Shown: one piece after another, positions 1 through 64,000 of the stretch
Position numbering within the stretch: the first letter of the stretch is position 1
How the letters are laid out: every line of letters starts with the position of its first letter
DNA from: Kofleriaceae bacterium
Lineage (GTDB): Bacteria > Myxococcota_A > Polyangia > Haliangiales > Haliangiaceae
Direction: 5' to 3'
Assembly: GCA_965215005.1 (NCBI GenBank)
Contig: CBDCCZ010000023.1
Coordinates: forward strand, 1-64,000
DNA: 64,000 bases
Notes under the pieces: model-generated
Databases searched by the model: none
Told to the model about the DNA's origin: nothing
Seen by the model: only the letters and a program-made list of their open reading frames with translations
Translations under genes and position numbers: made by a program

Positions 1-202
1 AGCGCCGACGCGGGCCAACTCTGGCAGTGGTTTCTGACATCGAGAACAACGCGTAGGCTCTCGCCGTTCCACAGACTCAGCCCCTCCGTAAGCGCCCGAC
101 AGCGCGCACCTGCCTAAGGCGGTGCGGCCGTGCGAAAAGGCGGGGGTGAAATGTAGTGAACCAGGAAGAGCCGCCGAGGACGGGCTCGCCGGCGCTTTGG
201 CG

Positions 203-1810
203 TCAGGAGAGAGTATCGCCGGCGGGCTGCTCTGGGCACTCGCGGGCGGCGAGCCAGGCGCGTGGCAGGAGCTCAGGGGCGCGGCTCATCATCCAGCCGT
301 TAGCGACTTTGTCGATGACATCGGCGAGGTAGTCGTAGGGGTTGACGCCGTCGATCTCGCACTGGAGAACGAGCGAGAGGAGGATGGCAAAGCGCTGACC
401 TGCCTCGACGCTGCCGACGAAGAGGCAGTTTTTGCGGAAGATGCCGACGGTGCGCAGCCGGCGCTCGACGTGGGCGTTGGAGATGGGCAGCGAGCCATCG
501 GTAAGAAAGACCTCGAGTGTTGGCAGCTGGCGCTGAAAGTAGACGACGGCTTTGCCCAATGCACTCTTGCTGCCTGCTTGCGGCGCGAGTTTGGCAACGG
601 CCTCTGTGAGCCGTTTCCAGGTCGGCACCGACGCGGCAGCGCGCAGCGTGCCCCGCCCCACGTCATCTAGCCCGCGCTCTTTAGCCTCGCGTTCGATGGC
701 GTAGAGTGCTTTGTAGATGTCGACGATCGGCTGAGCGCGTCGATCGCCTTGCTCGAGCGCAGCCACGAATTTGCGGCGTGCATGGTCGTTGCAGCCGACG
801 CGGATAGGTCCACCTTCGCGGGCGAATAGCGGATTGATGCCGCCATAGCCGTCGCCTTGGATGCTGCCGGAAAAACTAGAAAGCACAGCGCGAGGGTGCT
901 TTCCTTTCCAGTCTTCGCTGAATTCAGCGTAAGCGATACGACTGATGTCGCCAAGGTAAAGCCATTGACGGCCGCGCACCATCGTCTTGCCGCTTGGCGA
1001 GCCGCGGCTTTGTGCCTTGAGCGGTGTGTCGTCCAAACTGATGAGTCTAGACTTTAGAAGCTCTGTTCGCAGGAGCGGATGGAGAAACGCCAGCATGCGT
1101 GCCGTCTCGCCAAACCAGTCGTTGAGGGTCGACGTAGCTAGATTCGCACCATGGCGGCGGAGGCCGCGGGCAATACGCTCGATCGGCAGACCATCGAGCA
1201 CTTTGCCAACCACCAAATGGGCAAGCAAGCTGGCTGACGCCATGCTACCGGAGATGGGCTTTGCAGGCAGTTGAGGCGGCGCCGTTACGATGCCGTCGTC
1301 GCAGCGCCGACATGCGTACTTGAAGCGGTGCTCTTCCAGCTTATAGAGCTGCGCCGGCTGAAAGATGATGCGCCGCTGGATATCTGGCGGCAGCTCCGCT
1401 CGCGTCTTGCCGCACGAGCCGCAGTTACGCTCGTCGCCAGTGAGGCGTGCTTCGACCACCTCGACACGTAGCTCCTTGCCACGACGCACTCGCTTCTGTT
1501 TTGGCTTTGCCGGCGCGCTGCGTTCAACTTCCACTGGCTCCGGGGAAGTCACTTCGCGGTTGAAGGCGAGCACATTCAACAGATCCAGCGCTAACTGTCC
1601 AGCGGGCACCGCTTCAGCCTTCTTGCGATATGGTGCGCCGATCAACCATCGCACGCGCTCGCTGAGCTCGGACACCTCGTCTCCGAGCGAGCTCAGCAGA
1701 GCAATGATGCGATCCACCGTCGCGCGTTCCGCGTCGCTCACCTTGTCTCGAAGCGCATCGAGCGCCTCAAGTGCCTCGTGAACCTCTGTGCGCGCTGCCG
1801 TCACCTGCAC
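203..1810 (-). CDS. tnpC: IS66 family transposase TnpC
   Basis: CxxC...CxxC zinc finger, LDDTP, IQGDGYGG, GCNDHARRKF, SNAHVERRLR and NPYDYLADV motifs typical of IS66 DDE transposases. Confidence 0.95.
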   Translation of the reverse strand: MQVTAARTEVHEALEALDALRDKVSDAERATVDRIIALLSSLGDEVSELSERVRWLIGAPYRKKAEAVPAGQLALDLLNVLAFNREVTSPEPVEVERSAPAKPKQKRVRRGKELRVEVVEARLTGDERNCGSCGKTRAELPPDIQRRIIFQPAQLYKLEEHRFKYACRRCDDGIVTAPPQLPAKPISGSMASASLLAHLVVGKVLDGLPIERIARGLRRHGANLATSTLNDWFGETARMLAFLHPLLRTELLKSRLISLDDTPLKAQSRGSPSGKTMVRGRQWLYLGDISRIAYAEFSEDWKGKHPRAVLSSFSGSIQGDGYGGINPLFAREGGPIRVGCNDHARRKFVAALEQGDRRAQPIVDIYKALYAIEREAKERGLDDVGRGTLRAAASVPTWKRLTEAVAKLAPQAGSKSALGKAVVYFQRQLPTLEVFLTDGSLPISNAHVERRLRTVGIFRKNCLFVGSVEAGQRFAILLSLVLQCEIDGVNPYDYLADVIDKVANGWMMSRAPELLPRAWLAARECPEQPAGDTLS

Positions 1811-1838
1811 TCTTCGCTAGCAGGCGGCGGATCGAAGT

Positions 1839-2177
1839 TCAAGTGCTTTGCGACATCTCTTGCACCAACTCAGCGCGCGTAAGCAGTCGACTTAGCTCCG
1901 CTTGCGTTATCTCAGCAGCGCATTGATCATTTTTGATCGAAAGGCGCATCTGAAACGTGCCCTTCACCAGCCGCTTGCTCAGTAAGCAGTACCCGCCTTG
2001 ATCAAAGAACAAGATCTTGATCATATCGCCGCGACGGTTGCGAAACAGATACAGGTCGCCACCTTCTGGCTCCCGCTCGAGCTGTTCGCGCACCAGCGTC
2101 GACAGCCCATCCATCTGCTTGCGCATGTCACACGGCGACGCATACGCAAAGACGCGCGCGGCACGGTTACTCAGCAT
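1839..2177 (-). CDS. tnpB: IS66 accessory protein TnpB
   Basis: PCDMRKQMDGL...LYLFRNRRGDMIKILFFD..GYCLLSKRL.KGTF motif; ATG at 2177 overlaps the end of tnpA. Confidence 0.93.
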   Translation of the reverse strand: MLSNRAARVFAYASPCDMRKQMDGLSTLVREQLEREPEGGDLYLFRNRRGDMIKILFFDQGGYCLLSKRLVKGTFQMRLSIKNDQCAAEITQAELSRLLTRAELVQEMSQST

Positions 2178-2556
2178 GGTCGCCTCCCAAGACTGCCATC
2201 CAAGGCCGTAGCGACACCGCATTCCAGTCGCCACGAAACACCATCGTTGCGCCAGTTCGCAGCGTGACCTCGACCTGCCGCCGATCCATCGTCTGCTCTG
2301 GCTCATCCACCACCAGGACCGGCACGAAGCCGCCCGTTCCCGCCATCGATCTTGCAAGCGGCTCCGCGCCAAGCCTCTTGCGCCAATACTGAATTCGGTG
2401 CGACGCGACCCCTGTTCGGCGCGAATAGCCGGCGTCACTTTCGCCGCTAGCCGCCAACTCCTCCAACATCGCCGCTCCCTCCGCCGCGCTCCACCGCGCA
2501 CGACCGCCCAGCGGGGCAGCTGATTGGCCCTGATCTCGCTCTCGTTGATGCTTCAT
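2167..2556 (-). CDS. tnpA: IS66 accessory protein TnpA (HTH)
   Basis: SGES..YSRRTGV...IQYWRKRL...FVPV motif; first gene of the IS66; AGGAGG RBS upstream. Confidence 0.85.
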   Translation of the reverse strand: MKHQRERDQGQSAAPLGGRARWSAAEGAAMLEELAASGESDAGYSRRTGVASHRIQYWRKRLGAEPLARSMAGTGGFVPVLVVDEPEQTMDRRQVEVTLRTGATMVFRGDWNAVSLRPWMAVLGGDHAE

Positions 2557-2615
2557 GCCCTCCTACTGACCATGAAGCCGCGCATCGCAGTAGGTGCGGA
2601 CTGTCGGGCGGATAC

Positions 2616-2760
2616 GCCCCTCCAGGAGCGTCAACAGCGCGCGTGGATGACACGGATGCGTGTCCAAACGTGCCTTGAGCAGGTCGCCCTCCGGGGCTGT
2701 CACAAGCAGTTTCGTCTCGCGTGGCGTCACGCGCACCGTCGTCTGCCATTTGCGCATCAT
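2616..2760 (-). pseudogene. Second small accessory ORF of the IS21-like element, interrupted by IS66 (continues at 87 to 1)
   Basis: MMRKWQTTVRVTPRETKLLVTAPEGDLLKARLDTHPCHPRALLTLLEG; the restored junction continues in frame as LSLWNGESLRVVLDV. Confidence 0.7.
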
Positions 2761-3109
2761 GCAGCGGGCCCTCCGCGGCCCCCTCGACCGGACCATCCGT
2801 GGCCAGTGCCGAGCGGTCCTTCATCGCCGGAGGAGATGCTTGTGTCGCCGACTGTCGCGTCACTATTTCGTCCAGAAACTTGTCCCGAAGTCGCTTCCGA
2901 TCGCGCCAGCGCTGACTTCGCGTCGCATGCAGTCGCGCCCCCCGCGGCGTCTGCTGATACGCTGCCCCCGCGACCTTTTTCGCACGCCGCCGCTGCTCAT
3001 GTGCGCAGGCCTTACTGCAGTAGCGCTGCCCACGGTCGCACGCCCTGCACAGCCGTACCGTCGCCGCGCACAAGCCGCACGTAAATAGTCTCCACGTCTC
3101 GGCTTCCAC
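2616..3109 (-). pseudogene. Zn-finger accessory protein of the IS21-like element, interrupted by IS66 (continues at 87 to 1)
   Basis: CGLC..VRLCRACDRGQRYCSKAC motif; removing IS66 and one TSD restores the frame ...APGGAESVERREPTRCSRCQKPLPELARVGA. Confidence 0.7.
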
Positions 3110-3370
3110 TTCACGGCGCCGATTTCGTGCACTTTCTGGACTTCCGATCCCGAATGAGCGACACCACTGAACAAGGGTGTCGCCGTTCTCGGCAACGGCC
3201 GCCCGCAAGGTCCGAGTGGTTGAGACTCGGGCCTTGCACGTTTTCGGCGCCGGTGAACTACGCCATCTAGCGGACCGCAGGCAACTTTTCAGCTCGCCAA
3301 GCCGGTGAAGCAATCTGAGCTCGAGCCGCGCTCTTCACCGACGGCGCGCGCTTCTTGACGCCCGTTGACA

Positions 3371-4820
3371 ACTGGAGAACGAGCGAGAGGAGGATGGCAA
3401 AGCGCTGACCTGCCTCGACGCTGCCGACGAAGAGGCAGTTTTTGCGGAAGATGCCGACGGTGCGCAGCCGGCGCTCGACGTGGGCGTTGGAGATGGGCAG
3501 CGAGCCATCGGTAAGAAAGACCTCGAGTGTTGGCAGCTGGCGCTGAAAGTAGACGACGGCTTTGCCCAATGCACTCTTGCTGCCTGCTTGCGGCGCGAGT
3601 TTGGCAACGGCCTCTGTGAGCCGTTTCCAGGTCGGCACCGACGCGGCAGCGCGCAGCGTGCCCCGCCCCACGTCATCTAACCCGCGCTCTTTAGCCTCGC
3701 GTTCGATGGCGTAAAGTTCTTTGTAGATGTCGACGATCGGCTGAGCGCGTCGATCGCCTTGCTCGAGCGCAGCCACGAATTTGCGGCGTGCATGGTCGTT
3801 GCAGCCGACGCGGATAGGTCCACCTTCGCGGGCGAATAGCGGATTGATGCCGCCATAGCCGTCGCCTTGGATGCTGCCGGAAAAACTAGAAAGCACAGCG
3901 CGAGGGTGCTTTCCTTTCCAGTCTTCGCTGAATTCAGCGTAAGCGATACGACTGATGTCGCCAAGGTAAAGCCATTGACGGCCGCGCACCATCGTCTTGC
4001 CGCTTGGCGAGCCGCGGCTTTGTGCCTTGAGCGGTGTGTCGTCCAAACTGATGAGTCTAGACTTTAGAAGCTCTGTTCGCAGGAGCGGATGGAGAAACGC
4101 CAGCATGCGTGCCGTCTCGCCAAACCAGTCGTTGAGGGTCGACGTAGCTAGATTCGCACCATGGCGGCGGAGGCCGCGGGCAATACGCTCGATCGGCAGA
4201 CCATCGAGCACTTTGCCAACCACCAAATGGGCAAGCAAGCTGGCTGACGCCATGCTACCGGAGATGGGCTTTGCAGGCAGTTGAGGCGGCGCCGTTACGA
4301 TGCCGTCGTCGCAGCGCCGACATGCGTACTTGAAGCGGTGCTCTTCCAGCTTATAGAGCTGCGCCGGCTGAAAGATGATGCGCCGCTGGATATCTGGCGG
4401 CAGCTCCGCTCGCGTCTTGCCGCACGAGCCGCAGTTACGCTCGTCGCCAGTGAGGCGTGCTTCGACCACCTCGACACGTAGCTCCTTGCCACGACGCACT
4501 CGCTTCTGTTTTGGCTTTGCCGGCGCGCTGCGTTCAACTTCCACTTGCTCCGGGGAAGTCACTTCGCGGTTGAAGGCGAGCACATTCAACAGATCCAGCG
4601 CTAACTGTCCAGCGGGCACCGCTTCAGCCTTCTTGCGATACGGTGCGCCGATCAACCATCGCACGCGCTCGCTGAGCTCGGACACCTCGTCTCCGAGCGA
4701 GCTCAGCAGAGCAATGATGCGATCCACCGTCGCGCGTTCCGCGTCGCTCACCTTGTCTCGAAGCGCATCGAGCGCTTCAAGTGCCTCGTTAACCTCTTTG
4801 CGCGCTGCCGTCACCTGCAC
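3371..4820 (-). pseudogene. tnpC: IS66 TnpC, C-terminally interrupted
   Basis: Same as copy 1 except 4 residues up to ...LSLVLQ, then reads into foreign sequence. Confidence 0.9.
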
Positions 4821-4848
4821 TCTTCGCTAGCAGGCGGCGGATCGAAGT

Positions 4849-5187
4849 TCAAGTGCTTTGCGACACCTCTTGCACCAACTCAGCGCGCGTAAGCAGTCCG
4901 CTTAGCTCCGCTTGCGTTATCTCAGCAGCGCATTGATCACTTTTGATCGAAAGACGCATCTGAAACGTCCCCTTCACGAGCCGCTTGCTTAGTAAGCAGT
5001 ACCCGCCTTGATTAAAGAACAAGATCTTGATCATGTCGCCTCGACGGTTGCGAAATAGATACAGGTCGCCACCTTCTGGCTCCCGCTCGAGCTGTTCGCG
5101 CACCAGCGTCGACAGTCCATCCATCTGCTTGCGCATGTCACACGGCGACGCATACGCAAAGACGCGCGCAGCACGGTTACTCAGCAT
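4849..5187 (-). CDS. tnpB: IS66 accessory protein TnpB (copy 2)
   Basis: Near-identical to 1839-2177. Confidence 0.92.
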   Translation of the reverse strand: MLSNRAARVFAYASPCDMRKQMDGLSTLVREQLEREPEGGDLYLFRNRRGDMIKILFFNQGGYCLLSKRLVKGTFQMRLSIKSDQCAAEITQAELSGLLTRAELVQEVSQST

Positions 5188-5566
5188 GGTCGCCTCCCAA
5201 GACTGCCATCCAAGGCCGTAGCGACACCGCATTCCAGTCGCCACGAAACACCATCGTTGCGCCAGTTCGCAGCGTGACCTCGACCTGCCGTCGATCCATC
5301 GTCTTCTCTGGCTCATCCACCACCAATACCGGCACGAAGCCGCCCGTTCCCGCAGTCGAGCTTGCACGCGGCTCCGAGCTAAGCCTCTTGCGCCAATACT
5401 GAATTCGGTGCGACGCGACCCCGGTTCGACGTGAGTAGCCGGCGTCACTTTCGCCGCTAGCCGCCAACTCCTCCAACATCGCCGCACCCTCCGCCGCGCT
5501 CCACCGCGCACGCCCGCTCAGCGGGGCAGCTGGTTGGCCCTGATCTCGATCTCGTTGTTGCTCCAT
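5177..5566 (-). CDS. tnpA: IS66 accessory protein TnpA (copy 2)
   Basis: Homologous to 2167-2556 (11 aa differences). Confidence 0.85.
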   Translation of the reverse strand: MEQQRDRDQGQPAAPLSGRARWSAAEGAAMLEELAASGESDAGYSRRTGVASHRIQYWRKRLSSEPRASSTAGTGGFVPVLVVDEPEKTMDRRQVEVTLRTGATMVFRGDWNAVSLRPWMAVLGGDHAE

Positions 5567-5625
5567 GCCCTCCTACTGACCATGAAGCCGCGCATCGCAG
5601 TAGGTGCGGGCTGTCGGGCGGATAC

Positions 5626-6512
5626 GCTAGGACCGCCGCAAGAACAGACGCGATCGGACGCGACGAGTGGGCTCCGCCGGGGAACGTCCACGCCAATGTC
5701 AGGCGTAGACCACCCACGTTGGCTTTGACTGTAGAGGAACCGCCGTGCTCCTCGAGAGACTGACTCGCACTAGTGGCAATGATATCGGTGGCGGGAGAGT
5801 AGCGACCAAATTGCTTTTCTATTTGTTCCTTAACAGACGATGGAAGGCCGCCGGCGACAACGAGAACTGCGTTGTTAGAACGATAGTATCTCTGAAGAAA
5901 GCTCTGCGCTTCATCGAGTGTCGTTGACTGAATGTCTTCTTCCGTTCCGAAGACAAAGCGCGAGTAGGCGTGGCGTTCGCCAAACAGCCCCCGCAACATC
6001 AGATGCGTCGCCTCTAAACCACTATCCATCCGCTGACGGCGCTCCGAAATGACGATCTTCTTCTCACGCTCGAGTAGTTCCTCTGTGATGGAGTCCGCCA
6101 GGGCCAGTCGCGTGGCCTGTAAACGCAGCAGGATGGCAAAATCGTCAGCGTCGCCAGCTACATAATATGAGGTGCTACCAATGTATGTCGAGGCGTCTGA
6201 GTAGCCACCTAGCGACTCAATGAATCGAGCCGGTTCCGGGAACTCCGCCGAACCGCTGAGTGCTAGATGCTCGCTTAGGTGAGCGAGTCCCGCCTTACCT
6301 GTCGCGCCACCCGAGGAGAAGTTTAGCCGAATAACGACTGATGTATTCGATCGTTCCGGCTGCAGCACGACCCGGAGGCCGTTGGGCAGGACGTAGCTCT
6401 CAGTCGGAAAGTTGGCATCAACATTACCCCCGCTACTGCCCCCGCTCCCCTTTGAGAGGATGGGCACGCTCATCGTCAGTGCCATGATTGATGCCAGTAC
6501 TGTCCTTCGCAT
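5626..6512 (-). pseudogene. M16 (pitrilysin/insulinase) family zinc peptidase interrupted by IS66
   Basis: Signal-like N-terminus MRRTVLASIMAL, LPNGLRVVL, inverted zinc motif GLAHLSEHL (HxxEH), EREKKIVISE, YYRSNNAVLVVAG; frame runs into the IS66 TIR at 5625. Confidence 0.88.
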
Positions 6513-6632
6513 ATTGTCTACAAGTTGGCTCGAGTAGTAGCAGATCGGCAGCGTGTCCGCTGGCGCCGTCGCACGTTCAGCGGACGAATAGGAGCGGCAC
6601 CCGCCGCTCCTATTCACAGCCCGGCTCCTTGA

Positions 6633-6795
6633 CTACGGATTCTTCCGTTTGTCGCCGTTACCGGTACTACCGCCTCCGCTTCCGCCGCCGTCTCCGCCAC
6701 GCACGGACTCGAGCTGTCGCGCGTCGATGATCGGGAAATATGAAGTCGCATGCCTTGCTGGCCGCCAGCCTAACGGAGTCGTTTCTCTTTTGCAT
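6633..6795 (-). other. Possible double-glycine-leader peptide ORF (start codon unresolved)
   Basis: Reads ...FPIIDARQLESVRGG-DGGGSGGGSTGNGDKRKNP*; a nearby ATG (6795) is one base out of frame and there is no in-frame ATG close to the motif. Confidence 0.4.
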
Positions 6796-6799
6796 GTTT

Positions 6800-6928
6800 G
6801 AGCTCGATGGCGTGAAAAGAATCGAGCGCGTCCTCGCCGTCGGCAAGCTCGTCGGCGAAGAACGTCCAATTGTCGATCGCGCCGTCGGCGACTTTGACAA
6901 CCTTGAGGTCGGGTCGCTGTCGAAGGAT
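6800..6928 (-). pseudogene. ISKra4-like transposase fragment
   Basis: Manual translation ILRQRPDLKVVKVADGAIDNWTFF..L.DG...LDSFHAIE matches the DGA.dNW...D.fHa.E pattern of ISKra4/IS256-type transposases. Confidence 0.6.
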
Positions 6929-6930
6929 CG

Positions 6931-7280
6931 CTCGCTGGACGAGTTTATGGCCAGCCCTTCGGCGTCGACGTCGGCTTCGGCGATCCCATTATCGATGAAC
7001 CAGACATCGTGGTGGCCGACGATGTGCTCTCGTTCGTAGGCATCGCGCCACCAACGCTACGCATCTACCCGATCGAGACGCACCTGGCTGAGAAGCTGCA
7101 CGCATACGCGATGCCGCGGCCGCGGCAAAACTCGAGAGTGAAGGATCTTTACCATATCGCACTGCTCGCGACCGCGCAGCCCCTCGACGGGAAGCGTCTG
7201 CGAGTCTGCGAGCGGCTCTTGAGCAGACCTTCACGTTCCGCAAGACGCACGCGCTCCCTGCGAAGGTGCCTGAGTGGCTT
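6931..7280 (+). pseudogene. AbiEii/AbiGii-type nucleotidyltransferase toxin fragment
   Basis: LAGRVYGQPFGVDVGFGD...YPIETHLAEKLHAY.MPRPRQNSRVKDL; N-terminus missing; frameshifted by an 8-bp duplication at 7196-7211. Confidence 0.75.
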
Positions 7281-7347
7281 GCGGAGGTCGCATCGGCAGC
7301 GGCCGATGGCGACGCGCCCGCGGGGCGCTCATTCTGTTAGCAAGCGG

Positions 7348-7764
7348 TCAGCGGGGGCCGGCGCCGGGGGCGTGGGTGTGTTGGAAGTAGAAGGGGTATT
7401 CGACGCTGGTGGGGGCGCGCGAGGCGGGGAAGGTCCAGTGGCGGACTTTGTTTTGGACGCAGCGCGCGAAGGATGGGCCGCGGACGCCTTCGGCCTCGAC
7501 TTCGATGGATGGCTCGCGGACGGAGCCGGCTTTTTCGACGACCATGCGCAGCGCGACGTGGCCGGTGGCGTCTTTTTGGCGCATGGCGTGCTCGCGGTAG
7601 CAGGTGAGAACTTGGTCGGCGTTCTCGCTCACGACGTGGCGGATCTGTTCTTCGCTGAGCAGGTCTTCGGCGCGGCTCTCGGCGGAAGAGCTGAGGATGC
7701 CAAGGACGAGGACGGCGGCTAGGATGAAGTGATGGAACAACGGGCAGCTCCTCTCTTTGGTCAT
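7348..7764 (-). CDS. AgmX/PglI C-terminal (TonB-C-like) domain protein, secreted
   Basis: Signal peptide; IRHVV......VLTCY...G.V.LR.VV...GSV...CVQNKVRHWTFP....VEYPFYF. Confidence 0.8.
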   Translation of the reverse strand: MTKERSCPLFHHFILAAVLVLGILSSSAESRAEDLLSEEQIRHVVSENADQVLTCYREHAMRQKDATGHVALRMVVEKAGSVREPSIEVEAEGVRGPSFARCVQNKVRHWTFPASRAPTSVEYPFYFQHTHAPGAGPR

Positions 7765-8048
7765 GCCAGGTGCAGCGGGTGTGCCGGCTACGACACTTTC
7801 TGCGAGACCGCGTAACCACCCGATATCTCACGCGACTGAGCGGAGGAAAACGGGCGTCTCGGCCGCGGGGCCGGGCAGTTGGGCGTCTCGACCTCGAAAC
7901 CTGGTGACTGGAGTGGCCAGTTGTAGGCTCGTGCTCGGGTCTGGCAGTCCCGACGCGGTGCCCTGCTCGCTCAGGTATCCGGGCCAACTCGCGGGTTGTC
8001 TGCGGTTGCGCGGCTTCTGTCGTTGGCACGGCGCTCGCTCGGCACGGC

Positions 8049-8369
8049 GTGGTGCTGCACAACGGACCACCACCGAGTGCCGAGCGTCGCCGGCTCGTCC
8101 GACGCCAGCAGCACGTGCCCGTGCGGCTTTGGACGGCGGCGAGCACCGAGGTGACTCGGTGCACCACCGCGGATCTCTCCATCGCGGGGGCGTTCCTGCG
8201 AGTGGATCGTCGCCTGGCGCTAGGCGACGTAGTGTTCCTCGAATTGGTCACCGAGGAGCCTTCCCCGGTGGTGCGAGCCGTGGTGGTCCGGTCGTACTAC
8301 TTGCCGCCGAGCGAAGGCGATACGTCCGGCAATGGGTTTGGAGTGCGTTTCGTGACTTGTTTGCGCTAG
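8049..8369 (+). CDS. PilZ domain protein
   Basis: ERRRLVR (RxxxR) and DLSIAG (DxSxxG) motifs; GFGVRF end. Confidence 0.8.
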   Translation: MVLHNGPPPSAERRRLVRRQQHVPVRLWTAASTEVTRCTTADLSIAGAFLRVDRRLALGDVVFLELVTEEPSPVVRAVVVRSYYLPPSEGDTSGNGFGVRFVTCLR

Positions 8370-8421
8370 CGCACGTTCGCCCTAGCGCACTTACGAGCGT
8401 TCGAGCGCCTCTTCGAGCGCC

Positions 8422-8781
8422 TCAGTGATACCAGATGCACTGGCCATCGACGCAACCACACTGCGCGTTCTGCGGCGGCCACGGGCGGACTTCGCACTCC
8501 GTAGACACCGGCTCGGCGGCGCATACCTCGCGGGCGCAACCGGTGACACGGCAGTCGTCGGCTTGCACGCAGCGATTGTTGACGCCGATGCCTTCGACAC
8601 GACTGTAGAGCGGATCGTCTGACGTCACGGCCGCGCGCGGTCGCTCACCGATGGCCTCAGAGGCGGCGGGAATCTCGGGCTCGCTGGTGTTTTCCGCGCT
8701 GCCGCTGCACCCCATCGCCAGCGCCACCAGCAGGCCGATGAGGCAACCCGAAGCAGGCATGACGTCATGGGTCGCTCTCAT
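8422..8781 (-). CDS. Lipoprotein with eight-cysteine-cluster-like domain
   Basis: Lipobox LAMGC; C....DC..TGC..EVC......ECE........CGCVDGQCIW. Confidence 0.75.
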   Translation of the reverse strand: MRATHDVMPASGCLIGLLVALAMGCSGSAENTSEPEIPAASEAIGERPRAAVTSDDPLYSRVEGIGVNNRCVQADDCRVTGCAREVCAAEPVSTECEVRPWPPQNAQCGCVDGQCIWYH

Positions 8782-8807
8782 CGAGGAATGTCGTCGACCT
8801 CGAACCA

Positions 8808-9209
8808 CTAGTCCCGCTCCTTTGCGCGCTCGTCGGCCTCGATGAGCCTTGCGGCACGGTCGCCGGCGCCACGAGAGGGCGTGCTGTCAGCGATCAGCCG
8901 ATCGCCACGAGCCTCGAGGTCTTCGTCGCCGCCGGTGACCATCTCGCGCATCCGACGCTCTCCGGTTCGCGGCCGCGGGAGCTCGTCGCTGTCGAGCTCG
9001 TTATCGGCGGTGTGGCGTCCGGGGCTCTCGGTGGCTTCCTCGAGAGTGTGGCGGCCTAAATCATCGGGGCTCACCGACAGCTCGCCACGCGGTGGGCCCG
9101 GTGGTTGGCTGGTCGGCCGCGCATCGAGCTGCAGCTCTTCGGCTTCGACCTCGCGAACCAGCTCCTCTTCATCGGCGAATATCTCCCGGCGAATCGGTGT
9201 GTCTGCCAT
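8808..9209 (-). CDS. Hypothetical acidic protein
   Basis: ATG at 9209 (MADTPIRRE...); coding-like composition; co-oriented with the downstream lipoprotein gene. Confidence 0.6.
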   Translation of the reverse strand: MADTPIRREIFADEEELVREVEAEELQLDARPTSQPPGPPRGELSVSPDDLGRHTLEEATESPGRHTADNELDSDELPRPRTGERRMREMVTGGDEDLEARGDRLIADSTPSRGAGDRAARLIEADERAKERD

Positions 9210-9375
9210 GGCGCCAGTGCAAAGCAAACTCCGTTCCGCGACGACGCGAGCTCCGTCGGGAGCACAGGTCGCGATTCGCGCCCAATGCGCCACACCGTGA
9301 CGATGGACGACTTGACGGCACCTCGGCAGCGACGCCGTCGTGCCTCGCAAGTGATAGCCTCCGCGCAAGGTGTGC

Positions 9376-10155
9376 ATGACCACTCGAGTGCGAGCGCTGC
9401 TTCTCATCCTTATTGCCACCGCAGCGCCGGCAACCGCCGCGCCGCATCGAACCTCGCTCGAGACCGAGTCCACGAGCCAACCGCGACTCACCGCGGGCGT
9501 CCTTGCCAGCGTCAACTTCTCGGGGCTCGCTGGCGAGACCGAGCTCATCGCCGGCAGCGGAACGGACGAGCAGCGATTCATGCCCTCAGCGGCTACGACT
9601 CTTCGGTGGAGCGCCGGCGGGTTCATCGCCGCCGCTCTCACGGCGCACCTCGGAGTGCGCGTCGAGGTCAGGTACAGCCAACGCGGTGGTGTGGCCGAGC
9701 AATCGCTCGGCGGCGGGTTTGGCAGCGGCGATGGCTTTGAGCTCGACTACGACCTCCGCTATGTCGAGGTTCCGGTGCTCGCAACCGTGTCGCTTCCCTA
9801 CGACGGCGGGTTTGGCTATCAGCTGTTCGCCGGTCCAAGCGTTGGCTACTTACTGGCAGCCGAGCTGATCGGCGAAGGCAGCGCCGCCCTCCCCGGCACC
9901 ACGGAGCGCTTCGAGCTCACCGCCACCGAGGATCTCACCGACGCCGCCGAGACGATCGAGCTTGCGGCGGTGCTCGGAGGAGCGGCGCGCTTTCCCTTGC
10001 CTCGCGGCACGCTCGTGCTCGACGTACGGTATTACTACGGCGTCCGCGCGGTGATCGACACCGCGAGGTTCGAGCCGGTGCGAGGACTCGTGGCCGTCGA
10101 GGTCGATGAACTGCGCAATCGCGGGCTGATGCTCAGTCTCGGCTTCGAGCTCTAA
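9376..10155 (+). CDS. Outer-membrane beta-barrel (porin family) protein
   Basis: Signal peptide; EVRYSQRG, LRYVEVPVL, FAGPSVGYLL, LDVRYYYG motifs; C-terminal LSLGFEL beta-signal. Confidence 0.85.
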   Translation: MTTRVRALLLILIATAAPATAAPHRTSLETESTSQPRLTAGVLASVNFSGLAGETELIAGSGTDEQRFMPSAATTLRWSAGGFIAAALTAHLGVRVEVRYSQRGGVAEQSLGGGFGSGDGFELDYDLRYVEVPVLATVSLPYDGGFGYQLFAGPSVGYLLAAELIGEGSAALPGTTERFELTATEDLTDAAETIELAAVLGGAARFPLPRGTLVLDVRYYYGVRAVIDTARFEPVRGLVAVEVDELRNRGLMLSLGFEL

Positions 10156-10175
10156 ACTCGCTTATTGGCGCCGAA

Positions 10176-11582
10176 TCAAAGATCGACCTCGCTGAGCGCG
10201 CCCTGCGGCGACACCACGCCGCTGCGAAAGATCTCGCTCGAGCGCAGCCGGAGCCGTCCTGCGCCGCCGCCGCCGCCGCCGGCGTTGTCGCTGATCGTGT
10301 TTCCCGCGGCCGAGCCACCATTGCGACCGGTGATATCGACGCCGGCACCGCCCGCGCCGCCGGAGGCCCCTTCGCCAACTCCGATTCCTCCATCGGCGCG
10401 GCTCGCGCTCGGTTGGCCATTCGAACCGGCATTGCCCGCCACCGAGCGATCGGCACCGGCGCCGCCGCCGCCGCCGTTGGCCGCCACCACCCCGCGAAGG
10501 TCGATTCGCGCGGCTTCGATGAGCACAGCGCCGCCGGTGCCACCGCCGCCGCCCGCCGCATCGTCCGGGCCGCCCGCGCCGCCGCCGCCGCCCACCTGCA
10601 CCACCCCGGTGGCGCCGACCGAGACCAACCCGCGGGCGGAGATTTGCACCGCGCCGCCACCGCCGCCTCCCGCCGTACCGCCGCCGCCACAGCCGCCTCC
10701 AGAGCCGCCCTGCAGCGGCACCAGCGCCGCATTGCCGCTTGCGCCGCCGCCGCCGCCGCCGTCGATGGTGGAGCGCTTGCCGCCGTCGCCGCCGGCGCCA
10801 CCAAAGCCACCGCCACCGCCCCCCGCGTCGGCACCCGACACCGCCCCGCCACCGCCGGGCCCCGCCCCTTCGCACGTCGATCCCGCACCGCCGACGAAGC
10901 CGCCCGGACCCGCGCGCTCGCTGCCACCGCGGCCACCCGTTGCGTCGAGAATGCCGCGCAGCGACACCTCGCCGCCCACGGCCAACACCAGCGCATTGCT
11001 GCCGACCACGCGGATGGTCACACCGGACTCGACATCGAGCCGCGACATCGAGAACACGCCAAGCGCCGGCGCATCGCGCTGCGCGACCTCGGTAAACTCG
11101 ACTCCTAGCGGCCGCAGGTCGGCGTTGTCGCTTAGGCGCTTGATCAACCCACGGTCGGTATCGAGCTCGACCACACCGTCATCGGCTTGCAAGAGAAGTG
11201 CGTTGGAGCCGAGCGCGAGAAGGTTCTGGGGGATGTTGGAAGGGACGAAGTCGAGCTCCGTGGGGCCGGCATCGGCGTCGCCCGCGCCGGGACCGGGGCC
11301 GCGCGCGTCGGCGCTGGCCGCATTGGCGTCGGCCGCGGAGCTACCGGCGTCGCGCTCGGAGAGCGATCCTTGGCTGGTGCAGGTGCTGCTAAGGCCACCC
11401 GACTCGGCGCCGTAGCGCCGGCCGGTGTCGCAGCTGGAGTCGACGAAGCTGCAGAACCCGCTCGATTCGCAGACGCCAGCGCCACACTGAGCGTCGTCGG
11501 CGCAGCGAAAGCCGTTGCTCTCGATGCAGCCGGCCAACGCCAGGATCAAGCTCGTTCCCCCAAAGATCGCGAAACGCACCAA
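10176..11582 (-). CDS. Glycine-rich secreted lipoprotein
   Basis: Lipobox LAGC; Cys-rich N-terminus (CESSGFCSF.D.SC.TGRRY); repeated GGGGG.V.I.A units. Confidence 0.8.
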   Translation of the reverse strand: MVRFAIFGGTSLILALAGCIESNGFRCADDAQCGAGVCESSGFCSFVDSSCDTGRRYGAESGGLSSTCTSQGSLSERDAGSSAADANAASADARGPGPGAGDADAGPTELDFVPSNIPQNLLALGSNALLLQADDGVVELDTDRGLIKRLSDNADLRPLGVEFTEVAQRDAPALGVFSMSRLDVESGVTIRVVGSNALVLAVGGEVSLRGILDATGGRGGSERAGPGGFVGGAGSTCEGAGPGGGGAVSGADAGGGGGGFGGAGGDGGKRSTIDGGGGGGASGNAALVPLQGGSGGGCGGGGTAGGGGGGAVQISARGLVSVGATGVVQVGGGGGAGGPDDAAGGGGGTGGAVLIEAARIDLRGVVAANGGGGGAGADRSVAGNAGSNGQPSASRADGGIGVGEGASGGAGGAGVDITGRNGGSAAGNTISDNAGGGGGGAGRLRLRSSEIFRSGVVSPQGALSEVDL

Positions 11583-11892
11583 CCTAGGAGATACGGGGCC
11601 GGGCGCTGCCGATCAAGTTTCTATCGATCCGCAAGCTGGCTCGCAAATGCGTGCTTTGGAGTCTCCGACGGAGACCTACGATGGCGCCGCCGTCGGCGAC
11701 AGGAACCGATGAGCGGCACCAGGCGACATTTCCATCGCTACATCCCTCACCCCGGCAGAGTGATCACTACAGACTAGAGGCTCGATTTCTGGCTCGTCGG
11801 TTGATGTGCGCCGTTGCAGGAACGCTACGCTGGAGCAGACTTAACTGCCCAAATGCGATTTGTTGCGATCGCCACCAACATTCGAATTGTTG

Positions 11893-13659
11893 ATGATTGG
11901 CGTGTTTCAACGCACGATCGCTACCGTGCGCTCTAGCAGCGATTCGGTCGACGCAAGCAACCACCTCGCTCCTGGGATGCGCCTTGGTCGCTATGAGCTG
12001 ATTCGTCGGCTCGCCGTCGGTGGCATGGCCGAGCTGTACTTGGCGCGCGCCCGCGGCATCGAAGGGTTCGAGAAGATCGTCGTGCTCAAGCGAATCCTGC
12101 CGCAGTTCGCCCAAAGCAGCGACTTCGTGGGCATGTTCCTCGATGAGGCGCGGCTCTCGGCGACGCTGCAGCACCCCAACATCGCGCAGGTCTACGATAT
12201 TGGCCAGTGGAGTGGCAGTTACTTCTTCACGATGGAGTACGTCCGCGGCGAAGATCTGCGGGCAATCCTCAAGGCCATCGCTCGCAGCGGACGCCGGCTG
12301 CCGCTGCAACACATGCTCACGATCGTGGCGGGCGCCGCCGCGGGACTGCACGCTGCGCACGAGCGCCGCGACGACGAGGGCCGCTCGCTCGGTATCGTTC
12401 ACCGCGATGTGTCGCCTTCGAACGTGCTGGTATCCTATGACGGCGCCGTGAAGCTGGTCGACTTCGGTGTCGCCAAGGCCGCGCAGCGGCAAAGCGAGAC
12501 CCGCGCGGGTACTCTCAAAGGCAAGATCGCGTATATGTCGCCGGAGCAGTGTCTGTGCAAGCCGCTCGATCGGCGCAGCGATGTGTTTGCACTGGGCATC
12601 TTGCTGTACGAGCTCACGACCGGCCGACGCCTGTTCAAAGCCGATAGCGATTTCGAGGCGATGAATCGCATCGTCGCCGGCGACATGGTGCCGCCCACGG
12701 CGGTGCTGCCAAAGTATCCCAAGCGACTCGAAGCCATTGTGCTCAAAGCACTGCAGCGCGAGCCCAGCGGCCGCTACGCCACCGCACAAGACCTGCAGCT
12801 GGCGCTCGAAGAGTTTGCTGGTGAGCACCGCCTGCACTTATCCACCGTCAAGCTCGGGCAGTTCATGCGCGAGCTGTTCGTCGAACAGATGCAGGTCGAG
12901 GAGGCGCGAGCGATAGGACGCGCGCGTACCGAGGTTCTCGAAGGGCCGCCAGGGGTGGATACGCACTCGCCGCCGGGGCGCGATACCGGCAGCTTCGAGC
13001 TCGACACCGCCGGAGACGACAGCGGCGAGGTCGACATCGAGATCGAAGAGGGCTCGGCGGCAGCCGCCGCCGGCTTGCAACGCGGTGGCGACCGCGTGCC
13101 GCGTCGGCGTTGGCCGGTGCTGCTCGGTGTGCTCGCGGCGGCAGCGGGCGTCCTGCTGGCAATCGGACAGCTTGGCTCGCAGGACCATACGAGCGTGCCG
13201 GAAGCGACGATGCAAACGCCGGCGGCTACGAGCGGCACGGAAGGCTTTGGCGCAGCCAGCGAAGCGCTGGATCTCAGCGCCGCCGATCACGGCCCTGCGG
13301 CGGGCGAAGCGGCCATCGCTAGCGAGCCCGGCGTTGCGCCCACGGCCGCAACCGACGCCGAAGCGCCCATCGAGGGCGAGCGTCCCGATCCTGCGGTCAC
13401 AGCGACCGCTGCGCAGGAACGCGCCGCTGGAGATGATGACGCAAAGCGCGAGCGCGCCGCTCGAGACGACGCGGCAACGCGCGAGCGGCGGGAGGAATCG
13501 CGACGAGCGCCGCGCAGCAGCGACAGCCGTGAAGCCGAGCGAGCACGGCGCAAGCCATCTCGACGAGGCCGCGACACCTCGAGCAGCGATCCTGCACCAA
13601 CGACCCCGCCTAGCTCCGTCGATCTCGACTCGCCGTTGCCGCCGCCGCTCCGACGATGA
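11893..13659 (+). CDS. Membrane Ser/Thr protein kinase
   Basis: LAVGGMAEL, VVLKRI, HRDVSPSN, DFG and YMSPEQ motifs; TM helix then low-complexity tail; start uncertain (11893-11977). Confidence 0.93.
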   Translation: MIGVFQRTIATVRSSSDSVDASNHLAPGMRLGRYELIRRLAVGGMAELYLARARGIEGFEKIVVLKRILPQFAQSSDFVGMFLDEARLSATLQHPNIAQVYDIGQWSGSYFFTMEYVRGEDLRAILKAIARSGRRLPLQHMLTIVAGAAAGLHAAHERRDDEGRSLGIVHRDVSPSNVLVSYDGAVKLVDFGVAKAAQRQSETRAGTLKGKIAYMSPEQCLCKPLDRRSDVFALGILLYELTTGRRLFKADSDFEAMNRIVAGDMVPPTAVLPKYPKRLEAIVLKALQREPSGRYATAQDLQLALEEFAGEHRLHLSTVKLGQFMRELFVEQMQVEEARAIGRARTEVLEGPPGVDTHSPPGRDTGSFELDTAGDDSGEVDIEIEEGSAAAAAGLQRGGDRVPRRRWPVLLGVLAAAAGVLLAIGQLGSQDHTSVPEATMQTPAATSGTEGFGAASEALDLSAADHGPAAGEAAIASEPGVAPTAATDAEAPIEGERPDPAVTATAAQERAAGDDDAKRERAARDDAATRERREESRRAPRSSDSREAERARRKPSRRGRDTSSSDPAPTTPPSSVDLDSPLPPPLRR

Positions 13660-13753
13660 AGTTTCGATCTTCGCGCCGCGCTCCCAGCACCGCACGCCGT
13701 CGACGAAGCAGCCGCAAGCGCGGGCCCAGCTTGGGGGTCCGCAGGAGAACCGC

Positions 13754-14557
13754 ATGCGAACTAGTCTCACTGCCGCCCTTGCCACTCTCGCCATGACGTT
13801 GCCGCCATTGGTGGCTCGCGCCGAGGAACCCAACGCCGTCGCGAACGCGAGCAACGAGCGCGCCGAGACCCACGTGCAGCGCGGCGTTGAGTTCTACGCG
13901 GAAAAGCAATACGAGCTCGCGCTGGTGGAATTTCGCGCTGCCTATGCGCTCGATCCGCGACCTGACTATCTCTTCGCGCTGGCCCAGGCCGAGCGGCTCA
14001 GTGGCGACTGCCCGAGCGCGGTGGTGTACTACCGCGAGTTTTTGGCAACCGATCCGGCGCAAGAGCAAGCCAAGGTCGCTCGCATCAATGCGGCGCGATG
14101 CGAACGCGCCCTGGAATCGGGCCCCACCGGCCAGCCCGCCGAAACCGACGTGGCGCTGCGCAAGGCCGACGAAGTGGCGGAGCCAGAGGCGGCCCCAGAA
14201 CCCATGGTCTTGGCCGCCTCGCCGGCGCCCCCGCCGTCTCCCTGGTACACCGATCCGCTGGGCGACGCCCTGCTCGCAACCGGTGCGGTGGCCGTGCTCG
14301 CCGGCGGCGGATTTCTGCTCGCCGCCGAGAATGCGGAGGGCAAGGCCAGCGACGCCACCACCTATGACGCCTACAGCGCGTCGCTGAACACCGCACGCAG
14401 CCGCCGTACGATTGGTGCTCTATCGCTGGCCGGGGGCGCGCTGCTCACCGGCGCCGCTATCTATCGCTTCGTTCGTCGCGAGCCCGAGCGCCGCACCACC
14501 CTCGTCGCCGCCCCGACCTCCGGCGGCGCGGTGATGGGCATTAGCGGCGCGTTCTGA
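13754..14557 (+). CDS. Secreted/membrane TPR protein
   Basis: AGGAG RBS and ATG at 13754; signal peptide; TPR-like ALVEFRAAY..DP...LFALAQAERL.GDC; C-terminal hydrophobic segments. Confidence 0.85.
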   Translation: MRTSLTAALATLAMTLPPLVARAEEPNAVANASNERAETHVQRGVEFYAEKQYELALVEFRAAYALDPRPDYLFALAQAERLSGDCPSAVVYYREFLATDPAQEQAKVARINAARCERALESGPTGQPAETDVALRKADEVAEPEAAPEPMVLAASPAPPPSPWYTDPLGDALLATGAVAVLAGGGFLLAAENAEGKASDATTYDAYSASLNTARSRRTIGALSLAGGALLTGAAIYRFVRREPERRTTLVAAPTSGGAVMGISGAF

Positions 14558-14620
14558 GCCTCGCCGCCCGCGTCGGCTGAGCATCGCTCGGCGAGGCGAC
14601 GCAGTCAGCGCGTTCAACCC

Positions 14621-16423
14621 TCACGGGGTGTAGGAACGGACCCAGAGGTCGCTTCCGGTGGCGGCACTGGTGTAGCCAGCCACCGCGACGTTGCCAGCGG
14701 GATCGACGGCAACACCGGTGGCGGTATCGCCGCTGCTCACGTCGGCGGTGCGGGTCCAGAGGTTGGCGCCGGCGCTCGTCCACTTGCTGGTGACGAAGTC
14801 GGTGTTGCCAGGACTCAGCTCGGCGTAGCCGTGGACGATGACGTTGCCGCTGCCGTCGATGGCGACGTCGGTGGCAAAGTCTTGACCGGTCACCGCGTTG
14901 GCCGCGGGCGGCCGCCGCCAGAGCTCGTCATAGGTGGTGCCGTCGAGCTTGCGAATCAGCGCATCGAAGCCGCGCGCGGCGGTCTCGGAAAAGCCGACGA
15001 CCACCAAGTCACCGCTGGCATCCACCGCCACCGCGGTCGAGAAATCATCGAGGCCGCCGTCGAACACCGCAGCCGCGAACGCATCGGTCTCGAGGTTGGG
15101 TCCGAGCTTCTTGAGGTAGCCGTCGCGGGTGCTACGCATGATGGTGCCGACGACCACGATGTTGCCCTCGGGATCGAACGCGACGCCAAAGCCGCTGTCG
15201 GAAGGGCTCGGGTTGAGGACCAGCTGCGCCAGCGCCGCGCCCGTGGTGCCGCTGGCCTTGCGTACGTAGATGTCGGACTGGCCGCCGCGCACGATGCTGC
15301 CGACCAAAGCCAGCTCGCCAGCCGCGTTCACGGCGATGGCGGCGAGCGACTCGTTGACGCTTTGATCGATGACGATGGGTCCCCATAGCGACGCGCCGGT
15401 CGCGGTCGTGTACGCCGCATACCAGCTATCGACGTCGCTGCCGCGCTGCGAGTACCCCGCGACGAACACTCGGTCCCCCGCAACCTCCACGGCGGTGATC
15501 ACGCTGTTGTCCACCACGCCTGCCGGACCCACCTCGATCTGTTGTGTCCACACCGGAATGCCGTCGCGGCCGCCGAGCTTCTGCAACAGCCCCAGGTCGC
15601 GCCCGGCGAGGTCGACATAGCCGCCGACGTAAATGTCGCCGCTGGCGTCAGTGGCGACGTCATTGGCCTTCTCGGAGGTGTCCTCTTCGGGCGCATAGGT
15701 CCAGCGCACCGCGCCCGGCTCGGGTTCGGGCTCGGGCTCGGGCTCGACGGGGCGGCAGATGCGAACGTTGTCGATGGCACCGCTCGAGGAGATCTTGATG
15801 GTCATCCGCTGCACATCGCAGGAGTCGCGATCGATCGCCACGTCTTCGCGGGTGTTGTTGCCCATGGGCTCGACGCGCGTAGTGTCCAAAAGCTCGTCTG
15901 CGGCGCCGTACAAGCGGATTTCCGCGGGGCGCTCGCCAAGATCGATGTCGAGCATGGTGAGGCCTTTGACGCAGACCGGGGTCGCGAAGTGGAATTCGAA
16001 CACCGCGCCGCCGGCGTTGTCGTCGGGCTCGTCGACCCGGCCGCGGGTTTCATCATTGCTATCGAAGTGCTCCTGGTTGATGAGCAAGTTGCCCAGGCCT
16101 TCGAAGCCAAGGTCATTGTCACCGCCGCTTGGATGGGCGCTGTCGAAGGCGACTCCCAAGCCATCGGAGCGGCAGTCTTTGCCAAACACGTCGATGGTGA
16201 TGCCGCGGGCGCGGTAGGCATCTTCGACCACCGCGCCCGCGGCGATGGGCGCGCCGGTGCCGTCGGTGTCGAAGTCGAGGACGAAGCAGTCGCGCTGCTT
16301 CTCGCCGCGCTCGCCGAGCGCGTGCTCGCGGCTCTGATCTTCCAGCATACAGCCGCCGACAGCGACCAGGGAGCAGGTGGAAATGCCGGTTAAGAGGAGC
16401 GTGGTGGCGCGGCGTGGGAGCAT
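14621..16423 (-). CDS. Lipoprotein with C-terminal beta-propeller repeats
   Basis: Lipobox VGGC; (EP)n linker; repeated VAVD..GN.VV.GY blades. Confidence 0.8.
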   Translation of the reverse strand: MLPRRATTLLLTGISTCSLVAVGGCMLEDQSREHALGERGEKQRDCFVLDFDTDGTGAPIAAGAVVEDAYRARGITIDVFGKDCRSDGLGVAFDSAHPSGGDNDLGFEGLGNLLINQEHFDSNDETRGRVDEPDDNAGGAVFEFHFATPVCVKGLTMLDIDLGERPAEIRLYGAADELLDTTRVEPMGNNTREDVAIDRDSCDVQRMTIKISSSGAIDNVRICRPVEPEPEPEPEPGAVRWTYAPEEDTSEKANDVATDASGDIYVGGYVDLAGRDLGLLQKLGGRDGIPVWTQQIEVGPAGVVDNSVITAVEVAGDRVFVAGYSQRGSDVDSWYAAYTTATGASLWGPIVIDQSVNESLAAIAVNAAGELALVGSIVRGGQSDIYVRKASGTTGAALAQLVLNPSPSDSGFGVAFDPEGNIVVVGTIMRSTRDGYLKKLGPNLETDAFAAAVFDGGLDDFSTAVAVDASGDLVVVGFSETAARGFDALIRKLDGTTYDELWRRPPAANAVTGQDFATDVAIDGSGNVIVHGYAELSPGNTDFVTSKWTSAGANLWTRTADVSSGDTATGVAVDPAGNVAVAGYTSAATGSDLWVRSYTP

Positions 16424-16582
16424 CCCGAGCCTAAGAGCAGCAGTCGGGCCAAACAACTAAGCCCTTACAATCTTTGCTGACGCAGTTATCCACAGCGCTG
16501 AAATCCGTCGGGTATCCGGAAACGTCTCTCCGATTCCCGGAGACGCCGATCACAGGGTGAGCAGAGGTAGGAGGCGCTACAC

Positions 16583-18676
16583 CTAGGGCGAGGAATCGAG
16601 CGGCTCGGTGTCGTGAAATCTCGTGTAGTCGATGAGCATGCGGCCATCGGGCAGCTCGCTGATCACGTCCACGAAGCGGGCGTCGACGCGCAGATCGTCA
16701 GGCCCATAGATGTGCCGGGAATAGACAGTCTGGCCGTAGGTGCCATCGTGTCCGAGCATGGTCACGATGATGGCGGCGATGCTGCGGCTCGGCTGCTGCC
16801 AGTCGATTCCATTGAGCGGGCTGGCTTCATCGATCTCGTGCATCACGGTCCAGCTCAGCGTGAACAGCGGTGAGCGATCGCGCACCAAGCGCAAGTCGCG
16901 CATGCGCCGCAGGTGCTCGCCTTCAGGAGTAAGCTCATCGCGCAACACCGTCACCGTGAGCGCCGCTTCGACCACGTCGTTGCCGCGCGCGTTGCCGACG
17001 CGAAATGACAGCACCGGCTTGGCGTTGCGCTGGGTCACCACGGCGACATTGCTAAACAACATGCTGGCTTGCGGGCGCGAGGCCTTGGCGAACATCAGCC
17101 CGGTCGCGAGTGCCACCAGAAGCATGCCGGTGGCCGCTTCGAGCGTGACGATGCCGTGACCGTAGTCGGTGACCGGATGCATGGCACCAAAGCCGATGGT
17201 CGAGAGCGTCTGCACGCTAAAGAAGAACGCATCGCCAAACGAGTCGCTGGCGACATTGGCAACGCATCCCGGTCGCAAGCTATAGAGCGCCGCGAAGAAC
17301 ACGTTGACCATCAGATAGGTGAAGCTCAGCGCCGCCAGCAGGCGTTTCCAGCTGCCTTCCATGAAGTAGAAATAGACGTCGCGGCGCAAGGCCGCAGGAG
17401 CGCCTTTACGCAGCGCTTCACCGATGCGTGGCCGCTGATGCCGCACCTCCTGCCCGCTCGCCGCCCGTCGTGCCAGCTCTGCCGTGGTCACGCCGTGCTC
17501 CTCCGCGTGCTCCGGCCCCGACTCGAGCGGCGCCATCATCATGTCGAGCACCACTTGCGCGACGCACACCGCTGCTACCAAGGCCAGAAACATTCCCGCG
17601 CTCATGCCCGCCCCCGCCGGAGCGAGCAGCAGCATGAGCAGTGCCGAGGCCAACCGCACGTTGACGCGTAAGCGATCACTGAGCTCTGCGTGCCGCCGCT
17701 CGGTGACCGAGTCGACGATGGCGACCGCCAAGAACGTAAGCGCGAGCGAGCCCGCGAGGAGCCAGCGGTAGGCGGCTGGCGCCAGCTCCATGAGCTCGAA
17801 ATGGACCGCTTTCTTGATCCCAACGCCGACCGCGGTGGCGCCGAGCTGCAGCGGCAGATGGCCGTAAAGCCACACCACTGGGGCGAAGCGCTCGCGGCGC
17901 ACCCGCGAGCCCGCCACGTCGTCGAAGTAGATCCACCACAAGCAGCACGTGATGAGGAGCGTCATCGACGCCTGCAAGATGAGCATGGGCCCGGTCGAGC
18001 TCGATAAGCTCGAGAGCACCTTCACGAACGACTCGCCGAGCACGATGAGCGTGAGGAGCCCGTAGCGCTCGCTCAGATGCTCCTGGTCGATGGGCTGGGC
18101 CTGGTTCAGCTCTCGCGACTGCTTGCTCAGAGGCGCAAACAGCACCAGCAGAACCGCCACTGCACCGCCGATAGGCCAATACGGCGGCGGCACCCACGCG
18201 GTTGCCGCCGCCACCAGCGCGCTGGCCAAGAACACCCGTCCCCAATACGCGCTGTAATCGCGGCTGGCCGGAACCTGCCGCCAGGTGCGGTAGTAGAGAG
18301 CGGCTACCACGACTTGAGCGACAGCAAAACTGCTCAAGAACAGCATCGGCGCGCCAGCGAGCGCCGCGGGGGCCGTGACGGCCATCGCTCCCACCGCAAA
18401 CATCTGCAAGAACACCAGTAGGCGGTGAGTGAAGTCGTCGACGATGAAGCGATTTTCGAAGAACGTAAACCCAGTCCAAGTGATCCACAGCGGCGCAAAG
18501 ATGCCTGCGAAGGCCAGAAATCCAGCTGGATTGATTTGATCGCTCAAGCCGTTGCCGAGCTGGATGAACGAGGCCACGAAGATGAGGTCGTAGAAGAGCT
18601 CGAGCCACGTAACCTTCTTCTCCACCCCGTCTCGCGGCACGTGCAAGATGGGAACGTGAAACCATCGGCTGCGCAT
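16583..18676 (-). CDS. Fusion of low-temperature-requirement protein A (LtrA) and a KirBac-type inward-rectifier K+ channel
   Basis: N-half VTWLELFYDLIFV...HLSERYGLLTLIVLGE (LtrA); C-half FFFSVQTLSTIGFG filter, FRVGNARGN and SWTVMHEIDEASPL (Kir cytoplasmic domain); one open frame. Confidence 0.88.
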   Translation of the reverse strand: MRSRWFHVPILHVPRDGVEKKVTWLELFYDLIFVASFIQLGNGLSDQINPAGFLAFAGIFAPLWITWTGFTFFENRFIVDDFTHRLLVFLQMFAVGAMAVTAPAALAGAPMLFLSSFAVAQVVVAALYYRTWRQVPASRDYSAYWGRVFLASALVAAATAWVPPPYWPIGGAVAVLLVLFAPLSKQSRELNQAQPIDQEHLSERYGLLTLIVLGESFVKVLSSLSSSTGPMLILQASMTLLITCCLWWIYFDDVAGSRVRRERFAPVVWLYGHLPLQLGATAVGVGIKKAVHFELMELAPAAYRWLLAGSLALTFLAVAIVDSVTERRHAELSDRLRVNVRLASALLMLLLAPAGAGMSAGMFLALVAAVCVAQVVLDMMMAPLESGPEHAEEHGVTTAELARRAASGQEVRHQRPRIGEALRKGAPAALRRDVYFYFMEGSWKRLLAALSFTYLMVNVFFAALYSLRPGCVANVASDSFGDAFFFSVQTLSTIGFGAMHPVTDYGHGIVTLEAATGMLLVALATGLMFAKASRPQASMLFSNVAVVTQRNAKPVLSFRVGNARGNDVVEAALTVTVLRDELTPEGEHLRRMRDLRLVRDRSPLFTLSWTVMHEIDEASPLNGIDWQQPSRSIAAIIVTMLGHDGTYGQTVYSRHIYGPDDLRVDARFVDVISELPDGRMLIDYTRFHDTEPLDSSP

Positions 18677-18849
18677 GCCGCCAGCATCCACGTGTTGGAA
18701 TTGGCGGTCGACCCATCGGGCGGGCAAAGCGCCGCGGCCTGCCCAAATGCACAGGCCCGGCCGCAACGGAGATGCATAGCGAGCGAGGCGCCGAGACTCC
18801 AGCATGGCCGCGCTGCTCGACGCTTGCCGTGGCTCCCTCGCCGATTGCT

Positions 18850-19145
18850 AGTCCGCCGCCGCGGGACTCATGACGCAGAAATCCGCCGCCCCGATGCGGG
18901 GCAAGGGCGGCAGATTTCCGCTACTCACGCGCCCCCTTCGGCGTCTCCCCAAGCGATTGTTGCTTTGCTAGCGGTTTACGACTTCCGCCGTGAACCACGA
19001 GTACGCCGCCGCGGGACTCATGACGCAGAAATCCGCCGCCCCGATGCGGGCAAGGGCGGCAGATTTCCGCTACTCACGCGCCCCCTTCGGCGTCTCCCCA
19101 AGCGATTGTTGCTTTGCTAGCGGTTCACGACTTCCGCCGTGAACC
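18850..19145. repeat. Two tandem ~150-bp palindromic (REP-like) repeats
   Basis: Copies at 18850 and 19000 are near-identical; internal stem GAAATCCGCCGCCC...GGGCGGCAGATTTC. Confidence 0.9.
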
Positions 19146-19146
19146 G

Positions 19147-19776
19147 CTAGCGGGTGCCGTACAAGCGATCGCCGGCGTCGCCTAAGCCCGGCACGATGTA
19201 GCCGTGATCATTGAGCTGCTCATCGATGGCGGCCGTGTAGATGGGCACGTCGGGATGCTCGCCATGAAGGCGGCGAACGCCTTCGGGTGCCGCGAGGATG
19301 CACACGAACTTGATCGAGCGTGGCCGCGTCGCTTTGATCCGCGCAATTGCCGCCGCCGCCGAATTGCCGGTGGCGAGCATCGGATCGACGACGATGGCGT
19401 CGCGCTCCTCCATGCTCTCGGGCACCTTGAAGTAGTACTCCACTGGCTCGAGAGTCGCGGGATCGCGAAACAGGCCGATGTGACCCACCCGCGCCGAAGG
19501 AATGATCTGCAGCATGCCGTCGAGCAGGCCCGCGCCGGCACGCAGCACCGAGATGAAGACGATCTTCTTACCTTCGAGCACCGGCGCGTCCATGGCCGCC
19601 AATGGCGTCTCGATGGCCTCGGTCACCACCGGGAAGTCGCGAGTGACTTCATACGTGAGGAGCATGCTGATCTCCTGCGATAGCCGGCGAAAGTTGGCCG
19701 TGGAGGTCTCCTTGCGGCGCATGAGGGTGAGCTTGTGCTGAACCAGGGGGTGCTTGACGACGACGACTTCGGCCAT
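19147..19776 (-). CDS. upp: Uracil phosphoribosyltransferase
   Basis: [24 protein letters not shown] and [16 protein letters not shown] motifs. Confidence 0.97.
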
Positions 19777-19994
19777 GACTGGCGGGTTTAGATCATCGAG
19801 CCCCGCGATGTCGACTGCTGCCGCGCTCCCGCGCTCCTTCCGCATCCCGGGCTCGAGAGCCGGCTGCGCCTCGCCCGTCATGGCGGTCGCTGTAGCCGCC
19901 GCCCCGACGGGTACGACGGATTCCATACGTGGTCGCCGCAAAAGCCCCCTAACGATCCCCGATCTGCACCCGCGGCTTGTTAGGCTAACCGCCT

Positions 19995-20942
19995 GTGCTG
20001 TTCGCGATAGGTGACGTTCATGGCTGTGCAGCCGAGCTGCGAATGCTGCTCGACAGGCTGCCCATTCACGCCGAAACCACCGTCGTCTTCGTCGGCGACT
20101 ACATCGATCGCGGCCCCGACTCGCGCCAGGTCATCGACGTCCTCTTGGAGCTGGGTCAACGTTGCAACGTGGTCTGCTTGCGCGGCAACCACGAGGCCAT
20201 GCTACTGGCGTTTCTCGAGGACCCAGAGTCGAACATGGCTGGCCTGTTCATCTACAACGGCGGCAGCGCGACCCTCGCCAGCTACGGCGACTCCGAAGGC
20301 AATTACGAGATCCCAACCAGCCATCGCCGGTTCTTCTCCGAGCTGCGTGTCTCTTATGAAGACCCGCAGGCATTCTTTGTTCACGCGGGCGTCCCCGACA
20401 TGCCGCTGAGCGAGCTCGATGAGAATCGCGACGGCCATAAGATGATGTGGATGCGAGGCGCGTTCTTGACCAGCACCTACGACTGGGGCAAGCCGATCGT
20501 TCACGGTCACACGCCGGTCACCGACGTGCAGCTGGCGCCCAACCGCATCAACGTCGACACCGGGTGCGTGTTCATGCATCGGCTGTCGGCGGTGTCGCTG
20601 CCCAGCCGCGAGGTCATCTCGGTACGCCGGCGGCAGCGACGGATGACGCCCTCGCTGCGCGACTCGCGCTCGTCGCGACAGGCGGTGCGGTTTCGCGGCC
20701 GAGTTGCGGTGCGAGTGGTCCGGGGCGACACGGTGATTCAGCTAGAGACGCTCGACTACAGCCCCATTGGCATGCTCGCGCGGCTGCTGGTACCGCAGCA
20801 GCATTGGGCCTTCGGCGAGCATGAAACCGTGCAAGGCCTCATCGGCAACGACGGCGGCGACGTGGTCGCGTTCACTGGCGTGGTGGTGCGGCGCGAGCGG
20901 CGCGACGAAGGCGAGTGCTACGGCATTCGCATTCTGCCGTAG
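19995..20942 (+). CDS. PPP-family metallophosphoesterase with C-terminal PilZ domain
   Basis: GDVHG, GDYIDRG, GNHE, HAG, HGHTP, DTG motifs; C-terminal RQAVR...DYSPIG. Confidence 0.9.
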
Positions 20943-21038
20943 CCCGGCGTCACGACGCCATGCTCAGAGCTCGACGCGCGGTCGGCCGCGGGCCGTGCAG
21001 CGCTATGGGCGTGTCGGCCGCGTGATAGGTTGGCGCGC

Positions 21039-22135
21039 ATGAGTGGACCGACGTACTGGGATTATTTGCAGCTCGATAAGCTCCTCACGCTGCAGGGCGG
21101 GCTGGAGGACAGCGAGTCCCAGCTGATGCCCGATGAGCTCCACTTCATCATCGTGCATCAGGCCTTCGAGCTCTGGTTCAAGCTCTCGCTGCGCGAGCTG
21201 CGACTGGCGCGCGACCATCTCGCCGCGCCGCTCGTCGCCGAAGAAAACATCCCGTACGTGGTCCACCACCTGCGTCGGGTCAGCGCCATTCTCGAGCTCA
21301 CGGTCGACCAGTTTCGCGTCATGGAAACGCTCACCCCGCAGGATTTCTTGGCGTTCCGCGACAAGCTCGTGCCCGCGAGCGGCTTCCAATCGTTTCAAAT
21401 GCGCGAAATCGAAATCCTGCTCGGGCTCGATGATGCGCAGCGAGTGAGCTATGCCGGCGTCGATCCGCTCGATCACATCCGCCGGCTCGCGAGTGGCTCC
21501 CCGGCCGGCAAGCTGGCGTGGGAACGCATCAGCCGCGCGCGCAGCGAAGGAAGCCTGCGGCAAGCCCTGCACGAGTGGCTGTATCGCACGCCGGTGCAAG
21601 GATCGCGGCCCGGCGATGCCGACGACGATGCCGTCATCGAGCGCTTCATAGAGACCTATTTGCACACGCTCGCACAGCTAAACCGCGAGAAAATCGACCG
21701 GCTGGTCGGCGCGCTCGGCGCGCCTCGGGAGTCCATTCGGGCGCAGGTCGAGTCCTCGGAAGAGCAGGCTTGCGCGTTCTTGCGGGCCACCGACGTCGAC
21801 GAAGCCGAGCGCGCTCGGATGCGCCGCGTTCGCGCCGGCGTGCTGTTCATCGAGAGCTATCGCGAGCTGCCGCTGCTTGCGTGGCCGCGGCTATTGATCG
21901 ACGCCGTGGTCGAGCTCGAAGAGCAGCTGGTGTTATTTCGCTCGCGGCACGCCCGGATGGTCGAGCGCATCATCGGTCGCCGCATCGGCACCGGGGCTCT
22001 ACCGGCGTCGACTATCTCGATAAAACCGCGCATTATCGAATCTTTCACGAGCTCTGGGCAGTGCGCACGCTGCTTGTCACCAAAGCCGACTTGCCAACGC
22101 TCGAGCGTCCCGAAGTCTACGGCTTTGCCAGCTGA
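21039..22135 (+). CDS. kynA: Tryptophan 2,3-dioxygenase (one-base frameshift at ~21993-21996, probably a sequencing error)
   Basis: TYWDYLQL, DELHFIIVHQAFELWFK, PASGFQSFQMRE, RHARMVERIIG; adding one G restores GTGGSTGVDYL...IFHELWAVRT. Confidence 0.92.
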
Positions 22136-22152
22136 GTCGTGCGAAGGCGCAA

Positions 22153-22932
22153 TCACTCTCCGCGGCCGCGGCGGCTCTTGGGTTTGCGCGCCTCGTCGTT
22201 GCGACCCGGGATGAGCGCGAGCGCGGCCAGCTCACGCAAACGCTCGAGCTGGGCGTCGGCGTACACCGGCGAGATGGCCGCGGCACGCTCGAGCAGCGCG
22301 ACGGCAATCGCCTCGCCATTGTAGGGGCCGACCTCCGAAGGCAGGCGATCGCGAGCTTGCGCGAGGCGTAGCGCAGCGTGCAGCTCCGCGCGCAGGCGCC
22401 GATGGCGACGCACCCGAGCGTGGGCCCGAAGGCGGCGTTGGGCGCTCGGGCTGGCGGCCGCCCCCGGCCGCGCATTGTCGAGGGCCGTCTGCCGCGCCGA
22501 GGAAGAACGCCGCACAGCGACGGTGGGAATCGCGATGAGCGGTCGCAACACCGCCGCCGCGGTGGGCGACGGGCGCCGCTGCCAGCGACGGCCAACCCGC
22601 AGCACCGCGACGTAGTCGCCGCGCGCCATCGCAGCGTGCACGCTGTCGCCGACCTGGGCGCGACTACTGCCAAGGAGCTGCTGTGCCGCCTGCTCCGCGG
22701 CCTGATGCCGCTCACTCAGCTCCTCGAGCCGCGTTCGCACCCGAGCGAGGAGGCGCTGCCGCGCTGCGCCCCGCCGCGCGGCAGCACGCTCTAGCAGCGC
22801 CGCCGCAAATCCCCACGACGGGCCATCGAAGACACGCGCCCCCGCCCGCTCGAGCTCGCGCAGCCGGCGGCGCAGCATCTCGACCTCACCGCTCACCGCG
22901 TCCCGCCAGGATGACCGCTCACGCGGCCTCAT
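22153..22932 (-). CDS. DUF2894-like protein (ZorG-like)
   Basis: C-terminal LPSEVGPYNGEAIAVALLE.AAAISPVY...LERL resembles the DUF2894 'P.naGPlN....L..l..lSP.Y' motif; start 22932 or 22896. Confidence 0.65.
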   Translation of the reverse strand: MRPRERSSWRDAVSGEVEMLRRRLRELERAGARVFDGPSWGFAAALLERAAARRGAARQRLLARVRTRLEELSERHQAAEQAAQQLLGSSRAQVGDSVHAAMARGDYVAVLRVGRRWQRRPSPTAAAVLRPLIAIPTVAVRRSSSARQTALDNARPGAAASPSAQRRLRAHARVRRHRRLRAELHAALRLAQARDRLPSEVGPYNGEAIAVALLERAAAISPVYADAQLERLRELAALALIPGRNDEARKPKSRRGRGE

Positions 22933-24541
22933 GAGCTCGAGGGCGATCGCTGGCGGGCGGCGGCGCTGGCAGGGCCGCGCGCAGGCTGCGGAGCTGGTCG
23001 AATAGCTCGCGGTGAAACACCAGCTGCTGCGAAAACAGCTCGTGGGTGGCACTGAGCTGCTCTGCCAGGACATCGGCGGCTGCGTGCTCACCCGCCTCTT
23101 GCACCGCGGCCTCGACCGCACCGAGTGACTCGAGCCAGAAATTCGCGGCGCTGCGGTGCCGATCGACCGACTCGGCAAACATTTCCGCCGCCGCCGACAG
23201 CTCCCCGCCGCCAGCACGCACCGCCTCGGACGCCTCTTGCGCCGACTCTACCGCTGATCGCACCGCTGTTGTCAGCCCGCTTCCGAGCTCATCGAGCCGC
23301 GCTGCCGCGGCGTCAAAAGCCGCCTTGTGCATCATCAACAGCCGTCGCTCCAGCGCCTCCTGCGCCTCGGAGTGACCCGCGGCAACCTCGGCAAGTGAGC
23401 TGCCCGCAAACGCGAGCTGACCGATGCCATCTTCGATCTGCGCCGCTCGTGCTTCGGCGGCGCCCGTGATCAGCTCGGCCGCCTCCGATTGCCGGTCCAC
23501 CGCCGCGACGAGCGCCTCGACCGCCGCTTGCAACGCACTGGTCGCGCCGCTGAGCTCGGCGCCCCGCGCCTCGGTTGCTATCGCACCCGCCTCGGCTTGC
23601 GCCCGCAGCGACGCCGCAACGCCGCCGAGCTCTGCGGCGACCTCGCCGAGCGCTTGCGCGTCCATCGCCTGCTCGCGCTGCCGCTGCTGTTCGGCCCGCT
23701 CGAGCTGCTCGAGAAGCGCGCGCGAACCGTCCTCCAGCCGCCGCACGGCAGCATCGTGGAGCTCTTGCCTCTGCGCCTCGAGGCCCTCTTCGTTGGCGGC
23801 ACCCGCCTCCCTCACCTGCTCGAGATGCGCTTGCAGCCCGCGGCCAAGACCTTGCAGCTGCTCGGCGACGCCATCCAGAAGCTGCTTTGTAGCGGCGCCA
23901 CGCGCCTCCGCCGCCGCAAGCTCGCGCGCCACGGCCCGATTTTCGACGGCCTCAACGGCACCAGGCAGCGCCGCCAGCTCGCGTATCGCCGCCTCCAGCG
24001 ACGACAGCCCCGATCGCAACACCTCTTGCTGTTCCCGAGCGGCTGGCCCCGCCGCCGACACACGCTGCTCCTGGCCGCGCACCAACGCGGCCGCCAGAGC
24101 CGCCAACCCACTCGCAATCGCCCCGGTCAACGCCACGGCCGCCGCCGCGCCCAGCGCCGGCGCCATCGCCGCACCGTGCAGCGCCGGCGCGAGCGCGAGC
24201 GCCGTGCCGGTCAAAGCGAGCACCAGCAGCGCCGCCACAACTGCCGCGCCGACCATCGCGGCCCCCACGGCCGCCGGGCCGTCATGAGCTCCCGCGCGAA
24301 CCAGCGCCGCCGCTCGGCGGCTGAGCCACCCGCCGGCGCCCATCATCGTGATGGCCATCGCCACGAGGACCGCGGTGATGGCCGCGGCAACCCCGGCGAG
24401 CAGCACCGCCACCACCACGATCCCCGCCGCGCCCAACAGCCAGATCGCGGTGACCCAAGCGGCGAGCGCAGACCCGCTGGCGTTTTTGACCTTGCCCGCG
24501 GCGCCTGGCGAGTCAGCGCTGGTTTGCTCGGCTGCGCTCAT
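22919..24541 (-). CDS. DUF802-like membrane protein with long coiled-coil tail (ZorA-like)
   Basis: ~4 hydrophobic helices followed by ~380 aa Ala/Glu-rich coiled coil; C-terminal FAESVDRH...LAEQLSATHELFSQQLVFHRELFDQL resembles the DUF802 protein C-terminus. Confidence 0.7.
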   Translation of the reverse strand: MSAAEQTSADSPGAAGKVKNASGSALAAWVTAIWLLGAAGIVVVAVLLAGVAAAITAVLVAMAITMMGAGGWLSRRAAALVRAGAHDGPAAVGAAMVGAAVVAALLVLALTGTALALAPALHGAAMAPALGAAAAVALTGAIASGLAALAAALVRGQEQRVSAAGPAAREQQEVLRSGLSSLEAAIRELAALPGAVEAVENRAVARELAAAEARGAATKQLLDGVAEQLQGLGRGLQAHLEQVREAGAANEEGLEAQRQELHDAAVRRLEDGSRALLEQLERAEQQRQREQAMDAQALGEVAAELGGVAASLRAQAEAGAIATEARGAELSGATSALQAAVEALVAAVDRQSEAAELITGAAEARAAQIEDGIGQLAFAGSSLAEVAAGHSEAQEALERRLLMMHKAAFDAAAARLDELGSGLTTAVRSAVESAQEASEAVRAGGGELSAAAEMFAESVDRHRSAANFWLESLGAVEAAVQEAGEHAAADVLAEQLSATHELFSQQLVFHRELFDQLRSLRAALPAPPPASDRPRAHEAA

Positions 24542-25401
24542 GCGTCTTGTCCTTCGCTAATCAAGGTTTCCGTGGCCAGCTCTTCGGCGGCTGTGACCAG
24601 CCCCTCGAGCGCGCGCGCCTCATGCCGGCACACCGCCACGATGGCGTCGCGGCACATGGCGATGTGTTGCCGCATCCAGCCGCCCGGCGCGTGCCACGGC
24701 TCGAGGTCCCGCGAGGTCCACGCCTCGGGGAGCGCTGCGATGGCGGCTTGTAAGCGGGCGACGAAGCGCCGATGGAGCTGCAGAGGAATGCGCTCAAACA
24801 GTTGCCGAGCGCGCGCCTCGGTCGCTTGCCGAAGATTGTTGTCGAGGCGCTCGAGGTACGCGGCCGCTTCTCCGAGCCGTCGCAAGTCCGCCGCGAGCTG
24901 CTCGCGCACCTGTTCGGTTCCGCCGCGCGCGATGCTGATGCGCTGGCCGATGCCGCGATGAAATTCGCCGGCAATTTCGTCGGCGGCGGCCGCCAGCGCC
25001 GACGGCGTGCGCGGCAACCCGCCATCGAGCAGCACCGCGTAGGTGATGGGCGTGTCGGCCATGGCGTAGCGGCCATGGAAGGGATCGCGCAGCGTGCGGG
25101 TGGCGGTGAGCTCAACGGCGCGGAGCCGCCAACGCCAGCTGAGCTGCTCCTGCCCATCGCGACGCTCCGGGGTCGGCGGCACGGCAACCAGGTCCAGAAA
25201 CTCGGCCATGCGTACGCTGCCGTGGAGCTGCAGCAGCCAACCGCACAGCTCAATCGGCGTGCACGCATCGGCGTCAGCGGCCGCTGCAGACGACTGCAAC
25301 GGCGGCCACACTTCGTTCACAGGCGATTCGCTAGACGTGGTTCTCAGATTCATGGCTGGCTCCGGCAAGGCACGACGCGACTCCTCCATGCGACGCGGCA
25401 C
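24538..25401 (-). CDS. DUF3348-like protein (ZorF-like)
   Basis: C-terminal LFERIP..LHRRF...PGGW......C...[15 protein letters not shown] resembles DUF3348; ATGA overlap with the next gene; start uncertain (25401/25389/25353). Confidence 0.6.
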
Positions 25402-25451
25402 CCTACCCTGGGCCTCTGACGTTCACCGCTCCGCCATGGCATCCTGGCGCC

Positions 25452-27263
<1,812 letters not shown>

Positions 27264-27278
27264 AGCCGCCGTAAACCG

Positions 27279-29264
27279 CTACTGCCGCGCGAGCTCGCCG
27301 CCAACCACGAGTCGCACCCGTTGATCGTACAAGGCGCCGCCTTCGCCGCCGTCGGTGAGCTCCGCGGCAATGAGCGCATTGGCGCTGTGCCCGGCGTCGT
27401 AGTGGCCGCCTTTGGGCAAGAGTGCAACGTCGCGTCGCTGCGCGGCGTCGTGGCGCACGCGCACCTCGAGCGCCCCCATGGCCGACTCGAGCCGCGCGCG
27501 GCCCCCATCCGGGGCGCCAGCGGCGGAATCCGGGTGCACCGTCACCTCGGCGAGCTCCCCCAGCGGAGCCGCCCACTGGCTGGCTTGCGACTTCGGCGTC
27601 GATACCGACAGGAGGTAGAGCGGATAGGCCTCCTCGCGGGGCTCGTCGAGCTCGCGCTGCGCGGGCTCGGGAAGCTCGGTGAGCAAGTTGGCCTTGCCGC
27701 TCGGCGTCTTGAAGCGCCTACCTTCGAACGCGATGCGCGGCGCCACCGGGCTGCGAACCGCGCCCTTCTCGAGAGCCTCTAGCGTCAAGCCGCCAGCCTT
27801 GGCGGCCGGGGTGAGCACGCGGTCCTGCCAGGAGCGCGCATCGCCGGCGACCACGTCGCTCAGCCCCACCCGGGAAGCGAGCGCTTGCATGATCTCCAAA
27901 TCGGTCTTCACCCCCGGCGGCGGCGGAACGACGGGCCGCGCCACACTCACGTAGTGATTGCCGTAGGCGCCCAGGATGTCGTCGGCCTCGAGGAGGGTGG
28001 TGGTCGGCAGCACCAGGTGCGCTCGCCGCGCGGTATCGGTCATGAACGAATCGACCACCACCACCAGCTCGCGACTCTCGAGCGCACGGGCGCTGGTCTG
28101 CGATTCGGGCATCATCGCCACCGGATTGCCAGCGGTCACCCACACCGCCTGAATCGGCGGGTCTTGCGCCGCCAAGATGCCGGGGCCAAACAGTGGCTCG
28201 GGAATGGTTCGCGGCGCTGCCGCGATGCCGGCGACGAAAGAGGTATCGAAGGGTGCGCCACGCTTGAAGTAGAACGACACCCCAGCGCCGGCAATGCCGA
28301 CGTTGCCGGTGATGGCGCCCAAGGCATCCACAGCGCGCACGATGGTGGCGCCGTTGCGGCGGCGGCCCATCCCCCAGCCAACCAGGATGGTGGTAGGACC
28401 CTCGCGCAGCGCGTCCGCGAGCGCGAGCGCCTCGGCTTCGTCAACCTCGGCTTCCCGGCACCAGGCTGCCAGCGACCGCCGGCGCGCCAGCGCCTCCAGC
28501 CCTTCGAGGCCGTCGCAGAACTGGTCCGCGTCGGGATGAACCCAGCCGCGCTCAAAGATGATGCGCGCCACCGCTAGCGCCAGCGCCAAGTCGCCGCCGG
28601 GTCGCGGCTGCACGTAGGCATCGCAGATCGCCGCGGTGCGGTGGTGCACCGGATCGATGAGCGTGAGGCGCGCACCATTTTCCTTGGCCCGCTTGAGCAC
28701 CGGCAAGCTGTGCGGGCTGGAAGTGTAGACGTTCTTGCCCCATAAAATGATGTGGCGCGCGTTCTCGAGGTCAAACAGCGCGCTTGCGTCGGCTTCGCCG
28801 AAATCCATCGTTTGCGCCCACTCGCCCGCGCCGGAGCAAATGTCGCCGCGCTTGATGGTGACCGGACCGAAGGCTTCGAAGAATAGGTCTGTAACCGCTT
28901 TGGTGATGCCCATCGACCCGGCGCTGCGGTAATGAAAGATCGCCGCCGGTCCGTAGGTGTCGCGGATGCGCACCAGCTCGGCAGCCGCCAGATCGAGCGC
29001 GGCGTCCCAGGAAATCGGCTCGAAGTGATCGCCCCGGCGCACCAGCGGCTGCGTGAGTCGGTCCGGCGAATACTGCGTTTTCAAAAATTGGTTGGTGCGG
29101 TAGCACAAAAACCCCTGCGTGACCGGATGCTCGCGGTCACCACGGAGCTGGGTGACGCGACCGTCTTCGACGGTGGCGACGATGCGACAGACATCGGGGC
29201 AGTCGCGGTTACAGGTGGTGTGGAGCTCGTGACGCGAAGGGCTCGGAGAGCGCGGCGGGGCCAT
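27279..29264 (-). CDS. Molybdopterin-dependent oxidoreductase
   Basis: TCNRDCPDVC..GDREHPVTQGFLC Fe-S motif; DSFMTDTARRAHLVLP; C-terminal molybdopterin-dinucleotide-binding domain. Confidence 0.93.
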   Translation of the reverse strand: MAPPRSPSPSRHELHTTCNRDCPDVCRIVATVEDGRVTQLRGDREHPVTQGFLCYRTNQFLKTQYSPDRLTQPLVRRGDHFEPISWDAALDLAAAELVRIRDTYGPAAIFHYRSAGSMGITKAVTDLFFEAFGPVTIKRGDICSGAGEWAQTMDFGEADASALFDLENARHIILWGKNVYTSSPHSLPVLKRAKENGARLTLIDPVHHRTAAICDAYVQPRPGGDLALALAVARIIFERGWVHPDADQFCDGLEGLEALARRRSLAAWCREAEVDEAEALALADALREGPTTILVGWGMGRRRNGATIVRAVDALGAITGNVGIAGAGVSFYFKRGAPFDTSFVAGIAAAPRTIPEPLFGPGILAAQDPPIQAVWVTAGNPVAMMPESQTSARALESRELVVVVDSFMTDTARRAHLVLPTTTLLEADDILGAYGNHYVSVARPVVPPPPGVKTDLEIMQALASRVGLSDVVAGDARSWQDRVLTPAAKAGGLTLEALEKGAVRSPVAPRIAFEGRRFKTPSGKANLLTELPEPAQRELDEPREEAYPLYLLSVSTPKSQASQWAAPLGELAEVTVHPDSAAGAPDGGRARLESAMGALEVRVRHDAAQRRDVALLPKGGHYDAGHSANALIAAELTDGGEGGALYDQRVRLVVGGELARQ

Positions 29265-29309
29265 CGTCTTGGCATAGCACGGCCGGCAGCGGTACTTCGA
29301 TGAGGCGCG

Positions 29310-29858
29310 CTACGTTGCGGCAGACGCGGCTGATTTGCCGGATTCAAACTGCGCGAGCGCGTCTTCGAAGTACTTGCGCGACTGCGTTAGTGAGGCGTGG
29401 GCTTCGTCGATGTAGCCGTCGGCGGCGCACGACCACACCCGGTTGAGGTAGCGCTCCCCGGCGGCGAACGGACTCATGACGTCGGCGTAGGCGCGCGGTC
29501 CCCAGGCGTGGGTAATCGAGCTGCGGGCGTCGGCAAAGGCAACGATCTCCTCGGGCAGCCGCTGGTCGATGCGGCCCGGCAGCTCGTAGACGTCGATCTC
29601 GTCCTTGCGGTCGTCGAGCTCCTGCACCTTGGCGACGATGCTGCGCAGCTTGGCATCGAGAGTCTCGAAGTTGCCCTCGATATGGCTCACGTCGTGAGCG
29701 CGCCGTCGCATCGCCACCTGCACCAGCACCACGCCGATGATCCCGACCAGCAGCGCGGGAGCGAACATGGCCCACGGCACGCCTTCGGGCTCGAGCACCC
29801 CGATGAAGGCACCCGCGCTAAAACCCACAGCGATGAAGAGAAGCCCAAACGCCTGCAT
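29310..29858 (-). CDS. Hypothetical membrane protein (OPT-associated)
   Basis: Two TM helices then FAAGERYLNRVWSCAADGYIDEA; starts 5 bp after the OPT stop. Confidence 0.8.
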   Translation of the reverse strand: MQAFGLLFIAVGFSAGAFIGVLEPEGVPWAMFAPALLVGIIGVVLVQVAMRRRAHDVSHIEGNFETLDAKLRSIVAKVQELDDRKDEIDVYELPGRIDQRLPEEIVAFADARSSITHAWGPRAYADVMSPFAAGERYLNRVWSCAADGYIDEAHASLTQSRKYFEDALAQFESGKSAASAAT

Positions 29859-29863
29859 GTTGA

Positions 29864-31603
29864 CTACCCTTGGAGGAAGACTTGATAGATAGCAGCACCG
29901 ACCCCCACCAAGGCCTCGCCGACCAAGAGGCCTGCGGCCATGGGAATGCCCACCTCTTCGCTCCAGGTCTTGCCGAGCTTCCAGTCGCTGAGCATCCGAA
30001 GCAGGGTGCCGATGGTGTAGGTGAGGACGATGTTGAACGGCAGATAGAAGCCGAGACCGACCAAGATGCCGAGGCCGCCGACACCCGAGGCGCTCAAGAT
30101 GGCGCCGAGCATCGCACCTGCGGCGTAACGCTCGACCGGCACGTCGGCGCCCAAGATGCCACCGATCATGCTGGCAAGCGCCTGCCCTTGCGGCGCCGGC
30201 AGTCGCGCCGAACCGAGGCCGTGTTGTTTGTGCAAAAGAACGATGAGCGACATGACAACGATGGGGCCGAGCCAGGCGCCAGTTAGCTGCGCGATCTGTT
30301 GCCGACGCGGCAGCGCCCCTACCAGGTAGCCAGTTTTCAAGTCGAGCATGAGGTCGGTGGCCTGCGACATCGCCACGCACATCGCAGCCCCCACCATCAC
30401 CGAGGAAATGATGGCCTCGGAGTCGCCGAGGCCACTTGCGACGAAGATCAGGATCGTGACCCCGATCAGCGTCATCCCCGACAGCGGCGACCAGTTGGTG
30501 CGACCGATGCATTCGGACAAGATCACGCCAGCGACCCAGATCCACAGCGTGCCGAGCAGCGCCATCACCAGACCACGGCCAAGCCCCATGTGCTCGGTCG
30601 ACAGAAACGACATTCCCAGGAGCACGACGAAGGCGCCGACCACGCCGTAGGTCAGCAGCTTGATCGGCATCTCATCGCGTGAGAGCTGAGAGCCCTGCTT
30701 GGAAGCTGCGCGCATGCTGCCGATGGCGCTGCGAATGACCGGCAACGCCAGGACGATGCCGGCGAGCGCGCCGCCGATGAGCATGCCGATGCCGAGCGGA
30801 CGAAACAGCGTGAGCCGCAGCCATTCGGCGACGCCGCCGACGTCAGCCGTGATATCGGGCCCGGGGATGTGGCCGGTGGTGGCGAGAATCGGCGCGAGCA
30901 CCCAATAGCAGACGTAGCCGCCGATGATAAAGAACACGCCGCCGCGGCCGGCCAGAAATCCGACCCCGACCGTGAGCAGCGAGACGTACCAGATACCGTT
31001 GGCGTAGTCGGGCCAGCCCAGCATCGCGCCGATGGCGAGGTCGTGGTAGCCGCCGAGTTGATAGATGAACAGATGAACGAGGCCGCTCACGGCAGCGCCG
31101 CCCAAGAGCAACATCGACTTGCGCATGCCCGCTCCGGGGGACTTGAGAATCGCGGCCACCGCAATGCCACCCGGGTATGGCAGGCGCTCGAAGTCGATCA
31201 TCTGCTTGCGTAGCGGGATGATGAACGCGATGCCCATGATGCCGCCGACGATGGCGCCGAGCACCAAGAGCGGATAGCTGAAGTCGGTGTGGCCGAGGAT
31301 GAATAGCGCGGGCACCGAGAACATCAGCCCCGACGAGGCACCATTGACCGCGCTAGCGACGGTTTGATTGATGTTGTTCTCGATGATGCTGTGGCGGCCG
31401 AGCAGGCCGCGCAAGATCGCAAAGCCGAGAATAGCCGCCAGCTCCGAGCCCTCGATGCTGAATCCGAGGATCAGCGAGGCGTAGCCAATGGCGAGTGAGA
31501 TGACGATTCCGAGCCCCCACCCGACGAGGACAGCGGTGATCGTAAGCTCCGGATACGGCCCGCGTCGCAGGGGGCCGTGTGGGCTAGAGGATGGTGACGC
31601 CAT
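29864..31603 (-). CDS. OPT/YSL family oligopeptide transporter
   Basis: PELT, ENNINQT.ASA, LPYPGGIAVA, DLKTGYLVGA.PRRQQIAQ, PAPQ motifs. Confidence 0.95.
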   Translation of the reverse strand: MASPSSSPHGPLRRGPYPELTITAVLVGWGLGIVISLAIGYASLILGFSIEGSELAAILGFAILRGLLGRHSIIENNINQTVASAVNGASSGLMFSVPALFILGHTDFSYPLLVLGAIVGGIMGIAFIIPLRKQMIDFERLPYPGGIAVAAILKSPGAGMRKSMLLLGGAAVSGLVHLFIYQLGGYHDLAIGAMLGWPDYANGIWYVSLLTVGVGFLAGRGGVFFIIGGYVCYWVLAPILATTGHIPGPDITADVGGVAEWLRLTLFRPLGIGMLIGGALAGIVLALPVIRSAIGSMRAASKQGSQLSRDEMPIKLLTYGVVGAFVVLLGMSFLSTEHMGLGRGLVMALLGTLWIWVAGVILSECIGRTNWSPLSGMTLIGVTILIFVASGLGDSEAIISSVMVGAAMCVAMSQATDLMLDLKTGYLVGALPRRQQIAQLTGAWLGPIVVMSLIVLLHKQHGLGSARLPAPQGQALASMIGGILGADVPVERYAAGAMLGAILSASGVGGLGILVGLGFYLPFNIVLTYTIGTLLRMLSDWKLGKTWSEEVGIPMAAGLLVGEALVGVGAAIYQVFLQG

Positions 31604-31697
31604 GCGGGGGCGGACCGTACAGCGGTCTATCGGTCACGTGCAACCGGCTGCGAGGCGATGACAGAGGGGGGCTCTCGCCGTGTCCGCGGTGCGCTGG

Positions 31698-32609
31698 CTA
31701 CGGTGCGAGGCGCTGGGCGAAGAACTGCCACGCTGCTGCGACGCCGAAATCGGGCCAGACGTGGCCGCCCTCATGCTCGCAGTAGTGCACCGGATGCGCC
31801 GGCTGGCAGCCGCGATAGCTCACGCAAGGCGACGGGTCGGTGGGCTCGGTGGCTTCGTCGCAGCCGGCGCGGTTGCGATGGTCATCACGAAACGCGCTAC
31901 GGCCAGGATTCTGTTCCTCGGCGCCAATGGTGACCCACGCCGCCGGCGTGCCGACGCAGCTTGCTGGGTCGTAATACATGACCGCGCCGCCGGCGGCGAT
32001 GGCGGCGATGTCGCTGCGCCGACATCCCAAGACGCCCGAGAACGAGCCGCCACCACTAAACCCCATGGCGAAGATCGCCGTCTCGTCGATGCACAGCGCC
32101 GATCGCACCTGTGTGAGCACCTCATCGAAGTAACGAAGCTCGCTATCGACTGCCGCCGGCCAGGTCTCTGCGGGAGCGTCATAGTCGCGCCAGTTGCCGC
32201 CAATCGCCTCGGCGATGACCAAGATTGCGTTCTCCGCGAGCATGCCGCGCAGGTTGCGCTGCCCGGCGGTGGCATCCCAATAGGTGGCGCTGCCGCCGTT
32301 GGGGTGGAGCGCCAACACCAGCGGCCACGCGCGCTCGCTGTTGTAGTTGCTGGGCAGGCGCACGATGAATCGCCGCTCCCGGCCCTCGAGCTCGAAGGCG
32401 TGCTCGCCCTCCGCTAGCCCCGGCTCGTTGCCGCATCCCGCGCTCATCACGCGACCGGCATCGGCGGCTCCGGAGTCGGGGGTTGCCGGCTCAACGGCGG
32501 CATCGACGGCGGCGTCCGGCGCACCGACAGAGCCTGCGTCGCCAGCGGCGTTGGTCTCACCGCATGCCACAACCAGTACCAACACACTCGCAAGCCGCAG
32601 TCGGTTCAT
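31698..32609 (-). CDS. Alpha/beta-hydrolase lipoprotein (PHB depolymerase/feruloyl esterase-like)
   Basis: Lipobox VVAC; PLVLALHP, GFSGGG nucleophile elbow, GGHVWP. Confidence 0.85.
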   Translation of the reverse strand: MNRLRLASVLVLVVACGETNAAGDAGSVGAPDAAVDAAVEPATPDSGAADAGRVMSAGCGNEPGLAEGEHAFELEGRERRFIVRLPSNYNSERAWPLVLALHPNGGSATYWDATAGQRNLRGMLAENAILVIAEAIGGNWRDYDAPAETWPAAVDSELRYFDEVLTQVRSALCIDETAIFAMGFSGGGSFSGVLGCRRSDIAAIAAGGAVMYYDPASCVGTPAAWVTIGAEEQNPGRSAFRDDHRNRAGCDEATEPTDPSPCVSYRGCQPAHPVHYCEHEGGHVWPDFGVAAAWQFFAQRLAP

Positions 32610-32966
32610 TGCTACCAAGCTAGCAGCTCTGAAGTGGCAAGTAGACTCTCGCTACGTGCGTGGCTCAAAAGGCTCACCAATTTCGGGTGATGCGTTTGCC
32701 CTGGTGACCCGGGACCCCCATGAGGGGGTACTATACTCCCAGGTAAGGTGAGCCACGATACGCGTGTGCAGATCGCACATTCGCTTGGCAGTTGCGTCCT
32801 TGCGCCGACGCCGCGACCAACTCCCGGAAACTACTTGCCTGCGGCACGACTTTGCCGTTGCCCCCGCCGGCTGATTGAGGAATTCTGCAGTCAAGCAGCA
32901 GGTGCCAACTACCAACGCTCACCGCTGCCCTTTCAACCGCCAACGTACTGAAAAGGACACAGACTC

Positions 32967-33089
32967 ATGAAAAAGACCGCCACCAGCCAGAAGGCCCAGA
33001 CCACCGACAAGAAGTCCAAGAGCCTCCTTACCCTCACCCCAGCTGATATGAAGGGGATCGTAGGCGGCAAAGGCGAGATCATCTGGTAA
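32967..33089 (+). CDS. Small double-glycine-leader peptide (40 aa; not in the ORF track)
   Basis: AAAAGGA RBS; MKKTATSQKAQTTDKKSKSLLTLTPADMKGIVGG-KGEIIW*; GC-ending codon bias; hairpin directly downstream. Confidence 0.75.
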   Translation: MKKTATSQKAQTTDKKSKSLLTLTPADMKGIVGGKGEIIW

Positions 33090-33101
33090 GTCCTCTAACT
33101 G

Positions 33102-33131
33102 GAGTCGCAGTCTGTTTGCGAGCTGCGACTC
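33102..33131 (+). terminator. Hairpin downstream of the peptide gene
   Basis: 9-bp stem GAGTCGCAG...CTGCGACTC between convergent genes; no strong U-tract. Confidence 0.5.
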
Positions 33132-33225
33132 TCGCTTAGGCACTGCCGCTCGCGGCGTGCTCGATGGTTCACGGGACGCCGTGCGCCATCGAGTGTCCTA
33201 AGCGCGAGAATCTCAATCGAGAATC

Positions 33226-36200
33226 TCAATAAGGTATGAGTCGATAGGCCTGGACCGATCGCACCCATGGGTGGTCGGCCAGGCCTTCTCGATATTCGCT
33301 CGGCACTGCCGCAATCCACGCTGCGGCTTCTTCTTGCGCAACCGCCAAGCTCGCGCGCGAGCTCGTTTGCTGGCCGAGCTTGTGAAACAGACGCGAGCGG
33401 ATGTCTTCGATTCGGCAACGGCTGCTGCCATCGCTCGCGCCCGGGCTCAGCTGCAAGAACTTCACGATGAGCCAGTCGGGGGCGCTATCGGAGTGCACCG
33501 CGAAGCCATTGGCGAGGTCCAGGAGCGCGTCGGTGTAGCCGGGACGTGTCCAGCGATCGGGCTCGGAGAGGAGCTCCACCGCCGACTCGAGCCGCCCAGC
33601 GATGACATCGGCGAGCACCTGCGCTTGGTCGAGAAAGCGCGGCACGCCCATCGGCCGAAGGTCGTGACAGGCCTGATCGGCGATGGCAGAAGCCTCTTCT
33701 GGCTGCCCCGTGCTCCACCGCACCCGCGCGAGCGCCAAGGTCGCCAAGAGCCGGCGATCTGGATCCGCCTCGCGATGGCGAAAGTACTCGAGCCAGGCCG
33801 CCGCCTCGGCGTAGTGCCCCATCTTCATTTGAATGAGCGCATGGCTGAGCGTGACGCCCTCGCCGACCTCGACGGCACGCTCGAGCGCGGAAAACGCCTC
33901 TTGATAGGCACCCGAGGCCCACTTCGACTCTGCCACCAGGCCGCGATACAGCGCTTCCTTCTGGGCCGCGTTGACGCGCGCGCACAGCTCGGCAGCGGCG
34001 GTGAGAAGCCGCTGCGCGGCCTCCTCATTGCCTTCGCTGCGCTCCAGGTCCGCCAGCGCCTCCTGACAGAGCGTCACGGTAACCCAGTCGGTGCGCGCGC
34101 GATCGAGGACCTCGTCGAGAAGCGGCCGGGCGCTGGCAAAGTCGCCGAGCACGTGAAAGAACGTGCCGACATTGAGGGTTGCGGCCACCAGCCGCGAGTG
34201 ATGACCAACGCGCTGATAGATCTCCCGCGCTTCGAGAGTTTTCTCGATGGCTTCGGCGATCTTCCAGCGGCGAAACAGCGACATTCCGATGTTCATCAGG
34301 CAGTTAGCGCGAAGCAGCTCATCGGCGGTCCGTTCCGCGGTCGCTAGAGCATCGGCATAGAGCGCTTCGGCTTGCTCGAGGTGGTTCTGCATGAGAAACA
34401 CATTCGCCAGCCGCCACACGCTCCAGCCCACCCCCGCGCTGTCGCGGCTGAGCGTGATGGCGCGCAGCGCATACTCCAGCGCCTTCTTGCGCGCGCCCAC
34501 CGTCTCAAACTCGAGATAAATTCCCGCCAGCGCGGTGCACGCTTGCGCCTCGAGATCTTCGGCACTCACCTCGCGAGCCAGTTTTCTGGCCCGTTGAGCG
34601 AGTGCGCGCGCCGCATCGAGCGCCGCTTCAGCCTCGGTTCGCCGCCGCAGCGCCGCCGCCTCCAAGAGAATCTCGACGCCGAGGCGACTGCGCAGCCCGT
34701 CGGCTCCGAGCTCCTCCTGCGCACGTGTGAGATCATCGAGAGCCAGGTTGCGCTCGCCGATCGGCTCCCGCGAGCGCGCGAGCAGAAGTCGCGAGCGGGC
34801 AGCGTCAATTGGATGCAGCGAGGCAAACAGGGCCGCGGCGCGCTCGAGAAAGACCACCGCGGTTCCGTACGCATGCGCTTTGGCAGCGGTCTCGCCGGCG
34901 CGACGGTAGTACAGCGCCGCCTTGCCGAGCGCCGCGAGCAAGTCGTCATCGGGACGCGTGGTGCTGAGCGCATCTTGCGCGGCGCGCTCAAACCAGCTCA
35001 CCGCTTGTTCGGCCGCGCCGCCGCCGGCAAAGTGCTCGGCGAGCACCACCGCATCGGTCTCTCCTTGCTCTTGCAGCCAGGCGCCAGCGAGGCGGTGCCC
35101 GGTGGCGCGGTCGCTGTCGGTGAGCATGCCGTAGGCGGCCTCGCGGGTGAGGTCATGGCGAAAGCTGAGCTCGAGCTCGGCGCCGTAACTGCTGCCCAGA
35201 GCACGGGTGGCGATGAGCTCTTCGCGATCGAGCGTGCGCAGCCAGCCCTCGATCTCTCCGCGCGCCAGATCATTGCCCACCAGCGCGGCCACGCCGCCGA
35301 GCCAGAACGAGCGCCCGAAGATGCTCGCAGCGCGCAAGATATGACGCGCCGGCTCGGGCAACCGCGCGATGCGCAGCTGCACGCTGGCCATCACGCTCTC
35401 GGGCAGCGCTTCGAGCTCGCCACCGGCCGCGGCGCGAATGAGCTCCTCGAGGTAGAACGGATTGCCGGCGCTGCGCTCGACCAGGCGACTTCGGGTTCGC
35501 GCGTCGATCCGATCGCCGAGCATCTCGCGCACCAGCTCATCGCTAGCGCCCGGCCGCAGCGGCTCGACGAGGATTTCTTGCCGCTCCCAGTCGCTTGCCA
35601 GGGTCGGGAAGCGCTCGCGAGCCTCAGGTCGTGCCAGCGCCACCACCAGCAGCGGCAAATCAGCGGCGCAGCGCAGCCCCGCGCTGATGAGCTCGACCGA
35701 GGCGGCATCGGCCCACTGCAGATCGTCGACGACCAGCAGCACCGGCCCCGCGGCGCATTGCGCGACGAGCCAGTCCTGCCACGCCCGCCGCTTCTGATCG
35801 GCCATGAGCGCCGCGTCACCGCGGGCGGCGCGCAGCGCGATGCTTTCAGCGGCGGGAAGCTCGATGCCCATCAGCTCGCCGAGAAACTCCGCCACTCGCT
35901 GGTCTTCGGGCGCGGCAATCGAGCGCGAGATGCGCGCGGTCAACGCCGCAGGAGACGTTCCCGCGCCTTCGGCAAGCCCCAGATGGCTGCGCAGCGCTCG
36001 GGCCATCATGCCGTAGGGAACCTGCGCGCGCAGTGCATCGCCCCAGGCAGCAAAAACGGTGAGCGTGGGTTGATCTTGGCGCAGTCGGCGAAGCAGCTCG
36101 GCGTGCACCCGCGACTTGCCGACGCCGGCTTCGCCAAGCAAGACGATCGCGTGCGCGGTGGCGTCATCGATAGTGCCAGCCGCGGCCGCTTCGAGCTGTC

Positions 36201-37827
36201 GCAACAACCGCCCGCGACCCACGCAGGGCGTCGCGCGCCCGAGCAGGGGCCGCGGTGGCTCCTCGGCATCGGGTTGGCGGGCACGCTCGGCGAGTAGTGT
36301 GAAAGGGCCACCGGTTGTCTGCGAGAAGGCGAACTGCATCGGCAGCAGATCGCGCGTGGCGCGATCCATGGCGATGCGGCGGGCGCCCGCTTCCACCAGC
36401 CCGGCGGCGCGATCGATGATGCGACCCACGGCGTCGCGTTCGCTGAGAACGGCGCGATTGGTCGCGACTCCCAGCGAGGCATCGGGAAGCACGCGCGCAA
36501 TCGCCAGCGCGCAGCGCGCCGACCGCGCAGCGAGATCCGTGGCGGCGGCACCGCCCGAGAGCATTGCGACGAACGAGCCATTGAGTAGCACCTCGATGCG
36601 CGCACCGAACGGCTCGAGTGCCTCGCGAAGCGCCGGCAACAGACGCGCGGCTTGCGACGGGCCGCGCACCACCTGCAGCGCGCCCTCCGTGCTGCCGTCG
36701 TCTGCAGGCGCGCGGAGCTCGGCCTGCGTAGTCGCGCCGGTGACACTCACTCGTATCGGCTCCATCGCCAGGGTCTGCGCCAACTCATCTTCGGGGCTCG
36801 GCGCCATCGCGGCGAAGATGATCGACACTGGCTGGAGCTCGCGCGTGGTCAGCGACGGGAACGCCATCACCTCCGAGGTACCGATGGCGCCCCCATGAAA
36901 CATCGCGCGCACGGTGCGTATCGCCTCCGCAGCGCGCGAGCCGTCGCGCGGCCGTCGCGCGGGATCATACGCCATCATCCGCGCCACCAGCTCGTCGACC
37001 GCGCGCGGGATCTCGGGCACCAACGCGCTCACCCGCGGCGGCTCTTCGAACATGGCGATCTTGGCGAGCACCGCCTCGATGCGCTCGCCGCGGAACGCTG
37101 GACGTCCGGTGAGACACTTGAAGAGAATCGAGCCGAGCGCGAAAACATCGGCCGCGGGACCGACCGCGCGATCGCAGCGCGCCTGCTCTGGCGACATGTA
37201 TTCCGGTGTTCCCATCCCCACGCCGGTTGCCGTCACCGGATCCCAGCCGCCGCGGCGCACGATGCCAAAGTCGAGCAGCTTGGGTCGACGCAAATCGCTA
37301 CCGACCAGCAGGACGTTCGAAGGCTTGACGTCGCGGTGAACCATGCCGCGGTCATGAGCGGCACCCAGCCCTTCGGCGATGCGCGCGACGACCGCAAGCG
37401 CTTCATCGACGCTGAGCGGGGTCCTGCGCATGCGCTGCGACAAGGTGATGCCCTCGAGCCATTCCATCGCGATGAAGGCGCGGCCGCCTTCGGTTTCATG
37501 AGCGACATGCCGCACCACGGCTGGATGATTGATCTCGATGAGCGCCCGCGCCTCCATCGCCATCCGCTTGACGAGCGCGGCGTCATCGAACAGCAGCAGC
37601 TTGAGGGCAACGACGCGACCCGTGCGGCGATCGTGGGCGCGATATACGTCGCCCATGCCGCCTCGGGCGACGAAGCGATCGATCTCGAACCGTTCCGCGA
37701 TGAGCTCTCCAGCTTTCCACGTCGAGCCGCGATTCCCCACTCCGGAATAGTACTGCGCAACTACGCAGGAGACACGTTCTAAGGCGGTCGTAGCCGCAGG
37801 CGTCCCGCTCTGGCGCGGCTGTCGCAC
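33226..37827 (-). CDS. Ser/Thr kinase - degenerate cyclase-like - AAA ATPase - TPR multidomain protein
   Basis: HRDVKPSN/DFG/YMSPEQ; Walker A GEAGVGKS, Walker B LLVVDDLQWAD, SAGNPFYLEEL; ~550 aa helical TPR-like C-terminus; start may be GTG 37740. Confidence 0.92.
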   Translation of the reverse strand: MRQPRQSGTPAATTALERVSCVVAQYYSGVGNRGSTWKAGELIAERFEIDRFVARGGMGDVYRAHDRRTGRVVALKLLLFDDAALVKRMAMEARALIEINHPAVVRHVAHETEGGRAFIAMEWLEGITLSQRMRRTPLSVDEALAVVARIAEGLGAAHDRGMVHRDVKPSNVLLVGSDLRRPKLLDFGIVRRGGWDPVTATGVGMGTPEYMSPEQARCDRAVGPAADVFALGSILFKCLTGRPAFRGERIEAVLAKIAMFEEPPRVSALVPEIPRAVDELVARMMAYDPARRPRDGSRAAEAIRTVRAMFHGGAIGTSEVMAFPSLTTRELQPVSIIFAAMAPSPEDELAQTLAMEPIRVSVTGATTQAELRAPADDGSTEGALQVVRGPSQAARLLPALREALEPFGARIEVLLNGSFVAMLSGGAAATDLAARSARCALAIARVLPDASLGVATNRAVLSERDAVGRIIDRAAGLVEAGARRIAMDRATRDLLPMQFAFSQTTGGPFTLLAERARQPDAEEPPRPLLGRATPCVGRGRLLRQLEAAAAGTIDDATAHAIVLLGEAGVGKSRVHAELLRRLRQDQPTLTVFAAWGDALRAQVPYGMMARALRSHLGLAEGAGTSPAALTARISRSIAAPEDQRVAEFLGELMGIELPAAESIALRAARGDAALMADQKRRAWQDWLVAQCAAGPVLLVVDDLQWADAASVELISAGLRCAADLPLLVVALARPEARERFPTLASDWERQEILVEPLRPGASDELVREMLGDRIDARTRSRLVERSAGNPFYLEELIRAAAGGELEALPESVMASVQLRIARLPEPARHILRAASIFGRSFWLGGVAALVGNDLARGEIEGWLRTLDREELIATRALGSSYGAELELSFRHDLTREAAYGMLTDSDRATGHRLAGAWLQEQGETDAVVLAEHFAGGGAAEQAVSWFERAAQDALSTTRPDDDLLAALGKAALYYRRAGETAAKAHAYGTAVVFLERAAALFASLHPIDAARSRLLLARSREPIGERNLALDDLTRAQEELGADGLRSRLGVEILLEAAALRRRTEAEAALDAARALAQRARKLAREVSAEDLEAQACTALAGIYLEFETVGARKKALEYALRAITLSRDSAGVGWSVWRLANVFLMQNHLEQAEALYADALATAERTADELLRANCLMNIGMSLFRRWKIAEAIEKTLEAREIYQRVGHHSRLVAATLNVGTFFHVLGDFASARPLLDEVLDRARTDWVTVTLCQEALADLERSEGNEEAAQRLLTAAAELCARVNAAQKEALYRGLVAESKWASGAYQEAFSALERAVEVGEGVTLSHALIQMKMGHYAEAAAWLEYFRHREADPDRRLLATLALARVRWSTGQPEEASAIADQACHDLRPMGVPRFLDQAQVLADVIAGRLESAVELLSEPDRWTRPGYTDALLDLANGFAVHSDSAPDWLIVKFLQLSPGASDGSSRCRIEDIRSRLFHKLGQQTSSRASLAVAQEEAAAWIAAVPSEYREGLADHPWVRSVQAYRLIPY

Positions 37828-38021
37828 CTCAGCGGTGACGCGAGCAATCCACTCTAGAGGGTGAAGCGACGGAAGCCAGATTCCTGGCCTGGAGCAGGAG
37901 TGCCCCGTGGCGGGTCGGCCAAGGCTGCGCGGCGCATCGGTTCGAGCGCGTTACACCTGCAGTGGTCCATCTGTCGTCGAGCCGATGGAGATGCAACCAA
38001 ATCACTCCCATAGGGGGACCC

Positions 38022-39206
38022 ATGCGACGCGTTTTGTGGATGCTCATCGCGATCACCACGGTGGTTGCCTGTAAGAACACGCCCGACTCATCAGCAAGTG
38101 ATCCCGAGGTACCCGCGGCCACGCCTGCCAATGACGGTACCAATGGTGAGGACAGCGCCAACAGCGACAGTCCTACCGGCTTCGAGCCAGTTGAACGCGG
38201 CCGCTTCGATGAACCTTGGGCGATGACGTTCCTGCCCGACGGACGGCTTCTCGTGACCGAAAAAGCCGGCTCTCTAAAGCTCGTCGAGCTCGGCGGCAGC
38301 GTCACCGAGATCAGCGGCGTGCCCGAGGTCGACTACGGCGGTCAAGGCGGACTTGGTGACGTCGTGCTGCACCCGGAGTTTGCGCAAAATCAGCGCGTCT
38401 ATCTCAGCTGGGTCGAGGCGGGCTCCGGCGATACCCGCGGCGCCGTCGTCGGTCGCGCGCGGCTGATGCTGGACGATCCGCAACCGCGCCTCGACGACCT
38501 CGAGGTCATCTGGCGGCAAGATCCCAAGGTCACCGGTCGAGGCCATTACGGCCATCGCTTGGCGTTCTCTGCCGAAGGTGACTTGTTCATCTCCTCGGGC
38601 GAGCGGCAGAAATTCACCCCCGCGCAGGACATGGCGAGCAACCTCGGAAAGATTCTTCGTCTTCATGACGATGGCACGGTCCCCGCCGACAATCCATTTG
38701 CGAGCCGCGGCGGTGTGACCGCGCAAATCTACTCGCTTGGCCATCGCAATCCGCTCGGGTTGGCGTTCGATGCGAAGGGACGCCTTTGGGAGCACGAGAT
38801 GGGACCGCGCGGCGGCGATGAGCTCAACTTGATCGAACGCGGCTCGAACTACGGCTACCCGCTGGTTTCGAATGGCGACCACTACGACGGCCGCGACATT
38901 CCCGACCACGACACGCGGCCCGATCTCAACGCTCCTGAAGAGAGCTGGACGCCCGTCATATCGCCGGCCGGATTCATCATTTATTCGGGCGAGGTGTTTC
39001 CAGCGTGGCGCGGCAGCGGCTTCATCGGCGGCTTGTCGTCGCGGGCGCTTATTCGCGTCGCCCTCGAGGGGGAAACCGGCCGCGAAGTGCAGCGCTGGGA
39101 CATGGGCAAGCGCATTCGGGAGGTCGAGCAAGGGCCCGAGGGGCAGCTCTTCCTTCTTGAAGACGGCCCGGGTGGTCGCCTCCTGGAGTTGACGCCGAAG
39201 GGCTGA
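38022..39206 (+). CDS. PQQ-dependent sugar dehydrogenase (glucose/sorbosone dehydrogenase family) lipoprotein
   Basis: Lipobox [47 protein letters not shown]. Confidence 0.93.
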
Positions 39207-39302
39207 GCGATGCGAAAACGCTCGCGCGCCAGTGCGAGCGTCAACCGCCGAGCGGTGTGAATGCGCTGCGTCGCTCAGCAGCTGCGAGCTTTAGCAGCGC
39301 GG

Positions 39303-39998
39303 TCACGGCGCCGGCGCCGGCGCTTCGCTGGGGTCGAGCAGGCCATACCGGCGCCAGCCCGAGCGCAGAGCGCGCGACTGCGGCGCCGCAACGCACGGCT
39401 CGTCGTCGGCCATCACCGAAGACGGAGCGGGGAGTTTCCAGCCTTGCAAACTCGGCGCGGAGGTATAGGCATCGAGCTGCTCACGACCCTTTTTGGGCGA
39501 GGCGCCGAGAAGCACGAATGCAAGCCCCTGGCGCACCTGCCGCGGACTCTCGAGGAGCTGCATCGCGAAGCGATCGGAGAAGAACGGCCCCTGTCGACCG
39601 AGATGACGATTGACGGCCTTGGCGAGCCGAATCGAGAAGCTTCTCAGGCCGATGGCGAGCGCGCGATTGTCGGGCGCCTCCACCAGCAGAAGCACGTTCC
39701 GTTGCCGCAGGCCGTAGTGGACGATGGCCAGCCCCTCGTGCGCGTTGACCTGACGCACGCAGTCGCGAAGGATGGCGTGGACGGCGGGACTGCGCAGGTT
39801 TGGCACCTCGTCGCGCGCCTCGAACGTGATCAGTGCCGGGTGCTCAGCATCGATCGCCGGCCGGCGATGGTGCGACACCCCTGCCCGCTCGCCTTTGGGT
39901 TTGCGCCCGGCTCCGGGGCGGGCACCCCCGCGACCGTCGGGTTTGACGGAGTTGGTGCCGGACTTGGGCGACGTGTTGTTGGAGACGCGCGAGGGCAT
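39303..39998 (-). CDS. RAYT/Y1 (IS200-like) transposase homolog lacking catalytic residues
   Basis: RGGARPGAGRKP, IVHY......LLVEA, IRLAKAVNR.LGRQG.FFSDRF, PRQVRQGLAFVL; the HUH position reads QRNVLL and the catalytic Tyr position is Phe. Confidence 0.75.
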   Translation of the reverse strand: MPSRVSNNTSPKSGTNSVKPDGRGGARPGAGRKPKGERAGVSHHRRPAIDAEHPALITFEARDEVPNLRSPAVHAILRDCVRQVNAHEGLAIVHYGLRQRNVLLLVEAPDNRALAIGLRSFSIRLAKAVNRHLGRQGPFFSDRFAMQLLESPRQVRQGLAFVLLGASPKKGREQLDAYTSAPSLQGWKLPAPSSVMADDEPCVAAPQSRALRSGWRRYGLLDPSEAPAPAP

Positions 39999-40188
39999 GA
40001 CCGGCTCTACGCAAGCACATCCCCTGCCACCACATCCACCCGGTTGGGTCACGGATGCATCACGGCAGCCGCGCGCTGCTTTCGAGAGCTGGGAGCTGCG
40101 GGGGTGCAACTGGAGAATTGCGTTGGGATCGGTCATCCTTGGGATCTCTCCGCCGCATCGGCGCGCAGCTCCGTTGCTCAGGTGTCCT

Positions 40189-40497
40189 ATGAAAACCATC
40201 AAGCTCCTCTTCGCGTTCTTGTTAGTCGCCGCGCTGATTTTGTTCGCAGCGCAGAATCTCACCCCGGTCTCACTCCAATTTCTGATCTGGCGTGCCGAGC
40301 TGTCGCTGGCCATCCCAGTTCTCGGCGCGTATCTCGTCGGTGGCATCACCGCTCGCGCGCTGCTTCGCTTCCTCAACCAGCGGCGCAAAGACCGCAAGCA
40401 GGGCCGCCTAGAGCGGCGTGCGGCGCAGGAGCGGGCAGCGCAAGTTCGCCACGAGGTCGTCAAGGAGCGCGCTGAGGCAAGCGCCGGGAAGATCTGA
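40189..40497 (+). CDS. LapA (DUF1049) family membrane protein
   Basis: TM-FAAQN..PVSLQFL.W...SLA-TM-basic coiled coil. Confidence 0.8.
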   Translation: MKTIKLLFAFLLVAALILFAAQNLTPVSLQFLIWRAELSLAIPVLGAYLVGGITARALLRFLNQRRKDRKQGRLERRAAQERAAQVRHEVVKERAEASAGKI

Positions 40498-40620
40498 CAT
40501 GACCCACGGCGTCATTTGCTAGCAAAGGCACACTCACTGGGGAGGCGCCTGGCCTACCAACCTGGGGATTCTTCGCAAGCACCTTCATAGCAGCACCCGA
40601 AACCCGTAAGATCGAGCACC

Positions 40621-41724
40621 GTGACGTCTCCGCCGACGAGTCTCCTGCAGCGCGGTCAGGCGCCGGTCGCGCTCCTCGAGCGACTGCTCGAAGAGCTGCC
40701 GATGGGCGTGGTTCTGCTCGACGCCGATGGCCGCACCGTCTTCTTCAATGCGTACGAAGAGACGCTCGCCGGGCGGCGGCGCGAGGATGTCTTGGGGCTC
40801 GACTTCTTCGAGACCGTGGCGCCGTGCATGAATGTGCGCGAGTTGGCCGGGGTGTTTCGCTCGGGCATCGGCCAGAGCAGTCTGATGCACGAGCTCGAGT
40901 TCCAGTTTCCATTTCCGCACCTCGATCAACCGCGCGACGTGGTGGTGAGATTGCGCTCCATCGAGCTTTACGGGGCCCCCTACGGCTGCCTTTACATCGA
41001 AGACGTGTCGGCGCGCCGCTCGGTCGAGCGGATGAAAGAAACCCTGAGCCGCCTACTCGTCCACGATCTCAAAAACCCGCTCACGGTGGTCGCCGTCAAT
41101 CTGCAGCTCCTCGAGGGACTAGGTGATAGCGCCGCGGATCGCGAGGTTGCCGAGGCGCTCACCGACGCCGCGCGGGCCACCGAGCGGCTCCGCGCAATGG
41201 TGATGAATCTGCTCGACATCACCCGGCTGGAGACCGGAGCTGTGCCGCTGCGCCGGCAGAAGCTCGATCCGCGCGAGCTCGTCGCAACGGTGGTCGAAGA
41301 GGCGCGGGGGATGGCACGCGCGCGCGACCTCGAGCTCATCGCCGAGGCCGAGGCCAGCCTTGCAGCCTGGAGTCTCGATGCCGACCTGATGCGCCGGGCG
41401 ATCGATAACCTGGTCGAGAACGCCCTCCGCTATGCACCGCGGCGCAGCTGCGTGACGGTCGCGGCGCGCCGAGAGGCCGAGCAGTGCATCTTCGAGGTCG
41501 CCAACGAAGGCGCCGCCGTGCCCGAGGAGCTCCGAGAGCGAATCTTCGACCCCTACGTTCGCGTCGCCGGCGGCCACGAGGGCACCAACCGCGGCCTCGG
41601 GCTCACCCTCGTGCAGCTCGCCGCCCGCGCCCATGGCGGCCGCGCCGAGGTGCGATGTCCGGACTCCGGAGGCAGCCAGTTCCGCATCGTGCTGCCCGCC
41701 GAGCTGCTTTGCGGCGCCGACTGA
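40621..41724 (+). CDS. Histidine kinase with N-terminal photoactive-yellow-protein-like PAS domain
   Basis: LPMGVVLLD.DG....FNAYEE.LAGR...V.G.DFF.TVAPCM (PYP signature); H-box VHDLKNPL; NLVENALRY; GLGL. Confidence 0.88.
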   Translation: MTSPPTSLLQRGQAPVALLERLLEELPMGVVLLDADGRTVFFNAYEETLAGRRREDVLGLDFFETVAPCMNVRELAGVFRSGIGQSSLMHELEFQFPFPHLDQPRDVVVRLRSIELYGAPYGCLYIEDVSARRSVERMKETLSRLLVHDLKNPLTVVAVNLQLLEGLGDSAADREVAEALTDAARATERLRAMVMNLLDITRLETGAVPLRRQKLDPRELVATVVEEARGMARARDLELIAEAEASLAAWSLDADLMRRAIDNLVENALRYAPRRSCVTVAARREAEQCIFEVANEGAAVPEELRERIFDPYVRVAGGHEGTNRGLGLTLVQLAARAHGGRAEVRCPDSGGSQFRIVLPAELLCGAD

Positions 41725-41822
41725 GGCTGGCAGCGCGGCGGGTGTAGGTTTTTCTTGCCGTGTAAGTTATCGGCTAGTAACTTATAGAAATCCCGCGCCG
41801 GGGCTACTCGAACTCGGAGAGT

Positions 41823-42848
41823 GTGTCGATGCGTATGCCTGTAGCCGCTGTGGTTTGGTTGCTTTGGTCAACGCTGCTCCTGCCGATCGGGGCAATCGGC
41901 TGCGTCGTGCAGCCCTTCACGGAGCCGCAACAAACCGGTGTCGATGGCGGGGTGTCGACCTCGGCCGCCGGTGCCCCGCGCTATCGATTGCTCAGTGAAA
42001 CCGGGTTGTATGCCGACCTCGCCAGTGGTGCGCTGGCCGAAGGCGTGGTCGAGTACACGCCTGCCTATCCGCTATGGAGCGATGGCAGCCACAAGCGACG
42101 ATGGATCAAGCTGCCGGCCGGCACCAGCATCGACGCCCGCGACCTCGATCATTGGCGCTTTCCGGTGGGAACCAAGCTGTGGAAGGAGTTTGCCATCGCC
42201 AGCGGCGCCGCGATCGTGCGGGTCGAGACGCGCCTCGTCGAGGTCGTGGGGCCCGGCGATGCGGTGTGGCTCGGCGGCTTCGCCTGGCGCGATGACGGCA
42301 GCGACGCTGAGCTTGCCGCCGACGGCGCCGCCGGCGTCCGCGGAACCGATCACGACGTCCCCGCCATGGACGAGTGCCTTACGTGTCATGCAGGCGAGCC
42401 ATCACGCGTGCTGGGATTCTCGGCGCTCCAGCTGTCCCACGACGGTCCTGGCAATTTCGCGGCGTGGCGCGAGCGGCTCGCGCCCGTTCCACCGCAAAGC
42501 AGCTATCCGGTTCCTGGCGCGGGGCCGGAGCAGCAGGCCCTGGGCTACCTCCACGGCAACTGCGGCCATTGCCATCAGCCAGGTCATGAGAGCGGCATGG
42601 AGCTGCGCGTGCGCGTGACGGATGCGGACGTTGCAGACACCGGCGCGTATCGCACCGCCGTCGATCAGCCACTGTCGACGTGGGCGGTTGGCGGCTTCGA
42701 ACGGCGCATCGCCGCGGGACGTCCCGACGCCAGCGGCGTCGTGGCGCGGATGCATGTGCGCGGTCGCGGGCAGATGCCGCCCGCGTTCACCAAGCGCGTC
42801 GATGCAAGCGGCGCCGCGTTGGTCATCGAGTGGATTCGCGGTTTATGA
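41823..42848 (+). CDS. Lipoprotein with two c-type heme motifs (SO2930-like)
   Basis: LLSETGLY, PLWSDGSHKRRWI, FPVGTKLWKEF; CLTCH and CGHCH; C-terminal QMPP. Confidence 0.82.
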   Translation: MSMRMPVAAVVWLLWSTLLLPIGAIGCVVQPFTEPQQTGVDGGVSTSAAGAPRYRLLSETGLYADLASGALAEGVVEYTPAYPLWSDGSHKRRWIKLPAGTSIDARDLDHWRFPVGTKLWKEFAIASGAAIVRVETRLVEVVGPGDAVWLGGFAWRDDGSDAELAADGAAGVRGTDHDVPAMDECLTCHAGEPSRVLGFSALQLSHDGPGNFAAWRERLAPVPPQSSYPVPGAGPEQQALGYLHGNCGHCHQPGHESGMELRVRVTDADVADTGAYRTAVDQPLSTWAVGGFERRIAAGRPDASGVVARMHVRGRGQMPPAFTKRVDASGAALVIEWIRGL

Positions 42849-42852
42849 GCGC

Positions 42853-43278
42853 CTAGCTGGCCGCACCAAGCGATTCACAGACGCGCTCATAGCCGGTCCA
42901 CCACGGCGCATCGAGCACGTCTTGGCGATGCAGCCAAGCAGCGGCGCGGGTCTTGAGGAGAAACCGCGAGATCAGCCGCTGGAATGCACGCCGCGAGCAC
43001 ACGCAGGCACGCAGGCCGCACCAAACCCGCACGTGGTCGTCTGCGATGGCGAATCCGGCACCGAAGGGAAGCTCGAGGTGCGTGCCGGATTCGAGCGGCG
43101 CCGCCGCTAGTCGCACGGCGCTATCCCAGCCGCACGCCGATAACAGCGCCCATAGAGGTGCGGCGGCCTCTGGACCACCGGCACGCAACACGCCGTCGCC
43201 GGAACGGACGACGAAACAGATGGAATCGACCGCCGCGTCGGGGAGGCGCGGGCTGACGGGAGTTTCTACGGCAATCAT
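42853..43278 (-). CDS. Hypothetical protein
   Basis: ATGA overlap with the upstream PilZ-like gene; no recognised motif. Confidence 0.5.
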   Translation of the reverse strand: MIAVETPVSPRLPDAAVDSICFVVRSGDGVLRAGGPEAAAPLWALLSACGWDSAVRLAAAPLESGTHLELPFGAGFAIADDHVRVWCGLRACVCSRRAFQRLISRFLLKTRAAAWLHRQDVLDAPWWTGYERVCESLGAAS

Positions 43279-43646
43279 GACGACGCCCCTCGTTGCACTG
43301 GGAGCTCACTGCGCTGGCTCGAGGGGACGGCGCACGTGAAGGTGCGGCGGAGGCGCTCACGAGCGATGAGCCACACCTCCCACGGGCGCAAATCCTCGAA
43401 GCAAACGAACAAGCCCCGGGAGTCGTGCCAGCGCACCACGGCTTCAGGAGCCACGAGCTCGCCCTGGAGCTGAAACCAGATCGAGCAGCGATCATCGATG
43501 CGGGCGCGGACGTCGGTCGTGACGAAGGCGCCGGTCTCAGAAAGACTCGTGATACGCCCCTGCCCTACGCAGACGTCGCCGACGCAGAGTCGCGCCGGAA
43601 TAGACACCGCGGGGTGCGAGGGAATGGGATTGACCAGCGTGCGCAT
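43275..43646 (-). CDS. PilZ-like domain protein (no RxxxR motif)
   Basis: GRITSLSETGAFV...EAVVRW...GLFVCF. Confidence 0.6.
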   Translation of the reverse strand: MRTLVNPIPSHPAVSIPARLCVGDVCVGQGRITSLSETGAFVTTDVRARIDDRCSIWFQLQGELVAPEAVVRWHDSRGLFVCFEDLRPWEVWLIARERLRRTFTCAVPSSQRSELPVQRGASS

Positions 43647-43955
43647 GAGGTCGGCTGGAGTGCACGCTGTGGGCCACGCAAAGTGCCATCTCGTTTGCGC
43701 GGAGTCCGGTCCAAATCGCCACGCCTGGCAGGCCAGAAATCCAGCCTTGGCAGTGGAATTGCGAGGTCACTTACGGCCGCTGCAGGGAGTGGGGTATCGG
43801 CGTCCCCAGGTCGCCTGTCCCCTGTTGCTCGCTGTGCGCCTCAGTGGCCAGAGGCGCTTCCACGTAGGATGAGGTGGGATAGCAGGCAGCTCGAATGGCT
43901 AGGCGGGAGTCGCGACGAGGCCGACAGGCCGAGCACCTCGTCGCGGGTTCGCGGA

Positions 43956-45893
43956 TTAGGAAGGCGACGACCTCAAGCTGACCTCGAGCTTACACGCGGC
44001 GGAGCAGCCGTCGCCGGAGGTCATGTTGCCGTCATCGCACTGCTCATCGTTACTCGGCTGAACGACGCCGTCACCGCAGAACGAGCCCATCATCTGGCAA
44101 CCCGGCGCGCAGGAAGAGGCGTCGCCACCGAGGTTGAGCCCATCGTCACAGACCTCGTAGCCGTCATCGACCATGCCGTCACCGCAGAACGGCTCGAGAG
44201 TGCAGTCCATTGCGCAGCCGCCGTACGGCGAGCCATCGCCCATGCCGTTGTTCGCCCCGCTGTCGCAGACCTCCCGTGAAGAGACCACGCCGTCGCCGCA
44301 CGTGTCGCTACAGACGGAAGGCGCGCGATTGAAGTTGGTGAGCGTGAGTCGATACTGCGAGCGGCTGGTGTGCCGCTCTGCCTGGAACACCACCGCCTCG
44401 TAGATTTTGCCTGCAGTCAAACCGAGATCCGCAGCAACCTGCGCGTTCCCCAGATTCACCGAGCCGTTCTCGCGACCATGGACGCCGCCGAGATCGACGG
44501 CTAAACGGCCGTTGATATACACCCACACGTCATCGTCACCAGAGAACGCAAGTATCTCGGTACCGTTGTACTCGAACCAGTAGCGAACCTCCGTCGTGAA
44601 GTGAAAGTTGTTGTCTGCAACATGCGTTTGCTCGCAGGCGACACCGCCGCAATCTTCCGTGACAAATCCCATCCCGTCCATGACGAAGAAGGTGGTGTCA
44701 TCGAGCTGATAAGCACCATTGCCGGTGCTTTGTAGCGTGAGGCGCTGCGCCGAGGTTCGGTTGTAGCGATCGTCTGACCGATACCACTGCGCGAGCGAGG
44801 CGGCCGAGGGCTCGACGCCGCCTTGAATGCGCTCGGGTTTGCCATCGGCATCGAGCGTCGTCCGCACAAGGCCCCGCTGCAGGCCCTTGTTGTAGCACTC
44901 GAAGTCAGGATGGCCGAAGGGAGCGGTCGCGCCCGGCTCGCCCTCCCGCAGGCGTCGATCGGTATTGCCTTCGGTGTTGCAACCGGCGACGAAGTCGCGA
45001 ACGGTCATCGGGATCGACACTTGCGGCGGGTCGGGCAAGCGCATCTCGACACACTCGAATCCCGGCTCGACCGTACAAGTCGGGCTGCAGCCATCACCGG
45101 CGAGCGTATTGCTATCGTCGCATTCTTCCGGCATCCAACGAACCCCATCACCGCACACTGCTTCGCAGTCGCCATTGGCGCATCGCGGCTCGCGTTTGCA
45201 AAACGGTGTACAGCCGTCGCCTACCGCCAAATTCTGGTCATCACACTCTTCAAGCCCCTGCACCACGCCGTCACCGCACACGGTTAGCTCACAGTCAGCA
45301 TTGGCGGCTGGGCAGTAGTAGCCTTCTTCGAGCCTGCAGCTCGAGTCGCAGCCGTCGCCATCGTCGGTATCACCGTCGTCGCACGCCTCTAAACCGGCCA
45401 CGACGCCGTCGCCACACGCGGCGGCCACGCACGCCGTTCCTGCCAAAGGACAGTTCCATCCCGGCTCACGCGCGCACGTGGCGCTGCAGCCATCGCCGCT
45501 ATCGCGGTCGCGGTCATCGCAGGTTTCCGAGCCCTCGATGATCCCGTTGCCGCACAGCGCGATGAGCACGCATTCGTCGCCGGCCGTAGGACATGCGTAG
45601 TCCGTCTCCAGTGCGCACGCAGAACTGCAGCCATCGCCGTCGTCGCCATTGCCGTCATCGCAGGCCTCCTGCCCCGATCTAACGCCGTCACCGCACTGGG
45701 CGGCCGCGGCATCCGAGGGCTCGTCGACGGAAGCATCGGGATCTCCCGGCGTGCGGCCCGCATCCGCCCCTGCCTCGCCCGAAGACGATCCACAACCCAC
45801 CGCCAGCGACAGCAGCAAAGCGAGGACAGCAATCGCCCCACCAGTTGCCGTCCGACCGTCCGCACGAAAGAGTGATACAGCGAGCACCAGCAT
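43956..45893 (-). CDS. Fibro-slime (PA14-like) domain protein with Myxococcus cysteine-rich (DUF4215) repeats
   Basis: Many CGDG.....E.CDDGN...GDGCS..C repeats; NFHFTTEVRYWF, FSGDDDVWVYING.LAVDLGGVH, FQAERH. Confidence 0.92.
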   Translation of the reverse strand: MLVLAVSLFRADGRTATGGAIAVLALLLSLAVGCGSSSGEAGADAGRTPGDPDASVDEPSDAAAAQCGDGVRSGQEACDDGNGDDGDGCSSACALETDYACPTAGDECVLIALCGNGIIEGSETCDDRDRDSGDGCSATCAREPGWNCPLAGTACVAAACGDGVVAGLEACDDGDTDDGDGCDSSCRLEEGYYCPAANADCELTVCGDGVVQGLEECDDQNLAVGDGCTPFCKREPRCANGDCEAVCGDGVRWMPEECDDSNTLAGDGCSPTCTVEPGFECVEMRLPDPPQVSIPMTVRDFVAGCNTEGNTDRRLREGEPGATAPFGHPDFECYNKGLQRGLVRTTLDADGKPERIQGGVEPSAASLAQWYRSDDRYNRTSAQRLTLQSTGNGAYQLDDTTFFVMDGMGFVTEDCGGVACEQTHVADNNFHFTTEVRYWFEYNGTEILAFSGDDDVWVYINGRLAVDLGGVHGRENGSVNLGNAQVAADLGLTAGKIYEAVVFQAERHTSRSQYRLTLTNFNRAPSVCSDTCGDGVVSSREVCDSGANNGMGDGSPYGGCAMDCTLEPFCGDGMVDDGYEVCDDGLNLGGDASSCAPGCQMMGSFCGDGVVQPSNDEQCDDGNMTSGDGCSAACKLEVSLRSSPS

Positions 45894-46194
45894 CCCTTTC
45901 ACTCGCGCAGCGTAACGCCGCAGCACTGACGCTGCACCGTACCGCGCGAAACCCTACCAGCATACGCAGAAGCGCTGTTTCTCAGCAATGTAGACATCGA
46001 GCCCCATAGCACGCAGCTCGGTCCAGGTCTGCGCAGCTAGCTCACCAGGCCAGCTTTCTGGCCTCGCGTTCCTCGTCGCAACCCGAAGAAAGGTTCCCCC
46101 CACCGCGAAGCGGATCCTGCCCCACCACCTTGACTTACGCCCACCGCCGCGTTACCACTCGTCCTCCTCGCAGCGGCGAGGCTTGAAAACTCGG

Positions 46195-46268
<74 letters not shown>

Positions 46269-46279
46269 CTATTATGAAG

Positions 46280-46301
46280 AGGCGCCCTCCGGGGCGCCTT
46301 T
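46280..46301 (+). terminator. Hairpin after tRNA-fMet
   Basis: AGGCGCCC-TCCG-GGGCGCCT followed by TT; homologous to the hairpin in the 60067-60395 repeats. Confidence 0.6.
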
Positions 46302-46658
46302 GCCGCGTCTGGGCGGGATTCGTACGGTGGATCCAGCTGCGAAGCGGCCGGGGCTCTTCTGGCGCTGCTCGATAGCGTGCCGAGGCGCTGCCATCGAGGT
46401 CGGCGCTTCGGGGCGCCATTGGCTGCACACCGCGGGCACGTGATTCGACGACGGTTTCAACTTGGCCATGGCGGTGCGGTCTCGTCATCGGCGCGTTGCG
46501 AGCGCGCAGGAGGAGATCAAGAATCGAATGGCCGAGGCGATCGCCGATTGGTTCTGAAGCGCCAGTGGATCTGAGTGCACGCGTGCGCCCGGGCTCGGGC
46601 GATTGGATGGCGCGGAGGCCGCTCGGGCGAGCAAGCGCTCGCTTGTTAGGATGGCGCC

Positions 46659-46967
46659 ATGAAACAGTTGGTGTTCCTAGGACTGGTCGCCACCATGGGA
46701 TGCGCGGCGAAGGTTGGTGTCGAAAACCGCACGATTCCGACCGATTCGGCGTCGACGTGCGCTGTGCAGTGCGAGAGCATAGGTCTCGAGCTCAGCGCGG
46801 TGGCGCTCATGGCCGAGACCATCGGTTGCATCTGCCAGGCTTCTGCCGCAGAGGCGTCCGAGCAGTCGGCGGCTGTGTCGGCTGGGATGGCGACGATCAT
46901 GATTCAGGCTGCCGAAGAGGCGCAGAAGCAGAATCGGCAGCACCAGCATCAGCATCAGTCGCGGTGA
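46659..46967 (+). CDS. Small hypothetical lipoprotein
   Basis: Lipobox TMGC; C...C...GCIC; Q/H-rich tail. Confidence 0.7.
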   Translation: MKQLVFLGLVATMGCAAKVGVENRTIPTDSASTCAVQCESIGLELSAVALMAETIGCICQASAAEASEQSAAVSAGMATIMIQAAEEAQKQNRQHQHQHQSR

Positions 46968-47294
46968 GCGGAGTGTAGCCGTGCAACAGCTGGCTCGGAG
47001 CTCGGGCCTCGCGTGCTTCGAGCCAGGATGTCGTCACGGCCGTTTCTGTGCGGGGCGCCCGTCGGGCGCCCATTCGCATCGAGGCGGAGCTCGTCGGCGA
47101 GAATTCGGCTGCGAGCGGCTAGGCTGGACGAGTGGCGCAGTGGCGCCCGCTCGAGGTTCGTTGGCATTGGGCGGCGTTGCTGGCGACGGGGGAGATGGCG
47201 GCGTTGCGGCCGGGATGATCAGATTGGCTGCTGGAGCGGCTGGTGGCCGCTGACGCTGGCCCCGCGGTGGAAGCGGGTGAGCGGCGGGCTCAGG

Positions 47295-48677
47295 CTAATG
47301 CCGATCGGTGCATTCCTCGTCGCCGAATAGCTGAGCCACGGCGGCCCCTACGCAGGAGCCCTGCTCGACCCCATTGTCGATTGCCGCGGGATAGTGAATG
47401 CCGCCGTAGAGGCGGGAGATGGCCGCTTCTCGTGCGAAATCATAGAAGGAGTCGAACTCGCGCGGCTCCATGCCGCGGTCGACGTTGCTGGTGTCGGTGA
47501 AGGACATGGCGCCGAAGAGTGTGGTGAGCGCTTCGGCGGCGGCGCCAGACTGTACCGAGTGGCCGGAGGTGTATTCCGGGAACGGCGGCGTCACCAGCGG
47601 CAGTGGGCCCCAGTTGGGATCGATGTAGTCGTGGATATAGGTGATTGGGCGCAGGAGGTTGTATTCGTACTTGGTCCACCAGCCGGCGATGAATGCATCC
47701 GCTACCGACATGCCGATGCGCGCGTAGGCCTCTGCGGCTACGGCGAGACTGGCGTCGAGGTCGTCGATCACGATGTTGGTGATGGCGATCGAGTGGCCAG
47801 GGGGCGTCGCGGTGTCGCCGGGGTCGTCGGACCAGAACTCTGCAATGGTGCGCTGCTCTGGTGTCAGGTTGTTGACGGCTTTGTAGACCGTTATCGCCTC
47901 TTCATAGAAGTCAGAGCCGGGCTCCGTCGAGAACTCCGGCGGCGGTCCGGGATCGCACTGCGCGCCGCTATCGAGGGCGAACGGACGATTCTGCCCCCAG
48001 TAGGGAAGTAGCGCTCGGCTGAACGCCGGGGGCGTAGGTTCCCACAGGCCCGGTCCTACCGGTGGCGTGTAGTCGGTGGGGAAATTGCGCAGGTAGGCTT
48101 CGTGGCCGCCGTCGCTCTTGGAGTACTCGAAGATGGCGGCGCCGAGGGCGCGGCCCAGGCGTTTGGAGCGCCGCTCGATGCCGCGCGGCGTCCAGCCGTG
48201 GCAATCCTCGAGCTCGTCTTCGAGTGCGTTGATCGCCGCGACGTTGTCTGCTGCTTGCGCGGTCTCGCCGCCATAGAGGCCTCGGGCGACCTCTGCCAGA
48301 GCCGCATTGACGACGAGCGGCCAGCGATAGGCGCGTCCACGAGCCTTCGGCAGCCAATCGAGACCGTTGACCCGTCCCACCAACGAGTCATGGTTGCGCA
48401 GTCCGGGGGCGACGGCTTCATACGCCGTGAGTCCCATGTAGCCGAAGGCGCGCGCGGCGATCGGCGGTGTGAACCCGCTGGTGGTGCGCGTCAGCTCCAC
48501 GGCGAGCTCGAACCAAGCGCGCGGGACAGTGGCATCGTAGGAGGTCGGCGGCGGGAACGGGCGCCAGTGCCTGCCGAATAGCTCGCCGGTGCTCGTCTCA
48601 GTATCGGCGGGCGCCGGTGCCTCGACGCAGGCACTGGCGGTGAGTAGGAGAAGGGCGGTGGTAGTCAAGCGTTTCAC
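47295..48677 (-). CDS. Vanadium-dependent haloperoxidase / PAP2 family lipoprotein
   Basis: KYEYNLLRP, PPFPEYTSGHS and SRLYGGIHY vanadate-binding motifs; AGGAG RBS, GTG start, lipobox ASAC. Confidence 0.9.
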   Translation of the reverse strand: MKRLTTTALLLLTASACVEAPAPADTETSTGELFGRHWRPFPPPTSYDATVPRAWFELAVELTRTTSGFTPPIAARAFGYMGLTAYEAVAPGLRNHDSLVGRVNGLDWLPKARGRAYRWPLVVNAALAEVARGLYGGETAQAADNVAAINALEDELEDCHGWTPRGIERRSKRLGRALGAAIFEYSKSDGGHEAYLRNFPTDYTPPVGPGLWEPTPPAFSRALLPYWGQNRPFALDSGAQCDPGPPPEFSTEPGSDFYEEAITVYKAVNNLTPEQRTIAEFWSDDPGDTATPPGHSIAITNIVIDDLDASLAVAAEAYARIGMSVADAFIAGWWTKYEYNLLRPITYIHDYIDPNWGPLPLVTPPFPEYTSGHSVQSGAAAEALTTLFGAMSFTDTSNVDRGMEPREFDSFYDFAREAAISRLYGGIHYPAAIDNGVEQGSCVGAAVAQLFGDEECTDRH

Positions 48678-48955
48678 GAGTGCTGCTCCTTGAACTGGGG
48701 CCAGGCTCCGATAACCAACGAGGATTGCTGGTGCGGCCTCTCGCGGCTCCGGGTCTTCCCGTCGTAAGAGCAAGAGCTGAACCAGTGGGCAGCACCACGA
48801 AAATCACAAGGTTAGACAGGCGAATGGTTTCCGCTTCATTCGATTTCGGGAAGCCCGTCTACGAAATTCGGTGGTCTTGACACGGTCGCGCACCTCGTCG
48901 GTAGGGCGCGGCCGGCTCAGGAGTTGCCCATGCGCAAACGACGCGGCTCCGTCGT

Positions 48956-49621
48956 GTGAAGCTCGACGCCATGATCGATCTCAGCCACACGATCGCCGAC
49001 GGCGTGGTGACCTACCGCGGGTTGCCGGCGCCGACCATCTGTGACTTCCTCTCGCGCGATGCGTCGCGACAGCACTACGAAGCGGGCACCGAGTTCCACA
49101 TCGGGCGCATCGACATGGTGGCCAACACCGGCACCTATCTCGACGCACCATTTCACCGCTTCGCCGGCGGTGACGACATCGCGGCGCTGGCGCTCGGCCA
49201 GCTCGCCGACCTGCCCGGCGTGCGCGTTTCGTGGCAGCTGGGCTCCGGGCGCGCCGTGGACGCCGACGTGTTCGCGGGGCTCGACGTTCGCGGCAAAGCC
49301 GTTCTCGTGCAGACCGGCTGGTCCGCTCACTGGGGCAGCGAGCGATACTTCGAAGGGCACCCGTTGTTGACCGCGGCTGCTGCGAGCGCCCTGGTCGACG
49401 GCGGCGCCGCCCTAATCGGCATCGACTCCCTCAACATCGATGACACCTCCGGCGGCACGCGCCCGGTGCACACGGAGCTCCTCGGCGCCGGCATCCCGAT
49501 CGTCGAGCACCTGTGCGCGCTCGAGCGCTTGCCAGCGCAGTTTCGTTTCTTTGCAGTGCCGCCGAAGGTACGCGGCATGGTTCTCACCGTCGCCCGCGCG
49601 CCGTCGTTGGCCTGGTTTTGA
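48956..49621 (+). CDS. Cyclase family protein (kynurenine formamidase-like)
   Basis: IDLSH, NTGTYLDAPFH, GIDSLNID, VHTELL..GIPIVEHL; extreme C-terminus atypical. Confidence 0.88.
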   Translation: MKLDAMIDLSHTIADGVVTYRGLPAPTICDFLSRDASRQHYEAGTEFHIGRIDMVANTGTYLDAPFHRFAGGDDIAALALGQLADLPGVRVSWQLGSGRAVDADVFAGLDVRGKAVLVQTGWSAHWGSERYFEGHPLLTAAAASALVDGGAALIGIDSLNIDDTSGGTRPVHTELLGAGIPIVEHLCALERLPAQFRFFAVPPKVRGMVLTVARAPSLAWF

Positions 49622-50351
49622 CCGCGGCGGCGATGCCCGCGACGAGAACAATCGTTCCTCGCCCCACCGTGCAGGCGAACAGAGTCGCAGGATAGGCGGG
49701 AGAGGATGTTCCTGCGAGAACGTTTGGAGGGCGCTCGCAGGTCACGATGCAAACGTCACACGGTCGTCGCGTCTTCGACAACCTCGCCGAGGGAGTCGCC
49801 GGTGAGTCTAAGGTCGGCCTCACCTCGTTGAGGTCGAGTGTCAGTCGCTAAATCGCGCAAGACGCCGAGTTGTTGAGTAGTGGACGGGTAGCGGGCGTCG
49901 AGTGGCACGTTTTCCAGGACCGAGCAGGCGTGGGGCCGATGGCTCCGCTCCGTAAGGCTCTCGAAGATGTCGGAATCAGCATCGTGATCCACTGAGGTGG
50001 TTGCAGAATGACGAATGCAGATACTCCTTACCCCCTATTTATTCCTCCGGGCGATCTTGCACAGAGGACACCGCCAGAATGGTCGCGGGTGGAGGCTTAT
50101 TAGACACACGCAGTAGGCATTGGACACTCGGATTGGCTCATACCCGCCAAACGACAACTGTGCTGGCAGGTAGGGCGACGTAGGCAATTACTAGAAACTT
50201 GTCCATTGTGTCGTCTGGTGGTTCCGTGCTGGCGATGGGAGAACTCCGGGATACTCGGTCCGCCGTGTGGGCTGGCAACGTGCGATCTCGTGTCAGAGCG
50301 CCACGCCATGACGAGGTGGCGCACGAGCTCGACCAATCGGCGCGGCTCGGA

Positions 50352-51386
50352 ATGGCATCGACGGTGCACCACACGCTCTCGCCTATGTTGCCCGCTACCG
50401 AGGACGTTACCCAGACTCTCACGCGCTCGCATATTGGCCCTTATCGACTCCTGTCGGTGCTAGGCGAAGGAGGCACGGCGCGCGTGTATGAAGCGGAGCA
50501 CACCATCATTGGCAAGCGCGTCGCGATCAAGACATTGTTGCCAGCGCTCGCGGATCGCTTCGAAGCGCAGGCGCGTTTTGCACAAGAAGCACGCATCGCT
50601 TGCAGCGTGCGAGCCCCAGGCGTCGTTGAAGTCTTCGATTTTGCGCACGACGACGACGAGCGTCCCTACTGCGTCATGGAACGACTCGAAGGCATGTCGC
50701 TTGCCGAGCACCTGCGCCGCGCTCCGCTGCCGCTATCGCACAGCCTCGAGCTCGCGATCCAGCTCGCCGATGCCTTGAGCGCGGTGCACGCGGCAGGATA
50801 TCTACATCGCGACATCAAAGCAGAGAACGTCGTCATCTCGAACACTTCGCAAGAAGGGCTGCGAGCCACCATCGTCGACTTTGGGATCGCCAAGCGACTA
50901 TCTGCAAGTGGCGAAGATGGTGCCGTCGTCGGGACTCCTCGAACGATGTCGCCCGAGCAGATCGCCCGCGACCCGATCGATGAGCGCACCGATATCTGGG
51001 GCCTGGGCGTGTTGCTCTACGAAATGCTCACCGGCCGTTTGCCGTTCCCTTCGGGCGAGACCATTCGCGAAGACTTCATCGCAATCCTGCTCGAGACGCC
51101 CTCCCCACTCGACTACAGCGTTCCTGCCGACGTTCGCAGCATCGTTCACGCATGTCTCTGCAAGGATCCCGAGGGACGACCCGCATCAGCGGCTGCTCTA
51201 GGGGAACTCCTGCGCAGAGCACGCAGCGCTCATTTGGATCGTTGCGAGCGCCTCACCCGTTCGCTGCATAGCAGCTTGCAGGCCGCAGCTGCCTGCGTAG
51301 AGCTCGACGCCAGCATCGACGACGACGACGACGAGCGCACCTTGGTCGACGACGCAACGCAACTTCGCCAGTTTGCGGCTGCGTAG
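50352..51386 (+). CDS. Cytoplasmic Ser/Thr protein kinase
   Basis: LGEGGTARV, VAIK, HRDIKAEN, DFG, GTPRTMSPEQ; start uncertain. Confidence 0.9.
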   Translation: MASTVHHTLSPMLPATEDVTQTLTRSHIGPYRLLSVLGEGGTARVYEAEHTIIGKRVAIKTLLPALADRFEAQARFAQEARIACSVRAPGVVEVFDFAHDDDERPYCVMERLEGMSLAEHLRRAPLPLSHSLELAIQLADALSAVHAAGYLHRDIKAENVVISNTSQEGLRATIVDFGIAKRLSASGEDGAVVGTPRTMSPEQIARDPIDERTDIWGLGVLLYEMLTGRLPFPSGETIREDFIAILLETPSPLDYSVPADVRSIVHACLCKDPEGRPASAAALGELLRRARSAHLDRCERLTRSLHSSLQAAAACVELDASIDDDDDERTLVDDATQLRQFAAA

Positions 51387-51423
51387 CGTTTTCGCGGCCG
51401 AATCTCGCAGCTATAGTCCCGCC

Positions 51424-51702
51424 ATGAAGACACTTCTGATCTCGCTCAGCTTGCTGTTTCTTAGCGCCTGCGGCGGCAAAGAAGCAGATGACGCCACCAC
51501 CCCCGAGTCCGAGGCGACCGAGAACCCGGAGGAGCTGTTGCCCAGCGCTGCGCCAGAGGGCACCTCGATGTCTTCGGAGGAGTGCGAAGCCGCCGGCGGG
51601 ACCGTGGTTCCAAGTCCTGGCGGTCCTATCGAGTGCTCCGCCGGCATGACGCAAATCGGCACCGTGCCCCTCGGCATTGAAGGCGCCATCTGCTGCCGTT
51701 AG
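51424..51702 (+). CDS. Small Cys-containing lipoprotein
   Basis: Lipobox LSAC; ECEAAGG...C...ICCR. Confidence 0.75.
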   Translation: MKTLLISLSLLFLSACGGKEADDATTPESEATENPEELLPSAAPEGTSMSSEECEAAGGTVVPSPGGPIECSAGMTQIGTVPLGIEGAICCR

Positions 51703-51717
51703 CAGCAGATGCGTCGC

Positions 51718-53223
51718 CTACCAGCGCCGCCAGCCGGTGTCGCCGCCGCCAGGGGCGACCACCGTCTCGACCGGCTTGCCTTCGCCATAGCCGGAGGCAC
51801 TCTGCACCCCGACCAAGGCGTGTTCCGCGAACGCATGACAGCTGGTCACGCCAGTGTAGGTGAATGCCGACTGCAAGCCGGTCACCAGCTCCACGATGAT
51901 CTCTCCGACGCTGACGCGTCCTTCTTGCAAATAGACTCGTGAACCGGAAATGCCTTCGCGAAAGAACGACTTCTGCGCCCGCTCGAACGGATCGAGACCT
52001 GCGGTTCGATCGATGACCGCTCGCGCGCTGGCCATTCCATAACTCTCTTTGTACGGTCGCCCTTTGGCGTCTTCGCGGACGTCGCCAGGGCTCTCGTACG
52101 TGCCCGCAAGCATCGTCCCGACCATCACACGCGCGGCGCCAGCGGCCATGTAGAGGGCGACATCGCGAGGATTTCGCACGCCGCCGTCAGCCCAAACGTG
52201 TTTTCCGAGCCGCCGCGCTTCCGCGGCGCACGTGCGCACCGCGGTGAAGCTCGGGCGACCGACACCGGTCTGCATTCGCGTCGTGCACATCGCGCCGGGA
52301 CCGACGTTGACCTTGACGATATCGGCACCGGCGGTGATCAGCTCGCGGGTGCCGTGGGCGGTGCAAACGTTGCCCGCGATGAGCGGGATGGTATCGCCGA
52401 TGGCACGACGAACCGCGGCTATCGCTTCGAGCATGCGGCGCTGATGGCCATGCGCCGTGTCGAGCACCACCGCACTCACCCCGCACTCCACCAATGCCGC
52501 CGCCGTGCGCGGCGCGTCGCTGGCGATGCCGAGCGCGCAGGCCACCATGAGCTTGCCGTTGCCATCAACGGCTGGGCGCAACATCTCCAGACGAACCGCG
52601 TCATCGCGGGTGAGAACCCCGACCAACGCGCCTTGGTCATCGAGTATCGGCGCAGCTTTAAGGCGCTCGCGCTCGAGCCTGAGAAACGCCTCACGATTGC
52701 CGATGCCCGCAGCAAACCCGATCATCTGCGATGACATCAAGTGCTCGACCGCGGTGTATTGATCGCGATCGCGCAGATCGGCTGGCTTGACGACTCCAAC
52801 CGGTCGCCGCTGCTCATCGACGACGACCACCATGTGGTGGGCTCGCTTGAAGATCAAACCCAAGACGTCGCGCAGCGTCGCCCGCGGCGACACCCAAAGC
52901 GGCGTGTCGTAACGCGGGTCGGCTTGGCGAATGTGCGCCACGATGCGCCGTACCGTCGCTAGCTCCATGTCTTGTGGCAACACGCCCAGGCCGCCGTAGC
53001 GCGCCATGGTTTCGGCCATGCGCTTGCCGGTCACGGCATTCATGTTTGCCGATACCACCGGGTGACAACCGCCCGCAAAGTCGACCGGCGTCAGGTCGGT
53101 TTCGAGACGGCTGGTGCCATCGAATCGATGCGGTACCAGAAAGACGTCTTCGAGAGCAAGCTCGAGCAACTCGTCACGTTCGGGATGAAGAAACCGCACC
53201 GCGCGAGTATGCGCGATGGACAC
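51718..53223 (-). CDS. guaB1: GuaB1-family IMP dehydrogenase/GMP reductase-related protein with CBS domains
   Basis: ANMNAVTGKRMAETMARYGG, DTAHGHQ, GPGAMCTTRMQTGVGRP, HVWADGG, KESYGMAS. Confidence 0.9.
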   Translation of the reverse strand: MSIAHTRAVRFLHPERDELLELALEDVFLVPHRFDGTSRLETDLTPVDFAGGCHPVVSANMNAVTGKRMAETMARYGGLGVLPQDMELATVRRIVAHIRQADPRYDTPLWVSPRATLRDVLGLIFKRAHHMVVVVDEQRRPVGVVKPADLRDRDQYTAVEHLMSSQMIGFAAGIGNREAFLRLERERLKAAPILDDQGALVGVLTRDDAVRLEMLRPAVDGNGKLMVACALGIASDAPRTAAALVECGVSAVVLDTAHGHQRRMLEAIAAVRRAIGDTIPLIAGNVCTAHGTRELITAGADIVKVNVGPGAMCTTRMQTGVGRPSFTAVRTCAAEARRLGKHVWADGGVRNPRDVALYMAAGAARVMVGTMLAGTYESPGDVREDAKGRPYKESYGMASARAVIDRTAGLDPFERAQKSFFREGISGSRVYLQEGRVSVGEIIVELVTGLQSAFTYTGVTSCHAFAEHALVGVQSASGYGEGKPVETVVAPGGGDTGWRRW

Positions 53224-53232
53224 ACGCCTGTC

Positions 53233-54540
53233 TCAGGCCTTGCCACGCATCAGCAGCGGCTCGAGACGCGGCAAGGCAGGAACGATGCGACGCGCCAGAC
53301 GGGAACGCCGCAGGCTGCGAAACGGGTCGACGAGCTCGGTTTGGGGTGGTTTGGCGCCCAGCCGCTCGAGCACTGCACCAATCGGGTGTCGCAAACGCTG
53401 CTGCGTCGCGATGAGCACTCCCATCAGCTCGGCACCGGCAGAGATCAGTGGGCCAGCGCCATACCGCGGCTGACCGGTGCCAAACACATAGAGGTTCTTG
53501 TGCGTCGTTGGCAGGACCCCGGCGATGAGCCGCGGTAAGCCATCGACGATCTCAACCAATCCAGGAGCTAAGAACGGAAAGCTCAGCTGATAGCCGGTTG
53601 CGCAAACGACCAAGTCGAAACCCTCGCGGCTGCCATCGGTGAACTCGACCTCTCGGCCGTGCCACGCAGCTACATCGGGATGTGGCGTGATGCGGCCATG
53701 CCGCAAGTAATACAGTAGCTGCGAGTTGATGGTCGGGTGCTTGTCGAAGGGCCGGTGATCTGGTGTTGGCAAGCCGTAGCGGCGATAGTCGCCGATCACC
53801 AACTTGAGCATCGTCTTCAACAGTGCCCTTTGCATCGGCACAGGCATCCACGGGCGCATGAGCTCGACTGTGGGCAGCCCGAGCATGGTCTTGGGCAAGA
53901 ACCAGTAGCCACGGCGAAGACTGATATGAGAGGCGCTTGCGAAACGCGCCGCTTCAACCGCGATGTCGCACGCCGAGTTGCCGCCGCCGATGACGAGAAC
54001 GCGCTTGCCGACCAGCTGGGCGGGTTGCTTGTAGTCTTTGCTGTGAATGAGCTCGGCAGTCAGCTCGCCCGGATACCGTGGCCAGCGTCGCGCCCAATGA
54101 TGCCCATTGCACACGATGACGCCACCGTAGACTCTCTGCTCGCGCTCGCCCGACCGCTCGAATGTGACCAACCAGTGCCCTTCGGCACCCGTCGCTGGCT
54201 CCACCGTCACAACGCGGGTATCGAGCTCGAGGTGCGCATGCAGTTTCCAGTGCTCGGCGTATGCATGCAAGTAACGCAACATTTGCGAGGCACTGGGAAA
54301 GTCAGGCCAGTGCGCGGGCATGGGAAAGTCGCTGTACTCCGTGGTCTTGCGCGATGAGATGATGTGCACCGTCTCATAGACGCCGTGATACCAGTTGCCG
54401 CCGATGGCATCGGCAGCATCAACCAGGTCGAAGTCGATACGTTGCCGCTGCAGCGCCGCAGCAACGCCCAGACCCGAGAAGCCAGCGCCGATGATGAGAT
54501 GACGCCCGCGTCGCTCGCTGGGGTGCGGCGTTGCGCTCAC
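53233..54540 (-). CDS. Flavin-containing monooxygenase
   Basis: IIGAGFSG, IHSKDYK, VIGGGNSACD, CATGY. Confidence 0.93.
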   Translation of the reverse strand: MSATPHPSERRGRHLIIGAGFSGLGVAAALQRQRIDFDLVDAADAIGGNWYHGVYETVHIISSRKTTEYSDFPMPAHWPDFPSASQMLRYLHAYAEHWKLHAHLELDTRVVTVEPATGAEGHWLVTFERSGEREQRVYGGVIVCNGHHWARRWPRYPGELTAELIHSKDYKQPAQLVGKRVLVIGGGNSACDIAVEAARFASASHISLRRGYWFLPKTMLGLPTVELMRPWMPVPMQRALLKTMLKLVIGDYRRYGLPTPDHRPFDKHPTINSQLLYYLRHGRITPHPDVAAWHGREVEFTDGSREGFDLVVCATGYQLSFPFLAPGLVEIVDGLPRLIAGVLPTTHKNLYVFGTGQPRYGAGPLISAGAELMGVLIATQQRLRHPIGAVLERLGAKPPQTELVDPFRSLRRSRLARRIVPALPRLEPLLMRGKA

Positions 54541-57428
54541 CCGTAGGCCTCCGCCGCACCCAACGCCCGCGCCAGGTGCTCGCGCGTGTGCGCCCGTCGC
54601 CTGGCGAGCCGCTCCTTGGGATCCTCGACCACCAGCGGCTCATCGGGGGTTACCTTGTACAGGGGCTGCCCCTTGCTGACGATGGTGCCTTGGCCATCGA
54701 CGAGCACCTTGTCGATCGTCCCCGCGAACGGTGCGCGTACCTTGTTGAACATCTTCATCACCTCGAGGATGTAGAGCGGCTGCCCCGCCTCGAAATGCGT
54801 GCCCTCGCGCGCCAAAGCCGGCTGATCGGGCGCCTCTTGCGCGTAAAACATACCGCCAGACTCGGCAACGATCTCATCGGCGCTGGTCGCCGGCGGCGGC
54901 ACGAGTATCTTGCGCATCCGCGCCTGCAGCGCCGGGTCGAATAGGTGCTGGGGAATTGTGATCTGCAGGTCCTTTTCGACCCGCAAGTCTTCAAAGGCGA
55001 CGGAGTGCCCGATGCTCGGCACGATGGCAAGCACCTCGAGGCCGCACTGAAATCCTGCGTGAGCACCCCGCACGCGCTGCCATAACTCGTTTGACTCGGT
55101 CCAGGCCGATGGTGGCGTGTCGCGAGCCAACAGCTGCTCGAGCTCGGGAAACGGCATCGTCCCGAGGCGCTCGTCGAGACGGCGATAAAATCCCAGCGCG
55201 GTCTGCATGAGCGCATGGTCGTGGTCCCAGATGACCTGCGCCGGGGGCATGGCGGCATCCCACGTCATGTTCAAGAGCTCGTAGGTTTGCTGCAAGATCG
55301 CGATGGGGTTGGCCTGCCAGCGCACCCCTTGCGCGTCGAACGTGAAATCGCCGCGGTGATGGCTGAGCCATGCTGATAGCAGATGCGGCTCCTCGAACAG
55401 TCTTTGCAGGACACGGCCAAGCAGCGTCTGTTTGGCCGCGATCGCCGCACGCACGCCATCGCCGTTAGCGGCTCCAGCGGCTTTCTCACGGTGCTCCTGC
55501 ACGTAGGCAAGCGCGTAGTCGATATCGAGCTCGCGCGCCTGCTCTGCTAGCAGCCCGACCAGCGTCAGGTACGGCATGACGAAAGCCGTGGTGGGCTCGG
55601 CCATGACATCGCGCGCTAAAAACCAATGCACCAGCCCATAGTGGAACGCCAGGTTGGTTTCGAGATCGACGCCACGCAGGCGCGTTACCCGCAGGATTTC
55701 GGCCAAACGCTCATAGCTGTCGCGGCGATCGCTGCCGTGTGTAATGAGCAGCGCGACGTTGGAGTCATACGCACCCGCGAGTCGGTAGTGCATGAACATG
55801 CCGGTGTCGGGGTTCTTGAGCGAGATGCCTTGGTCATCGCGAATCTCACCCGCGATCGGATCGCTCCAGTTGACGATGATCCCGCCGGCATGAGGCGCTA
55901 GCGCCCGATTGGTGGCGTTGAGTCGTGCTTCCAATGCGGCCATCTCACGGACCCGCCGCTCAGGGCGCGGCAGCCGCGCGCCATGGCGGGCAAGGAGCAC
56001 CATGCATTCGACTAGCGAACGAACCTCGAAGAAGTCGTCTGGATCCTCGGGATTGCAAAACCGCAGGGTGTAGCAAAGCTCGGAAACTCGATGCTCGACC
56101 TGAATGCGAGTGTTGACCTCCATGAAGAAATGGCGGTCGCGCTCGACGATGCACTCAAAGGTCGACGCCGAGTCCAACCCGACCGCGCTGCCAAAGCGCT
56201 CGGCCTCTTCCTCCATACGACCCAAGGTCTTCAGATTGCGCGCAATCGCCTCGGCGCGGCTCGTCTCGCCGCGCTGCGCTGCACGTTCCTGCTCGGCAGC
56301 CAACCCTTCGCGCGTGATGGAAACCTCGAGAAGCTTTTGCTCGTGCATCTGCAGCGAACAATCTCGGCCGCCCATGGCGAGCGTCCACTGACCATTGCCG
56401 ATCAGCTGGATCTCGTTATGTCGCGTCTGTTCGATGTTGAGCTCGATGAGAATGTTCTTGTTGTCACCAACGCCCGTGGCTTTGACCTCGGACAAGACCT
56501 CGAGAACTTTCTCACTAGCGATATTCGCGGCGGTGGCGGCGGCAGCGCGAGGATCGCGGGCGTCGGCGCTGATGCCCGCGAGAATGCGCTGGCCTTTGCC
56601 ACCGCCGCCGCCGATCGCCTTGAGACGAACGCGTGAGCCCGGATGCTCCGCGAGCATCACCGCCACGTCGTTGGTGATTTGCGCTGCTAGCTCATCAACG
56701 GTGTACAGGTCGATGCCGCGGGCATAAGCAGCCTCGAGAATGGCATCGGCAACAGCGAAAAGATTCGTCTCCTGGGCCCATAGCGCCTCGTCGATGGTTA
56801 GCTGACGCGACGCTGCCAGCTCGCGCAGCGCCGCGATGCTGCCGTGCTTGGCCAGCAACGTGCGAGCGGTGGCGTTGTCGACACCCGGAGTCACGCTCAC
56901 GTTTTCTTGCTGTGCGGTGCGCTTGGCCTCGTCTTTGAGTCCGGCGGCGCGCACCACATGCGAGCCCGGGCCGATGAAACGCAGCCCGGCGCGCTCGATG
57001 GCGGCGACCAGCTGTTCATCCTCCGCCATGAAACCGTAGCCGGCAAAAATCGAGTCGTAGCCGTGGGCGTGCGCGATAGCGATGATTTCCGCGATGCGCT
57101 CGCCGCGCTCTTCTTTGGTGGCGCCCGTGTAGTCCTTGACGCGATGAACGTGGGCGTTGTCGATGACGCGCAGCTCGGGCGCCAGCGCGAAGGTATAGAC
57201 GATGGAGTCCTTTTCCGACAGCAGAATGCCGTAGTGGCCGATCCCCATTTGCGCACAGACGTCCATCGCTTCTTTGCGAATCGGCCCGCGACAAATGATC
57301 AATGGCCGCAGATCTTCGCAGGCAAACGAGCGCACCCATGGCGACGAGGAGCTCTTGCGACGACGGTCTTCGACGACGAGAGGGTTGTTGGCGTAGTAAT
57401 CGCGTTGCTGGTCGAGGGAAGACTTCAT
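54537..57428 (-). CDS. Acyl-CoA carboxylase alpha subunit (biotin carboxylase plus biotin carrier)
   Basis: GYGFMAED, GGGGKG, RDCSLQ, FMEVNTRIQVEH; biotinylation motif EVMKM. Confidence 0.93.
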   Translation of the reverse strand: MKSSLDQQRDYYANNPLVVEDRRRKSSSSPWVRSFACEDLRPLIICRGPIRKEAMDVCAQMGIGHYGILLSEKDSIVYTFALAPELRVIDNAHVHRVKDYTGATKEERGERIAEIIAIAHAHGYDSIFAGYGFMAEDEQLVAAIERAGLRFIGPGSHVVRAAGLKDEAKRTAQQENVSVTPGVDNATARTLLAKHGSIAALRELAASRQLTIDEALWAQETNLFAVADAILEAAYARGIDLYTVDELAAQITNDVAVMLAEHPGSRVRLKAIGGGGGKGQRILAGISADARDPRAAAATAANIASEKVLEVLSEVKATGVGDNKNILIELNIEQTRHNEIQLIGNGQWTLAMGGRDCSLQMHEQKLLEVSITREGLAAEQERAAQRGETSRAEAIARNLKTLGRMEEEAERFGSAVGLDSASTFECIVERDRHFFMEVNTRIQVEHRVSELCYTLRFCNPEDPDDFFEVRSLVECMVLLARHGARLPRPERRVREMAALEARLNATNRALAPHAGGIIVNWSDPIAGEIRDDQGISLKNPDTGMFMHYRLAGAYDSNVALLITHGSDRRDSYERLAEILRVTRLRGVDLETNLAFHYGLVHWFLARDVMAEPTTAFVMPYLTLVGLLAEQARELDIDYALAYVQEHREKAAGAANGDGVRAAIAAKQTLLGRVLQRLFEEPHLLSAWLSHHRGDFTFDAQGVRWQANPIAILQQTYELLNMTWDAAMPPAQVIWDHDHALMQTALGFYRRLDERLGTMPFPELEQLLARDTPPSAWTESNELWQRVRGAHAGFQCGLEVLAIVPSIGHSVAFEDLRVEKDLQITIPQHLFDPALQARMRKILVPPPATSADEIVAESGGMFYAQEAPDQPALAREGTHFEAGQPLYILEVMKMFNKVRAPFAGTIDKVLVDGQGTIVSKGQPLYKVTPDEPLVVEDPKERLARRRAHTREHLARALGAAEAYG

Positions 57429-59146
57429 CAGTGAAACTCGCGCTGCACGCCGGAAAACGGGCCCGGCTGGTAATGACGCAGAAAGAACAGCAGATTTTCG
57501 CCAATCACCTGACGGAGCTGGTTCGGCATGACGATCTGCGAGATGGAGCCCAAGCTGAGGGCTTCGCGGGGATTCATTAGCTCGCGCTCATAGCGCTGCC
57601 CGAGCTCGTCTTCGCGCGCCTTGAGCCAAGCGGCGGCTTCGGCGTGGGCGGCCGCTCGCGCGTCTTTGTCACTCTCGCCCGCCGCCCGCCGCTCTCGAAT
57701 GGCGGCTGCGACGCGGTCGGTGACGCTGCCGCGCAACGCCCGCAGCTCCTTCTTATAGACGAACTCCTTGCCCGCCGCTCCCATCACGGCAACGCGGGTG
57801 GTGGGCAGCGCCAGCACCAGGTCCGCCCCTGTTGCGTAGCAGTTGAAGGAGGCATAGGCACCACCAAACGCGTTGCGCAAAATGAGCAGGATGCGCGGCG
57901 TTCGCACGTCGATGATCGAGTCGAGCATGGCGCGCCCTGCCTGGACGATACCGAGCCCCTCTTGCTCCTTGCCCGGCAAGAAGCCCGTGGTGTCTTCCAT
58001 GAACACGAGCGGAATGTTGTAGAGATTGCAGAATCGAATGAAGCGAGCATTCTTGTAGGCCGCGGCAACATCGATCTGCCCAGAGGCAACGGCGCTGTTG
58101 TTGGCGACGAAGCCGACGACGTGGCCACCGACTCGCCCAAACGCGGTGATGGTATTGCGCGCCCGCCCGGGCTGGATTTCGAAATAGTCGCCGTGATCGC
58201 AAATGCGCTGGATGATGATGCTCACGTCGAACGGCGTGTTGAACCCGCTGGGTGACTCGAGAGTCTTGCGCAGGAGGGTATCCATCTCGGTGGTCTCGCG
58301 GTCGATTGGGTCGCTAGTGGATTGAAACGGCGCTAGCTCGCGATTGTTGCTTGGCAGATAGCCGAGTAGCCGCACCACCGTGCGCAGCGCGCTCACCTCA
58401 TCGCCCACGGTGAGATCAGCCACGCCAGAAGCGCCGTGCACGCGCGGTCCTCCGAGCTCATCGGGCGTGACGTCCTCGCCCAGCACCGACTTGACCACGC
58501 CAGGCCCGGTCAGCCCGAAGAAGGTCTCGCTCGGCTGAATCACGAAGCTGCCTTGCCGTGGCAAATAGCTCCCACCGCCGGCGTTGTAGCCAAACATGCA
58601 CATGATGCTGGGCACCACGCCGCTGATCTTGCGCAGCGCGCGAAATGCCTCGGCGTAGCCATCGAGGCCGCCGACGCCGGCCGGAACGAAGGCACCCGCG
58701 CTGTCGTTCATACCAACGCACGGAATTCCTTTGGCGCCGGCCAGCTCGAAGAGCCGAGCGAGCTTTCGGCCGTTTGTTGCATCCATCGAACCGGCGCGAA
58801 CGGTGAAATCGTGACCGTAGAGGGCAACGTCGCGGCCGCCGATCTCGACGATGGCCGTGACCAGCGACGCGCCGTCTAGATTGGGTCCCCAGTTGTTATA
58901 AAGGATCGTCGGAGGCTTGGCGGTGAGCACGCGAATGCGCTCCCACACCGTCATCCGGCCTTTGAGGTGTTGCTTGGCGATCTGCGTGATGCCCGCGGCG
59001 GTCCGGGGCCGCTCGATGAGCGCGGCGCCTTCTCGCAACACGCGGTCGTATTCGCTGCCGCCAGCGGCGCTGGCTCGATCACCAGGATCGGCGAGTGGAT
59101 CTTCGAGAATGGGGGCCAAAGGCGGTTCTTGAGAATCGTTGGACAT
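57428..59146 (-). CDS. Acyl-CoA carboxylase carboxyltransferase (beta) subunit
   Basis: [39 protein letters not shown]. Confidence 0.94.
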
Positions 59147-59348
59147 GAGTGCTCTTGGGGCTGGGCCGCCCAGACGTAGCGCGGCAGGAGGAGCTTACGC
59201 GACCAAAATACATCGCGTCACGAGCTCGAGCTGCGCAACTCCCGGCTCCCCCCAAGGATCCCATCTCGTCGTCTCGGGCGTTCCGCTAACGCACCCCGCT
59301 CCCCGCCGCACTGCGAGAACTGGCACGTAGCGTGCGTTCGCCTGCCGC

Positions 59349-60041
59349 ATGGAGTCCTCTACAAACCCGCCACTGCGGGCCGCCCTACTCGACTTCGACG
59401 GCACCTTGGCCGACAGCAACGATGCCCACGCTCGAGCCTGGGTCGAGACGTGCCATCGAGACGGCTTGCGCGAGGTTACCTTCGAGCAGGTTCGACCTCT
59501 CATCGGAATGGGCGGCGATAAGCTCCTCGAGGCGCTCCTGAACCTGGCTTCCGATGACCCGCGCTCGCTCGAGCTGCGCGAGCAACGGGGCACGCTGTTT
59601 CTCGAGCGGTACCTCGCCGAGGTGGAGCCATTTCCGCGCGTTCGAGACCTGCTGACGCACCTCAGAGCGATGGGATTGACGCTGATCGTCGCTACCTCGG
59701 CACGGAGCGACGAATTCACTCGAATGGCGCAGCACATCGGCATCGACGACCTCATCGACGGTGCGAGCTCATCCGACGACGCCGACGAGTCCAAACCTGC
59801 CCCCGACATCGTCGAGGCCTCGCTAAAGCTGGCCGGCTGCGCGCCAAACCAGGCATTCCTGCTTGGCGACACGCCCTACGATGCTGCCGCAGCCGCTCGC
59901 GCCGGCGTCGCCTTCATTGGTGTGCGCTGCGGAGGTTGGCCCGCTCACGAGCTGGCGGCGCTCGCCGTCTACGACGATCCCGCCGATCTCGTGGCCCGCT
60001 GGTCCACGACACCACTCGCCCAGCGCTGTCCGAACGCGTAG
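59349..60041 (+). CDS. HAD family hydrolase
   Basis: DFDGTLADS, ATSA, SKPAPD, GDTPYD. Confidence 0.93.
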   Translation: MESSTNPPLRAALLDFDGTLADSNDAHARAWVETCHRDGLREVTFEQVRPLIGMGGDKLLEALLNLASDDPRSLELREQRGTLFLERYLAEVEPFPRVRDLLTHLRAMGLTLIVATSARSDEFTRMAQHIGIDDLIDGASSSDDADESKPAPDIVEASLKLAGCAPNQAFLLGDTPYDAAAAARAGVAFIGVRCGGWPAHELAALAVYDDPADLVARWSTTPLAQRCPNA

Positions 60042-60066
60042 AAGCGCTTCGCAAGACGCGGGCGCA

Positions 60067-60383
60067 TTCTAGCAATCGTAGCGGGGACAGCCCCCCGGCC
60101 GCTTGCGGTCGGGATCAACAATCAAGGAATCCTGGCCCAAACGCGGCAAAGGCGCCCCGCAGGGCGCCTTCTAGCAATCGTAGCGGGGACAGCCACCGGC
60201 CGCTTGCGGACGGGATCAACAATCGAGGAATCCTGGCCCAAACGCGGCAAAGGCGCCCCGCAGGGCGCCTTCTAGCAATAGTAGCGGGGACAGCCCCCCG
60301 GCCGCTTGCGGACGGGATCAACAATCGAGGAATCCTGGCCCAAACGCGGCAAAGGCGCCCCGCAGGGCGCCTTCTAGCAATAG

Positions 60384-60395
<12 letters not shown>
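60067..60395 (-). repeat. Three tandem ~102-bp tRNA-linked repeats, each carrying the tRNA-fMet 3' end
   Basis: Units start at 60067, 60169 and 60270, the last abutting the tRNA trailer at 60372; each contains TAGCGGGGACAG (revcomp of the tRNA 3' end) and a GGCGCCC hairpin. Confidence 0.92.
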
Positions 60396-60457
<62 letters not shown>

Positions 60458-60639
60458 CCGAGTTATCAACCCTCGCCGCTGCGAGGGACAGAACCAATAG
60501 CGAAGTAGCAGATGCAGGTCAAGCACCCCTCGTAGTTTTTTGCTGTTGCTGCCGACCGCGAAAACCGATGGCTTTCAGCGAGCCAGTGGCGGCTTGCAGG
60601 TAGAATCACCGCGCCGGAGCGGTGCCGGCGGCACGACGA

Positions 60640-62784
60640 ATGAATGAGGTGAGCCCCACAGCATGCGCGCAGGTCCTGCAGGCAGCGGAGCGGTTGGCGC
60701 TCGCGCCGCAAGCGCGGCTCGAGGAGCTGGGGCTCAGCTCGGAACAGCAGCATGGCCGAGGAGCACGGGTATCCTGGGATGCGTTTCGCGCGCTCCTTGC
60801 CGCGCTGGAGACGCGGGGCGCGCGTCACCAAGAGCTCGACGCCCTCGGGCTCGAGATGCTGCACGTTCCCGCCTTCGCCACCATGGGGCGACTGGCGTCG
60901 ATGCTGTTCTCGACTCGTCAGCTGTACTGGTTTGGCGCCCGCTGGATCACGCCGTCGCTGTTTCCGCACCTTCTCGTCGAGCAGCGCGATGTAGACGGCG
61001 GCGTCGAGCTGCGCGTCGAGCTCCCCGAGCCTTACGCGCCGAGCAGCGAGTTTTGGCAGCTCTACCTCGGCGCGTGGCGCGGCTTCCCGGTGCTGCTTGG
61101 CCTCGAGCCCGCCGCGATCACCTACGAGCTCAGCGAGCGCTCGATGCGGGCCGTCGCGCAATTTCCCAAACAGCCCTCACTCGTCAAGCGCCTCGGACGC
61201 GCGGCGCGGACCGCGGTATCGCCATGGGCCATGGCGCAGGTGCTAGCCGACCAACAAGATGAGCTTCGCGAGCGCTATCGGGAAATCTGGCGCTCGCGAG
61301 AGAGCCTGCAACAGCTCATCGATCGAATACCCGATGCGGTGCTGGTTCATCGCGACGGCCGCATCGTTTATGCCAACCCGGCGATGCTCACGGCGCTTGC
61401 GCTCTCCACCGACCTCGTCGGCCGTCCGCTGCTCGAGCTGATCGTCGCAAGCGATCGCGACCTCGCGCGCACGCATCTGCTCGGCGGCGGCCGCTCGCGC
61501 ACGCAGCTTCGCGAGATCCGCATGCGCCGCGATGGTGGCGGCACGGTTCTCTTCGAAATGGCTCCCCCCGCCGAGCTCTACTTCGGCAGTAGCCCCGCAA
61601 TGCTGCTCGTAGGGCGCGATATCACCGACCGCCGGCGTCTCGAAGATCACCTGATGCGCTCCAATCGCCTCTCTTCGCTCGGAAGACTCGCGGCCGGAGT
61701 CGCGCACGAGCTCAATAATCCCCTCGCCTATATTGGATTGAATCTACAGCTCTTGCAGAAGACGATCGCGCAGCTCCCCAACGAGCACAGCCGCGACGGC
61801 GCGCGCCGCTCCATCGAAGCCGCGCGGCATGGCGTAGAACGCGCACGGACCATCGTCCGCGACTTATCCACGTTCTCACGCCCAGAGCAGGAATCGACTG
61901 AGTCGCTCGACCTTCGCGTCGTCATCGACGCGGCCGCCGCCATGATCAAGAGCCAGCTCGAACAACGTGCATCACTGGTTACGAGCTACCAAGGCGCGCT
62001 GCGCGTGCGAGCCAATCGCTCGCGCATGGAGCAAGTATTCGTCAACCTATTCATGAATGCACTCGAGGCCTTCGGCGAACGTCCCAAGAGCCAAAACGTC
62101 ATCGAGGTGCGCGCCTGGGGAGGTACCGGACACGAGACTCTCGTTGAGGTCTCCGACAACGGTCCTGGAATCGCCCGCACCCTCATCGACAAAGTGTTCG
62201 ATCCCTTTTTCACCACCAAACCCGTGCGTGAAGGCACCGGCCTTGGATTGTCGATCTGTCACGGCATCATCACCCGGTTTGGCGGCGACATCGGTGTCAC
62301 GTCGGACGCCGGCGCCGGCAGCACATTCCGCCTCACCTTCCCCATCGATCCGATTCCAGCGCTGCAAACGTCGCTGCCGAGTCTCGAGCAACCTACGGCA
62401 ACCGAGCGGCCCCGACGCAAGATCCTCCTCATCGATGATGAGCCCAAGCTCGCCTCCATCTTGGCGGAGCTCTTGGAGCTGCATCACGATGTCGAGGTCG
62501 TGGTCGATGGCCACGATGCCCTCGGTCGCCTCCTCGGTCAGGAGCACTTTGACTTGGTGCTCTGCGATCTCATGATGGTCGGACTGACCGGCATGGAGCT
62601 CTACGACGAGCTGCGCCGGCACGACCCTGCGGCGGTCACTCGGCTGGTGTTCATGACCGGCGGCGCCTTTACCCAAAAGGCTCGCGAATTTCTCGAGAGC
62701 GTCTCTAACGAGTGCCTCGAGAAGCCGTTTACCGTCGACCGCATCCTCGACGTCGTCGAGCAGATTGCCGCGCGCGAGCAATAG
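60640..62784 (+). CDS. Hybrid sensor histidine kinase (unknown N-terminal domain, PAS, HisKA, HATPase, REC)
   Basis: IVYANPA; AGVAHELNNPL; FDPFFTTK...GTGLGL; LLIDDE...DLVLCDLMM...KPF. Confidence 0.93.
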   Translation: MNEVSPTACAQVLQAAERLALAPQARLEELGLSSEQQHGRGARVSWDAFRALLAALETRGARHQELDALGLEMLHVPAFATMGRLASMLFSTRQLYWFGARWITPSLFPHLLVEQRDVDGGVELRVELPEPYAPSSEFWQLYLGAWRGFPVLLGLEPAAITYELSERSMRAVAQFPKQPSLVKRLGRAARTAVSPWAMAQVLADQQDELRERYREIWRSRESLQQLIDRIPDAVLVHRDGRIVYANPAMLTALALSTDLVGRPLLELIVASDRDLARTHLLGGGRSRTQLREIRMRRDGGGTVLFEMAPPAELYFGSSPAMLLVGRDITDRRRLEDHLMRSNRLSSLGRLAAGVAHELNNPLAYIGLNLQLLQKTIAQLPNEHSRDGARRSIEAARHGVERARTIVRDLSTFSRPEQESTESLDLRVVIDAAAAMIKSQLEQRASLVTSYQGALRVRANRSRMEQVFVNLFMNALEAFGERPKSQNVIEVRAWGGTGHETLVEVSDNGPGIARTLIDKVFDPFFTTKPVREGTGLGLSICHGIITRFGGDIGVTSDAGAGSTFRLTFPIDPIPALQTSLPSLEQPTATERPRRKILLIDDEPKLASILAELLELHHDVEVVVDGHDALGRLLGQEHFDLVLCDLMMVGLTGMELYDELRRHDPAAVTRLVFMTGGAFTQKAREFLESVSNECLEKPFTVDRILDVVEQIAAREQ

Positions 62785-62863
62785 TCCCGTACGGGGCTCA
62801 CCCGCCCATAGGCGCCGAACGCATGACTCTCCTCGCTCTGCGGATATTTGCTTCGACTCCCGA

Positions 62864-62884
62864 ATATTTCATGATACGAAATAT
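62864..62884. promoter_or_regulatory. Inverted repeat, probable MarR operator
   Basis: ATATTTC-N7-GAAATAT, an AT-rich palindrome directly upstream of the MarR ATG (62889). Confidence 0.6.
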
Positions 62885-62888
62885 CTTC

Positions 62889-63401
62889 ATGGGCGGTCCC
62901 AAAGCTGTCACAGCATCGCCGGCATCCGCTCAGGGTCGCCCAAGCCGTCGTCGAGCAGTCGATCGCATCATTGAAACGGCGATTTACTTGCAGGCCGAGA
63001 GTCGCCGCCTCGCGCGCGAGCAATGCGCGCTGCACGGCATCACCGCCACCCAGCTCAACGTGCTCAAGCTCCTGCAAGAAATGGGCGGCCTGTCGCTCTC
63101 GGAGCTGTCGCGTCGCATGGCAGCGAAGAACTCGACCATCACCGGCATCATCGACCGCATGGTTGCCGCCGACCTCGTGGTGCGTGAGCAATCGGAGCGC
63201 GATCGCCGCGTGTGGACCATCGCGCTCACGCAACGCGGCGGCGAGCTCGCGGAATCACTCGAGGTCGCGCCGTGGGATCTACTGCGCAGTGCGCTGCGCT
63301 CCCTGCCCCACCTCGAGCTCGAGCAACTGATCGGCAGCCTCACGAAGGTAGCCGCCCACGTACGAGCCGCCGTCGCGTCAGCCGAAGGAGAATCGCCATG
63401 A
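62889..63401 (+). CDS. MarR family transcriptional regulator
   Basis: [10 protein letters not shown]...LSELS...[10 protein letters not shown]...LV.R...DRR...LT.RG. Confidence 0.9.
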
Positions 63402-64000
63402 GCAGCGAAGACAACGTCATCATCTCGTGCGCCCTCACCGGCGCGGTCACGACCAAAGCCCATTGCCCCGGCATCCCGTACACACCGGTGGAAATTGCCG
63501 AAGAAGCCAAGCGCGCCTATGACGCCGGTGCTGCGATCGTGCACATTCACGCGCGCACCGAGACGGGCGCGCCGTCATGGGATCGTGACACGTTCGCCGC
63601 CATCATGACCGAGGTCAAAGAGCGCTGTCCGGTGCTGATCAACTGGTCAACTGGTGGCGCAGGTCCGATGAGCCAGCGAGTGGCGCACCTTGGGCTGCGA
63701 CCCGCCATCGCTGCTCTGAACATGGGCTCGATGAACTACGCGAAATGGTCGCAAAAGCGCGGCGACTTTGCGTTCAAGTTCGTCTTCCAAAACAGCTTCG
63801 ACGACATCGTGGCATTCGCCAAAGCCATCAAAGAAGCCGGCGCCAAGGCGGAGCTCGAGTGCTTCGATACCGGCCACGTGTATTCGCACACGGTGCTCGA
63901 ACAGCTCGCGCTCATCGACAAGCCGTATCACTTCTCCTTCATCATGGGCGTGCTCGGCGGCATTCCTGCTACGGCTCGGCACCTTGGGTTTCAAGCGCAG
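63398..64000 (+). CDS. 3-keto-5-aminohexanoate cleavage enzyme family (BKACE/DUF849), partial
   Basis: Manual translation [16 protein letters not shown]...[27 protein letters not shown]...LNMGSMN...ELECFDTGH; runs off the window end. Confidence 0.92.

Follow-up and report, generated by a model that had tools for sequence, protein, structure and literature searches.

We found that a three-gene operon in the 64-kb stretch of DNA analysed here (the window) is best read as a type III Zorya derivative that has lost its motor, a reading to which we give a probability of roughly 0.6. The operon combines both helper genes of such systems with a tail protein that ends in the ZorA3 tip domain, and it has neither zorB nor a recognisable motor core. 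A preliminary description of this DNA had proposed a motor-independent or repurposed Zorya derivative, and that proposal is supported by the gene content, the homology of the tip domain, the absence of the motor, and the recurrence of the layout in other loci.

In type III Zorya, zorAB sits between a DUF3348 gene and a DUF2894 gene (Payne et al. 2021, PMC8565338); the phage-tested type III system of that paper is a set of Stenotrophomonas genes expressed in E. coli, with all four present. The DUF3348 protein is ZorG3 in PADLOC and ZorF in PMC8565338, while the DUF2894 protein is ZorF3 in PADLOC and ZorG in that paper; we use the PADLOC names. The order DUF3348-ZorA-ZorB-DUF2894, given in the preliminary description, agrees with PMC8565338 and with annotated canonical loci of Myxococcota. 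Type I Zorya is described by Hu et al. 2024 (PMC11946911) as a rotary motor, ZorA5B2, that bears a long tail, whose tip is required for the recruitment of effectors, the DNA-binding/nuclease proteins ZorC and ZorD. According to the same study, rotation driven by the proton motive force, ZorB, its residue D26, and peptidoglycan binding are all essential for defence. All Zorya systems are stated to share ZorA and ZorB (PMC11890865), and our literature search found no description of a zorB-less type III variant. The motor-less variant of type III Zorya is new and apparently under selection.

A compact operon with the gene order of type III Zorya

The operon (22153-25401) consists of three overlapping genes on the minus strand, and all three reading frames are intact. 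Its features are as follows:

24538..25401, minus strand: gene 1, ZorG-type protein (diverged DUF3348), 287 aa, GTG start
22919..24541, minus strand: gene 2, ZorA3-derived tail protein without a recognisable motor core, 540 aa, ATG start
24077..24475, minus strand: gene 2 residues 23-155, hydrophobic segments (hydropathy, composition)
23381..24076, minus strand: gene 2 residues 156-387, helical tail (Ala/Glu/Gln/Arg-rich sequence)
22952..23380, minus strand: gene 2 residues 388-530, conserved ZorA3 C-terminal (tail-tip) domain (hhalign, BLASTP)
22153..22932, minus strand: gene 3, ZorF-type protein (DUF2894), 259 aa counted from the ATG at 22932

For gene 1, two in-frame ATGs (25389 and 25353) offer alternative starts. 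The start codon of gene 2 overlaps the stop codon of gene 1 (ATGA), and the ATG of gene 3 lies 14 nt inside gene 2; because genes 2 and 3 overlap, there is no gene between them. The in-frame GC3 was 0.80-0.87 in the operon genes as compared to 0.79-0.85 in their neighbours. The overlaps and open frames agree with the earlier account of three translationally coupled genes, and the housekeeping flanks that it mentioned proved to be tryptophan 2,3-dioxygenase and acyl-CoA dehydrogenase. PADLOC applied to 22 ORFs of the window (5-42 kb) gave only Ser/Thr-kinase-type matches, no sign of a defence island in that range, and a promoter scan found no sigma-70-like site. The genome (6.2 Mb in 62 contigs, 92.8% complete) has a single DUF2894 locus.

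The likeness to type III Zorya lies in shared genes in the same order (DUF3348, ZorA-type, and DUF2894), in the C-terminal domain of ZorA3, and in the helper families. The operon differs in having three genes instead of four, with no ZorB, and in lacking a recognisable MotA-like TM3-TM4 core and the canonical ZorA3 motifs GLLGTFLG and SFGTS. Moreover, its tail protein has 540 aa as compared to 674-1320 aa in canonical ZorA3, and its helical tail is shorter than canonical tails.

Gene 2 ends in the tail-tip domain of ZorA3

When gene 2 was compared to nine canonical ZorA3 proteins with hhalign, residues 388-530 were the only region that matched (probability 99.6%, E 6.7e-25, 142 columns). By BLASTP, the same domain was 61% identical to that of an 887-aa motor-bearing ZorA3. 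It carries the pattern of the family (...GGxELSAVAEMF...W L..LG..E...FQRELF..LR, about 140 residues) and scored 178.5 bits in a tip-domain profile search that recovered 536 protein clusters. On the strength of these comparisons, the last ~140 residues clearly correspond to the C-terminal domain of ZorA3, and it is because of this domain, not DUF802, that gene 2 is tied to ZorA. Other searches returned little: a word-index search with the whole of gene 2 yielded two relatives only, both motor-bearing, and the window tip domain alone, used as a query of genome contigs, found none. A Pfam scan assigned no family to gene 2, PADLOC ZorA3 matched it only at E 0.49, and the tail (residues 156-387) gave only weak coiled-coil-type matches (Taxilin and JetC).

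The DUF802 label that the second gene had been given must be withdrawn, as PF05650 matched nothing in gene 2 at E≤1. Elsewhere in the genome, only two DUF802 matches came up, both outside the contig of the window and at E 0.16 and 0.58, and the canonical ZorA3 proteins scanned (P0008, P0009, P0011, and G100 ZorA3) did not match it either. MotA/ExbB/TolQ (PF01618) was likewise rejected. Gene 2 resembles this family in the number and placement of its N-terminal TM segments, but it has no Pfam match, lacks the conserved motifs, and is not paired with a MotB/ExbD/ZorB-type partner gene.

The N terminus of gene 2 contains four to five Ala/Leu/Gly/Val-rich segments (hydropathy blocks 23-73 and 87-155), with 49 A, 20 L, 17 G, and 16 V in 134 residues and an in-frame GC3 of 0.87; residues 23-155 probably act as a membrane anchor. 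We found no G..GT[FL].G motif in gene 2 and no MotA/ZorA motifs in its TM region. Motif scan and composition both match the earlier picture of a nearly pure Ala/Leu/Val/Gly region without MotA-like motifs. Against the ZorA3 motor-domain HMM, the TM region scored -10.1 bits, a value reached by 38 of 300 shuffles of the segment. Two observations serve as leads only: MAFFT aligned LALTGTALAL of gene 2 with the canonical LGLLGTFLGL, and the language-model neighbours of residues 1-200 were MotA/ExbB/ZorA clusters at 0.82-0.85, under the 0.9 line of the tool. It is plausible that the TM region represents a degenerate ZorA motor. As for the degenerate ZorA previously suggested, the descent from ZorA is upheld by the tip domain, whereas the TM region does not rise above shuffled sequence in its match to the motor.

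The helper proteins are predicted to bind each other

Gene 3 matched Pfam DUF2894 (PF11445) at 38.2 bits, above the cut-off of 25 and in line with its earlier assignment. It also matched PADLOC ZorF3 (PDLC00652) at E 7e-10 and retains the near-invariant family residues G202, Y204, N205, and P242. Gene 1 is a diverged member of DUF3348: PADLOC ZorG3 (PDLC00657) recognised it at E 1e-5, and Pfam DUF3348 (PF11828) gave 24.4 bits, 0.6 below the cut-off of 25. The gene is alignable with genes upstream of canonical zorA3, and a local HMM that included it recovered canonical ZorG genes at 1e-21 to 1e-38. Both helper families of type III Zorya are recognised in the operon by their PADLOC models.

AF2 modelled both proteins as all-helical, with a pLDDT of 78.6 for ZorF and of 73.7 for ZorG, in which long helices span 133-176, 178-222, and 242-286. 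Foldseek searches of the PDB returned nothing at E≤1e-3 for either protein. With VIA-align (wide), ZorF reached a best Z of 9.6 on generic helical bundles, under the helical-protein noise level of the tool. No enzyme fold was recognised by Foldseek on the PDB in the two proteins or by VIA-align in ZorF.

The predicted ZorF-ZorG complex scored 0.72, while the best control scored 0.03 and the control with ZorG swapped out 0.00. Of 157 solved complexes, 116 reached that mark, as did 2 of 215 mismatched pairs. The runs shared at least 47% of contacts, with a partner pLDDT of at least 62, and all confident contacts fell in one predicted interface, between residues 210-244 of ZorF and residues 179-208 and 260-275 of ZorG. 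The modelling supports binding of ZorF and ZorG to each other in the window copy. The confident contacts listed in the complex prediction included none that joined ZorF to the tip domain.

No Zorya motor was found in the operon or in the genome

In the operon, neither a MotA-like ZorA3 core nor a ZorB3 gene beside zorA was found. Scanned in all six frames, the 64 kb gave no match at E≤0.01 to local HMMs of either ZorB or the motor domain of ZorA3, and none of the 14 OmpA-domain matches of the genome lay on the contig of the window. Combined with the overlap of genes 2 and 3, these results sustain the earlier observation that no OmpA/MotB gene occurs in the operon or elsewhere in the window. 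The genome as a whole, 6.2 Mb and 93% complete, yielded no gene of the ZorB3 or ZorA3 type. The PADLOC ZorA3 search had no match there, and the genome-wide matches of PADLOC ZorB3 (PDLC00651) were to generic OmpA parts, the best at 77 bits as compared to 223-296 bits for true ZorB3. An orphan zorB, for which the preliminary description had suggested a search, was thus not detected in the genome.

The motor-less layout recurs and arises by three routes

We found the zorB-less ZorG/tail/ZorF layout in six other loci, three from Myxococcota genomes (G039, G274, and G016) and three from metagenome contigs (L090, L107, and L108). Relatives of the operon do not, therefore, all keep zorB; close relatives that all kept it, together with neutral evolution of this copy, had been put forward as a mark of simple decay. 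Because other bacteria share the stripped-down layout, it is probably a working variant and not a wreck. Canonical, ZorB-bearing type III loci are present in the same phylum and class as the window genome. In the phylum sample, DUF2894 occurred in 18 of 401 genomes, and 3 of 16 assessable DUF2894 loci were motor-less; in the class sample, 401 genomes were searched, and 3 of 8 genomes with the tip domain were motor-less. Motor core and ZorB occurred together in 25 loci, were both absent from 5, and were never mixed, a count limited to loci in which both could be read.

Three routes lead to a motor-less tail protein: TM3-TM4 can be deleted internally, all TM segments can be lost, or, as in the window, the TM segments are motif-free. 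Proteins of the first type, here called hairpin, match positions 1-55 and about 201-252 of the motor HMM and skip TM3-TM4; the soluble ones start after TM4. After removal of 45 fragments, 107 tip-domain proteins could be classified, including 10 hairpin clusters and 6 soluble clusters, although several database entries classed as "soluble" may stem from truncated gene calls. On the ZorF trees, G000, G274, and G016 group together (support 97/95, then 88/92), and G039 is placed beside a canonical locus from Polyangiaceae; a single motor-less clade was not rejected (p-AU 0.10).

Selection in related loci argues against a decaying remnant

As an alternative, zorB and the motor core may have been deleted, leaving three non-functional genes that are still open. 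Several observations fit such decay. The terminal branches of motor-less ZorF proteins are long (1.55-1.78 versus a median of 0.41), which could reflect relaxed constraint, and the HMM scores of genes 1 and 2 are weak. In the tree of the tip domain, the motor-less forms lie dispersed between motor-bearing ones, and at least eight changes are forced, a pattern that fits repeated loss. Furthermore, because motor rotation and ZorB are both essential for defence in type I Zorya (PMC11946911), a motor-less system may not defend at all.

We nevertheless consider a decaying remnant unlikely. None of the three frames is broken, the genes are translationally coupled, family-invariant residues are retained, and the ZorF-ZorG interface is still predicted in the window copy. 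The three-gene layout persists between loci of only 29-46% identity; relative to G016, the window is 36% identical in ZorF and 46% in the tip domain. A truly broken locus looks different, as seen in L111, where the domains are split across several frames. Finally, NG86 estimates of dN/dS were 0.35-0.58 for the motor-less pair L090/G274 and 0.26-0.34 for L108/L107, inside the range of canonical pairs (0.12-0.67). With dS at 0.75-1.0, the estimates come close to saturation, and the genes are GC-rich and codon-biased. Purifying selection appears to act in these two related pairs; the window copy has no close relative. Decay, as the preliminary description had framed it, is thus disfavoured by the six-locus recurrence and by the dN/dS of 0.26-0.58 in other motor-less pairs.

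A possible stand-alone output module or motor in trans

The motor-less derivative would have arisen from a four-gene ancestor with zorG (DUF3348), zorA3, zorB3, and zorF (DUF2894). It would have lost the ion-driven stator, i.e., zorB and the recognisable TM3-TM4 channel core of ZorA, and kept the membrane-anchored helical tail, the ZorA3 tail-tip domain, and both helper proteins. The tail protein may oligomerise into a coiled-coil scaffold, which non-channel TM helices would tether at the inner membrane in the window genome and which would be soluble in some relatives. The tip domain might then present or regulate the ZorF-ZorG complex. With the stator lost and the tip and helpers kept, the output would no longer be tied to peptidoglycan anchoring and proton-driven rotation, and the module would be constitutive or triggered by another cue. 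As a general idea, this resembles type I Zorya, where the distal part of a long helical tail is needed to recruit soluble effectors; the operon differs in having no stator and all-helical helpers with no recognisable enzyme fold. The operon may have kept an anti-phage role or may have been repurposed.

More tentatively, the ZorA tail tip, ZorF, and ZorG may form an autonomous module that needs no rotary motor, one that canonical type III systems couple to a ZorAB envelope sensor and that several lineages have uncoupled in three ways; we hold this to be possible but doubtful. If true, motor-less loci would be a stand-alone defence or signalling system and a natural minimal model for type III Zorya action. 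The loci suggest that the sensor motor of type III Zorya can be lost while its output half is kept. They offer a small, partly soluble system for working out the roles of ZorF and ZorG and a natural deletion series for structure-function work (TM3-TM4 deleted, all TMs deleted, or motifs erased). Detection rules that demand ZorA and ZorB will miss them.

Alternatively, the motor could act in trans, with the TM helices of the tail protein docking on an unrelated MotAB/ExbBD/TolQR-type stator encoded elsewhere, so that the system would still be ion-driven. The genome has candidates, namely 11 MotA/ExbB-family (PF01618) genes, all on other contigs, besides the 14 OmpA-domain genes, and TM helices are retained in the window protein and in the hairpin forms. 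Yet the tail proteins of G039, G274, and L090 have no TM segment at all in the same operon, none of the seven motor-less loci has a linked stator gene, and the window's genome yielded no ZorA3- or ZorB3-type gene. We judge a motor in trans to be quite improbable.

That a real zorB was lost by misassembly or binning of a low-coverage metagenome-assembled genome deserves almost no weight: coverage along the spanning contig is low (depth about 3.5) and the 62-contig genome is 92.8% complete, but the frame-consistent 14-nt overlap leaves no gap that could hide a gene, a dropped zorB would not explain the motor core missing inside gene 2, six other assemblies have the same layout, and the assembly deletion that the preliminary description had allowed for is not borne out by an independently built 4270-nt contig from a second assembler (public run X1), which spans 22083-25600 with 0 differences and 0 gaps.

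The operon and its genes

The operon (22153-25401) consists of three open reading frames that are coupled as the preliminary description had claimed: the start codon of gene 2 lies within the stop of gene 1 (ATGA), and genes 2 and 3 overlap by 14 nt.

24538-25401, minus strand, gene 1 (287 aa, GTG start), ZorG-type
22919-24541, minus strand, gene 2 (540 aa), ZorA3-derived tail protein
22153-22932, minus strand, gene 3 (259 aa counted from the ATG at 22932), ZorF-type

Their in-frame GC1/GC2/GC3 is coding-like for a GC-rich genome; GC3 reaches 0.80-0.87, the hydrophobic N terminus of gene 2 included, and 0.79-0.85 in the neighbours. We found that gene 3 is indeed DUF2894/ZorF3-type (DUF2894, 38.2 bits with a cut-off of 25; PADLOC PDLC00652, 7e-10). 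For gene 1, the proposed DUF3348 assignment stood as a diverged DUF3348/ZorG3-type: although the Pfam score (24.4 bits) falls slightly below the cut-off, the protein matches PDLC00657 at 1e-5, and the genes that precede canonical zorA3 in relatives align with it along its length. In the text of PMC8565338, ZorF denotes the DUF3348 protein and ZorG the DUF2894 protein; the HMM labels of PADLOC-DB v2 are reversed (DUF3348, ZorG3; DUF2894, ZorF3). Any report should declare its convention; ours follows the PADLOC models. In one canonical zorA3-zorB3-zorF locus (L042, genome G100), a metallo-beta-lactamase-fold gene (3650-4834, plus strand) lies immediately upstream of zorA3 and is not recognisable as DUF3348/ZorG.

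The DUF802 label given to gene 2 found no support, as the protein matches no Pfam family. DUF802 likewise matches none of the four canonical ZorA3 proteins scanned. The PADLOC ZorA3 model reached only E 0.49 with gene 2. Residues 388-530 correspond to the ZorA3 C-terminal (tip) domain, both by BLASTP (an 887-aa protein bearing the MotA-like motifs GLLGTFLG and SFGTSAAG is 61% identical across 122 residues) and by hhalign against nine canonical ZorA3 proteins (probability 99.6%, E 6.7e-25, 142 columns).

Residues 23-155 form four to five hydrophobic segments, nearly all Ala/Leu/Gly/Val and free of motor motifs, as previously noted. Four TM segments also lie at comparable places in canonical ZorA3, and MAFFT placed LALTGTALAL of gene 2 on the canonical LGLLGTFLGL. 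However, an HMM built from 88 canonical motor domains gave -10.1 bits, as compared to -14.3 +/- 3.6 for segment-preserving shuffles, 38 of 300 of which scored as high. The protein-language-model neighbours of residues 1-200 were MotA/TolQ/ExbB, ZorA, and DUF802 clusters at 0.82-0.85, under the level at which the tool offers more than a lead. Thus, of the suggested degenerate ZorA, the C-terminal domain is established, and a degenerate motor domain at the N terminus is plausible.

Search for the motor in the window and genome, and check of the assembly

Local HMMs (11 ZorB3 proteins; 88 motor domains) run against all six frames of the 64 kb detected neither ZorB nor a ZorA3 motor domain at E<=0.01, while the same scan recovered ZorG, the tip domain, and ZorF. 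This agrees with the earlier statement that the window holds no zorB-type gene. The genome (6.2 Mb, 62 contigs, 92.8% complete) contains a single DUF2894 locus and no ZorA3 match. Nor did it yield an orphan zorB: matches to the ZorB3 model covered the generic OmpA part only, the best scoring 77 bits as compared to 223-296 for true ZorB3, and control genomes, E. coli among them, match the model too. Other contigs hold 11 MotA/ExbB genes and 14 OmpA-domain genes.

An assembly deletion is contradicted by a 4270-nt contig built with a different assembler from the public run X1, which covers 22083-25600 with 0 differences and 0 gaps at a depth of ~3.5. Because this run is probably the source sample, the identical contig checks the assembly, not the biology.

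Recurrence of the layout

The related loci were placed in Myxococcota, and the zorB-less layout recurs among them. DUF2894 occurred in 18 of 401 genomes of a phylum sample, comprising 13 canonical four-gene loci, three zorB-less loci (the window's genome, G039, and G274), one contig too short to assess, and one false hit. Of 401 genomes in a class sample, 8 carried the tip domain, five canonical and three zorB-less (the window's genome, G039, and the same-family genome G016, a Nannocystineae MAG). A genome contig collection had ZorB in 17 of 18 loci, the G016 contig being the sole exception. Among 23 loci on metagenome contigs, 18 carried ZorB, two stopped short of its position, and in three (L090, L107, and L108) the tip domain led directly to ZorF.

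Where the ZorA-type N terminus and the pre-zorF interval were both on the contig, motor core and ZorB were both present in 25 loci, both absent in five (the window's genome, G039, G274, L090, and L107), and never mixed; three further partial loci fit the "both" state. The motor-less genomes examined contained no second, canonical locus.

The motor-less tail proteins take three forms. Those of G039, G274, and L090 lack any TM segment and start right past the TM4 position (soluble form). L107 and 10 database clusters keep TM1-TM2 followed directly by the post-TM4 segment (hairpin form), matching motor-HMM positions of about 1-55 and 201-252, with the channel-forming core left out. The window's protein has several TM segments with zero motifs. 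The tip-domain profile retrieved 536 clusters at 50% identity; of 152 proteins examined, 45 unclassifiable fragments were dropped, and the remaining 107 comprised 90 motor-bearing, 10 hairpin, and six apparently soluble proteins, part of which may be truncated gene calls, plus the window's protein.

Selection and origins

Simple neutral decay was assessed on other motor-less pairs, since the window's copy has no close relative.

dN/dS (NG86) between motor-less loci; rough estimates (dS 0.75-1.0, strong codon bias)
L090/G274, tip domain: 0.35
L090/G274, tail: 0.44
L090/G274, ZorG: 0.40
L090/G274, ZorF: 0.58
L108/L107, tail protein, C-terminal part: 0.34
L108/L107, ZorF: 0.26

Rough as they are, these values (0.26-0.58; nine canonical comparisons, 0.12-0.67) do not look neutral, which argues against decay for the relatives; the window's copy, for its part, retains the residues that are invariant in the family. 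What decay looks like is illustrated by L111, a 3708-nt metagenome contig. Its canonical type III locus has the motor domain, the tip domain, and ZorB each broken up into two or three frames, which reflects either a genuine pseudogene array or low sequence quality.

ZorF trees grouped the window's genome with G274 and G016 (97/95, then 88/92) and G039 with a canonical locus; a single clade for all motor-less loci was not rejected (p-AU 0.10). In the tip-domain tree, motor-less forms were scattered, with well-supported branches forcing at least eight changes. Thus, repeated loss of the motor seems likely. Motor-less ZorF branches were long (1.55-1.78; median 0.41), compatible with relaxed or altered constraint.

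Predicted complex and proposed working

The AF2 models of ZorF and ZorG were all-helical (pLDDT 78.6 and 73.7). Neither had a significant match among solved structures; thus, no enzymatic effector is evident. A three-chain prediction (tip domain, ZorG 83-287, and ZorF as partner) scored 0.72, the best control reaching 0.03; of 157 solved complexes, 116 attained the score mark, as did 2 of 215 mismatched pairs. Contact agreement between runs was at least 47%, and the partner pLDDT at least 62. All confident contacts joined ZorF 210-244 with ZorG 179-208 and 260-275, supporting a predicted binding of ZorF to ZorG.

Type I ZorA5B2 is described as a proton-driven rotary motor anchored to peptidoglycan, whose long tail, and specifically its tip, is required to recruit soluble effectors (PMC11946911). 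For type III, protection of E. coli was shown with four genes, and no activity is known for its helper proteins (PMC8565338). In our best reading, the window's operon retains the output half (tail scaffold, tip domain, and ZorF-ZorG complex) and has shed the input half (ZorB and channel core), so its activity would not depend on ion flow. It may still be anti-phage. The general idea of a long helical tail is shared with type I, whereas the PMF-driven rotary stator and peptidoglycan anchor have no counterpart among the operon's genes; unlike the tested four-gene type III system, the operon lacks zorB and the channel core. We found no description of a motor-less Zorya in the papers searched; supplementary tables of Zorya papers might nevertheless contain loci of this kind, recorded there as incomplete systems.

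Genomic surroundings

The neighbours of the operon are the genes for tryptophan 2,3-dioxygenase (convergent) and acyl-CoA dehydrogenase (divergent), with uracil phosphoribosyltransferase, molybdopterin oxidoreductase, and an OPT transporter farther away. The 3' ends of the dioxygenase ORF (22214) and gene 3 (22153) overlap by ~62 nt; the Pfam match of the former ends at residue 322 of 394, so the stop or the C-terminal tail assigned to it is uncertain. PADLOC detected no defence genes among 22 ORFs (5-42 kb) save generic Ser/Thr-kinase matches. The proteins concerned (11860-13659, plus strand, 599 aa; 33226-37827, minus strand, 1533 aa) match PD-T4-6, mad6, and MkoA through the kinase domain only and are probably ordinary myxobacterial kinases rather than defence genes. 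A single 740-aa ORF (16583-18805, minus strand) is an unusual fusion of an LtrA (low-temperature requirement A) domain (64-416) with a Kir-type potassium channel (Ion_trans_2, 498-572; IRK_C, 583-737). Last, the protein encoded at 19995-20942 (plus strand) carries a PilZ domain C-terminal to a calcineurin-like metallophosphoesterase and may be a c-di-GMP-controlled phosphoesterase.

Follow-up and report, generated by a model that had tools for sequence, protein, structure and literature searches.

A conserved double-glycine peptide gene facing a kinase-STAND NTPase-TPR gene: a candidate peptide signalling pair in Kofleriaceae-like myxobacteria

A gene for a 40-residue peptide and the very large kinase gene that it faces form, as far as the comparison of their loci indicates, a conserved and unnamed two-gene module in Kofleriaceae-like myxobacteria. 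The pair was analysed in a 64,000-nucleotide stretch of DNA from a Kofleriaceae bacterium (hereafter the window). Modelling suggests that it may be a signalling module, in which the peptide would be the cognate ligand of the TPR sensor of a cytoplasmic kinase-STAND NTPase-TPR protein, and we give this reading an even chance of being correct. Myxobacteria and actinobacteria have many STAND kinases (kinase-NTPase-TPR), and to our knowledge almost none of the signals that activate these bacterial kinases is known. In this case the ligand seems to be given by the genome itself, as a coupled peptide of typically about 50 residues for which the modelled docking site is confident.

The peptide gene lies at positions 32967-33089 of the forward strand and encodes 40 amino acids and a stop codon (product MKKTATSQKAQTTDKKSKSLLTLTPADMKGIVGGKGEIIW), with residues 19-40, SLLTLTPADMKGIVGGKGEIIW, as the conserved segment. 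The small ORF was proposed as a gene in an earlier note made from the DNA letters alone, and its composition bears this out. Its GC1/GC2/GC3 values are 0.43/0.45/0.83 in a genome of 65% GC, and its codon usage scores 0.42 per codon; among 16,028 ORFs of 35-50 aa, 0.97% score as high, and the median for 800 true-coding 40-codon windows is lower, at 0.35. By these measures the ORF exceeds chance expectation and its codon usage is typical of the genome; the exact 40-aa product, from the same contig, is also present in the protein collection. When a pattern for the double-glycine motif was run over 71,941 small ORFs of the genome, 11 passed and only the window ORF was peptide-like, with no paralogue family. 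Upstream of the gene is an intergenic region on the forward strand of 348 bp (32619-32966; GC 0.59), in agreement with the roughly 350 bp noted earlier, which is common to a divergent esterase-like gene on the reverse strand (31698-32618), the 5′ neighbour. It holds AAGGA at 32953-32957, 9 nt 5′ of the ATG, a fair Shine-Dalgarno site and not the strong one first described, and a simple sigma-70 scan of the 348 bp found no consensus promoter. An OPT oligopeptide transporter gene is found two genes upstream in the window and is absent from the other five genome loci considered below.

The facing gene, on the reverse strand (33226-37827; longest ORF 1533 aa), proved to have the three-part structure read from its translation in the earlier note. 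It encodes a Hanks-type protein kinase domain (Pkinase; residues 49-294, positions 36946-37683) with intact VALK, HRDVKPSN, DFG and SPE motifs, an AAA_16 (STAND-type) NTPase domain (residues 535-729, 35641-36225; E 6.7e-20) with the Walker A motif GEAGVGKS and the Walker B motif LLVVDDLQW, and a C-terminal TPR superhelix (residues 950-1533, 33229-34980; TPR_12 and TPR_MalT matches), all on the reverse strand. An AAA_16 domain with both Walker motifs, preceded by an effector domain and followed by a C-terminal repeat domain, is the arrangement by which the protein is classed as STAND. The TPR part defines the orthologue group, and it is on this end of the gene that the peptide gene converges. 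The kinase start is uncertain, as the gene-caller product has 1476 aa and alignments with orthologues begin at residue 35-40. All six orthologues that are complete or nearly so keep the kinase and NTPase motifs intact, with VALK uncheckable in a 5′-truncated copy. A membrane 'receptor kinase' had been suggested, but no transmembrane segment is evident in the protein. Orthologues of the TPR part are about 40% identical to it, and an exhaustive search of representatives among 1.84 billion found 18 at E ≤ 1e-30; a word-indexed search with the TPR region returned the query itself and one relative only. A non-cognate kinase-AAA-TPR paralogue is encoded on contig C18 of the same genome.

The linkage of the two genes is strict. 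At all ten loci with enough flanking sequence, namely the window, five genomes (G014, G008, G027, G020 and G023) and four metagenome contigs, the peptide gene converges on the 3′ end of the orthologous Pkinase-AAA_16-TPR gene, 0-136 nt from the kinase stop. The earlier note had staked the pairing on linkage between homologous peptides and this kinase family, and homologous kinases carry homologous small double-glycine ORFs at every one of these loci. No other conserved neighbour is common to the six genome loci, and even two genomes of a single genus have different flanking genes. A confident peptide was found in 6 of 138 genomes of the family and in 3 of 401 genomes of the class sample, and the same genomes hold the kinase TPR orthologue. 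One further genome (G044) has a kinase orthologue without a detected peptide, on a contig that ends inside the gene.

The peptide family itself was reached only via the kinase orthologues, where a small convergent ORF occurs at the same place. Used as a single query, the window peptide matched only itself in the protein collection and in its own genome, and in a search against 60 relatives all other matches were internal to open frames of 83-2806 aa, with E ≥ 0.57. A profile of the convergent ORFs, on the other hand, retrieves 35 small unnamed proteins, or 40 distinct peptides counting those read from the loci. A degenerate DNA pattern gave seven matches on metagenome contigs, one of which (L070) lies within a 1276-aa ORF and is due to chance. 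Pfam returned no family for five peptides (E ≤ 10; window peptide at E ≤ 0.01) and NCBIfam only TIGR03898 (E = 0.12, 12.4 bits vs a cut-off of 23.5), while among 5.8 billion clustered proteins the family is named only 'hypothetical protein', where named at all. Members are typically about 50 aa long with the consensus LFGLSxxxLKAVxGGGGVI, and the sequence just after the Gly-Gly is the most conserved part. Differences across the family fall at the three codon positions as 367/266/553, with the invariant Gly, Leu and Val codons varying synonymously, a pattern which indicates that the peptide gene is under purifying selection at the protein level. A C-terminal Gly occurs in 22/40 peptides, a second GGVI(I/V) unit in 5/40, and the Pro/Ser/Gly tails are variable. 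The hexapeptide KGEIIW, which follows the Gly-Gly in the window copy, had been put forward as the ligand; as stated this does not hold, as KGEIIW is not conserved, is the divergent form in the window copy of GGVI(I/V)N, and makes up only part of the modelled contact segment, residues 19-40, which takes in the supposed leader as well.

The window peptide is the shortest member of the family and the most divergent, differing from every relative at 12-15 of 21 core codons and missing the LFG and GGGGVI that are present in 38/40 and 37/40 peptides respectively. These features are what might be expected if the family were real and the window copy a chance or decaying ORF that is no longer functional. 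We consider this very improbable, since the frame is intact, the MKK start conserved in the family is kept, GC3 is 0.825, the codon score ranks within the top 1%, and the hydrophobic and GG.G.I pattern remains. The partner kinase is also intact and equally divergent, its TPR part being 39-41% identical to other orthologues vs 47-73% among the others, and the co-fold described below used the window copy itself.

Co-variation of peptide and TPR part had been suggested as a check on the pairing, and their identities do co-vary (Mantel r = 0.78, p about 0.002, seven pairs). At one modelled contact, Glu37 of the window peptide (Val/Ile in the others) meets TPR position 266, which is Ala here and Glu in 10 of 12 others. 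Both the Mantel correlation and the 266/37 pairing are explicable by shared descent, because the window is an outlier in both genes; the correlation stands, but shared descent alone could give it.

Further support comes from co-folding. The TPR part is modelled as all-helical (pLDDT 93.1, pTM 0.91), and with the window peptide it gave ipSAE values, which express the model's own confidence, of 0.84, 0.85 and 0.84 vs 0.17 for the best control. The mark used is reached by 116/157 solved complexes and 2/215 mismatched pairs, a calibration that holds only roughly here, as the alignments were made for this analysis. At least 92% of contacts were common to the runs, and the partner pLDDT was at least 66. 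The predicted interface is formed by peptide residues 19-26 and 28-40, spanning the Gly-Gly site, with residues 1-18 outside it, and by inner-groove contacts of the TPR repeats at kinase residues 1098-1355 (33763-34536, reverse strand). The invariant TPR columns are T377, S379, H380, G388, D406, R409, R419 and D488 in fragment numbering, and the interface includes three of these eight (377, 380 and 406) together with the conserved N193, N230 and N270 of an Asn ladder. Modelled error is lowest at G30 and I31, and the leader half of the peptide is held as firmly in the groove as the core. Co-folding, which had been recommended as a check for KGEIIW and was here run with the whole window peptide, places that peptide in the TPR groove and supports binding to the TPR part, from which we infer that binding may actually occur. 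Foldseek neighbours of the TPR model include TSK and LGN/Pins, TPR superhelices solved with long peptides, with LGN/Pins matched at E about 1e-7 (3sf4, 4wne, 3ro2; partners NuMA, Inscuteable and Frmpd peptides). In LGN/Pins the inner TPR channel is occupied by a long partner in extended form, the same mode as modelled here. The LGN/Pins proteins are, however, eukaryotic scaffolds with 15-17% identity and neither kinase nor NTPase, and offer an analogy of binding mode only.

In the model, residues 19-40 lie extended in the inner groove, across about seven TPR repeats, with the 'leader' half on an invariant T-L-S-H patch and the G-x-G-x-I-I half on the conserved Asn ladder. In other STAND proteins a ligand at the repeat sensor controls NTP-dependent oligomerisation, and by analogy occupancy of the groove may turn the kinase on or off if the peptide is the cognate ligand. 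A promoter of its own is proposed for the peptide gene, so that the signal would lie in how much peptide is made. The same domain order, an N-terminal effector, then an AAA_16 P-loop NTPase, then a TPR/MalT-like sensor, is found in the known STAND NTPases whose sensors are C-terminal repeats (MalT, AfsR, PknK-type kinases and AAA_16-TPR proteins). We know of no dedicated, genetically coupled peptide ligand described for this class, and a literature search at the level of titles and listings, including the motifs GGGGVII, GGGGVIV, GGVIIN and GGVIVN, found no description of the peptide-kinase pair.

The closest parallels for the gene arrangement are the RRNPP pairs of Firmicutes and phages, Rap/Phr, NprR/NprX, PlcR/PapR, PrgX, Rgg/SHP and AimR/AimP. 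As in those systems, the peptide gene adjoins the gene of a cytoplasmic TPR protein, groove binding is proposed, and conserved Asn residues line the groove. The output, however, would here be a Hanks-type Ser/Thr kinase acting via a STAND NTPase in place of an HTH regulator or phosphatase, the genes are convergent and belong to Myxococcota, the peptide has no Sec-type signal, and the modelled ligand has 22 residues vs 5-10. No RRNPP receptor is among the listed Foldseek matches of the TPR model.

Two features of the family sit uneasily with direct binding in the cytoplasm. Double-glycine leaders have hydrophobic residues at -15, -12, -7 and -4, an acidic residue at -8 and Gly-Gly at -2/-1. The family follows this consensus with L-15, L-12, D/E-8, L/M-7, V/I-4, G-2 and G-1 (LFGLSxxxLKAVxGG), as does the window peptide (L-15, L-12, D-8, M-7, I-4, G-2, G-1), as an exported precursor would, whereas cytoplasmic binding needs no such fit. 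The variable Pro/Ser/Gly tails, the C-terminal Gly and the repeated GGVI(I/V) unit are also left unexplained. The peptide could instead be an exported pheromone, cleaved after the first Gly-Gly by a C39 exporter encoded at another locus, with the product (KGEIIW, or GGVI(I/V)N and the tail in relatives) building up outside the cell and then re-imported to bind the TPR part, in the manner of RRNPP systems, a reading which we regard as doubtful but serious. The GGVI(I/V) unit repeated in five peptides resembles multi-copy pheromone precursors, the OPT gene of the window is at hand, and the nearest Atlas clusters by language-model features include lantibiotic type-A (first, 0.90) and ComC (rank 16, 0.87), although these are leads only. 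The genome also encodes intact C39-ABC exporters, as the genome search proposed earlier shows: one is on contig C18, with the motifs Q..DCGAAC and H..HFVV and two HlyD partners, and a second is on C4. All five other carrier genomes likewise have C39 matches over the cut-off. C39 elsewhere in a genome says little, however, because C39 proteins are common, and the small ORFs next to the C18 and C4 exporters include no evident precursor gene.

Several observations speak against such a route. The absence of a C39 transporter nearby was correctly noted, as none is found on the 143-kb contig and the genome's four C39 matches are on C18, C4, C61 and C6. No C39-ABC exporter is linked to the pair among the scanned neighbours at any of the six genome loci, and the OPT gene is missing from five of these. 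The likeness to ComC, class II bacteriocins and class II lanthipeptide leaders in the hydrophobic, acidic and Gly-Gly positions is not matched by any curated leader or precursor profile in Pfam or NCBIfam (best NCBIfam E = 0.12), and here, unlike in those peptides, it is the sequence after the Gly-Gly that is most conserved and the transporter is unlinked. The modelled leader half is held in the groove across the supposed cleavage site, no hydrophobic (Sec-type) signal sequence is present, and the hexapeptide itself varies. On balance we lean towards an unprocessed peptide acting directly inside the producing cell over export and re-import. Should the peptide also leave the cell, the pair would be a rare example of cell-to-cell signalling by a ribosomal peptide in a socially behaving Gram-negative phylum. 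A full circuit, in which a double-glycine precursor, at times with two GGVI(I/V)N units, is cleaved and exported by a C39 transporter encoded at another locus, re-imported and read by a cytoplasmic STAND Ser/Thr kinase, and in which co-divergence of groove and peptide gives rise to 'pherotypes' specific to each lineage, would have evolved independently in a Gram-negative lineage as a myxobacterial equivalent of RRNPP quorum sensing whose output is phosphorylation, a tentative suggestion that we think probably wrong.

The look of a double-glycine leader also raises the alternative, given in the earlier note, of an orphan RiPP or bacteriocin precursor modified in trans, with the kinase as regulator or bystander only. 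A LanB dehydratase locus with an exporter is present on C4, and the best NCBIfam match of the kinase is TIGR03903, the TOMM kinase/cyclase fusion (E 4.5e-68). The legend of Figure 2 in PMC2887384 describes large Ser/Thr kinases alongside NHLP-Burk TOMM precursors in Burkholderia, so that a large Ser/Thr kinase with an AAA region beside precursor genes of a leader-bearing RiPP family has some precedent. The score of 230.2 bits nonetheless falls far short of the 705.75 cut-off, the peptide bears no relation to NHLP, and no TOMM or maturation genes were seen among the scanned window ORFs. The statement that no modifying enzyme or exporter is nearby also held for the 24 of 40 candidate window ORFs that were scanned, and no modifying enzyme is conserved beside any of the six loci. 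The region after the Gly-Gly is without conserved Cys, Ser or Thr, and KGEIIW contains none of them. A direct relation is indicated by the co-fold and by the strict association of the peptide with a single kinase orthologue group, and the RiPP alternative, having gained nothing from the analysis, seems to us highly unlikely.

A direct relation may also take another form, in which the groove docks the peptide for phosphorylation within its N-terminal third, which is rich in Thr and Ser, or the peptide is a labile inhibitor that keeps the kinase inactive for as long as it is made, as a guard of the antitoxin type in a module for stress or phage defence. Residues 1-18 are rich in Thr, Ser and Lys and lie outside the modelled interface, and the kinase domain resembles, at the domain level, the defence kinases PD-T4-6 (E 1.5e-74) and Mad6 (E 2.1e-55). 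The flanks vary within one genus as in a movable module, and the TPR part of G020 is 73% identical to that of G014, from another genus, vs 53-54% to its own genus. We nevertheless judge this unlikely. No Ser or Thr is invariant in the N-terminal third of the peptide, and the PADLOC matches are limited to the kinase domain (residues about 40-310, with some models reaching about 410), whereas the peptide and the STAND-TPR part match no defence model. Defence genes were not seen beside the pair in the scanned flanks, and convergent orientation is atypical of toxin-antitoxin pairs.

The convergent, near-abutting genes could instead reflect antisense or transcriptional interplay. Between them, at 33101-33132, is a GC-rich, strand-neutral hairpin (core stem 33101-33111/33122-33132). 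An Rfam check of the sequence gave only gyrA RNA, below threshold (21.3 bits vs a gathering score of 45). The hairpin is missing from the terminator listing of the scan because it has no T-run. Its presence downstream of the peptide gene, first noticed by eye in the letters, is borne out by its fold (MFE -27.5 kcal/mol, z = -2.57; 2 of 200 shuffles fold equally well), and it is a possible two-way terminator.

The small ORF lies at 32967–33089(+), encodes 40 aa (MKKTATSQKAQTTDKKSKSLLTLTPADMKGIVGGKGEIIW) and converges on a large kinase gene, in agreement with the coordinates in the earlier note. An AAGGA sequence is found 9 nt upstream of its ATG, and the 348-bp intergenic region on its 5′ side is shared with a divergent esterase-like gene. 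On its 3′ side is a GC-rich hairpin (−27.5 kcal/mol, z = −2.57, equalled by 2 of 200 shuffles) which lacks a T-run. The ORF looks to be coding: GC1/GC2/GC3 are 0.43/0.45/0.83 in a genome of 65% GC, and its codon-usage score, matched by 0.97% of the 16,028 ORFs of 35–50 aa in the genome, exceeds the median for genuine coding windows. The spacer between the convergent genes contains a sub-threshold match to the Rfam gyrA RNA (33116–33211(+); 21.3 bits against a gathering score of 45, E = 0.019), which is probably due to chance. An exact 13-nt tandem duplication (33205–33230, CGAGAATCTCAAT twice) overlaps the kinase stop codon and, by reading, apparently leaves the C-terminus unchanged.

The facing gene (33226–37827(−)) has a longest ORF of 1533 aa, with a Pkinase domain at residues 49–294, AAA_16 at 535–729 and TPR_12/TPR_MalT matches, and belongs to the STAND AAA_16-TPR class. 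The motifs VALK, HRDVKPSN, DFG and SPE of the kinase are all preserved, and so are Walker A and Walker B. The protein has no evident membrane segment. Its exact start is uncertain because the gene caller's product is 1476 aa long (protein-collection entry P0037) and orthologue alignments begin at residue 35–40. PADLOC matches are confined to the kinase domain.

The window peptide alone found no relatives. It matched only itself in a collection of 5.8 billion proteins and in its own genome, gave only chance matches within long frames in sixty related genomes (E ≥ 0.57), and had no Pfam or NCBIfam match; the search was therefore moved to the kinase side. Full-length orthologues of the TPR part (kinase residues 950–1533), at ~40% identity, occur in six relative genomes (G014, G020, G008, G027, G023 and G044), the remaining matches being partial, generic TPR (E ≥ 6.9e-9). 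Each of the five genomes with an assembled 3′ flank has a small ORF converging on the kinase stop, as in the window (for example MKKHTAQVVSQPTKPARTLFGLSSNELQAVFGGGGVIINKPKSSSSPTG, entry P0002). In G044, where the contig stops within the kinase gene, the peptide was not found in the genome. A profile of the five peptides recovered 35 small proteins from the protein collection, 48–84 aa long apart from the window's own of 40 aa, and named 'hypothetical protein' wherever the source gives a name; one source record is a 'Kofleriaceae bacterium' MAG.

Profile matches and copies read from loci together give 40 distinct peptides, with the computed consensus MKKxxAxxxxxxKxxKxLFGLSxxxLKAVxGGGGVIxNxPxxxxxxxx. 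The motif [LI]FG[LVIM] is present in 38 of the 40 and GGGGVI in 37, while G33, G34 and G36 (window numbering) are invariant. A second GGVI(I/V) unit is found in five, and 22 end in Gly, a terminal residue that none of the readings discussed below explains. In alignments A2 and A4 of the family, the tails beyond GGVI(I/V)N are hypervariable and rich in Pro, Ser and Gly. No other member is as short or as divergent as the window copy; that this copy is dead seems extremely improbable.

The pairing of the two genes is tight. A degenerate DNA pattern built on the conserved columns, validated on the known loci and then run on metagenome contigs, picked out seven contigs, six with the peptide and one a chance match; on one of the six (L075) the peptide and its flanks are the same as in G023. 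When the window kinase was used in tblastn, the facing frame was a kinase orthologue aligned to residue 1532 of 1533 at 10/10 loci with sufficient sequence past the peptide stop (the window, L062–L066, L069, L071, L072 and L074; L073, with a flank of only 149 nt, was left out). The scan of homologous kinases suggested in the earlier note was thus borne out by a convergent small double-glycine ORF of one family at each of these loci. Stop-to-stop gaps are 0, 1, 1, 1, 9, 32, 61, 86 and 136 nt. Other neighbours vary from locus to locus (extensin-like, VWA, GMC oxidoreductase, methyltransferase, SseB-like, Asp/Asn hydroxylase and response-regulator genes), those of the window being OPT transporter, esterase-like and glucose/sorbosone dehydrogenase genes. 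Confident peptide matches (E ≤ 3.5e-12) occur in 6/138 genomes covering the whole taxonomic family, where two weak matches sit in frames of 438 and 208 aa, and 3/401 genomes sampled evenly across the class match the peptide. The six family carriers coincide with the genomes that have the TPR orthologue. The TPR domain itself has only 18 representatives at E ≤ 1e-30 among 1.84 billion proteins; past the orthologues and some of their fragments, the remaining matches are all multi-stretch generic TPR.

At L064 (G027:C254) a same-strand paralogue of 2163 aa (1240–7731(+)), with two kinase domains, AAA_16 and a TPR part 38% identical to that of the window, lies 5′ of the peptide gene, which therefore stands between two receptors, the usual convergent kinase being downstream. 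At L066 (G023:C309) an Asp/Asn beta-hydroxylase with N-terminal TPRs (5164–6462(+)) lies ~630 bp 5′ of the peptide gene, and the peptide core has a near-conserved Asn; this neighbour is seen at L066 only, plus L075, apparently the same organism.

Over 21 gap-free codons from 11 loci, differences at the three codon positions number 367/266/553, and codons for invariant Gly, Leu and Val differ synonymously, so that the peptide is conserved at the protein level. By eye, most loci (L062, L066, L069 and L071–L074) have −35-like (TTGAC/TTGNNN) and −10-like (TANNNT) hexamers ending 6–7 nt before the ATG and lack a Shine–Dalgarno sequence, which suggests leaderless transcripts; AGGA- or GAGG-type sites are seen instead in the window, G008, G027 and G020. 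Leaderless or not, the peptide gene is, as judged from sequence, a separate transcription unit. In five loci the convergent stops are 0–9 nt apart, implying that the 3′ ends of the peptide and kinase mRNAs would overlap.

The TPR part is modelled as an all-helical superhelix (pLDDT 93.1, pTM 0.91) whose Foldseek neighbours are generic TPR superhelices, including peptide-bound LGN/Pins and TSK; the matches listed include neither an RRNPP receptor nor MalT. Co-folding with the window peptide, from a 19-row TPR alignment and a 35-row peptide alignment, gave ipSAE values of 0.84, 0.85 and 0.84 against 0.17, 0.00 and 0.00 for three controls; the calibration mark is attained by 116/157 solved complexes and 2/215 mismatched pairs, counts which custom alignments make rough. 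The runs share at least 92% of contacts, with partner pLDDT at least 66. Peptide residues 19–26 and 28–40, the whole conserved segment spanning the Gly-Gly, would contact 54 TPR residues with a period of ~37 residues (fragment positions 149 to 406, plus 562–563). Contacts with the least expected error join TPR 375–377 and 343–344 to G30 and I31, 266–273 and 304 to K35–E37, and 229–233 to I38 and I39. T377, H380 and D406, which are three of the eight TPR columns that never vary, are in contact, as are N193, N230 and N270, conserved in 11/11, 11/12 and 12/12 other sequences; asparagine ladders are typical of repeat proteins holding a peptide backbone. The model supports, but does not show, binding of the peptide to the TPR part.

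In both genes the window copy is the one that stands apart. The window TPR part is 39–41% identical to the others, which share 47–73%, and the corresponding peptide values are 25–33% and 31–79% (Mantel r = 0.78, p about 0.002, 7 pairs). TPR contact 266, Glu in 10/12 others, is Ala in the window, where it faces the unusual Glu37. These patterns suggest co-divergence without proving it, as shared descent alone could produce both.

The evidence best fits a two-gene module whose cytoplasmic STAND kinase would recognise the peptide, as its cognate ligand, through the TPR sensor; whether the peptide acts directly within the cell we judge to be about evenly balanced. In MalT and its relatives, ligand binding at the repeat sensor governs NTP-dependent oligomerisation. 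By analogy, a peptide occupying the sensor may control an oligomerisation that joins the kinase domains or holds them apart. The kinase-linked peptide of the earlier note holds, but its hexapeptide pheromone, KGEIIW, does not follow from the evidence. An exported pheromone is, in our view, rather unlikely. The peptide does match the double-glycine leader consensus at −15, −12, −8, −7, −4, −2 and −1, the GGVI(I/V) unit is repeated in five peptides, and the nearest Atlas clusters by features include lantibiotic type-A (0.90) and ComC (0.87) precursors, as leads only. The genome also encodes a complete C39-ABC exporter on contig C18, whose catalytic motif is intact and which has two HlyD partners, and a second on C4 in a LanB locus, and C39 matches occur in 5/5 other carriers. 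However, an exporter or importer is linked in 0/6 genome loci, curated leader profiles gave no match, the kinase is cytoplasmic, and the model grips the 'leader' half no less firmly than the 'core', so that binding to the TPR part would by itself account for the full conservation pattern. That the peptide is instead a substrate or antitoxin-like element of the kinase is improbable, and a RiPP precursor modified in trans is a still fainter prospect; no modifying enzyme or exporter was found among 24 scanned window ORFs (40 candidates), nor any C39 match on the 143-kb contig. An OPT-family oligopeptide transporter (29864–31603(−)), two genes 5′ of the peptide gene and absent from the five other genome loci, is suggestive with regard to peptide uptake.

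Of known systems, RRNPP pairs are the closest in working, with a peptide gene adjoining that of a cytoplasmic TPR receptor, but the window pair differs from them in receptor homology, output domain and taxon. Large Ser/Thr kinases next to genes for precursor peptides have a precedent in TIGR03903, the TOMM kinase/cyclase fusion family (PMC2887384). The window kinase scores 230 bits against a cut-off of 705.75 and is not a member. No description of the peptide–kinase pair was found in search listings of the openly accessible literature, and the literal peptide motifs returned 0 papers. The pair would be a case of peptide–TPR sensing coupled to a STAND Ser/Thr kinase in Myxococcota, one that a synthetic peptide and a single domain would suffice to test.

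The C18 exporter (C18:233000–252000; L017: 5434–15798) is 781 aa long, closest to NHLM_micro_ABC1, with Q..DCGAAC intact and HlyD on both sides. It lies back-to-back with another Pkinase-AAA-TPR gene (1234 aa) with an FHA-sigma54 activator adjoining; no precursor gene is evident nearby, and the locus may be a second link of GG-peptide export with this architecture. The C4 locus (C4:20000–39000; L018: 3732–12075) is of class I lanthipeptide type, with a LanB dehydratase (1075 aa), two HlyD genes and no identified precursor gene, and its C39-ABC exporter is split into overlapping ORFs of 474 and 343 aa (frameshift or assembly error). Elsewhere in the window, a 740-aa ORF (16583–18805(−)) encodes an unusual fusion of an LtrA-like membrane domain with a potassium-channel pore and an inward-rectifier C-terminal domain.
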